DNA from: Candidatus Korarchaeum cryptofilum OPF8
GTDB taxonomy: Archaea > Korarchaeota > Korarchaeia > Korarchaeales > Korarchaeaceae
Direction of reading: 5' to 3'
Assembly (NCBI RefSeq): GCF_000019605.1
Contig: NC_010482.1
Span: 870,001-902,000, forward strand
DNA length: 32,000 nt
The notes beneath the pieces were generated by a model that worked only from the letters and a program-made list of their open reading frames with translations, did not search any database and was not told where the DNA came from. Positions 1 to 32,000 of this stretch are shown here, piece by piece. How positions within the stretch are numbered: position 1 is the first letter of the stretch; each line of letters starts with the position of its first letter. A program made the translations under genes and the position numbers.

Positions 1-589
1 CTAGTAAGGCCCCCAATATTGATCCTACTACCCAGTGTATCGCTGAGCCTATAGTCGCAGCTATGAGCCCGATTACGAACATCACCACTAACCAGAGGAT
101 ATAGTTCCCGAGACCGATCCTCTGGATCAGCTGCCAGTTCTCGCTGAATGCGAATATCTTAGAGAAGTTCCCAGTCCTTATCATATTTCCTATTGCTATG
201 ACTCCGAATATCGCGAAGATAAAAGCTAGGATCACTCCGACTATTACGAGGCCGCTCGATAGTAGTGAGGAGAGCAACGACATAGGTGAGTAGAATGCGT
301 ATCCACCTATGGAAAATGCTATACCGACTCCCAAGATTATTATTGGGACTATCATGTAGATTATCGCAGCGATTACTACAAGGAGCCCATCGATGAATAA
401 CTTCCCGTAGTCGGAGAGCTTCGGTGGCTCCTCAGGGTTTTCCCTGACTATCCTCGCGAAATAGCCCGTGACGATTAAGTTGACGATCGGTATTATTCCT
501 AAAACGATGAGGATTAGCAGATTCCCTGCATCGCTAAAAAGTTTGCCGACGAAGGAGGCTGATCTATTGAGGTTATCCGACAGATCCAT
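1..589 (-). CDS. DUF4013-like polytopic membrane protein (C-terminus lies beyond the left window edge)
   Basis: Minus-strand ATG at 587-589 preceded by a GAGGGGG SD-like element. The frame stays open to position 2, so it is absent from the ORF track. My translation is MDLSDNLNRSASFVGKLFSDAGNLLILIVLGIIPIVNLIVTGYFARIVRENPEEPPKLSDYGKLFIDGLLVV... followed by several hydrophobic helices. The GY-x-x-R-I-V plus acidic loop plus TM pattern resembles DUF4013 as I recall it. Confidence 0.6.
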   Translation of the reverse strand, partial: MDLSDNLNRSASFVGKLFSDAGNLLILIVLGIIPIVNLIVTGYFARIVRENPEEPPKLSDYGKLFIDGLLVVIAAIIYMIVPIIILGVGIAFSIGGYAFYSPMSLLSSLLSSGLVIVGVILAFIFAIFGVIAIGNMIRTGNFSKIFAFSENWQLIQRIGLGNYILWLVVMFVIGLIAATIGSAIHWVVGSILGALL

Positions 590-823
590 GCGAACCCCCT
601 CTCTTCTATCCCTATTCTTTATTAAGTTTTCTGGGGGGAGATCATGTTTCCATTTTTAATCATTTCAATATTTTGTCAAATCTTTTAAGAGATATACATT
701 AAGCATATACTCTGAATAGGATAAGGGATTATTCAGTAAGTTAATCGACCAGATAATGCTTTTCAAATCCCTGGATCTTATAAAAAATTTATGGATTCTG
801 TTATCCAAGCTTTCTAGCACATT

Positions 824-1927
824 TTAGAGTATTATGAGCTCCCTACTCGTCTTAGTGAGCCTCTCTCCCCTCCCATTTATTACAGCCACATCATCCTCTA
901 TCCTGATGCCGAATTCCCCTTCAAGGTAAATTCCAGGTTCTATCGTGAAGGTCATACCATTCCTCAGCTCCACATCGCTATTCTGGGCTATATATGGCTC
1001 CTCATGTATATCTAAGCCCAGGCCATGCCCAGTCCTATGTGTGAATCTCTCCCCATACCCCTTGCTCGCTATTATTTTTCTAGCAACAGCATCTATCTCC
1101 TTAGCTATAACTCCCTCCCTAACAGCTTGAAAAGCTTCCTCCTGAGCCTCCTTAACTATGTTGTAGACCTCTAGACCCCTCTCTGAGGGCTTGCCTATGG
1201 AGAAGGTCCTCGTTATATCGGAGCAATAGCCCTTATACTTAGCTCCGAAGTCCAGTATGAGGAGATCTCCCTCAGATATCCTCCTCTCCGTCGGTGTGTG
1301 ATGGGGGTTAGCTCCATTCGGGCCTGAAGCTACTATAGCATCGAAAGAGAATTTATCGGCACCCAGATCAACTATCTCATTCTCTATGAATCTAGCTATC
1401 TCCTTCTCCTTTCTACCGACCAATTTCTCGCTTATAACACTCTCTATTACCTTATCAGCTATCTTAGCAGCTTCCCTCATCAGTTTTATCTCCTCATCAT
1501 CCTTCACGATCCTGAGCTTTGAGATGAGAGGGCCCAGGGGAGTTAGATCGTATGCCCTCAGGCTCTCATAAGCCCTCAGTATATGAGCAGCCTGCATATT
1601 ATCATCTATAGCTATCTTCCCACTTCTCCCAAAGCTCTTCCTTATCAAGTCACTTAGGATGGCATATGGGTTCTCAGAATCGCTCCATATGACTATATTT
1701 TCTATCCAGCACCCCCTAAGCTCATTCTCATACAACTTCGGTGCGATGAGAGTTACTCCCCCATCTGGGGAAATTAGGAGGGCGAAGAGCCTCTCCAAGG
1801 TAGCTGAAGGTGAGAGACCTGTCAGATAAAAGAGGTTCGTTCCCGGCGAAATTATGGCGCCTGAAATACCTGAATCCACCATTAGAGACGTTAGCTTCTC
1901 AATCCTCCTATTGAAATGAGCGGCCAT
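824..1927 (-). CDS. pepQ: Xaa-Pro dipeptidase / aminopeptidase P-like metallopeptidase (family M24B)
   Basis: The track ORF is 824..1945 with a TTG start. I prefer the ATG at 1925-1927 (MAAHFNRRIEKL), which follows GGTAGGTGGTG. M24 metal-ligand motifs are present: DFGAKYKGYCSDITRT, HRTGHGLGLDIHEEP, EPGIY, IRIEDDV. Confidence 0.9.
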   Translation of the reverse strand: MAAHFNRRIEKLTSLMVDSGISGAIISPGTNLFYLTGLSPSATLERLFALLISPDGGVTLIAPKLYENELRGCWIENIVIWSDSENPYAILSDLIRKSFGRSGKIAIDDNMQAAHILRAYESLRAYDLTPLGPLISKLRIVKDDEEIKLMREAAKIADKVIESVISEKLVGRKEKEIARFIENEIVDLGADKFSFDAIVASGPNGANPHHTPTERRISEGDLLILDFGAKYKGYCSDITRTFSIGKPSERGLEVYNIVKEAQEEAFQAVREGVIAKEIDAVARKIIASKGYGERFTHRTGHGLGLDIHEEPYIAQNSDVELRNGMTFTIEPGIYLEGEFGIRIEDDVAVINGRGERLTKTSRELIIL

Positions 1928-1950
1928 ATCAACACCACCTACCAAAAAAA

Positions 1951-2286
1951 TTAAAGTTTTATCTTCGGAGCCAGGACCCAGAGGACCCTGACTTCCTCAT
2001 CCCCTATGTTCTCTATATAATGCGGCGTACCCTTTGGATTGAGAAGGAGATCTCCCGGTCCGAGCACTATCTCCTCCTTATCCGTGCAGAACTTGAGCTT
2101 CCCTGAGAACATGAAAGATAGCTCATCGCTCTCTGAGTGAGAGCTGTAGCCCTGAGGCGGATATCTCTCCCCGGGTTTTATCAATGCTACGCCCGCTTGC
2201 AATATATCGCCAGCTAGAAGCTCCAAAACGTGCTCCTTGACTCCCCTCCAGAAGTCCTCGGATATGTTGATCCTCTTGAGGCTCAT
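1951..2286 (-). CDS. cupin-domain protein (cupin_2 type), function unknown
   Basis: 111-aa ORF. It has a cupin-like HSHSESDE...GD......G.PH..EN pattern (GTPHYIENIGDEEVRVLWV). Its stop lies 5 nt upstream of the peptidase start region, so the two are likely co-transcribed. Confidence 0.8.
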   Translation of the reverse strand: MSLKRINISEDFWRGVKEHVLELLAGDILQAGVALIKPGERYPPQGYSSHSESDELSFMFSGKLKFCTDKEEIVLGPGDLLLNPKGTPHYIENIGDEEVRVLWVLAPKIKL

Positions 2287-2457
2287 CTTCTATCCCTCAC
2301 GGAAAGGTAATCGGAATGATTACGGGGATAATAAAAAGTTAATCACTTCTCTCCGCGAGCTTTTCGGAATTTATTTACAACATTTGGGGAGAGAAATGCG
2401 AAGATTCATGCTTGATGACCCTTCACGGGGATCCTCAGCGAGCCCGCATCTCGAGAG

Positions 2458-2471
2458 GAAAAACTTTTAAG
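2458..2471 (+). promoter_or_regulatory. BRE/TATA-like promoter for the thi leader
   Basis: GAAAAACTTTTAAGG (A-rich BRE-like stretch plus CTTTTAAG) sits about 25 nt upstream of the first base of the riboswitch P1 helix (about 2493-2495). Confidence 0.5.
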
Positions 2472-2492
2472 GAGTGCCAGTCGAATGAGTTA

Positions 2493-2600
2493 GAGGGCGC
2501 CGGGGGAGCTGGGAGAAACCCGGCTGAGAGGGCAGCTTGTGCGCTGCCGACCCCCCTCGAACCTGATCCGGGTAATGCCGGCGTAGGGAGAGCGCCCTTC
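2493..2600 (+). promoter_or_regulatory. TPP (THI-box) riboswitch aptamer
   Basis: P1 is GGGCGC (2495-2500) paired with GCGCCC (2592-2597). GGGGAGC, a P3 hairpin, then an exact CUGAGA (2524-2529) and ACCCC closing P2. ACCUGAUCCGGGUAAUGCCGGCGUAGGGA (2561-2589) matches the consensus ACCUGAUCUGGAUAAUGCCAGCGUAGGGA, with compensatory CCGG/CCGG in place of CUGG/CCAG. Thiamine-salvage genes lie downstream. Confidence 0.9.
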
Positions 2601-2616
2601 TCCTTATGCTGGCCTA

Positions 2617-2650
2617 CCCCTCCCTCCGGCGTCTTCGGGAGGGGAATATG
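2617..2650 (+). promoter_or_regulatory. SD-sequestering hairpin (riboswitch expression platform) and start codon of cytX
   Basis: CCCCTCCC (2617-2624) is the perfect complement of the SD GGGAGGGG (2637-2644), which lies 3 nt before the ATG at 2648. AGGGAG of the aptamer core (2585-2590) can pair instead with CTCCCT (2620-2625). Confidence 0.6.
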
Positions 2651-3913
2651 CCTGGGAAGTTGCTGAGAGCTCCTCCTGAGTGGGGAGTTGAGCCCGTGAG
2701 TGAGGATGCGAGGATACTCAGGGCCATAGATTTCTTCTTCCTCTGGTTCAGCTTGGGAGTGGGCCTCTTAGTCCTCCAAGCCGGTGCTCTGATGATACCT
2801 TCCCTGACCATAGAGCAGGCACTCCTCATATCCCTCAGCGGCTCGATACTCGGGAGCCTCCTCCTAGCTCTTGCAGGGAGCATAGGCTCTAAGTACGGAG
2901 TACCCACCATGGTCTCCCTGAGGCCGATCTTCGGAACATACGGCTCATATTTAGCGACGATATTGAACTTCATCCAGCTAGTCGGATGGACTGCTTTCGA
3001 GCTGAAGGTCATGAGCGATTCTGCATCCCTAATCTTCGGAGGTGAGACATTCAGGATCCTCTGGCTCGTCCTCTTCTCATTCATAGTCCTGATCCTAGCG
3101 ATAGGGGGGCCCCTAGCTTTCGTGAGGAAATGGATCGAGAGGTTCGCCGTCTGGCTCGTCCTCCTCTCCACTATATGGATAACTTACCAGGCTTTCACAT
3201 CGGAGGTGAGATCCCAGGGGACCGGAGGGCTCCCTCTCACGCTCGCTTTAGATCTAGTCATAGCGATGCCCATATCCTGGATGCCCCTGGTCTCCGATTA
3301 CAACAGGTTCAGCGTGAGAGGAAGATCGAGTTTCCTGGGAACTCTCGTAGGATATACAGTAGCTAACACATGGTTCTACTTCTTAGGAGCTATTTTAGCT
3401 GCTATCTCAGGTCAGCAGTTCATAGCAGCATCTATACTAAGCTTATACCTTGGAGGAGTTGCCTTAATCGCGATATTAGTTGATGAGACCGATAACGCTT
3501 ACGCTGATGTATACTCCTCAGCGGTCTCCCTCCAGAACATATTCCCGAAGCTCAGGCAGTGGAAGATAATAGTCCCCGTTATATCGATATCAGCTGTTAT
3601 AGCCTTCTTCGTGCCCCTATCTAACTACGAGTGGTTCCTCCTCATGATAGGCGCTTCATTCATCCCCCTCTTCGGCGTCGTCATCTCCGAATACTTCCTG
3701 GTGAGGAGGAGCAATATAGAGCTCGGGGAGTTCTACGAGGGGGCCCCAAAGTTAGTTAGGAGATCGATAGCATCCTGGTTCGTAGGGCTCCTCGTCTACA
3801 GCGTCATAGCAGTATATTTCCCGGACCTCGGGGCCAGCGTGCCCTCCTTCCTCTCATCCCTGCTAGCTCAATACGCTTTGGGGAGGTGGGAGCTTGGTTT
3901 GGATAGATCTTAA
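2648..3913 (+). CDS. cytX: NCS1-family permease, CytX-like hydroxymethylpyrimidine transporter
   Basis: The track ORF is 2606..3913. The in-frame ATG at 2648 has a strong SD. About 12 TM helices. The N-terminal [17 protein letters not shown] and [12 protein letters not shown] motifs are typical of cytosine/purine/HMP permeases. It lies directly behind a TPP riboswitch and ahead of thiD. Confidence 0.8.
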
Positions 3914-5246
3914 GAGGGTCCCCGTAGCTCTCACAATAGCTGGGAGCGATTCGGGCGGAGGAGCAGGCATACAAGCGGATCTAAAGACTTTCGCAGCTCT
4001 TGGAGTTCATGGAACTGTTGCCATAACATCTATAACAGCTCAGAATACTAGGGAGGTCAGGGCCGTCCAGGATGTGAGCGTAGATGTGATTAAGGCTCAG
4101 ATAGAGGCTGTAGTTAGCGATATAGGGGTCGATGCAGCTAAAACAGGTATGCTGCATACCTCTGAGATAATAGAAGCTGTCTCAGAGGAGATAAGCAGAT
4201 ACAAAATACCCTTGGTTGTGGATCCAGTAATGATAGCGAAGAGCGGAGCTCCTCTACTTAAGGAGGATGCCGTAGGCTCTCTGATAAGGAGACTGCTCCC
4301 TGTAGCTAAAGTAGTCACGCCTAACGCTAGGGAAGCTGAGGTCCTGGCCGGCGTGAGGATAGGGAGCGTTGAGGACGCTAGGAGAGCTGCTAAACTCATA
4401 GCTGATATGGGACCGGAGGGGGTGATAGTGAAGGGAGGCCATATGGAGGGGAGCGAGAGCATCGATATCCTCTTCTACCAGGGGGATTTCATCGAGCTGA
4501 GGGCACCCAGGTTGGAGAGCAGGAACACTCACGGTACTGGATGCTCCTTCTCAGCAGCAATAACTGCGGAACTAGCTAAAGGGAAGGACATAAGGGAAGC
4601 CTTCAGGGTCGCTAAGGACCTAGTCACTCACGCTATAATGTACGGGATACCCGTTGGGAAGGGGCACGGGCCACTGAACCCAATGGCCTCCCTGTACAAT
4701 GAATCGGAGAGGTACGCTACTTTGATGAGAGTGGTTGAAGCAGTCAGGATACTCGAGGGGATAGAGGATGCGAGGAAGATAGCTCCGGAAGTGGGGATCA
4801 ATGTCGCCATGAGCCTCCCATATGCTAGGGACTCTCATGACGTTGCCGCGGTCCCGGGGAGGATCCATTTAGTGGGTAGGAAGCTTAAAGCTACTTCCTA
4901 CCCTGAGTTCGGTGCGAGCGATCACTTGGCTAGGTACATCCTCACATCTAGGCTCTACGATAGGGAGATAAGGGCCGCTATAAACATAGCTTACAGCGAT
5001 GAGAACTTGGAGAGGCTCGCGAGCATGGGGCTGAAGGTCTCTTGGTACGATAGGAGGGAGGAGCCCGGGGAAGTCAAAGCTAGGGAGGGGGCCACGATAC
5101 CCTGGGGGGTCAGGGTAGCCGTCGAGAGAGCTGGCAGAGTACCTGATGCGATATTCCACAGGGGGGACTGGGGGAAGGAGCCGATGATAGTGCTCCTAGG
5201 GAGGGATGCCGTCTCCCTAGCTGAGGTGGTGAGGTCGATAGCATGA
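3894..5246 (+). CDS. thiDN: bifunctional ThiDN: HMP/HMP-P kinase (ThiD) fused to ThiN-type thiamine-phosphate synthase
   Basis: TTG start behind GGAGGTG, overlapping cytX by 20 nt. The N-terminus [20 protein letters not shown]...VVDPVM...TPN..E...HGTGC is the ThiD hallmark. The C-terminal 180 aa ([30 protein letters not shown]...) looks like an archaeal ThiN domain. Confidence 0.9.
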
Positions 5247-5734
5247 TGAGGAAGTTAGTTACAGCTGGAGTTTTATCGGCCTTGGGCGTCGTGATATCAC
5301 CGCTGCTCTCCTTCCCAATACTTGCCTTCAAGGTGTACCCGGGGCAGCACATGATAAACGCTATCTCCGGAGTCCTCTTAGGACCTTGGTGGGCTGCTCT
5401 CATCTCCATAATAGTCGGGACGATAAGGATAGCGATGGGCACGGGAACTATCTTCGCCTATCCCGGTGGCATCCCGGGAGCTCTAGTCGTCGGCTTCTTC
5501 TCCTGGTTATTCAGGAGGCTGAGGGTGAGGAAGGAGCTAGCAGCTCTATCGGAGCCCCTCGGAACCGTCTTCATAGGGGGGACTATCGCCACCCTAATAG
5601 TGGCTCCGATGGTCGGTAGATCCATACTACTCACGGCTACATGGGTAACGTGGGCTATGAGCTCAGTCCCCGGCAGTATAGCTGGCTACTTGATCCTGGA
5701 GGGGTTGAGGAGGATTGGGATTGAGGAGATATGA
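5243..5734 (+). CDS. thiW: ThiW-like thiazole (HET) transporter, ECF S-component-like
   Basis: ATGA overlap with thiDN. 163 aa with 5-6 TM helices. YPGQHMINAISGVLLGPWWA is typical of ThiW as I recall it. Thiamine operon context. Confidence 0.75.
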   Translation: MMRKLVTAGVLSALGVVISPLLSFPILAFKVYPGQHMINAISGVLLGPWWAALISIIVGTIRIAMGTGTIFAYPGGIPGALVVGFFSWLFRRLRVRKELAALSEPLGTVFIGGTIATLIVAPMVGRSILLTATWVTWAMSSVPGSIAGYLILEGLRRIGIEEI

Positions 5735-6248
5735 GCTCCTCATAGGGAAGAAGACCCTGATAATAGGCGGAGTTGGGAGCGGGAAGACGAGGCTAACTGC
5801 TGAGATATTGAGGGGGCTCATGGACCGCATGGGGAGCCTTACCCTCATGGACTTCGCCCCCGGGAGGGGAGGAGTTGGCCTCCCCCTCTCGAGTTATATT
5901 AACATAGGTTGCGTGAGGCCCGAGGGCTTGCACGCTCCCAGGATCGAGGGGAGGGATGCTGAGGAAGTCTTAAGGTTGGCTAGGGATAATGAGGAGAAGA
6001 TAAGACCTATTTTAATTTCTTTTCTTTCGAAACCGACGGATGCTCTCGTGATAAATGATCTGACGATCTACCTGCACTCCGGGGATCTAGAACTCCTGCT
6101 GAAGTGCATCGATTCCTCCAAGACCTTCATAGGTAACGCTTATTACGGGAAGGATTTCGACGATAAGGGGAGCGGATTGAATGAGAGGGAGAGATTTTTG
6201 GTTGAGAAATTAATGAAGATGATGGATTTAGTCATAAAAATGAGCTAA
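5715..6248 (+). CDS. uncharacterised small P-loop NTPase/kinase (Walker A GGVGSGKT)
   Basis: TTG start overlapping the thiW 3' end by 20 nt. Walker A is LIIGGVGSGKTRL. A hydrophobic strand ends in D-x-x-PG (LTLMDFAPGRGG), reminiscent of Clp1/GPN-type SIMIBI NTPases. A second hhhhD strand is ALVINDLT. I cannot assign a family. Confidence 0.6.
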   Translation: MGLRRYELLIGKKTLIIGGVGSGKTRLTAEILRGLMDRMGSLTLMDFAPGRGGVGLPLSSYINIGCVRPEGLHAPRIEGRDAEEVLRLARDNEEKIRPILISFLSKPTDALVINDLTIYLHSGDLELLLKCIDSSKTFIGNAYYGKDFDDKGSGLNERERFLVEKLMKMMDLVIKMS

Positions 6249-6278
6249 TTATCCCGTTCGAGTTCCCGAAAGATTAAG

Positions 6279-6995
6279 ATGAATAGTCAGCTAGCCACCC
6301 TTATGAGAAGGATCGTTGAGGCCTCAATACTCCTCCTCTCGCTCAGTTATATATTCAACGCGATCCTAGGGAGAATCGGAGCGAGAGGAACCGCCGACCT
6401 ACTGATGCTAATACTATTTTCCCTATCCATATTGCTCATGAGCACCAGGGTGAGGAGGATAATTCTCCTCCCGATACTCGGATCCTTTTTAGGATTTATC
6501 TTCGAGTTCATAGGCTTGAGATATTCCTTTCCCTTCGGGAGTTATCGCTATTTGGCCTTCGAGGGCTTCGCTCTCCAAGGGGTCCCCATACCGGTCATAA
6601 TAGCCTGGGGAGTTTACGTTTACACTTGCTACCTAGCTTCCCTCTATATCTCGAGGAGGATGAGCATAATAACTGCTTCCTCGCTGATGGTCCTCCTGGA
6701 TATGGCTTTAGATCCAGTGATGGTTGAGAGGGGCGTCTGGATATGGGAGGCAGGGGGAGAGTGGTTCGGAGTACCGCTGACCAATTACTTAGGCTGGTTC
6801 CTGGTCTCATCGATCTCGCTGATCCTCTATAATTTGGCTGGGGAGGAGCCCCTGGAGGTAGGATCCACATCCTACATACCATACATAAGCAGCTTCCTCC
6901 CCATAATCTCGATGTCAGGAGCGAGCTCATGGCTCCCCTCATATATATCCATCTCGATAGCCCTGATACTGCCGATAATGAGGGCGATAAAGTGA
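6279..6995 (+). CDS. DUF422 / carotenoid-biosynthesis-associated membrane protein family
   Basis: 238 aa with about 7 TM helices. Motifs FEFIGLRYSFPFGSYRY...GVPIPVIIAWG and LDMALDPVMVERGVWIWEAGGEWFGVPLTNYLGWF match that family as I recall it. Confidence 0.6.
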   Translation: MNSQLATLMRRIVEASILLLSLSYIFNAILGRIGARGTADLLMLILFSLSILLMSTRVRRIILLPILGSFLGFIFEFIGLRYSFPFGSYRYLAFEGFALQGVPIPVIIAWGVYVYTCYLASLYISRRMSIITASSLMVLLDMALDPVMVERGVWIWEAGGEWFGVPLTNYLGWFLVSSISLILYNLAGEEPLEVGSTSYIPYISSFLPIISMSGASSWLPSYISISIALILPIMRAIK

Positions 6996-7040
6996 TGCAG
7001 AACCTTTTTAATATTATCTGGGGCTCAGGGGTGGATAATT

Positions 7041-7301
7041 ATGCTAGTGATCCTGAACATATACACGCACCTGGGCGAGCTCGATGATGTAGTAGAGAGG
7101 TTGATGGAGCTCGATGAAGTCGTGGACCTCTACGAGGTGACGGGAGATTACGATATAGTAGCTGTGATAGAGGTCGATTCCATCGAGGAGTTCAGGGGCA
7201 AGATACTCAGGAAGCTGATGGATCTGAAGGGGGTCAGGGGGACTAATAGCTTCGTAGTGCTCCACGCCCATAAGAGAGGAGGGAGGATCTTAGAGGAGTG
7301 A
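7041..7301 (+). CDS. stand-alone Lrp/AsnC ligand-binding (RAM) domain protein, no HTH
   Basis: 86 aa. The pattern LDEVVDLYEVTGDYDIVAVIEVDSIEEFRGKILRKLMDLKGVRGTNSFVVL is the beta-alpha-beta-beta-alpha-beta RAM fold sequence pattern. Confidence 0.8.
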   Translation: MLVILNIYTHLGELDDVVERLMELDEVVDLYEVTGDYDIVAVIEVDSIEEFRGKILRKLMDLKGVRGTNSFVVLHAHKRGGRILEE

Positions 7302-7732
7302 GCGGGAATCCCAGGAGGATACTCTTCCCAGTAGTAGAGGATTTCTCCCCGGATAAGCTCAGGGCCCTCATATCTGGGACTATCGGCATATCCAATGCTG
7401 AGATAACATTACTGCATGTCGTCAGAGTCCCTATGACAGCTCCCCTGGATGAGGAGACCTTCTCAGGGGAGCTAGCTGAGTGGGAAGGTAAGCTGAGGAG
7501 GTTAGCTGAACAGCTGGAGGGGGGAGGGCTGAGAGCGAGGGTCAGGGTTGTCCTCTCCAGGAGCATCTTAACGGGCATAGAGGAATGCCTGCAGGGCCAC
7601 GATATGCTCCTCTTAGTCAGGGGGACATTCGGGGGGACCTTCAGGAAGGTAATAGCCAGGATCTCAATAGAGAAACTCTCGGAAAAGTACAGGACTCCGA
7701 TAATCGTGATAAGCAGGAATCTGATCTCTTGA
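7298..7732 (+). CDS. universal stress protein (UspA)-like
   Basis: GTGA overlap with the RAM gene. ILFPVVEDFS...ITLLHVVRVP at the N-terminus and DMLLLVRG...TPIIVI at the C-terminus follow the USP topology. The ATP-binding G-2x-G-9x-G(S/T) motif is degenerate (GTFGGTFRKVIARIS). Confidence 0.6.
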   Translation: MSGNPRRILFPVVEDFSPDKLRALISGTIGISNAEITLLHVVRVPMTAPLDEETFSGELAEWEGKLRRLAEQLEGGGLRARVRVVLSRSILTGIEECLQGHDMLLLVRGTFGGTFRKVIARISIEKLSEKYRTPIIVISRNLIS

Positions 7733-7751
7733 ATGGCATCTGAATAAAAAT

Positions 7752-7922
7752 TTATTTCAGTTTGTATTTTCCATCCCCTGTTTTCTCCACCTTCCCCGCT
7801 TTCTCCAACCTCGTCAGCTGACCTTTCACCACACCCGCTTTAGCTCCCGTGACCTTAATCAGCTCCTCCAGGGACTTTGGGCCGGACTTCAGCTCCTCCA
7901 GTATCTTGTCCTTCACACCCAT
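7752..7922 (-). CDS. 56-aa winged-helix DNA-binding protein (below the ORF-track size cut-off)
   Basis: My own translation is MGVKDKILEELKSGPKSLEELIKVTGAKAGVVKGQLTRLEKAGKVEKTGDGKYKLK. ATG at 7920-7922 behind GGGGAGGG, TAA at 7752-7754. Codon usage matches the neighbours. The helix-turn-helix-wing pattern resembles small MarR/ArsR-like wHTH proteins. Confidence 0.65.
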   Translation of the reverse strand: MGVKDKILEELKSGPKSLEELIKVTGAKAGVVKGQLTRLEKAGKVEKTGDGKYKLK

Positions 7923-8151
7923 GCTGACCCTCCCCTTATTCGAATCTCCAGAATAAAAGGATTTTTCACAGTTCTATGAAATTTAAAAAATTAATGATAC
8001 AGGAATGGAAATTCTTTATGCCCCTATTCGCCCGCTATTGAAATTCTCTTATCTTCTTTATTTGATTTGGGATAAGCTTGAAGCCCCGGCTCGAGCGTAG
8101 CCGCCGGAGGAAAAGTTAATAAATTGAATTTGGCTGCGGTGGGCTGAAAGG

Positions 8152-10029
8152 GTGGGCAGGGTGGGAAAGGAAGAATCTAAACGGGATGAGGTCTCACTCA
8201 AGAGGGAAGTTAAACTCTTCGGCGCTTTCTCCATGGGTTATGCTGATGTAGGTGCCGATATATACATGGCTATGGGTATAGTATTCCTATTCTCAGCGGG
8301 GGCAGCTCCTCTCTCATTCCTCATAGCAGCTATAGCTTACATAACGGTCTGCTTCGCATATGCCGAGCTCAGCTCTACGTATCCTCTAGCCGGAGGGGCC
8401 CAGATATTCGCCGCTAGAGGATTAGGGGATCATATGGGCTTCCTGGCTGGATGGTTCCTCATACTGAGCTATATCGTTGATATAGCAGTCTTCGCCCTCT
8501 CATCTTCAGGCTATCTATCCTTCCTCTTCCCCTCCATAAGGAAGATCTCAATTGAGGTGGGTCCCCTCTACTTAAACGGGCTGATCTTAATGACCATAAT
8601 CCTGATAGGCTTCCTGATCCTCGTCAATATAATGGGGATAAGGGAGTCCACGATCTTCACGGAGGTCCTGGTGGCTGTAGACCTCATTGTCGAGTCCTTC
8701 ATACTTGGAGCCGGCCTCTTCCTAATATTGCAAGATCCATCGAAGCTTTTAAGCAACTTAGGCGAGTTTGGAGCTCCGGGCGTCCATGAGGATGTCTCAT
8801 ATATACCTGGGCTCGATTTGAAGTTCCAAAACTTCCTATATGGGACTACCCTAGCTATGAGCTCATTCGTGGGGATAGAGTCGATAGCTCAAGCATCGGA
8901 GGAGATAAAGAGGCCATATAAGTGGATTCCCATAGCTACGAAGCTATCAGCAGTTTCAGTCCTCATATTCGCGATAGGGATCTCTATAGCAGCCCTAGGG
9001 ACAGCCGGCTGGGAGGCGCCCGCAGTACATAGGGAGATGTCCATGGTAATCATAATGAAATCCGTCCCTATAATAGGTAGTTACGCCTCTATCCTTGTGG
9101 CATTCACTGGCTTCGTGATAACGCTCGCTTCCTCAAATACCGGTGTGATAGGGGTATCTAGAGTAATTTACTCCATGGGAAAATTCAAGCTCATGCCGGG
9201 GAATCTTTCAACAGTTAACAGGAGGTTCAGAACCCCTGTAAGGGCTATAATCTTCTCTGGGATCGTAGCAATTTTAATGAGCTTCCTTGGGGATCTGGAG
9301 AGGATAGCAGATGTCTACGCCGTAGCTGGTCTCCTCTCATATCTCTTAGTTTACCTTTCCCTTCCTAAATTGAGGAAGATAGATAGAGATGCTTACAGGC
9401 CTTGGAGGGCTCCTGGGGACCTTAAGATAGGGGGGAGGGAGATTAATTTAGTGGCGACGATAGGTCTCCTTTCAGTCGGTTCCCTCCTCAGCATAGTGAT
9501 CTTACTGCATAAGATCGGTAGATCCCTAGCTCTCCTCTGGCTCCTCATAGGCATCCTAACCTACGTTAGCTACAGGAAGTCAGCGGGCTTACCTGTCCTG
9601 GGGAGGGTGTCAGCTGAGGAGATGAGACCTGCTGAGTATAGGAGGAGCGTTATAGCATTCATAAGGCCTTATGAGGATGAAGATGTCGCTGAGGATATAG
9701 CGCACGCTCTTAAGGGTAGATATAAGGTCCATCTCACATCGATAATAGATCCCGAGGGGCTGAGCTCGGAGGAAATAGAGGAGGAGAGGATGAACACTCA
9801 GAGGATACTGAACAGGATAGCATCCAAGCTCAGGGGGATAGGCCTCGAGGTGACCTATAGGATCGAGTTCGGTAAGCCGAGGGAAGTCGCGATTTCCTTC
9901 GCTGAAGCTGATATTTATGATTTCATCCTCGTGATAATAGGCAGGGGCACCAGGAAGCTCGAGGAACCGGGATTGGCCAGGCTCCTGATGGAGAAGTTCC
10001 CGGGTAAGGTCATAGCGGTGAGGAGATGA
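8152..10029 (+). CDS. APC-superfamily amino-acid permease with a C-terminal universal-stress-protein domain
   Basis: 625 aa. The N-terminal 470 aa have 12 or more TM helices with APC-like motifs (FSMGYADVGADIYMAMG, SFVGIESIAQASEEIKRP). The C-terminal 140 aa (VIAFIRPYEDED...FILVIIGRG...GKVIAV) are USP-like. The start could be the GTG at 8152 or at 8161. Confidence 0.85.
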   Translation: MGRVGKEESKRDEVSLKREVKLFGAFSMGYADVGADIYMAMGIVFLFSAGAAPLSFLIAAIAYITVCFAYAELSSTYPLAGGAQIFAARGLGDHMGFLAGWFLILSYIVDIAVFALSSSGYLSFLFPSIRKISIEVGPLYLNGLILMTIILIGFLILVNIMGIRESTIFTEVLVAVDLIVESFILGAGLFLILQDPSKLLSNLGEFGAPGVHEDVSYIPGLDLKFQNFLYGTTLAMSSFVGIESIAQASEEIKRPYKWIPIATKLSAVSVLIFAIGISIAALGTAGWEAPAVHREMSMVIIMKSVPIIGSYASILVAFTGFVITLASSNTGVIGVSRVIYSMGKFKLMPGNLSTVNRRFRTPVRAIIFSGIVAILMSFLGDLERIADVYAVAGLLSYLLVYLSLPKLRKIDRDAYRPWRAPGDLKIGGREINLVATIGLLSVGSLLSIVILLHKIGRSLALLWLLIGILTYVSYRKSAGLPVLGRVSAEEMRPAEYRRSVIAFIRPYEDEDVAEDIAHALKGRYKVHLTSIIDPEGLSSEEIEEERMNTQRILNRIASKLRGIGLEVTYRIEFGKPREVAISFAEADIYDFILVIIGRGTRKLEEPGLARLLMEKFPGKVIAVRR

Positions 10030-10030
10030 T

Positions 10031-11092
10031 TCAAAATCTCCCCATATATGGTAAAATTTTTAGAGCGGATGCCTTCATAGATATCAAAACCCTCCTCCCC
10101 TCTCTCACATCAAGCTCCTCCAACGCTTGCTTCGTCAGGAAGGACCTGAGCTTGACTCCGGAGGCTTCCAGGGAGACTTCGTACACGGGAGGCCTATATT
10201 TCACAGCTATCACTTCTGCCTCAAGTAAGTTCCTCGCGCTCGTCTTCGGGAGCTCGCCCAAGGGATGTATGAATATATCCTCGGGCCTCACGATCACTAG
10301 AACATCTCCCTCCGACTCGTAAGCTGAGATCAAATCGATACTATTCACCCTTATAACTGTAAAATTCTCCCTCCTCTCAGCACTCCCCCTCAGTATGTTC
10401 TCCGGCCCCATGAATTCGGATGCCCCCGGATCATCCCTAAGTTCCTCCAAACTCCCGATCTTGATGATCCTGCCCCCCACGATCAGCGCTATCCTATCCC
10501 CCAGATAGCTAGCTTCCAGATGATCGTGGGTCACGTGAATAGCTGTGAAACCTAGCTTAGAATGTATCTCCTTGAGGAATGCTTGAAGCTCCTCCCTCAA
10601 GCTCCTGTGAATTGCTGAGAGGGGCTCGTCCATCAGAACCGCTTTTGGTTCTATTACTAGAGCTCTGGCTAGAGCTACCCTCTGCCTCTCCCCCCCGCTC
10701 AGAGTGATTGGCCTCCTCTCGAGGAGGTGCGATATCCTCAGTATTTCAGATATCTCCCCGATCCTCTCCCTCACTTCCGATGAGCTCTTCCCCCTCACCT
10801 TGAGACCGAATGCTATGTTATCGAAAACGCTCATGTGGGGGAATAGGGCATATTCCTGAGGTACGTAACTTAAATTCCTCATCTCAGGCGGTAGCTTCGT
10901 CACATCCCTCCCATCAACTATTATTTTCCCCTCTTCAGGCTCTATGAATCCTAATATCGTCTGAAGGAGGAGAGTCTTCCCCGCGCCCGTGGGTCCCATT
11001 ATCACTAAGTACTCGCCATCTCCCACGCTCAGATCAATATCCTCGAGCGAGAAATCTCCCAGATTGACGCTTAGCCTTCGAACCTCTATCAT
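10031..11092 (-). CDS. wtpC: ABC transporter ATPase with a C-terminal TOBE-like domain (tungstate/molybdate type)
   Basis: Walker A GPTGAGKT, signature LSGGERQRVALARAL, Walker B VLMDEPLS. The ATG at 11090-11092 forms an ATGA overlap with the wtpB stop and follows GGAGGGGGAGGAG. The track gives an alternative GTG start at 11107. Confidence 0.9.
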   Translation of the reverse strand: MIEVRRLSVNLGDFSLEDIDLSVGDGEYLVIMGPTGAGKTLLLQTILGFIEPEEGKIIVDGRDVTKLPPEMRNLSYVPQEYALFPHMSVFDNIAFGLKVRGKSSSEVRERIGEISEILRISHLLERRPITLSGGERQRVALARALVIEPKAVLMDEPLSAIHRSLREELQAFLKEIHSKLGFTAIHVTHDHLEASYLGDRIALIVGGRIIKIGSLEELRDDPGASEFMGPENILRGSAERRENFTVIRVNSIDLISAYESEGDVLVIVRPEDIFIHPLGELPKTSARNLLEAEVIAVKYRPPVYEVSLEASGVKLRSFLTKQALEELDVREGRRVLISMKASALKILPYMGRF

Positions 11093-11859
11093 CTCCTCCC
11101 CCTCCACGGGTATCTCACTATAATGAATATTGCGACGCTCATCAGGAAGAGGGGAAGGGCTGTAGCGCTAGCAGCTCTCAGACCATGCGTCCAGAACCTG
11201 TCCATTATGAGTACGTTTATCGATTTAGGGTAATAAGCCACTATTAGTATGGCTCCGACCTCACTGATCCCCCTCCCCCAGGAGAGCAGGGAGCCAGTGA
11301 TTATGAAGCGGAGGGAGAGTGGGAGGGTCACCTCAATGAAGGTCCTCCACTCCGAAGCCCCTAAGCTCCTAGCGACATATTCCAGATTCAAATCTATGGA
11401 GTTGAAGCCCTCTATTAAGCTGCCTATCATGATGGGAGCGGATACGAAGGCCATAACAGCCACTATACCGTAGAAGCTATCCTCGATCGTTATGCCGGCT
11501 TTAGAGAGGAGGAGCCCCACGGGGGCTCTCGAGTTATACGCCATCAGGAGCATTATACCTGCAACTCCATGCGGGATAACTAGCGGCAGATCTATGATGG
11601 CTTTTAGCAATCCCTTCCCGCGGAATTCCCTCCTGGAGAGGAAGTAAGATAGAGGGATGCCGGAGATGAGGAGGAGTGAGGTGGAGAGGAGGGAGGCCGA
11701 CACCCCTATCATCAGAGCTTCCAGTGCCGTATCATCTAGCCCGTACCTCGCAACATCTTTAGGATCGGTCCAAATAATGAAGGAGATAATCGGTATAAGT
11801 AAGAAGATGATAAGAAATGCTCCAAATATGCCGAAAGTTTTTAAAAGATTGAGCCTCAT
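11089..11859 (-). CDS. wtpB: ABC transporter permease (tungstate/molybdate type)
   Basis: 256 aa with 6 TM helices and an EAA-like loop (LEYVARSLGASEWRTFIEVTLP). It overlaps wtpA by 4 nt. Confidence 0.85.
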   Translation of the reverse strand: MRLNLLKTFGIFGAFLIIFLLIPIISFIIWTDPKDVARYGLDDTALEALMIGVSASLLSTSLLLISGIPLSYFLSRREFRGKGLLKAIIDLPLVIPHGVAGIMLLMAYNSRAPVGLLLSKAGITIEDSFYGIVAVMAFVSAPIMIGSLIEGFNSIDLNLEYVARSLGASEWRTFIEVTLPLSLRFIITGSLLSWGRGISEVGAILIVAYYPKSINVLIMDRFWTHGLRAASATALPLFLMSVAIFIIVRYPWRGRR

Positions 11860-12866
11860 CCTCCAACCTCCTTAACTATGCCCTTCAGCTCCTCAGGGAC
11901 TTTACCGTAAGCTAGAGGCGGCCTCATGGCCCTCTGACCGAGCTCCTCGAAGGTATTGAGCCCCTCAGTGAGGAGGAACTTCGTGAACTTCAAGGCCTCA
12001 TCATTCCTCGCTGCCTTAGGTATAGTGAGCCCGTAAGCTATAGCATCACCCTCTATAACCTCACCGGAGCCCAGATGGACTTTGGCACGAGAGTAGAAAT
12101 CCTTGAGCTCCGGATTTCCGAGATCTATCTCATCAGGCAGCCTTACGTAACTTAAGTTGTGCTGGATAGCTACGCTCTCATACTCGAAAGCGTAGTCCAG
12201 GACACCGGATTCCAGTAATGCCAATAGTTCAACACTCTTAGGCCTGATCACTACCTTCTCAGATCCCTGAACTGGATCGGGGACCCAAGCTTCCATCCCG
12301 CTGACCCTTATGTTCGTCCCCCTCAGAAGCTCTGAGGCTAAAGGAGATTCACTCAGATTCGATGCCAGGAGAAGGGAGATCAAGCTCCTGTATCCGCAGG
12401 GATCCCTATTGGGATCAGAGAAACCGAACTTGACTCCATCCCTCATCAGTATCCGATACCAGTTGTTCTCATTTATCTCACCAGCATATTTACTCGATTC
12501 AGTGTAAGCTATTACGAGCCTGTTGGTCGCGAAGACCACGTACCAATCAGCATGATCCGCCATTAGCTTTGGAATCAAGCTGTAATCAGCTACTAAAATC
12601 AAATCCGCATATTTCCCGAGCTCTGTAACCTTCTTTATTGCCTCTACGCTCCCGCTAGCCTCCAGCTGAAAATCCAAATCTGGATTGATTTTCCTGTAGA
12701 GCTCAGTTATCCTCTCAACGGGGATCTGGAGGGAACCTGCGAGGAATATCTTCAGCTTCTCGGGTGTTTTGCCTGAGGAAACCTCAGGAACGGATGTTAG
12801 CTTGTATGCTAGGAGAGTGATTGAGATGAATAGCAGGATCAGGAGGTAGTACTTACCGCGACCCAT
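11856..12866 (-). CDS. wtpA: WtpA-type tungstate/molybdate substrate-binding protein
   Basis: Close resemblance to archaeal WtpA as I recall it: LKIFLAGSL, EASGSVEAIKKVTELGKYADLILVADYSLIPKLM, NWYRIL...VKFGFSDPNRDPCGYRS, LDYAFEYESVA. There is an N-terminal signal/anchor. I prefer the ATG at 12866, which follows GGGGAG. The track start is 12878. Confidence 0.88.
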   Translation of the reverse strand: MGRGKYYLLILLFISITLLAYKLTSVPEVSSGKTPEKLKIFLAGSLQIPVERITELYRKINPDLDFQLEASGSVEAIKKVTELGKYADLILVADYSLIPKLMADHADWYVVFATNRLVIAYTESSKYAGEINENNWYRILMRDGVKFGFSDPNRDPCGYRSLISLLLASNLSESPLASELLRGTNIRVSGMEAWVPDPVQGSEKVVIRPKSVELLALLESGVLDYAFEYESVAIQHNLSYVRLPDEIDLGNPELKDFYSRAKVHLGSGEVIEGDAIAYGLTIPKAARNDEALKFTKFLLTEGLNTFEELGQRAMRPPLAYGKVPEELKGIVKEVGG

Positions 12867-12877
12867 GCGACTCCCCA

Positions 12878-12895
12878 TTATTCGTTAATGAATAA
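12878..12895. promoter_or_regulatory. 18-bp near-perfect palindrome (candidate operator) between the TATA box and the wtpA start
   Basis: TTATTCGTTAATGAATAA, with 8 of 9 positions symmetric. It lies between the minus-strand TATA (TTTTTATAG, 12903-12911) and the wtpA SD/ATG. Confidence 0.45.
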
Positions 12896-12959
12896 CGGAC
12901 TCTATAAAAATTCATGCCCTATCTTTTCAGCCCCTAGGCAGCTTTGAGAAGCTTAATAG

Positions 12960-13986
12960 GTGATAACTGCCTTAAGGCATGTGAGCATAGATAACTTAGA
13001 GGTCAAGCTTGAGATAAAGTTGATGAGAGGTAATTCGGTAATAATGGACGGATTGACGGCAGATCTATTGAGAGCGATATCATCGAGCGGTTCAATATTA
13101 GCGTCAGCCAAGCTCCTCGGAATACCCTATGCGAAGGCCTGGAGGATGATAACGTCCCTAGAGAGGAAGATAGGGGGGCAAGGTCATCAGGCCGAGGAGG
13201 GGAGGGGCTGGAGGGGGAGGGGCCGAGCTCACTGAGATCGGCATCAAATTAATGAACTTCTTCGAGGAGATGGAGGAGAGATTCGGCATCAATAAGCTCT
13301 TCAGATTTGGGGGAGTTGAGAGAGCGGATCTGGTAGTGATGGGGAGCCATGACCTCCTCCTGGAGGGGATACTGGGAGACCTCAGGGGAAAGGGGATCAG
13401 CGTGGAGGCTCACTGGATAGGCTCTTGCGGGGGCCTCCTCTCACTCTCTTTAGGAGAAGCTGATATCGCGGGCATCCACCTCCTAGATTCGAGGAGCATG
13501 GATTACAACGTCCCGTTCGTGAGGGAGCTCTTCCCCATGGGAGTGGCCCTCTTCAGGGGGTATGAGAGGGAGATAGGATGGGCTTATAGGGATCGCTTCT
13601 CGATAGATGAACTGATCTCAGGCAAATTGAGGCTAGCTAACAGGAATAAGGGATCGGGGACGAGGATATTGATAGATAGGATCTTGAGTGAGTTGGGCGG
13701 ACGTGCGTCGGTGAGGGGCTATAGAAGTGAGTACTTCACGCACTCATCAGCTTGCGAGGCTGTTGCCAGGGGGAGGGCTGACGTCACTATGACGATAAGG
13801 CCCATTGCAGAATCCTTCAGCCTGAGATTCTCAGCGATAGGATGGGAGAGGTACGATTTCGCTGTTAAGGAGGAGATATTGGAAAAGGAAGCATTCAGTG
13901 AATTCCTGAGGGAATTGACCTCTAAAAAGGATTTTAGTATAGCTGGATATCGCTTCCCAGAGGATACTGGAGCTAGAATCCTCTGA
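12960..13986 (+). pseudogene. ModE-type HTH plus PBP-like (COG1910-type) regulator, disrupted by a 1-nt frame shift in a G6 run
   Basis: ORF 12960..13235 encodes the ModE-like HTH (LLRAISSSGSILASAKLLGIPYAKAWRMITSLERKIGG) and then runs into a Gly/Arg-rich tail. Shifting +1 at GGGGGG (13173-13178) gives GGKVIRPRRGGAGGGGAELTEIGIKLMNFFEE, the expected ModE continuation. That reading is in frame with ORF 13252..13986 (GSHD...GSCGGLLSLSLGEADIAGIHLLD, a PBP-like domain). Confidence 0.75.
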
Positions 13987-13999
13987 TCCATCGGCGAGA

Positions 14000-14890
14000 T
14001 CATATGAGGGCCTCCACTACCCCCCTCTTCGCGTAAGCTATGGCCATCCTCGGCGTGTTATAATAGTACCCGAGGTCCCCGTCCCTATCTACCATTATTA
14101 TGCCTCCCCTACCCCCGACTCTACCGAGCAAGTCGATAGCAGCCCTCGCAGCTTCCATAGCGCTCAAACCGAGTGCGAGCATATCTACAGCTGATTTCGC
14201 CAGCACAACTTTAATTATGCTCTCCCCATGCCCCGAACATGCGGCGGCCCCTTTCCTATTATCTGCATATAAGCCCGCACCTACGACGGGGACATCACCC
14301 ACTCTCCCGGCCATCCTGAATGGGGAGCCTCCAGTCGAGAGAGCTGCAGCTAGCCTCCCCTTAGAGTCTATAGCAACAGCACCGACTGTTGAGTCCTTCT
14401 CGAATGCCTTCCTCGATGACATCCCTTTCGCCCTGAACTCCTCCCACCTCCTCCTCTCCCTCTCGACTACGAGTTCCCTCGGATCTATTAAGCTCATACC
14501 GAAGCTCTCCGCTAGCCTATGGGCTCCCTCGCCCACAAATAATAAGTGCTCAGTCCTCTCCATTATCATCCTAGCTAACCTCACGGGATTCCTTACCCTG
14601 TTAACTGAAGCGACGGCGCCAGCATTTAGCTCCCCATCCATTATGGAAGCATCCAATTCAACGTAACCGTCCCTGTTGAGGAATGAGCCTACACCGGCAT
14701 CGAAAGTCGGGTCGTCCTCCATCAAAATGACTGCCCTCTCTACAGCATCTAATGAGTTATCCGTCTCCATTAGGACCTTCCAGCCGAGTTCAGCAGCCTT
14801 CCTCACGCCAGTAAGATGGGCCTCTACTTCCTCATCCGGTATGGCCCAAGCGCCACCGTGCACTATTATAGCTGGCTCCGTACCGATCAC
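14000..14890 (-). CDS. iaaA: isoaspartyl peptidase / plant-type L-asparaginase (Ntn hydrolase)
   Basis: IIVHGGAW at the N-terminus. The autoprocessing site is DSTVGAVAID. Also GRVGDVPVVGAGLYAD and GHGESII. GTG start. Confidence 0.9.
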   Translation of the reverse strand: MIGTEPAIIVHGGAWAIPDEEVEAHLTGVRKAAELGWKVLMETDNSLDAVERAVILMEDDPTFDAGVGSFLNRDGYVELDASIMDGELNAGAVASVNRVRNPVRLARMIMERTEHLLFVGEGAHRLAESFGMSLIDPRELVVERERRRWEEFRAKGMSSRKAFEKDSTVGAVAIDSKGRLAAALSTGGSPFRMAGRVGDVPVVGAGLYADNRKGAAACSGHGESIIKVVLAKSAVDMLALGLSAMEAARAAIDLLGRVGGRGGIIMVDRDGDLGYYYNTPRMAIAYAKRGVVEALI

Positions 14891-15035
14891 CCATTACGCT
14901 ATCCTCGAGTTAATTAAATGTATTCTCTGAATTCTGACTCCTCTGGAATCTTCCTTTTAGGGATGCTCACTTTAAGCTCCTATCGTTAATGTCAATTTTT
15001 TGATATATAGTGCTATTTCATGTCATTATGACTTA

Positions 15036-16328
15036 TCAACCCCCTATCTCCCCCAGGCTCTCATCCATTATCTGGACGGCCCTCTCCACCTCCTCCTTGC
15101 TCACGGTGAGAGGGGGCGCGAACCTCACGACGTTCCCATACCACCCGCTAGTCGCGAGTAATAATCCCCTCTTCAGAGCTTTATCGAAGCAGAGCTGAGC
15201 TGTCTCCTCCCTAGCTGGCTTTTTACTCTCCTTATCCTTGACCAATTCTATTCCCAGCATGAGTCCCTTCCCCCTAACATCCCCAACAAATTTCCTCCTC
15301 TCCTTCAGCTCATTGAGGAGCTTAAGAGCGTACTCACCGACTTCCCTCACGTTCCTGAGTATAGCTTCCTTATTTTCGATGAAATGCGATAGAGTAGCAT
15401 CGGCTGCAGCCATAACTAATGGTGGAGCTGCATAAGTAGAGTGCTCATCCCCGGGCTCCATAGAAGCTGCTATCTCCTCTCTCGTCACTACAGCAGCTAA
15501 AGGCAGGCCCCCAGTCATCCCCTTCGCCACTACGACTATATCTGGGACTACGTTAAGGGCCTCGAACCTCCAAGTAGTTCCGGTCCTCCCCATCCCGGTC
15601 TGTATCTCATCGAATATCAGGAGGGAGTTGTTCTCCCTCAGTATAGAGGCCAGTTTAGGAAAGAAGCCATCCTCAGGGTAGATTATCCCACCAACTCCCT
15701 GTATTGGCTCTATTATGAGAGCTGCATAATCCCTATTCCCTGAGAACTTCAGATAGTAATCTATCAATTGTAAGATGGAATCAGAGCAGCTCTCGCAACT
15801 ATCTGCCTTCACTGGACATCTATAGCAGTAAGGATACGGTACATAGCTCATTCCAGGGATTAATGGGGCGAACTCCTTCTTCCTAGATCCATGGAATGTT
15901 AGAGTCCCCGAGGTCCTCCCATGGTAGGATCCCATTGTCACTAAAACTTCCTGCCTCTTCGTGAACTTCCTAGCGAGCTTCAAAGCAAGCTCTACTGCTT
16001 CGCCTCCTCCGGGCTTGAATGCCACTCTATTTAGCTCCCTCGGGAAGAGGGATAGGAGCTTCTCGGATGCCCTAAGTAAGTACTCGGAGTAGTAGACGTA
16101 GGAGCCCCCCGCTATAAGGTTCTCAGCTGCTTCCTTTATCGCTTCAACGAGGTAATCCGGGTTATGGCCTAGGTAGGCTGTGGTTATCACCGTCATGAAA
16201 TCCATATATCTTTTCCCATCAACGTCCTCCACATAAATGCCTTTCGCCTTTTTTACCACGATCCTATGCGTCTTAAATAAGTTCGTCATGAGAGAGGAAT
16301 CCAATCTCCTCAACATGTCCTCCTGCAT
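15036..16328 (-). CDS. class-III PLP-dependent aminotransferase (acetylornithine / 4-aminobutyrate aminotransferase family)
   Basis: GSYHGRT, LIFDEIQTGMGRTG, VVAKGMTGGLPL (PLP-binding Lys). 430 aa. Confidence 0.9.
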   Translation of the reverse strand: MQEDMLRRLDSSLMTNLFKTHRIVVKKAKGIYVEDVDGKRYMDFMTVITTAYLGHNPDYLVEAIKEAAENLIAGGSYVYYSEYLLRASEKLLSLFPRELNRVAFKPGGGEAVELALKLARKFTKRQEVLVTMGSYHGRTSGTLTFHGSRKKEFAPLIPGMSYVPYPYCYRCPVKADSCESCSDSILQLIDYYLKFSGNRDYAALIIEPIQGVGGIIYPEDGFFPKLASILRENNSLLIFDEIQTGMGRTGTTWRFEALNVVPDIVVVAKGMTGGLPLAAVVTREEIAASMEPGDEHSTYAAPPLVMAAADATLSHFIENKEAILRNVREVGEYALKLLNELKERRKFVGDVRGKGLMLGIELVKDKESKKPAREETAQLCFDKALKRGLLLATSGWYGNVVRFAPPLTVSKEEVERAVQIMDESLGEIGG

Positions 16329-16465
16329 CGGCTAATTGGGGGTCAATAAAATATAATGACTCATGCCCCAGCACTTAAGAGGGGTTTACTTAGAAGAATG
16401 AGGGGGAAAGTGTTATAACCCCCAGCGGAGTAACCCCGGGAGTTGAGGAGGGTCTACGATGGAAG

Positions 16466-17629
16466 GTGATGACTCCGATGCTCAAAGATCGGGAGAGAAA
16501 GTTCCAGATACTCAGGGACTCCATGTTCTCACTGAGCTTCGATATGGGCGGACTCATAGCCGGAGGCCTCCTGGAGAGTTTTTCCGGGCTCGCTCTGAGG
16601 ACCGGTTGGAGCATAGCTCTCTATCCGATAGTCCTCACTGGCAGAGGGGCTTTGAACGGGATAGAGGCGGCCAGGATAAGCACTGGCCTCCACCTGGGGA
16701 CCGTGAAGCCCACTTTCAGGGGGAACACTAAATATTATTACTCGATATTGGCATCGATGGTGACGCTCTCCCTATTAATGAGCCTCCTCATGGGATCCCT
16801 CGCCTTCATATTCTCCGGAGCTACTTTAGAGGAGCTTCCAATCATCTTATCCACAGCGATATCCTCGCAGACCATAGCCATTATTTTGATAGTGCCTGCC
16901 ACATCATTAGCTGGCCATGAATCCTTCAAGAGGGGTCTGGATCCCGATGCCGTGGTTTATCCGATATCATCCACGGTAGCTGATATATGGGCGACTATCT
17001 CCTACATCATAGCCCTCACAATAGCTTTCGGCCCCTCGATCATCAATCATATAATAGCATCAGCCACCGTTATATTCACTCTCTTAGTGATAGTGATCTT
17101 CTCTAGGGAGGAGGAGTTCAGGAGGACCATCAGGGAGTCTTTCCCTACAGTGGCCTCTGTGACTCTAATATCCAGCATCTCGGGGTTCTCACTCTCCTCG
17201 GCTAGGAAGAGGATAGAGGAAACTCCCGGGATCCTAACGATATATCCAGCGATAATAGATACCTTGGGTGATTGCGGCGCTATATTCGGATCTACCTCAA
17301 CTACTAAGTTATTCACCGGTTTGATGGAACCTTCCCTCAGCGAGATATCATCTAGAATTAATGAGTTAGCTCAGATATGGATCGCTGGTCTCATATACTA
17401 CTTCCTATACGCTATTATAGGCTTCTCAGTGGGAGGGAGCCTGAGGTCATTCGCTATACCCCTGCTAGTCTACTCGATCCTCTTCCCCCTAATATCCTTA
17501 TTCACCTTCTCCCTGGCGATAGTAGCTTTCAGGAAGGGGCTGAATCCGGATAACTTCATAATACCCCTGGAGACCACTATGACTGACACTATCACGACGG
17601 TAATGCTTTCAGCAATCCTCTCGGTCTAG
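16466..17629 (+). CDS. divalent-cation transporter with two MgtE-type membrane domains (SLC41-like), no cytosolic CBS/N domain
   Basis: Two repeats, each ending in the MgtE-like motif: LDPDAVVYPISSTVADIWATISYI and LNPDNFIIPLETTMTDTITTVML. About 10 TM helices. Confidence 0.75.
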   Translation: MMTPMLKDRERKFQILRDSMFSLSFDMGGLIAGGLLESFSGLALRTGWSIALYPIVLTGRGALNGIEAARISTGLHLGTVKPTFRGNTKYYYSILASMVTLSLLMSLLMGSLAFIFSGATLEELPIILSTAISSQTIAIILIVPATSLAGHESFKRGLDPDAVVYPISSTVADIWATISYIIALTIAFGPSIINHIIASATVIFTLLVIVIFSREEEFRRTIRESFPTVASVTLISSISGFSLSSARKRIEETPGILTIYPAIIDTLGDCGAIFGSTSTTKLFTGLMEPSLSEISSRINELAQIWIAGLIYYFLYAIIGFSVGGSLRSFAIPLLVYSILFPLISLFTFSLAIVAFRKGLNPDNFIIPLETTMTDTITTVMLSAILSV

Positions 17630-19104
17630 ATGCCCGAGCAACCGCCATCACCTCTCAAATCAGCGCAACCTATCCTCAATCCATCCCCCCTCATGCAAGT
17701 GAGAGCGGCCACGCCGAGCCTCGATGGATACCTCCTCAAATCAACTTTCACACCGCTCCCAATCTCCAGCCCCTCCTCAGCGACTAGAATCCCCTTTGAG
17801 AGATCGAAATAAGCCCTAGGGAAGTCTAAGGCTTCCCTTAGGTCCATGCCGAATTTGAATATGTTCGTAGAGAGCCACCAGTGTATCTGAGGCCTGTAAT
17901 GACCACCAGAAGTTCCTATGACATACCAATCATCATCTAACTCAAAGATAAGGGAGGATAGCGTGTGTAAAGTCCTCTTTCCAGGTTCAAGCCTGTTCAC
18001 ATGATCTTCTTTCAACGAGAAGCTCGATGCCCTGCAGTTAAGCGTTATCTGATAGTTAGGCTCAGTTACTCCGGAGCCGAAAGCATAGAATATACTCTGA
18101 ATCCCAGCTACCATCATACCATCTCGATCTATCACGCTGAAGAAAGTGGTGTCCCCATCATCCATCCTCCCCGGAGCTGCGCCTTCGAGCGAGGAGGGAT
18201 GGAGCAGCTCCTCAACCCTCACCCCCATGAACTTAGGATCCGTCAAATACCTGTCCCTTATGCTGTAAGCTCTCTCAGATATCTCTATCAGCTTCCTCAA
18301 CCTGCTCCAGGATCTTGGGCCATCTAAAGCTTCGGTGAGCATCATCATGTGCAGAGTCGTTATCCCCTGAGTCGGAGGGGGCATCTCGTACGCCACTCCT
18401 CCCCAGATGCGAGCTGATATCGGTCTCCCCTCCCCCGCCCTGTATTCAGATAGGTCCTCGATTGAGAGCAGACCTCCCCTCTTCCTGACATAGCTAACGA
18501 TCTTCTGAGCTATCTCTCCCTCATAAAATTCTCTAGGATCCTCTGAAATTATTTCTAGGGCCCTAGCGAGCCCTTTAAAATTATGCCTAGATCCAGTCGC
18601 CCCTATGCTGAGGTATGTTGATGAAGACCCCTCGTCGGATGATAAGAGCTCTCTATTCGACTTGACAGCTTCCGAAAGGCTTTTGCTCACTGGAAATCCT
18701 TTTTCAGCGAGCTTCACGACTCTCGAGACTAAGGAGCTCCACTCCATACTTCCGTAGAGCTTCCACATGAGGTGTAAAGCATCCAAGTAACCCGGTACTG
18801 TTATCGAGAGGGGTCCCCTCTCCGGCATCTCATTGAATCCCCTTCTGAATAACTCATCCCTGCTCAACTCATAGGGGGAAGGGCCAGCTCCATCTATGAA
18901 CTTGATCTCCTCCCCCCTCTTCACTAGGGCGAAGAAATCCCCTCCCAACCCGCTGAGGTGAGGGAGGAGTACTGAGAGAGCTAGGGAGGCTACTACAGAT
19001 GCATCTACGGCATTTCCCCCATCCCTCAGGACTTCAGCCGCTACAGTAGATGCTAGATAATGTTCAGAGGCGACGACGCTATCGTAAGTCATGAAGGGAT
19101 GCAT
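17626..19104 (-). CDS. ggt: gamma-glutamyltransferase (Ntn hydrolase)
   Basis: GGNAVDA, LSGLGGDFF, the nucleophile region DDGDTTFFSVIDRDGMMVAGIQSI, and TSGG. 492 aa. Confidence 0.9.
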   Translation of the reverse strand: MHPFMTYDSVVASEHYLASTVAAEVLRDGGNAVDASVVASLALSVLLPHLSGLGGDFFALVKRGEEIKFIDGAGPSPYELSRDELFRRGFNEMPERGPLSITVPGYLDALHLMWKLYGSMEWSSLVSRVVKLAEKGFPVSKSLSEAVKSNRELLSSDEGSSSTYLSIGATGSRHNFKGLARALEIISEDPREFYEGEIAQKIVSYVRKRGGLLSIEDLSEYRAGEGRPISARIWGGVAYEMPPPTQGITTLHMMMLTEALDGPRSWSRLRKLIEISERAYSIRDRYLTDPKFMGVRVEELLHPSSLEGAAPGRMDDGDTTFFSVIDRDGMMVAGIQSIFYAFGSGVTEPNYQITLNCRASSFSLKEDHVNRLEPGKRTLHTLSSLIFELDDDWYVIGTSGGHYRPQIHWWLSTNIFKFGMDLREALDFPRAYFDLSKGILVAEEGLEIGSGVKVDLRRYPSRLGVAALTCMRGDGLRIGCADLRGDGGCSGI

Positions 19105-19143
19105 CTAAAATTGTGAGAGGATAATTGAAAAATTTTACTGTAT

Positions 19144-20157
19144 TCACTTCCTCGGGGGATCCTCCATGAGGCTCTTGACTAGCTTCAGAGAGTTCTCTAT
19201 ATCGCTGACTTTAGCTAGGGCTTGAGGCGAATGTATATACCTGGCCGGGACTGAGATCACTCCTACAGCTACCCCATCCCCGCTCAAGCTTATAGGCGCA
19301 GCATCCGTGCTGCTCACCGGGGATAGCTGGAGCTGGTAGGGGATCCCTAATCCTTCAGCTCTAGCTATAATCGATTCCAGTAGCCATCCCTTGACTATCA
19401 ATCCCCTATCCATCACCCTTATCGCCGGCCCCTTCCCCAGTTGAGTTATATAGTTGTACTCCTGGACCTCGGGTACATCCGATGCTATAGTACCCTCCAA
19501 GACGAAGGCAAGGTCTGGCCTCACTCTATTGGCCGCTACTTGGGCGCCCCTGAGCCCCCTCTCCTCCTCGCAAGTGAAAACAGCATATATTTTTTCACCA
19601 GGTTCCACGCTCTTCAATGCCTCAGCGAGCAGGAAGCATCCTAATCTATCGTCCAATGCCTTCCCAATTAAAGACCCTGTCTCGGGTTGATATATGAACG
19701 GAGAATCGAAGGTTATTAGAGTGCCCGGCCTTATCCCGAGGCTCCTAGCCTCCTCTCCGCTGGAAGCACCCACATCCACGTAAAGCTCATCCATCTTAGG
19801 GATCTTCTCCTCACCCATGTGAGCTGGAAGAGTGCCCACTATTCCCCTGAGCTTCACTTTCCCGTGAACAACTACCCTCTGAGCGACTAATTGCGATGGG
19901 CTGAGGCCTCCAAGGGCTACTACTCTGAGGAAGCCCCTCTCATCTATATGCCTCACCATCATGGCCACTTCATCCATGTGAGCCGCGAACATCACTTTCC
20001 TCCCGCTCCCCTTCACAGCGTATAAGTTCCCGAACCCGTCCTCTTGGAGCTCATCTACTCTGCCCTCTAGCTCCTCCTTCAAGATCTCCCTGACCTCATC
20101 CTCAAAACCCGGCGGAGCAGATGCTAGGGAAAGCCTCTCCAGGAGCTTCAAATCCAT
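19144..20157 (-). CDS. M42-family (TET/FrvX-type) aminopeptidase
   Basis: APPGFEDEVR, FAAHMDEV, GKALDDRLGC, FTCEEERGLRGA, RYIHSP. These are the typical M42 metal-ligand blocks. Confidence 0.9.
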   Translation of the reverse strand: MDLKLLERLSLASAPPGFEDEVREILKEELEGRVDELQEDGFGNLYAVKGSGRKVMFAAHMDEVAMMVRHIDERGFLRVVALGGLSPSQLVAQRVVVHGKVKLRGIVGTLPAHMGEEKIPKMDELYVDVGASSGEEARSLGIRPGTLITFDSPFIYQPETGSLIGKALDDRLGCFLLAEALKSVEPGEKIYAVFTCEEERGLRGAQVAANRVRPDLAFVLEGTIASDVPEVQEYNYITQLGKGPAIRVMDRGLIVKGWLLESIIARAEGLGIPYQLQLSPVSSTDAAPISLSGDGVAVGVISVPARYIHSPQALAKVSDIENSLKLVKSLMEDPPRK

Positions 20158-20229
20158 AAGATCACCTCAGATGAGAGTACGTCAGCAGTTCCCAAAAAAG
20201 TTAACTTATAACTCCTATGTACGTAGATC

Positions 20230-20415
20230 GCGGAGGAACTAAAGCCTGTGCCCGATATGTGGGGGAAGGTTAGCTCCGAATGGGAATAGGCTGCTGAGAT
20301 GCCCGCGTTGCGGTTACGAAAATGATAGGCATAATAGCGGGCATGCTCAGGATGAGAGGAACTGTTGCCCCTGAAAGCCACCGAAGCCAAGGCTGAGGTG
20401 GAACGGATAGTTAAA
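20230..20415. ncRNA. candidate structured non-coding RNA (class and strand unresolved)
   Basis: The gap between two minus-strand genes is 258 nt, against typical gaps of 0-45 nt here.
- A 13-bp helix with one bulge: CTGAGATGCCCGC (20294-20306) paired with GCGGGCAtGCTCAG (20337-20350).
- A hairpin CCACC-GA-AGC-CAAG-GCT-GA-GGTGG (20378-20401) with tandem G.A pairs.
- A helix CGGAG (20231-20235) paired with CTCCG (20274-20278).
- A plus-strand TATA-like TTAACTTATAA (20201-20211) sits about 25 nt upstream of GCGGAGG. Confidence 0.35.
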
Positions 20416-21195
20416 CTATCCGACAACGGTGAGCATCCCTCCATCTATTGGAATGAGGGCGCCGGATATATAAGATGCCCTCTCACTGCACAGAAACGCT
20501 ATCAAATCCCCCACTTCCTCTGGCTTACCGAACCTCCTCAGGGGTATCTCCTTAGATGCTTCCTCCTCCATCTGCTCGAGAGTTATGCCTAGTTCCTCAG
20601 CTTTAAAAGCTAATAGCTCCCTCTGGCGCTCGGTCATTATCCTGCCCGGCATGATCCCGTTTACCGTGACTTCCGGAGCTAGCTCCCTCGATAATACCTT
20701 TATCAGGCCAGCCAGGCCCGTCCTGACGACTGAGGATAGGGGTATATTCATGTTCACCTCCTTCACGGCCGTTGAAGTTATTAGGACTACCCTTCCCCAT
20801 CCCCTCTCCTTCATCCTGTAACCGAAGAGCCTGGATAGCCTGACTGAGCTCATCACGAGCAAGTCGAATGCTTCATACCAATCTTTATCATCCAGATCCC
20901 TGAATCTGGCTATCCTGGGACCTCCATAGCTGATAACTAATATATCAGCTCCTCCTAGCTCCTCAGCCCTCCCATAGAGCTCCGATATGTCCTCAGCTTT
21001 CCTCAGATCCGAGGCCTTGAAGTGAACCTCCCCGTACCTTGAGAGCTCCTCAGCAGCTTTCTTGAGTTTCTCCTCGCTTCTCGAGGATATTAGGACCCTA
21101 GAACCTTCCTTCAGGAGAGATATCGCTGATGCCTTCCCCATCCCGGAGCTGGCTCCAGTTAAGACAGCTAACTTGCCCCTTAGACCGAGATCCAT
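20416..21195 (-). CDS. short-chain dehydrogenase/reductase (SDR, 3-oxoacyl-ACP-reductase-like)
   Basis: TGASSGMG cofactor motif. The classical YxxxK is not obvious (NMNIPLSSVVRTGLAGLIKVLSRE). 259 aa with an overall FabG-like pattern. Confidence 0.85.
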   Translation of the reverse strand: MDLGLRGKLAVLTGASSGMGKASAISLLKEGSRVLISSRSEEKLKKAAEELSRYGEVHFKASDLRKAEDISELYGRAEELGGADILVISYGGPRIARFRDLDDKDWYEAFDLLVMSSVRLSRLFGYRMKERGWGRVVLITSTAVKEVNMNIPLSSVVRTGLAGLIKVLSRELAPEVTVNGIMPGRIMTERQRELLAFKAEELGITLEQMEEEASKEIPLRRFGKPEEVGDLIAFLCSERASYISGALIPIDGGMLTVVG

Positions 21196-21203
21196 AGGCT
21201 ATG

Positions 21204-22481
21204 CTAGCGCCATTTTCCTAAAAACTTTTTCAGGATTATCGCTATGATGAGAATCGCTAAGAGAGATGAGATGATTGTGAACCTAGAGTTGTAACATCTA
21301 TAAGTAGCGATGGGCTTCCCGTAGTTCAGGATCGTTACCTCGTAGAAGGGGAGGAAGCCCGTATCTACACTAGCTTTGGTCCCATTGTAGATCCTACCCT
21401 GGGCGCTTATCCCGATCTTCCCCTCTCCTCTAACCTCAACTAAGCCATCAGGCGAGAGCTTAACCTCCAAGCCGCTCAAATTCACATCTCTCTCAACCTC
21501 AAGGCCGTTCAAATCCTTCAACTTTAATTTGAAGCTCCCAGAGCTTCCTACAGGTATGAAGGATTCTCTCGAAACTTCAGCTCTCCCGGAGCTTCCATTG
21601 AGCTCATAGTTCAGCTCTCCCCTCACCCATTCCGGTATGTCCCAGCTGAGCAATATCCCATAGCTCTTCCCCTCAACCCTCAATTTAGATAGATCCGCGA
21701 ATATGTGCAGTGTGCCATTCGAATCCAACGAGGCCACGATTCCATCGAAGGAATATATCGAGTAACCGGGCACCTCTATCCTCTGAAGCACCCTCCCGCT
21801 CTCGGAATTGAGTACAGCTATTTCCTTCCCCTGCAGGGCCACGAAGAAGAGTCCATCGGATGAACTCAGCTTCAAGGGTATGCAGCAGCAGCATAACTTA
21901 TTAGTCCAAGCTATCCCCCTCTCGTTGAAAGCGAAGACCTCACAATCCTTCGAAGCAACGCACATTATTTTACCAGATACATCTACATCGAATATTTGAG
22001 TGTTCAACCCCGCTCTGATGGATATTCCATCCTCCGATAGGAGAATAGCTTCATCTCTATCAACTACCGCCAGGAAATTCCCATCCTTCGACCACTTAGC
22101 AATTCTAGGCCTTAAATCGAACTTCCTCTCATGACCATCTATCCTCAGTGTGAGGCCGTCCTTGAGTATCGCGTAACGATCCTCCGAGTAAGGGATGAAG
22201 GAGCAGCCCTCGCATCTAGCCACTTCCCTGAGCTCTGGTAACTTCAGGAGACTCCCTCCGCACTGTATGAATATATCCCTCCCCCCTAATAGCTTGCAAT
22301 CGCTCATGTTGAGGGGCTTCCCCATTAAGAGGAGCTCCTCATTCTGAATAGCGATCAAATCTTTGTTAAATGCGAAGGTCTTCGCGTTAATATCTAGCCT
22401 AGATATCTCGAGGTATGGGAGGGCTTGGGATCCCGTTATGGGGAGGAGGAGGATCAGCAGGAGGATCAGCTTAGCATGCAT
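21204..22481 (-). CDS. secreted, C-terminally membrane-anchored protein with beta-propeller-like repeats; function unknown
   Basis: Signal peptide MHAKLILLLILLLPITGSQA. C-terminal TM anchor IISSLLAILIIAIILKKFLGKWR. Repetitive beta-strand-rich middle region, Cys-rich including CCCC. I recognise no family. Confidence 0.7.
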   Translation of the reverse strand: MHAKLILLLILLLPITGSQALPYLEISRLDINAKTFAFNKDLIAIQNEELLLMGKPLNMSDCKLLGGRDIFIQCGGSLLKLPELREVARCEGCSFIPYSEDRYAILKDGLTLRIDGHERKFDLRPRIAKWSKDGNFLAVVDRDEAILLSEDGISIRAGLNTQIFDVDVSGKIMCVASKDCEVFAFNERGIAWTNKLCCCCIPLKLSSSDGLFFVALQGKEIAVLNSESGRVLQRIEVPGYSIYSFDGIVASLDSNGTLHIFADLSKLRVEGKSYGILLSWDIPEWVRGELNYELNGSSGRAEVSRESFIPVGSSGSFKLKLKDLNGLEVERDVNLSGLEVKLSPDGLVEVRGEGKIGISAQGRIYNGTKASVDTGFLPFYEVTILNYGKPIATYRCYNSRFTIISSLLAILIIAIILKKFLGKWR

Positions 22482-22540
22482 CCCCCCAACTCACTGTGAA
22501 AGTTTTTAAACTTGTCTTCACCTCCGCTCCTGTGGGAGAA

Positions 22541-23611
22541 ATGAGGAGCTCAATAATAATTCTGATCCTCCTGCTGATCAACTTCGCCCCCCTCCTAGCT
22601 GAAAAACCTCCTAGTGTTGCTATAATAAGCAATAAGGCTGATGAGCCTACAGCCATATTCTTAGGCGGTCTCTTGAGCGAATCCAGGGTACAATTCGATA
22701 TACTTGGGCCAAGGGATTTCCAGAGGGCTCTGGAGAACTACGATGTCATAATACTGTTGGGAGGTCCCAAGGCTTACGATGGAGTAGGGGAGATCTCCTC
22801 AAATTACATACCACCTGAAAACGCCACGAATTTGATAAACGAGCCCAGGACCTTCCTAATTTCGATATACAAAGGTGGAAGGGATATAATAGTTATAGCG
22901 GGCCACACGAGGCAGGAGACGAAGGAAGCTGTGCCTTACTTCTTCAGGGATCCTATAAGGGTTACTAAGCTCTGGAGGTGGGCGGGCTATCCAGTCGACT
23001 TCAGGGATGGGAGTTACTCCATATACTACGTTGAGAAATGGCTCTATGATAACGAATCCATGAAATTTTACTCTGTTCCCTGGGGATCCGAGGTCATTAA
23101 GGCGAATAAAGTCACCTTGAATGGCAGCAGCTTCTTCAACGTCACTTACAAATCTAGCTACATATATTTGGGGGTTAATTACACATCGATCGATTACTAC
23201 ATAGTGGATGAGCTCAACAGGCCTAAGAAGTGCGTCTTCGTCCAGCTCACGAATGGTGAGGTCTCGAGTAAGGTGGAAAGGTGCCCGAGCGGTGATAGTG
23301 GCTTGGGAGGGACTCAGGTATATGTCACGTTCAAGATGGAGGATTATGGGAACAGGACCGAGTTCGAGATAGCTGGGAATCCAGTGAGGAGGAGCAGGAT
23401 CTACCAGATAGGTGATAAGAGTATTAGGGCAGTTCTAGTGATAAAGTACGCGATGAGGTACCCGAGTTGGGAAGCCCTGGCCCCCTTCCAGTTGATGTAC
23501 GTGAACCCATCCCTACCCTTCGGGGGGAGGGTCATAGAGGTCAATAACAGGTTCCTGGAGGGGGTGCCCGTGACGGATACGGTGCTCAAGCTCTATCAGT
23601 ATAAGCCTTGA
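22541..23611 (+). CDS. secreted protein with multiple N-glycosylation sequons; function unknown
   Basis: The track ORF is 22496..23611. I prefer the ATG at 22541 (MRSSIIILILLLINFAPLLA), which follows GGGAG and is a better signal peptide. Sequons: NAT, NES, NGS, NVT, NYT, NRT. Confidence 0.7.
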   Translation: MRSSIIILILLLINFAPLLAEKPPSVAIISNKADEPTAIFLGGLLSESRVQFDILGPRDFQRALENYDVIILLGGPKAYDGVGEISSNYIPPENATNLINEPRTFLISIYKGGRDIIVIAGHTRQETKEAVPYFFRDPIRVTKLWRWAGYPVDFRDGSYSIYYVEKWLYDNESMKFYSVPWGSEVIKANKVTLNGSSFFNVTYKSSYIYLGVNYTSIDYYIVDELNRPKKCVFVQLTNGEVSSKVERCPSGDSGLGGTQVYVTFKMEDYGNRTEFEIAGNPVRRSRIYQIGDKSIRAVLVIKYAMRYPSWEALAPFQLMYVNPSLPFGGRVIEVNNRFLEGVPVTDTVLKLYQYKP

Positions 23612-23620
23612 GGTGAGATA

Positions 23621-24505
23621 ATGCAAGTTGAGGTCTTTAAAGTGAAATTATCAGATCTCCTCTGTCTCACGAAGCCTAAGCAGACGTTCCTCCTTCTCTT
23701 GACATCTATATTCACATATGTGGGTGCTGGAGGGATGAGGCTCGATGCACTCCTGCTCCTGACAGCTGCCATGCTACTCTCGATATCGGGCACTACCTCA
23801 GTTAACATGGCTCTAGATGCTGATATAGATGCTATGATGCCCAGGACTAAGGATAGGCCAGTCCCCTCAGGCAGGGTTTCCAGGGTAGAAGCCCTCTCAT
23901 TCGGCCTCCTCCTCTTCATCGTCGGGCTCGGCCTCTCCTACCTCATAAATCCGTGGACAGCTTTCGCTACATCCCTGGGTATGGCCTTCGATATACTCGT
24001 TTACACGATGTGGACGAAGAGGCGCACCCCTCTATCCATAATCTTCGGGGGGGTCGCCGGAGCGGCTCCTTCGCTAGCTGGATGGGCTGCGGCTAGAGGA
24101 TCGATAGAACTTCAGGCGATCATGATAGCCCTCATCACCATCCTCTGGATCCCCTCCCACATATGGTACATCTCCATCTACTATCTGGATGATTACGCAG
24201 CTGCTAGAGTCCCAATGGCCCCGGTAGTCTGGGGTATAGAGAGGACCTCCAAGCTGATAGTGGCTTCAAACGTACTCATGATAATACTTCAGCTGCTCCT
24301 CTTCCTCATGGGCCCTCTCGGTCCTATATTCTTAGTCCTCTCACTACCGATAACGCTCAGGTTCCTCATACACTCGATAAGGTACGCTAGGAGCCCGAGC
24401 AGGGGGGAGGCGAGGAGGATGTACAAAGTGGCGAGCCCAGTTGAGGGCGTTATCTTCCTGGCCATAGCGTTAGATGGCATATTTAGGATCCTCTGGAGCT
24501 CATGA
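23621..24505 (+). CDS. ctaB: protoheme IX farnesyltransferase (heme O synthase), UbiA superfamily
   Basis: LTKPKQTFLLL, NMALDADIDAMMPRTKDRPVPSGRV, YTMWTKRRTP, GGVAGAAPSLAGWAA, WIPSHIWYISIYYLDDYAAARVPMAPVV. These are the CtaB/CyoE blocks rather than the DGGGP-synthase blocks. Confidence 0.85.
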   Translation: MQVEVFKVKLSDLLCLTKPKQTFLLLLTSIFTYVGAGGMRLDALLLLTAAMLLSISGTTSVNMALDADIDAMMPRTKDRPVPSGRVSRVEALSFGLLLFIVGLGLSYLINPWTAFATSLGMAFDILVYTMWTKRRTPLSIIFGGVAGAAPSLAGWAAARGSIELQAIMIALITILWIPSHIWYISIYYLDDYAAARVPMAPVVWGIERTSKLIVASNVLMIILQLLLFLMGPLGPIFLVLSLPITLRFLIHSIRYARSPSRGEARRMYKVASPVEGVIFLAIALDGIFRILWSS

Positions 24506-24548
24506 ATCCCCATGCTCGCTTGAATGCGGAGATTTGAATGGGATCTCT

Positions 24549-24590
24549 GAGGCCTGTGGTGGCCTCGGGTCATCCCTAAATTTTTAATAA
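24549..24590 (+). terminator. hairpin plus T-run after ctaB (also overlaps a TATA-like box for the next gene)
   Basis: GAGGCC-TGTGGT-GGCCTC (24549-24566) is followed by AAATTTTTAATAA (24578-24590). Confidence 0.4.
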
Positions 24591-24611
24591 TTCTAGCCAC
24601 AGAGCTAAGCG

Positions 24612-27600
24612 ATGAAACTGGAAGGTCTCTACTTCCCGTTGGGCGCCTGCCTAATATCGATGATAATCATAAGCTTCCTCCTGAACCTGGGAATATATGA
24701 GATCCCGCTGCTAGCTATACCATTGCTCTCCCTCCTCTTCCTCCTCTCCGATCGAGCTCTCAAAATTAGGGTACCGAGGTTGGAGCTCATACTGGCCTTG
24801 ATACCTCAGATGTTCTTGCCTCTCTCCCTCCTCTCCCCGCCACCACTTAACGCGATCTCCTGCATGATCTTCCTATTCTTAATGTTCTTGCCTCTCTCCC
24901 CCCTGATCTCCAAAGATCTATGGGAAGCCCTAAGCTTATCCGCAGCTATGGGAGGTCTCTTCATCTCCCTCCTCTTTGCTATAAATTTCCTGTATAGGAT
25001 CCCAATATTTGAAATAATAGTTATAATTTCCGTATCCATGAGCATAATTTCAATATATTTATCCACTAAGAGGAAAATTTTTGTGGAAAATGAGTTCAAG
25101 CTGAACGGTTATCATGCGTTGATCTCGATACTCTCAGCTTTCTTCCTCCTGGAGCTCGCTCTAGCCTACCCTAACATATTCAGATACATTACGAACGACC
25201 TCCTCTATCACCAAGATCAAGCATGGTACCTCGCGAATTTCCCCTCCAAATACGATGCTTGGAATTACTTAGGCTACAACTCCCTCCTCGGAGCTATTTA
25301 CCTGATAACTAAGGCTGATGTTCTCAGCCTGATGCTCACAGTAGTAGCGATAAACCTCTTCTCATTCCTAATAGTGGCTTCATCATTCTCGAAGCTCGAG
25401 TGGAGGAAGGAATCCCTATTCGCGTGGTCCCTCCTGACTGGCCTGGGTTGGATAGCCGCCCTGAAGTTTGGGACGGATTACAACGGGCTGGATAAAGCTA
25501 ATGAGGCATCTTACAGATCGCTCATATGGAGCCAGCCCATATTCTTCTGGGGGCTCCCCCTAACTTTAGCTATAGCCTTGCTGGCTTTCCTCCTCTACTC
25601 CGATATATTCGTAGAGGGGAGGAGGAAGATCTTCATAATATTCGTCCTGAGCACCCTCACCTTCCTCGTCCACGTAGCGGAATCCCTCCTCTTCGTAGCC
25701 TATCTTTCCCTGGCTTCCCTAATATTCGGGAAGAGGAGGGAATCTTCAATAGCTGTCCTCCTCTCTGGAGCATCGGTTTACCTGCTCTCATTCATCCACG
25801 GACCACCATCCATTTACGGGGGGCCCGGCCTCTACTTCCTGACCTCCCCGATCCCCCTCCTCCTGAACGAGCTCAGGAGGTTCCTGAGGGTCGAGAGGTT
25901 AATAGGGCTGATGAGCTCCAAGCGCGACATTATAATCTCTATACTGATGGCACTCTTCGCATCCGGCCTGATAGTATGGATCCTGCATTTAGGGGAGATT
26001 AAAGTCAGCGAGATATACTACATAGGGCAGGTCCCCTGGTTCTTCTATCCAGCTCTCCTCGGAGTCTCTGGGCTCTTAGGAATAGCCTCCCTTAAGATCC
26101 TGCGTGAGCCCCTCCATAATTACGCTCTCTTCGCACTCGCCTGCTTGATCTTGGGCAGGTTGATAACTTACGTTAAGATCTCGGGCTTCATGATAAACTA
26201 CTGGGAATACAGATTCCCGCTTTACGCCTTACTGGGAGTCTCAGTCCTATCCTCACCGATAATAAGAATACTAGTCAGGAGGAGGGATTCGAAGCTCTAC
26301 GCTTTAATTTTGGCTTTGATACTCTTCTCGGGATTCTCATCGACAGCTTTAAGCGTCCAGAGGTGGAATCAGCTGAACGTAACTGCTTCAGGCTCTATCC
26401 TTCCGGCAGATTTCGATTTCGCTGTAAAATTCAAGGGCGAAAATGATGCTACTATGCTCCTTCTCTCCTATTACTCCAGCGCTGTCTCCTCCTTGATGCA
26501 TAGTAATAGTATGAGGCAATTGGCCCCCTGGATCTCTGAGGGACCTGAAATTCCTCTCCTCATCCTCTACGAGCTAGCTGGGAAGCGGAATTTATCTGTC
26601 CTGACGACTATGGGGGATGTGGCTATCCTGAACGGGGAGAACTCCACTTACAACTATCTATTCATGTTCATGGGACCCATATTATCCGCTCCTTCAGTAG
26701 AGAGGATCGAGATAGGGAATCCAGCTCTCCCTAATGCGACGCTCCCCATAATAATGCCTTCCGACGTATACTTCAGGAGGAGGAGCTTAATAGCTTACGA
26801 GCTGATGAGGGATGAGCTCCCATTCCACACTATCTACTTGAGCGATGATCCGAGGGCTCCCAGTGGGATTTACATAGGGCCCAGCTCATCGAATCAGAGC
26901 GTTGAGGAGGAGCTACCTTCGGATAAAGGTGATCTGAGGTGGCTCTACTTGAGGGGCGACTTCTCGCCGGATGAGACCGGGATAAGGGTGAGGGGATCTA
27001 GGAACCTAGCTATAACTACTTACGAGCTCGATAAGGGAGAGTTCAAGCTTAAGGTCTGCGGGGAAGGCGGTTACGTGGGGATAATTTACGATTTCAAGAA
27101 CTTCGCGAACTACAGGATCTTCCAGCTCTACCTAGATAGTGGGACAGCTGTGAATAGAATAATCAGGGGGAGGAACGTTTCATCAGGCCCCTCCTTCATC
27201 GTCCCCTTGGGTTGGGAGTGCAATGAACTGGAGCTGAGGCTCGGGAAGGAGCTAGAGGCTGTGGTTAATGGGAGGGCCATAAAGCTCCCGGGAGTCGAGA
27301 AGCTGGGAGTCCTGGGATTCGAGACGGGGAACTTCACCGGTGTAATAAGCGGGAAAGCCTCAGGTTACCACAGCTTAGAATGGAATCCTAAGAATGGATC
27401 TATCCTCATAGGGGTCTCGGGAGGTGGGATAGATATCAAGGACTGGGTTGATAGGGGCTTGAGGAACCTCTCCGATGCTAAGAAGCACTTCCCAGGGTTG
27501 AAGCTCGATCTGAAGTCCGAATATCAGGAGGTGCCAAGGATAGAGGCTGTAATCACGGGATTGGAGGCATCTGGGAAAATTAGAGTAATAGGCAGGCCAA

Positions 27601-28070
27601 TCTCGTTGAATGAAGTGCCTATGAACTCATCCACGATAAGAATAAACGCCAGTAGGTTAGCTTACTTAGGGGGGAAAGGCTTCTACGCTGATTTACTCTT
27701 GGATGGAGTGGAGGGGATGAACTCGTCTAGAGTCAAGATGAGGTTCAGGACCCCCCTGACTATAGAGGCTGAGGGTATCGTTAAGCTAGAGAGGTACCAT
27801 CCTTTCTCTAGGAGCATCAGCTATACCTTCGATGTCAATTTGACTGAGGCTAATCTGACGATATTGGCTGCGGATAGAGCTATTCTCCTGAGCAAGCTAG
27901 ATGCACCTAAGGAAGAGGTATCCACTGGGAAGCTCTTGTATAAGAGTTTCGATGAGTCCAGATATCTAGCTGAATCGCTAGCGAGTTTCTTAGCCCTCTC
28001 AATAGCGTTCTACTACCTCATGAGGAAGATAGAGGGTCCGAAGAAGGTCTCGAAACGCAAGAATATCTGA
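24612..28070 (+). CDS. 1152-aa polytopic membrane protein with a large extracytoplasmic C-terminal region and a C-terminal TM anchor; function unknown (possibly GT-C-like)
   Basis: About 16-18 predicted TM helices in the first 600 aa. The soluble region of about 500 aa carries many N-x-S/T sequons, plus a segment (about aa 770-920: LRWLYLRGDF...YVGIIYDFKNFANYRIFQLYLD...LGVLGFETGNFTG) that reads like a lectin/LamG-type jelly roll. The final TM helix is LASFLALSIAFYYLM. Codon usage matches the genome. Confidence 0.75.
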   Translation: MKLEGLYFPLGACLISMIIISFLLNLGIYEIPLLAIPLLSLLFLLSDRALKIRVPRLELILALIPQMFLPLSLLSPPPLNAISCMIFLFLMFLPLSPLISKDLWEALSLSAAMGGLFISLLFAINFLYRIPIFEIIVIISVSMSIISIYLSTKRKIFVENEFKLNGYHALISILSAFFLLELALAYPNIFRYITNDLLYHQDQAWYLANFPSKYDAWNYLGYNSLLGAIYLITKADVLSLMLTVVAINLFSFLIVASSFSKLEWRKESLFAWSLLTGLGWIAALKFGTDYNGLDKANEASYRSLIWSQPIFFWGLPLTLAIALLAFLLYSDIFVEGRRKIFIIFVLSTLTFLVHVAESLLFVAYLSLASLIFGKRRESSIAVLLSGASVYLLSFIHGPPSIYGGPGLYFLTSPIPLLLNELRRFLRVERLIGLMSSKRDIIISILMALFASGLIVWILHLGEIKVSEIYYIGQVPWFFYPALLGVSGLLGIASLKILREPLHNYALFALACLILGRLITYVKISGFMINYWEYRFPLYALLGVSVLSSPIIRILVRRRDSKLYALILALILFSGFSSTALSVQRWNQLNVTASGSILPADFDFAVKFKGENDATMLLLSYYSSAVSSLMHSNSMRQLAPWISEGPEIPLLILYELAGKRNLSVLTTMGDVAILNGENSTYNYLFMFMGPILSAPSVERIEIGNPALPNATLPIIMPSDVYFRRRSLIAYELMRDELPFHTIYLSDDPRAPSGIYIGPSSSNQSVEEELPSDKGDLRWLYLRGDFSPDETGIRVRGSRNLAITTYELDKGEFKLKVCGEGGYVGIIYDFKNFANYRIFQLYLDSGTAVNRIIRGRNVSSGPSFIVPLGWECNELELRLGKELEAVVNGRAIKLPGVEKLGVLGFETGNFTGVISGKASGYHSLEWNPKNGSILIGVSGGGIDIKDWVDRGLRNLSDAKKHFPGLKLDLKSEYQEVPRIEAVITGLEASGKIRVIGRPISLNEVPMNSSTIRINASRLAYLGGKGFYADLLLDGVEGMNSSRVKMRFRTPLTIEAEGIVKLERYHPFSRSISYTFDVNLTEANLTILAADRAILLSKLDAPKEEVSTGKLLYKSFDESRYLAESLASFLALSIAFYYLMRKIEGPKKVSKRKNI

Positions 28071-28183
28071 GGCTGAATGAACTCTGGGATCCCATAATAA
28101 TTTGAAGCTCTAGTTAACTCCTCACGAAGTTACCCTGAGGGACTAAAATTATTATTTGCATTAACTCAGATGCCCGAAGGATC

Positions 28184-29386
28184 ATGAGCGTGAGAGACCT
28201 GCTGAAGGTGCATGGTAGGCCCTCTAAAGAGGTTTATTTAGATAATGAGAACTCCGGGTGGGTCCCTAGGGAAGTAGTTGAGGCTATGATCCCTTACTTC
28301 AACGTCATCGGTTACGGGCATCCATCGATAACTAATAAGCCGGGATGGGAGGCCTTCGAACTGATAGATGAGGCATCGGAGCTCATAGCAAGGACTCTGG
28401 GGGCCGATAAGGAGGATATAAACTTCGTCCACAGCGGTACTGAGGCTAATAACCTCGCTATACTCGGCACAGCTAAGAAATCGAGAAAGAGGAAGATAAT
28501 AGTATCGGATATAGAGCATTACAGCGTCCTTATGCCCGCTCTCTCCTTACAGGAACAGGGCTTCAAGGTAGTCAGGGCTCCTGTCGATGAGAGGGGCTTC
28601 GTATTGAGCGATGTATTATCGGAGCTAGTGGATAGCGAGACCTTCTTAGTCAGCATCCAAACGGTGAATCATGAGATAGGGACTATACAGAGGATCAAGG
28701 AGCTCTCTGAGATAGTGAAGGATAAAAATCCCAATGTGATATTTCATACGGATGCATGCGATGCTTACATGAGAATCCCAATAGATTTAAGCAAGCTAGA
28801 TGTTGATTTGCTCACGATAAGCTCTCATAAGATACTGGGACCCAAGGGAGCGGCTGCCCTCTACGTTAGGGATGAGGTTGAGATAGAGCCTATAATAAAG
28901 GGGGCATTGAGCAGCCAGACCCTCTGGCCGGGGGTCGAGAACGTCCCGGCGATCGCGGGCTTCAAGAGAGCGATAGAACTCTCCCTTGAGGATTTCGATG
29001 GGAGAATAAGGAAGTTATCTTCGCTAAGGGACTTCCTAATAGATTCCATATTGGATTCAGTCCCTGATTCCATCCTAAATGGCCCGAGAGGGGATGAGAG
29101 AGTTTCGGATAACGTTAACATTAGCTTCCTCCACGTCGAGGGGGAGGCCCTAACGGTGGAACTCAGCATGAGAGGAGTCTACGTCTCCAGCGGTAGCGCC
29201 TGCACTAGCAGGATCCTGGAGCCGAGCCACGTGATGCTAGCTATAGGCAGGAAACATGAGGAGGCTCATGGGAGCATATTATTCAAGTTAACTAGGTACC
29301 ATGAGATGGAAGATATGAGGTTCGTGGTGGATAATGTCAAGGAAGCCGTGGGGAGGCTGAGGTCGATAAGCCCGTTGGGGAGGTAG
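28184..29386 (+). CDS. iscS: cysteine desulfurase (class-V aminotransferase, IscS/NifS-like)
   Basis: SGTEANN, HTDACDA, SSHKILGPKG (PLP-binding Lys), SSGSACTS (catalytic Cys loop). Confidence 0.9.
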   Translation: MSVRDLLKVHGRPSKEVYLDNENSGWVPREVVEAMIPYFNVIGYGHPSITNKPGWEAFELIDEASELIARTLGADKEDINFVHSGTEANNLAILGTAKKSRKRKIIVSDIEHYSVLMPALSLQEQGFKVVRAPVDERGFVLSDVLSELVDSETFLVSIQTVNHEIGTIQRIKELSEIVKDKNPNVIFHTDACDAYMRIPIDLSKLDVDLLTISSHKILGPKGAAALYVRDEVEIEPIIKGALSSQTLWPGVENVPAIAGFKRAIELSLEDFDGRIRKLSSLRDFLIDSILDSVPDSILNGPRGDERVSDNVNISFLHVEGEALTVELSMRGVYVSSGSACTSRILEPSHVMLAIGRKHEEAHGSILFKLTRYHEMEDMRFVVDNVKEAVGRLRSISPLGR

Positions 29387-29434
29387 TAGGAAAGGATAAG
29401 ATTATATTCTAATAACTCTAGTTATGGTGAGAGC

Positions 29435-29917
29435 ATGAGCACGAGGGTACCCCTCCCTTACACGCCTAGGGTCCTGGAGCTCTTCAGGGAGCCGAAGAAC
29501 TTGGGGAGGATCGACGACGCTGATGCCTTCGCTCAAGCCGGCAGTCCTGCATGCGGAGATGTCATAAGCATATACTTGAGGATAAGGGATGGAGTGATAG
29601 AGGACGCGAAGTTCGAGAGCTATGGATGCGCAGCCAATATAGCTGCTGCTAGCGTATTGACGGAGATAGTGAAGGGAAAGCGTTTGGAAGAGGCCTGGAA
29701 TATCGATTGGCAGCAGATAGCTGATGAGCTCGGGGGCTTGCCTCCAGTTAAGAAGCACTGCAGTATCTTAGCTGTGGGAGCTTTGAGGAGAGCTATAAGG
29801 AGATATTTTGGGGATAATTTGCCTGAATGGCTGCCTAAGGATTTGACTAGCGTTGAGAGGCAGGCATTGGAGGAAGAGGAGATGATAGAGCGTATTTACG
29901 GTAAGCTGAGGAGGTGA
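29435..29917 (+). CDS. iscU: IscU/NifU-like Fe-S scaffold with a C-terminal extension of about 30 aa
   Basis: The three scaffold cysteines are present: GSPACGDVISIYL, ESYGCAANIAAAS, KKHCSILAVGAL. There is an extra acidic or helical tail, LTSVERQALEEEEMIERIYGKLRR. Confidence 0.88.
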   Translation: MSTRVPLPYTPRVLELFREPKNLGRIDDADAFAQAGSPACGDVISIYLRIRDGVIEDAKFESYGCAANIAAASVLTEIVKGKRLEEAWNIDWQQIADELGGLPPVKKHCSILAVGALRRAIRRYFGDNLPEWLPKDLTSVERQALEEEEMIERIYGKLRR

Positions 29918-29921
29918 TGAA

Positions 29922-30167
29922 ATGAAGATAGTCGCTGAGATAAACACAGCTAAGAGATTGGAGGGATGCACAGAATCTCCGGTAGCGACTTTCCTCAGGG
30001 TTGTGAAGGAGTTGAAAGAGGGAGAAGCTATCCTGCTCATTTTGGATGACTCTGCCTTCCCAGTGAAAGCTGCAGAGGCTTTAGCGAGGAAACTGGGACT
30101 TGAATTCGAGCGATTGGGGAGGGAGGGGGATCTCGAGAGATGTATAGCATTCAAACCCGATAGATGA
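29922..30167 (+). CDS. TusA/SirA-like sulfur-carrier protein with a non-canonical Cys motif
   Basis: 81 aa. LEGCTESPVATFLRVVKELKEGEAILLILDD aligns to the TusA pattern GL-CP-x-P...L..l..Ge.l.v..dd, but with C-TES-P instead of C-P-x-P. It starts 5 nt after the iscU stop. Confidence 0.6.
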   Translation: MKIVAEINTAKRLEGCTESPVATFLRVVKELKEGEAILLILDDSAFPVKAAEALARKLGLEFERLGREGDLERCIAFKPDR

Positions 30168-30430
30168 AAAGATGAACGGGAAATCTATATGATTATTTTA
30201 TATTATTTTCTTTTAAGTTAAAACATATCATTGGAGCATTCTGCATCAGTCTGGGACTTCTTGAGAACCTCCTAAGTTCATATAAGTGAAATATATTGAG
30301 GTATATTCTCTGAATGGAATTAATGGCATATAAGGATTAATACACATAGATATTCAATGAAGCGAGTTCTATGGAAAATCTTTTGTCTTTTTTCTGAAAC
30401 TTTCTCGATTTTATTTTTATTATAATGATT

Positions 30431-30444
30431 AAGGAGATCTCCTT
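30431..30444. promoter_or_regulatory. perfect 14-bp palindrome upstream of the ftsZ promoter
   Basis: AAGGAGATCTCCTT, self-complementary at all 14 positions. It ends about 27 nt upstream of the TATA-rich block. Confidence 0.4.
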
Positions 30445-30470
30445 CCACTCCGCAAAAATGCCCCCATAGC

Positions 30471-30496
30471 TTTACATAAAATATATATAAAAATTT
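30471..30496 (+). promoter_or_regulatory. TATA-rich promoter block for the ftsZ paralogue operon
   Basis: TTTACATAAAATATATATAAAAATTT. The GC-rich hairpin begins 13 nt downstream of it. Confidence 0.45.
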
Positions 30497-30508
30497 CGTC
30501 AATCTTTG

Positions 30509-30538
30509 CGGTGGTTGGTGGTCCCGCACCAACCGCTG
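30509..30538 (+). promoter_or_regulatory. GC-rich 12-bp hairpin at the predicted 5' end of the ftsZ leader
   Basis: CGGT-GGTTGGTG (30509-30520), loop GTCCCG, then CACCAACC-GCTG (30527-30538). There are 8 Watson-Crick pairs plus 4 flanking pairs, 2 of them G.U. It lies about 60 nt upstream of the ATG at 30597. Confidence 0.45.
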
Positions 30539-30596
30539 AGAGGGAGCGAGGCTATGAGCCGAAGTTTTCGTCCTATAAAATGGGAGGTAAGTGAAG

Positions 30597-31610
30597 ATGG
30601 CTAGCAGTAGGGCCGGTCTTCCAACGAGATTTGAGGAAATACCAACTAAAATCACTGTTTTGGGCGTTGGAGGAGCAGGAATAAAGGCTATTGATAGCTT
30701 AGCAAGATCTGGAATGGAATTGGCGAAATTAGTCGCTTTAGACTCTGATCTGAATGCCCTAAGGCAGGTCAAGGCACATGAGATCATCCAGGTCGGGGAG
30801 AATACGCTTAGGGGGAGAGGAAGCGGAGGAGATATAAGCCTAGCCCAGAAAGCAGTCGATGAGGATTTAGACAAGGTTATAAGGACTCTAGATGTCTGCG
30901 ACCTCCTCATAGCTGTAGCTGGACTTGGCGGAGGTATGGGAAGCGGTGGATTGCCATATCTCCTGAGGGCGATAAGGGATCAGTATGGGGATAAAGCCCC
31001 GGCTATGATATCTATCGTAACGATTCCCTTCAGGTATGAAGGGCAGACGAAGATGAAGAATGTCCAGTCGGGATTGAGGGAAATAGTTGTCGTGAACGAT
31101 AGTGTCGTGGTGAACATGAACGATGTCCTCCTTGAGAAATTCGGTGAGATGCCTGCTCAAGTTGCTTACTCGAGGATGGACAATATACTGAAGATGGCCA
31201 TAAATTACATAGTTGAGATGCTGGATCCCAGGGACACTTTGCAGAGGCTCGACTTCCCAGATCTCAAGGGGATGATAGAGAGATCCGGGATAGGGTTCAT
31301 AGGCATAGGTTCCCACAGGAGCGTCAGGAAAGCTGTTGAAAGCGCTATAGATACTAGGTTGCTAGACGCAGAGCCAACTTCAGCCTCAGGTTATCTCCTC
31401 TACATCAAGATACCGCCAACTGCGAGTCTTTCGGAGGTCATAGATGGGCCTAGGCTCATAACGGAGAAGTATGATGTCGAGAGAATTTCATTCGGGGCTA
31501 GATTGAACCCCATGCTCAGAACACCGGAGTCCTTCGTTTACGCTACTGGCGTCGACTCTCCCTTCGTGAAGGAGATGATAGGAGATGTTAAAGAGCTCTT
31601 GAGGGAGTGA
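30597..31610 (+). CDS. ftsZ: divergent FtsZ/tubulin-family GTPase paralogue (signature GGGMGSG)
   Basis: ITVLGVGGAGIKAID, GRGSGGD, AVAGLGGGMGSGGLP (30927-30947), and a T7-like RLDFPD. The ATG at 30597 follows GGGAGGT. The track start is a GTG at 30591. Confidence 0.85.
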   Translation: MASSRAGLPTRFEEIPTKITVLGVGGAGIKAIDSLARSGMELAKLVALDSDLNALRQVKAHEIIQVGENTLRGRGSGGDISLAQKAVDEDLDKVIRTLDVCDLLIAVAGLGGGMGSGGLPYLLRAIRDQYGDKAPAMISIVTIPFRYEGQTKMKNVQSGLREIVVVNDSVVVNMNDVLLEKFGEMPAQVAYSRMDNILKMAINYIVEMLDPRDTLQRLDFPDLKGMIERSGIGFIGIGSHRSVRKAVESAIDTRLLDAEPTSASGYLLYIKIPPTASLSEVIDGPRLITEKYDVERISFGARLNPMLRTPESFVYATGVDSPFVKEMIGDVKELLRE

Positions 31611-31615
31611 TGAGA

Positions 31616-32000
31616 ATGGCTATCAGGGGAAGGATGGTCGATAGAGGGTTGGAGAGTGTAGAGAAAGCGACCGAGGCCAAGATAAATATAGTGGGCATTG
31701 GAGGATGCGGCAATAACATAATAAGCGCATTTTACAAGAAGTTCCCGAAGAACGTAAAGACGATAGCTGTCAATACTGATTCCGCTGTACTGAAGAAGGC
31801 CGATGCCGATGAGAAGGTCTTAATAGGAAGGTATACTCACAAGGGAAGGGGAGCCCAGGGAGTACCTGATCTAGGGAGAGAGGCGATGGAGGAGGATATA
31901 GAAAGCGTATTAAGAGCTTTGGATGAGAACGTGGGCATCGTTATAGGCATAGCTGGGATGGGAGGCGGAACTGGTTCAGGAGGTCTCCCGGTGCTCATGA
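31616..32000 (+). CDS. ftsZ: FtsZ paralogue with the canonical GGGTGSG signature (3' end beyond the window)
   Basis: My own translation from the ATG at 31616 is MAIRGRMVDRGLESVEKATEAKINIVGIGGCGNNIISAFYKK...NTDSAVLKKADADEKVLIG...GRGAQGVPDLGREAMEE...GIAGMGGGTGSGGLPVLM. It starts 5 nt after the previous stop. It is absent from the ORF track because it is truncated. Confidence 0.85.
   Translation, partial: MAIRGRMVDRGLESVEKATEAKINIVGIGGCGNNIISAFYKKFPKNVKTIAVNTDSAVLKKADADEKVLIGRYTHKGRGAQGVPDLGREAMEEDIESVLRALDENVGIVIGIAGMGGGTGSGGLPVLM

What the first reader, a model, noticed from the sequence alone, without database searches (positions are those of the whole stretch)
2458..2650. TPP riboswitch with a thiM-like SD-sequestering switch in front of an archaeal thiamine-salvage operon
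**Aptamer.** The leader carries all invariant THI-box blocks:
- GGGGAGC
- CUGAGA at 2524-2529
- ACCUGAUCCGGGUAAUGCCGGCGUAGGGA at 2561-2589
- a 6-bp P1 helix, 2495-2500 paired with 2592-2597

A TATA-like box sits about 25 nt upstream of P1.

**Expression platform.**
- CCCCUCCC (2617-2624) is perfectly complementary to the SD GGGAGGGG (2637-2644), which lies 3 nt before the ATG at 2648.
- The same C-rich strand (CUCCCU, 2620-2625) can pair instead with AGGGAG (2585-2590) of the aptamer core.
- That is the mutually exclusive pairing logic known from E. coli thiM: ligand-bound aptamer leaves the anti-SD free, the SD is masked, and translation is off.

**Why it matters.** Riboswitches are rare in Archaea. 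A translational, SD-based platform is notable in a lineage where many mRNAs are leaderless.
Basis: partly seen in the sequence, partly recalled or inferred. Interest (0 to 1): 0.7.

Follow-up and report, generated by a model that had tools for sequence, protein, structure and literature searches.

The report
Korarchaeal TPP riboswitch masking the ribosome site

Summary
Rfam RF00059 (TPP) matches window 2492-2607 at 71.4 bits, against a gathering score of 54.3. The genes downstream are cytX, thiD-thiN, thiW and a conserved unknown P-loop gene.

The hairpin that hides the Shine-Dalgarno (SD) sequence is conserved in 19 related Korarchaeia-type leaders, so an OFF switch acting on translation is the best reading.

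The proposed partner swap (AGGGAG 2585-2590 with CUCCCU 2620-2625) does not hold in relatives. Two other helices are conserved:
- **Aptamer 3' half.** 2577-2592 pairs with an invariant decoy, CUCCUUA, within 2598-2613.
- **Transcript 5' end.** The 5' strands of P1 and P2 (2493-2506) pair with the 3' part of the anti-SD plus the hairpin loop (2623-2636). This is 14 bp.

Two positions of the 5' strand change together with both of their partners, the P1 3' strand and the loop. At 80 C the predicted unpaired fraction of the SD core is at most 0.23 with P1 closed and at least 0.70 with the long-range helix formed.

TPP riboswitches in Archaea, and one riboswitch in Korarchaeota, are already on record. 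I also found TPP aptamers before cytX in Bathyarchaeia and Hadarchaeota. This is a new member of a known class with an unusual, testable expression platform. Nothing has been tested experimentally.

The parts
2453..2472 (+). Putative archaeal promoter: a purine-rich BRE-like stretch (GAGAGGAAAAA) and a TATA-like box, CTTTTAAG, at 2464-2471. The predicted transcription start is about 2493-2495, at the first bases of P1.
   Evidence: Read directly. An AAAA(C)TTTTAAG-type block is conserved in the relatives. About 20-23 nt separate its 3' end from the 5' strand of P1 in most full-length leaders. The start site is inferred from the usual archaeal TATA-to-start distance (my own knowledge) and has not been mapped.
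2493..2599 (+). TPP (THI-box) aptamer, from P1 to P1. Its helices are:
- P1: 2493-2500 with 2592-2599
- P2: 2502-2505 with 2553-2556
- P3: 2508-2513 with 2519-2524
- P3a: 2531-2536 with 2543-2548
- P4: 2562-2565 with 2584-2587
- P5: 2568-2571 with 2578-2581
   Evidence: Rfam RF00059 gives 71.4 bits over 2492-2607. RNAalifold on 12 full-length relatives predicts this fold de novo. P1 has 2 compensatory pairs and P3a has 1; all other pairs are invariant or change on one side only. 97.5% of cells are paired, compared with 43-60% for slid controls.
2493..2506 (+). S5: the 5' strands of P1 and P2, GAGGGCGCCGGGGG. This is the proposed anti-anti-SD. In the ligand-free fold it pairs with 2623-2636.
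   Evidence: It forms this helix in the unconstrained MFE of the window. The 14-bp helix is present in all 16 full-length leaders at -25 to -29 kcal/mol. 97.4% of cells are paired, with 2 compensatory pairs (AU:7/CG:6 and GC:8/AU:6) and 4 GU<->GC pairs. In the window, 7 of 2000 shuffles do as well.
2577..2592 (+). A: the 3' half of the aptamer, GCCGGCGUAGGGAGAG. It comprises the P5 and P4 3' strands, the GGGAG core and the first base of the P1 3' strand. In the ligand-free fold it pairs with 2598-2613.
   Evidence: It forms a 16-bp hairpin in the window MFE. RNAalifold on 19 leaders predicts it. 93.6% of cells are paired and the inner 8 bp are invariant or change on one side only. 0 of 2000 shuffles do as well.
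2598..2613 (+). B: a decoy, or anti-aptamer, strand UUCUCCUUAUGCUGGC. Its UCCUUA core (2601-2606) is invariant. It captures the aptamer 3' half when TPP is absent.
   Evidence: UCCUUA is identical in all 19 leaders although it is non-coding. The ATG at 2606 inside it is not a conserved start: it is absent in L006 and L009, and it is out of frame in L002.
2617..2629 (+). C: the anti-SD, CCCCUCCCUCCGG. It has two registers in the window. 2617-2624 forms a perfect 8 bp with 2637-2644. The register homologous to the relatives is 2621-2629 with 2636-2644.
   Evidence: Read directly. CCCUCC is invariant in 19 leaders. The hairpin has 90.6% of cells paired, 4 pairs with one-sided changes and no compensatory change. 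RNAalifold predicts it.
2623..2636 (+). SL: the 3' part of the anti-SD plus the hairpin loop, CCUCCGGCGUCUUC. It mimics the P2 and P1 3' strands. It is the target of S5 in the ligand-free fold.
   Evidence: The loop letters change together with the P1 5' strand. A2494 pairs with U2635 in the window clade, and this becomes C-G in the second clade. G2499 pairs with C2630, and this becomes A-U. The same two 5' positions also covary with the P1 3' strand.
2637..2644 (+). D: the Shine-Dalgarno sequence GGGAGGGG, with GGAGG core at 2638-2642. There are 5 nt between the core and the ATG.
   Evidence: Read directly. GGAGGG is conserved in all leaders. Other operon-internal genes in the window carry GGAGGTG-type SDs. 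At 80 C the predicted unpaired probability of the core is 0.014 with P1 forced and 0.82 with S5:SL forced.
2648..3913 (+). cytX: an NCS1-family putative hydroxymethylpyrimidine permease of 421 aa. The start is ATG 2648, not the in-frame ATG 2606.
   Evidence: Pfam PF02133. NCBIfam TIGR02358 thia_cytX scores 292 bits, just below its 309.85 cut-off. The homologues are 418-423 aa long and align from this start.
3894..5246 (+). thiD-thiN fusion: HMP/HMP-P kinase joined to ThiN-type thiamine-phosphate synthase.
   Evidence: Pfam PF08543 and PF10120. NCBIfam NF006346 scores 624.7 bits, above its cut-off. The SD GGGAGGTG lies about 12 nt upstream.
5243..5734 (+). thiW: the ECF-type S component for the thiazole precursor.
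   Evidence: Pfam PF09512. NCBIfam TIGR02359 scores 137 bits, above its cut-off.
5715..6248 (+). Fourth gene of the operon: an uncharacterised 177-aa P-loop protein with a GxxGSGKT motif.
   Evidence: It has no Pfam, NCBIfam or PDB sequence match. It is conserved at the same position after cytX-thiDN-thiW in 27 other archaeal loci. The AlphaFold model has pLDDT 92, but only generic RecA/ASCE P-loop structural neighbours.

Best explanation
A TPP-sensing riboswitch at the very 5' end of the cytX-thiDN-thiW mRNA of a Korarchaeia archaeon represses translation when TPP is abundant.

**TPP-bound fold (OFF).** The aptamer closes P1 (2493-2500 with 2592-2599). The C-rich anti-SD (2617-2629) is then free to form a local hairpin with the SD GGGAGGGG (2637-2644), and initiation at ATG 2648 is blocked.

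**TPP-free fold (ON).** Two strand exchanges occur together.
- The invariant decoy CUCCUUAUGCUGGC (2598-2613) captures the aptamer 3' half (2577-2592).
- The released 5' strand of P1+P2 (2493-2506) pairs with the hairpin loop and the 3' part of the anti-SD (2623-2636).
- The loop can act as a single-stranded toehold.
- The anti-SD is held away and the SD is exposed.

**Shown by computation.** This covers the aptamer identity, the conservation of all three platform helices, compensatory changes in the long-range helix, and the predicted SD accessibility in each fold.

**Inferred.** This covers TPP binding, the transcription start, the order of folding, the toehold role of the loop, and the actual effect on translation.
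For: **Aptamer and gene context.**
- Rfam TPP scores 71.4 bits in the window and 63-77 bits in 13 related loci.
- The operon content is a thiamine-salvage set.

**OFF fold.**
- RNAalifold predicts it de novo from 12 full-length leaders.
- 97.5% of cells are paired.

**ON fold.**
- It is the unconstrained MFE of the window and of several relatives.
- The long-range helix has 14 bp with 97.4% of cells paired. Two pairs are compensatory and four alternate between GU and GC.
- Controls with the 3' partner slid by 1-3 columns give 40-52% of cells paired for the whole ON structure, compared with 96.6%.
- The two variable 5' positions (A2494, G2499) covary with both the P1 3' strand and the loop.
- In all 16 full-length leaders the best platform partner of the 5' strand is the same site abutting GGAGGG.

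**Decoy helix.**
- The UCCUUA core is invariant and RNAalifold predicts the helix.

**Energetics and accessibility.**
- Without a ligand term, the ON fold is 1.6-12 kcal/mol more stable than the P1-closed fold at 37 C. At 80 C the difference runs from 0.3 kcal/mol the other way up to 9 kcal/mol. This holds across 14 leaders. It is what an OFF riboswitch needs if ligand binding is to tip the balance.
- The SD core is unpaired at 0.00-0.23 with P1 forced and at 0.70-0.98 with the long-range helix forced, at 80 C in all 14 leaders.

**Other support.**
- There is no T-run in the leader. Bacterial cytX orthologues carry a TPP aptamer followed by classical hairpin-T-run terminators.
- The aptamer has 67% G+C in a roughly 50% G+C window.
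Against: - There are no experimental data of any kind.
- The relatives fall into two clades. The compensatory changes therefore represent only about 2-3 independent events. The shuffle control does not correct for relatedness.
- The SD hairpin itself shows no compensatory change, because its 3' strand is fixed by its SD function.
- RNAalifold never returns the long-range helix as the consensus. It gives aptamer + hairpin or decoy helix + hairpin. A ligand-free state with the SD still masked is therefore a real competitor.
- In L005 the unconstrained ensemble keeps the SD paired (0.04-0.08 unpaired).
- In the window clade the extra upstream CCCCU (2617-2621) could still pair with part of the SD in a pseudoknot. 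Nested-structure prediction ignores this.
- The energy parameters are extrapolated to 80 C and omit TPP, Mg2+ and tertiary contacts.
- The 16S anti-SD of this organism was not available.
Confidence: 0.68

Rival explanations
1. Without TPP, the aptamer core AGGGAG (2585-2590) pairs with CUCCCU (2620-2625) of the anti-SD and so frees the SD. With TPP, this core is locked in the aptamer and the anti-SD masks the SD.
For: The 6-bp complementarity exists in the window. Four of its pairs, AGGG with CCCU, are possible in every relative because both strands are invariant. In E. coli thiM the anti-anti-SD does lie in the 3' part of the aptamer (PMC2018614).
Against: The outer two pairs fail in 10 of 16 and 4 of 12 relatives, and nothing covaries. 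AGGGAG has a nearer and far stronger partner: a 16-bp helix with the invariant UCCUUA core, which 0 of 2000 shuffles match. The helix never appears in MFE or consensus folds. The model leaves unexplained both the invariant decoy and the covariation between the loop and the P1 5' strand.
Confidence: 0.1
2. The SD hairpin is constitutive. In this model the ligand-free state is decoy helix plus SD hairpin, and TPP acts at another level. Candidates are transcription elongation or termination, or mRNA stability via exposure of the single-stranded decoy segment or of the 5' end.
For: RNAalifold on 19 leaders gives exactly decoy helix + SD hairpin. In some relatives (L005, L007, L009) the unconstrained ensemble at 37 C keeps the SD mostly paired. 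How archaeal riboswitches act has, to my knowledge, not been settled experimentally.
Against: The leader has no oligo-T tract to serve as an archaeal termination signal. The model does not explain why the hairpin loop tracks the P1 5' strand through compensatory changes. The long-range fold is predicted to be equal to or more stable than the P1-closed fold in all 14 leaders.
Confidence: 0.15
3. The aptamer is real, but the platform helices are by-products of a G/C-tract-rich leader and close relatedness. In this model regulation works through simple steric occlusion, or the element is decaying.
For: The local fold energy of 2598-2660 is no better than shuffles (z = -0.03). The eight leaders of the window clade are nearly identical, so much of the conservation could reflect recent common ancestry.
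Against: Upstream of the TATA box and in the first codons the same leaders differ widely, while the platform blocks stay fixed. The CytX proteins of the two clades share only 64-67% identity, yet UCCUUA, CCCUCC and the complementarity of the loop are all kept. Duplex energies exceed composition-matched shuffles.
Confidence: 0.05

Closest known systems
E. coli thiM TPP riboswitch (translational OFF switch)
   Same: - It has the same aptamer class (RF00059) and the same logic: the TPP-bound aptamer lets an anti-SD mask the SD.
- The refined thiM model also has a ligand-free extended helix between the 3' half of the aptamer (the P4/P5 side) and the platform (PMC2018614). This resembles the 2577-2592/2598-2613 helix here.
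   Different: - In thiM a single platform strand serves as both anti-SD and aptamer competitor, and the anti-anti-SD is nt 83-86 in the P1 3' strand.
- Here the two roles are split. A separate decoy takes the aptamer 3' half. The anti-SD is neutralised by the 5' strands of P1/P2, about 120 nt upstream, which pair into the loop of the SD hairpin.
- The host here is an archaeon, and the leader begins at P1.
TPP riboswitches previously recorded in Archaea
   Same: They are an archaeal host carrying a TPP aptamer ahead of thiamine transport or salvage genes. THI elements were first reported in Thermoplasmatales by Rodionov and colleagues in 2002 (my own knowledge). The 2017 census counts 79 riboswitches in Euryarchaeota, 6 in Crenarchaeota, and 1 each in Korarchaeota and Thaumarchaeota (PMC5473149).
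   Different: No paper in the held library describes the expression platform of a korarchaeal TPP riboswitch or comparative support for its two folds. I could not establish whether the single korarchaeal riboswitch of the census is this locus.
TPP riboswitches before cytX in Bathyarchaeia and Hadarchaeota
   Same: They have the same aptamer class above the Rfam gathering score (65-78 bits) and an orthologous downstream gene, cytX. Often the same cytX-thiDN-thiW-P-loop gene order follows.
   Different: The platforms are unrelated and A/U-rich. In five loci the start codon directly follows the P1 3' strand. In those loci the aptamer core reads CGGAGGGA, so the SD lies inside the aptamer. Others have a distal UUUUGGAGGUG SD. 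They have no decoy, C-rich anti-SD or loop mimic of the korarchaeal type.
Bacterial TPP riboswitches before cytX (Anaerolineae, Thermoflexus, Chloroflexus)
   Same: They have the same aptamer class and a closely related CytX (46-51% identity).
   Different: Their platforms are classical intrinsic terminators, a G+C-rich hairpin followed by a T-run. The korarchaeal leader has no T-run and instead masks its SD.

Membership tests
TPP riboswitch aptamer (Rfam RF00059, THI element) | Covariance-model score at or above the curated gathering score | tested here: met
   71.4 bits against 54.3, E = 2.3e-12, full model 1-105. Thirteen related loci score 63-77 bits.
TPP riboswitch aptamer (Rfam RF00059, THI element) | Conserved core blocks: CUGAGA, ACCUGAUC..GG.UAAU.CC.GCG, and AGGGA | tested here: met
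   Present at 2524-2529 and 2561-2589. They match the consensus in the cmscan alignment.
TPP riboswitch aptamer (Rfam RF00059, THI element) | Helices P1-P5 supported by relatives | tested here: met
   RNAalifold recovers P1, P2, P3, P3a, P4 and P5. P1 has 2 compensatory pairs and P3a has 1. The rest never vary, which says nothing for or against them.
TPP riboswitch aptamer (Rfam RF00059, THI element) | Location in the 5' leader of thiamine biosynthesis, salvage or transport genes | tested here: met
   It lies 41 nt upstream of cytX, which is followed by thiDN and thiW. The same arrangement occurs in the relatives.
TPP riboswitch aptamer (Rfam RF00059, THI element) | Selective binding of thiamine pyrophosphate | not testable with these tools
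   This needs in-line probing, ITC or a similar method.
SD-sequestering (thiM-type) translational expression platform | SD base-paired to an anti-SD when P1 is closed | tested here: met
   An 8-bp perfect complement exists in the window. The hairpin is conserved in 19 leaders with 90.6% of cells paired. The SD core is unpaired at no more than 0.04 at 37 C and no more than 0.23 at 80 C with P1 forced. These are predictions only.
SD-sequestering (thiM-type) translational expression platform | Anti-SD has an alternative partner inside the aptamer, mutually exclusive with P1 | tested here: met
   It is met by the 5' strand of P1/P2 (2493-2506) pairing with 2623-2636, with compensatory changes.
   Only 4 invariant pairs hold. 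The outer pairs fail in 10 of 16 and 4 of 12 sequences, and there is no covariation.
SD-sequestering (thiM-type) translational expression platform | The masked sequence is a functional SD for this organism's ribosome | tested here: inconclusive
   There is no 16S rRNA in the window. Operon-internal genes in the window carry GGAGGTG-type motifs 6-12 nt before their starts, which is consistent with SD use.
SD-sequestering (thiM-type) translational expression platform | TPP-dependent repression of translation initiation | not testable with these tools
   This needs toeprinting or a reporter fusion.

The most novel reading that the evidence does not exclude
Korarchaeia use a platform design not described for TPP riboswitches. 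It is a coupled double strand exchange. A dedicated decoy removes the aptamer 3' half. The extreme 5' end of the mRNA, the P1/P2 5' strands, invades the loop of the SD hairpin, which mimics the P1 3' strand, and strips the anti-SD from the SD. If this is right, it would be the first archaeal riboswitch in which both conformers have comparative support. It would also give a defined model for how riboswitches control translation in a hyperthermophile whose first genes are mostly leaderless.
Probability: 0.5. Interest if true: 0.55.

Novelty: new member of a known kind. Interest (0 to 1): 0.45.

Why it matters
How archaeal riboswitches control expression is, to my knowledge, not established experimentally. 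This leader gives a concrete model that can be falsified.
- **Defined switching strands.** The three are 2493-2506, 2598-2613 and 2623-2636.
- **Clear mutant predictions.** Each strand can be altered separately and the effect on regulation predicted.
- **A natural three-way comparison.** The same aptamer and the same gene use SD masking in Korarchaeia, an SD inside the aptamer in some Bathyarchaeia, and terminators in Chloroflexota.
- **A new candidate gene.** The riboswitch marks a conserved, unannotated P-loop gene as part of the archaeal thiamine-salvage regulon.

The aptamer class, the gene context and SD masking as a principle are all ordinary.

Tried and rejected
- **Local fold energy.** The MFE of 2598-2660 is no better than shuffles. 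Fold energy alone cannot support the hairpin.
- **Upstream ATG 2606 as the true start or a uORF.** I rejected this. L006 and L009 have ACC there, L002 is out of frame, and the homologues are 418-423 aa long.
- **Freed decoy pairing with the first codons in the bound state.** The idea was that this would extend the hairpin over the AUG. Predicted AUG accessibility changes in inconsistent directions among relatives, so I did not pursue it.
- **RNAalifold on the 19-sequence alignment with truncated leaders.** This returned decoy helix + hairpin rather than the aptamer. With full-length leaders only it returned the aptamer. It never returned the long-range helix as the consensus.
- **Transcription termination.** The leader has no T-run.
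- **Literature.**
  - Seven searches found no description of a korarchaeal or bathyarchaeal TPP platform.
  - One further search was badly set and returned nothing useful.
  - The 2017 ThiR paper by Rodionov and colleagues is not held.
  - No supplements of the 2017 census are held.
- **The 177-aa P-loop protein.** There are no Pfam, NCBIfam or PDB sequence hits. Foldseek gives only generic RecA/ASCE neighbours at TM about 0.5.
- **More leaders.** Several extra contigs end inside the aptamer and gave only partial leaders.
Full report
**Observation.**
- GGGGAGC is at 2503-2509 and CUGAGA at 2524-2529.
- The 29-nt block ACCUGAUCCGGGUAAUGCCGGCGUAGGGA is at 2561-2589.
- P1 is 2495-2500 with 2592-2597, and can be extended to 8 bp.
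- An A/T-rich TATA-like box lies at 2464-2471.
- CCCCUCCC 2617-2624 is exactly complementary to GGGAGGGG 2637-2644.
- The ATG is at 2648.

Rfam RF00059 (TPP) matches 2492-2607 with 71.4 bits, against a gathering score of 54.3 (E = 2.3e-12). It is the only Rfam hit in the window. The aptamer has 67% G+C in a window of about 50% G+C.

**Context.** Four genes follow the leader:
- a CytX-type NCS1 permease, 2648-3913;
- a ThiD-ThiN fusion, 3894-5246;
- ThiW, 5243-5734;
- a 177-aa P-loop protein with no family assignment, 5715-6248.

The closest CytX homologues are from Korarchaeota/Korarchaeum MAGs at 78-91% identity. More distant ones come from other Thermoproteota, Aigarchaeota/Caldarchaeales and Bathyarchaeia. 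CytX homologues are 418-423 aa long. The start is therefore ATG 2648, not the in-frame ATG 2606.

In this window, first genes of transcription units mostly have an A/T-rich box 25-30 nt before the ATG and no SD. Operon-internal genes carry GGAGGTG-type SDs.

**Relatives.** I collected leaders from genome and metagenome contigs that encode close CytX relatives.
- 19 leaders are aligned in A3.
- 16 leaders in all are full length. Two of them, L110 and L113, were fetched after A3 was built.
- They form two clades whose CytX proteins share about 64-67% identity.
- All thirteen loci scanned with Rfam have a TPP hit of 63-77 bits.
- A BRE/TATA-like block lies about 20-23 nt upstream of the 5' strand of P1 in most of them.

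From the usual archaeal TATA-to-start distance (my own knowledge), the transcript should begin at the first bases of P1. This has not been mapped.

**Conserved platform blocks.** Beyond the aptamer, three non-coding blocks are invariant:
- UCCUUA, 2601-2606;
- CCCUCC, 2622-2627;
- GGAGGG, the SD.

**The bound fold.** RNAalifold on 12 full-length leaders predicts the canonical TPP aptamer plus the anti-SD/SD hairpin, with no prior input. Pair counting gives 97.5% paired cells, compared with 43-60% for slid controls. P1 has two compensatory pairs and P3a has one. The SD hairpin has 90.6% of cells paired, with only one-sided changes. That is expected, because its 3' strand is fixed by its SD function.

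In the window clade a short duplication, CCCCUCCCUCC, gives two registers. The other is the register homologous to the relatives, 2621-2629 with 2636-2644.

In relatives only the four invariant pairs survive. The outer pairs fail in 10 of 16 and 4 of 12 sequences, and nothing covaries. Unconstrained folding of the window gives a different structure made of two helices.

*First helix.* The aptamer 3' half GCCGGCGUAGGGAGAG (2577-2592) pairs with UUCUCCUUAUGCUGGC (2598-2613).
- It has 16 bp, and the invariant UCCUUA lies at its centre.
- 93.6% of cells are paired across relatives.
- RNAalifold predicts it on the 19-sequence set.
- 0 of 2000 composition-matched shuffles reach its energy.

*Second helix.* The 5' strands of P1 and P2, GAGGGCGCCGGGGG (2493-2506), pair with CCUCCGGCGUCUUC (2623-2636). 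That target is the 3' part of the anti-SD plus the loop of the SD hairpin.
- The helix has 14 bp.
- In all 16 full-length leaders it is the best duplex the 5' strand can form with the platform. It scores -25 to -29 kcal/mol and always abuts GGAGGG.
- 97.4% of its cells are paired.
- A2494-U2635 in one clade becomes C-G in the other. G2499-C2630 becomes A-U, and L005 and L007 differ at this pair within one clade.
- Four further pairs alternate between G-U and G-C.

The same two 5' positions also covary with the P1 3' strand. The hairpin loop therefore tracks the P1 5' strand just as the true P1 3' strand does. This three-way covariation is the strongest evidence that the long-range helix is selected.

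**Function of the two folds.**

| Condition | SD core (GGAGG) unpaired, 80 C | Source |
|---|---|---|
| P1 forced | 0.00-0.23 | |
| Long-range helix forced | 0.70-0.98 | |

These figures hold for all 14 leaders tested. At 37 C with P1 forced the unpaired fraction is at most 0.04.

Without any ligand term, the long-range fold is more stable than the P1-closed fold by 1.6-12 kcal/mol at 37 C. At 80 C the difference runs from 0.3 kcal/mol the other way up to 9 kcal/mol. An OFF switch needs this arrangement if TPP binding is to tip the balance.

The most likely mechanism is therefore a coupled double strand exchange:
- without TPP, the decoy takes the aptamer 3' half;
- the freed 5' end then pairs with the loop and the anti-SD;
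- the SD is open and cytX is translated;
- with TPP, the aptamer holds both strands, the hairpin forms and initiation is blocked.

The toehold role of the loop and the co-transcriptional order are inference.

**Limits.**
- There are only about 2-3 independent compensatory events.
- The shuffle control does not remove relatedness.
- RNAalifold never returns the long-range helix as the consensus.
- In L005 the unconstrained ensemble keeps the SD paired.
- In the window clade, 2617-2621 could still contact the SD through a pseudoknot that these tools do not model.
- The energy parameters at 80 C are extrapolated and ignore TPP, Mg2+ and tertiary structure.
- A state with the decoy helix and the SD hairpin both formed, and hence regulation at another level, cannot be excluded. 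It would, however, leave the loop covariation unexplained, and the leader has no T-run to act as a terminator.

**Comparison with known systems.** In E. coli thiM the anti-anti-SD is nt 83-86 in the P1 3' strand. A refined model has an extended ligand-free helix between the aptamer 3' half and the platform (PMC2018614). The korarchaeal decoy helix resembles that extended helix. Here, though, the anti-SD is a separate strand and is neutralised by the 5' strand of P1/P2.

TPP riboswitches in Archaea are on record, and a 2017 census lists one riboswitch in Korarchaeota (PMC5473149). The held literature has nothing on this platform.

Rfam also finds TPP aptamers before cytX in 12 Bathyarchaeia loci and one Hadarchaeota locus, at 65-78 bits. 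Their platforms are unrelated. In five of them the start codon follows the P1 3' strand directly and the aptamer core reads CGGAGGGA, so the SD lies inside the aptamer. Bacterial cytX orthologues in Anaerolineae, Thermoflexus and Chloroflexus have the aptamer followed by classical hairpin-T-run terminators. One aptamer class and one gene family thus carry three different platforms.

**Verdict.** The aptamer, the operon, the SD-masking hairpin and the OFF logic hold. The proposed anti-anti-SD pairing does not, and it is replaced by a better-supported pair of helices. I file this as a new member of a known class, the TPP riboswitch with translational SD masking, carrying an unusual platform that can be tested directly. 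Interest is moderate, at 0.45.

Noticed in passing
window 5715-6248 (+): A 177-aa P-loop protein (GxxGSGKT) is the fourth gene after cytX-thiDN-thiW. It has no Pfam, NCBIfam or PDB sequence match. It sits at the same position in 27 other archaeal cytX loci, including Korarchaeia, Thermofilaceae and Bathyarchaeia, at 38-85% identity. All 78 database homologues are unnamed, and one (P0166, 267 aa) also carries a ThiW domain. The AlphaFold model has pLDDT 92, but Foldseek finds only generic RecA/ASCE neighbours such as Rho, FlaH and TK1-type thymidine kinase, at TM about 0.5. It could be a missing kinase of archaeal thiamine salvage; this is speculation.
   Followed up: partly
L056 4864-4976, L063 4870-4982, L045 4870-4982, L050 3820-3932, L040 4876-4991 (Bathyarchaeia): These TPP aptamers, above the Rfam gathering score, lie directly before cytX. 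The aptamer core reads CGGAGGGA instead of CGUAGGGA, and a GTG or ATG start follows the P1 3' strand 7 nt later. The SD therefore seems to be part of the aptamer itself, with no separate platform.
   Followed up: partly
L020 4836-4947 (Hadarchaeota); L027, L043, L049, L051, L052, L057 (Bathyarchaeia): These loci also have TPP aptamers before cytX, but with A/U-rich platforms of about 60 nt that end in UUUUGGAGGUG. No TPP aptamer was found before cytX in L010 and L012 (Rfam). A loose motif scan also found none in most Aigarchaeota/Caldarchaeales loci.
   Followed up: partly
L053, L058, L060, L067, L070, L072, L073, L075, L076, L079, L080 (Chloroflexota): Bacterial cytX orthologues, at 46-51% identity to the window protein, carry a TPP aptamer followed by a G+C-rich hairpin and a T-run, that is, a terminator platform. 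Such a close CytX in Chloroflexota and in TACK archaea hints at horizontal transfer of the gene, possibly together with its aptamer.
   Followed up: no
L004, L100, L101, L106, L107, L108, L111, L112 (5' ends): Eight Korarchaeia-type contigs end inside or just before the TPP aptamer. This may mean that near-identical aptamer copies, elsewhere in the genome or among co-occurring strains, break the assemblies.
   Followed up: no
window 15036-16328 (-), 24612-28070 (+), 28184-29386 (+), 17626-19104 (-), 11856-12878 (-): These apparent first genes have an A/T-rich TATA-like box about 25-30 nt before the ATG and no SD, so they look leaderless. Operon-internal genes such as 3894, 5243, 19144-20157 (-) and 23621 carry GGAGGTG-type SDs.
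   Followed up: partly
L102-L105 (the L009-type locus): In this lineage the riboswitch-controlled cytX is not followed by thiDN-thiW. It is followed by a 219-222-aa protein without a Pfam hit, so the content of the regulated unit varies among relatives.
   Followed up: no
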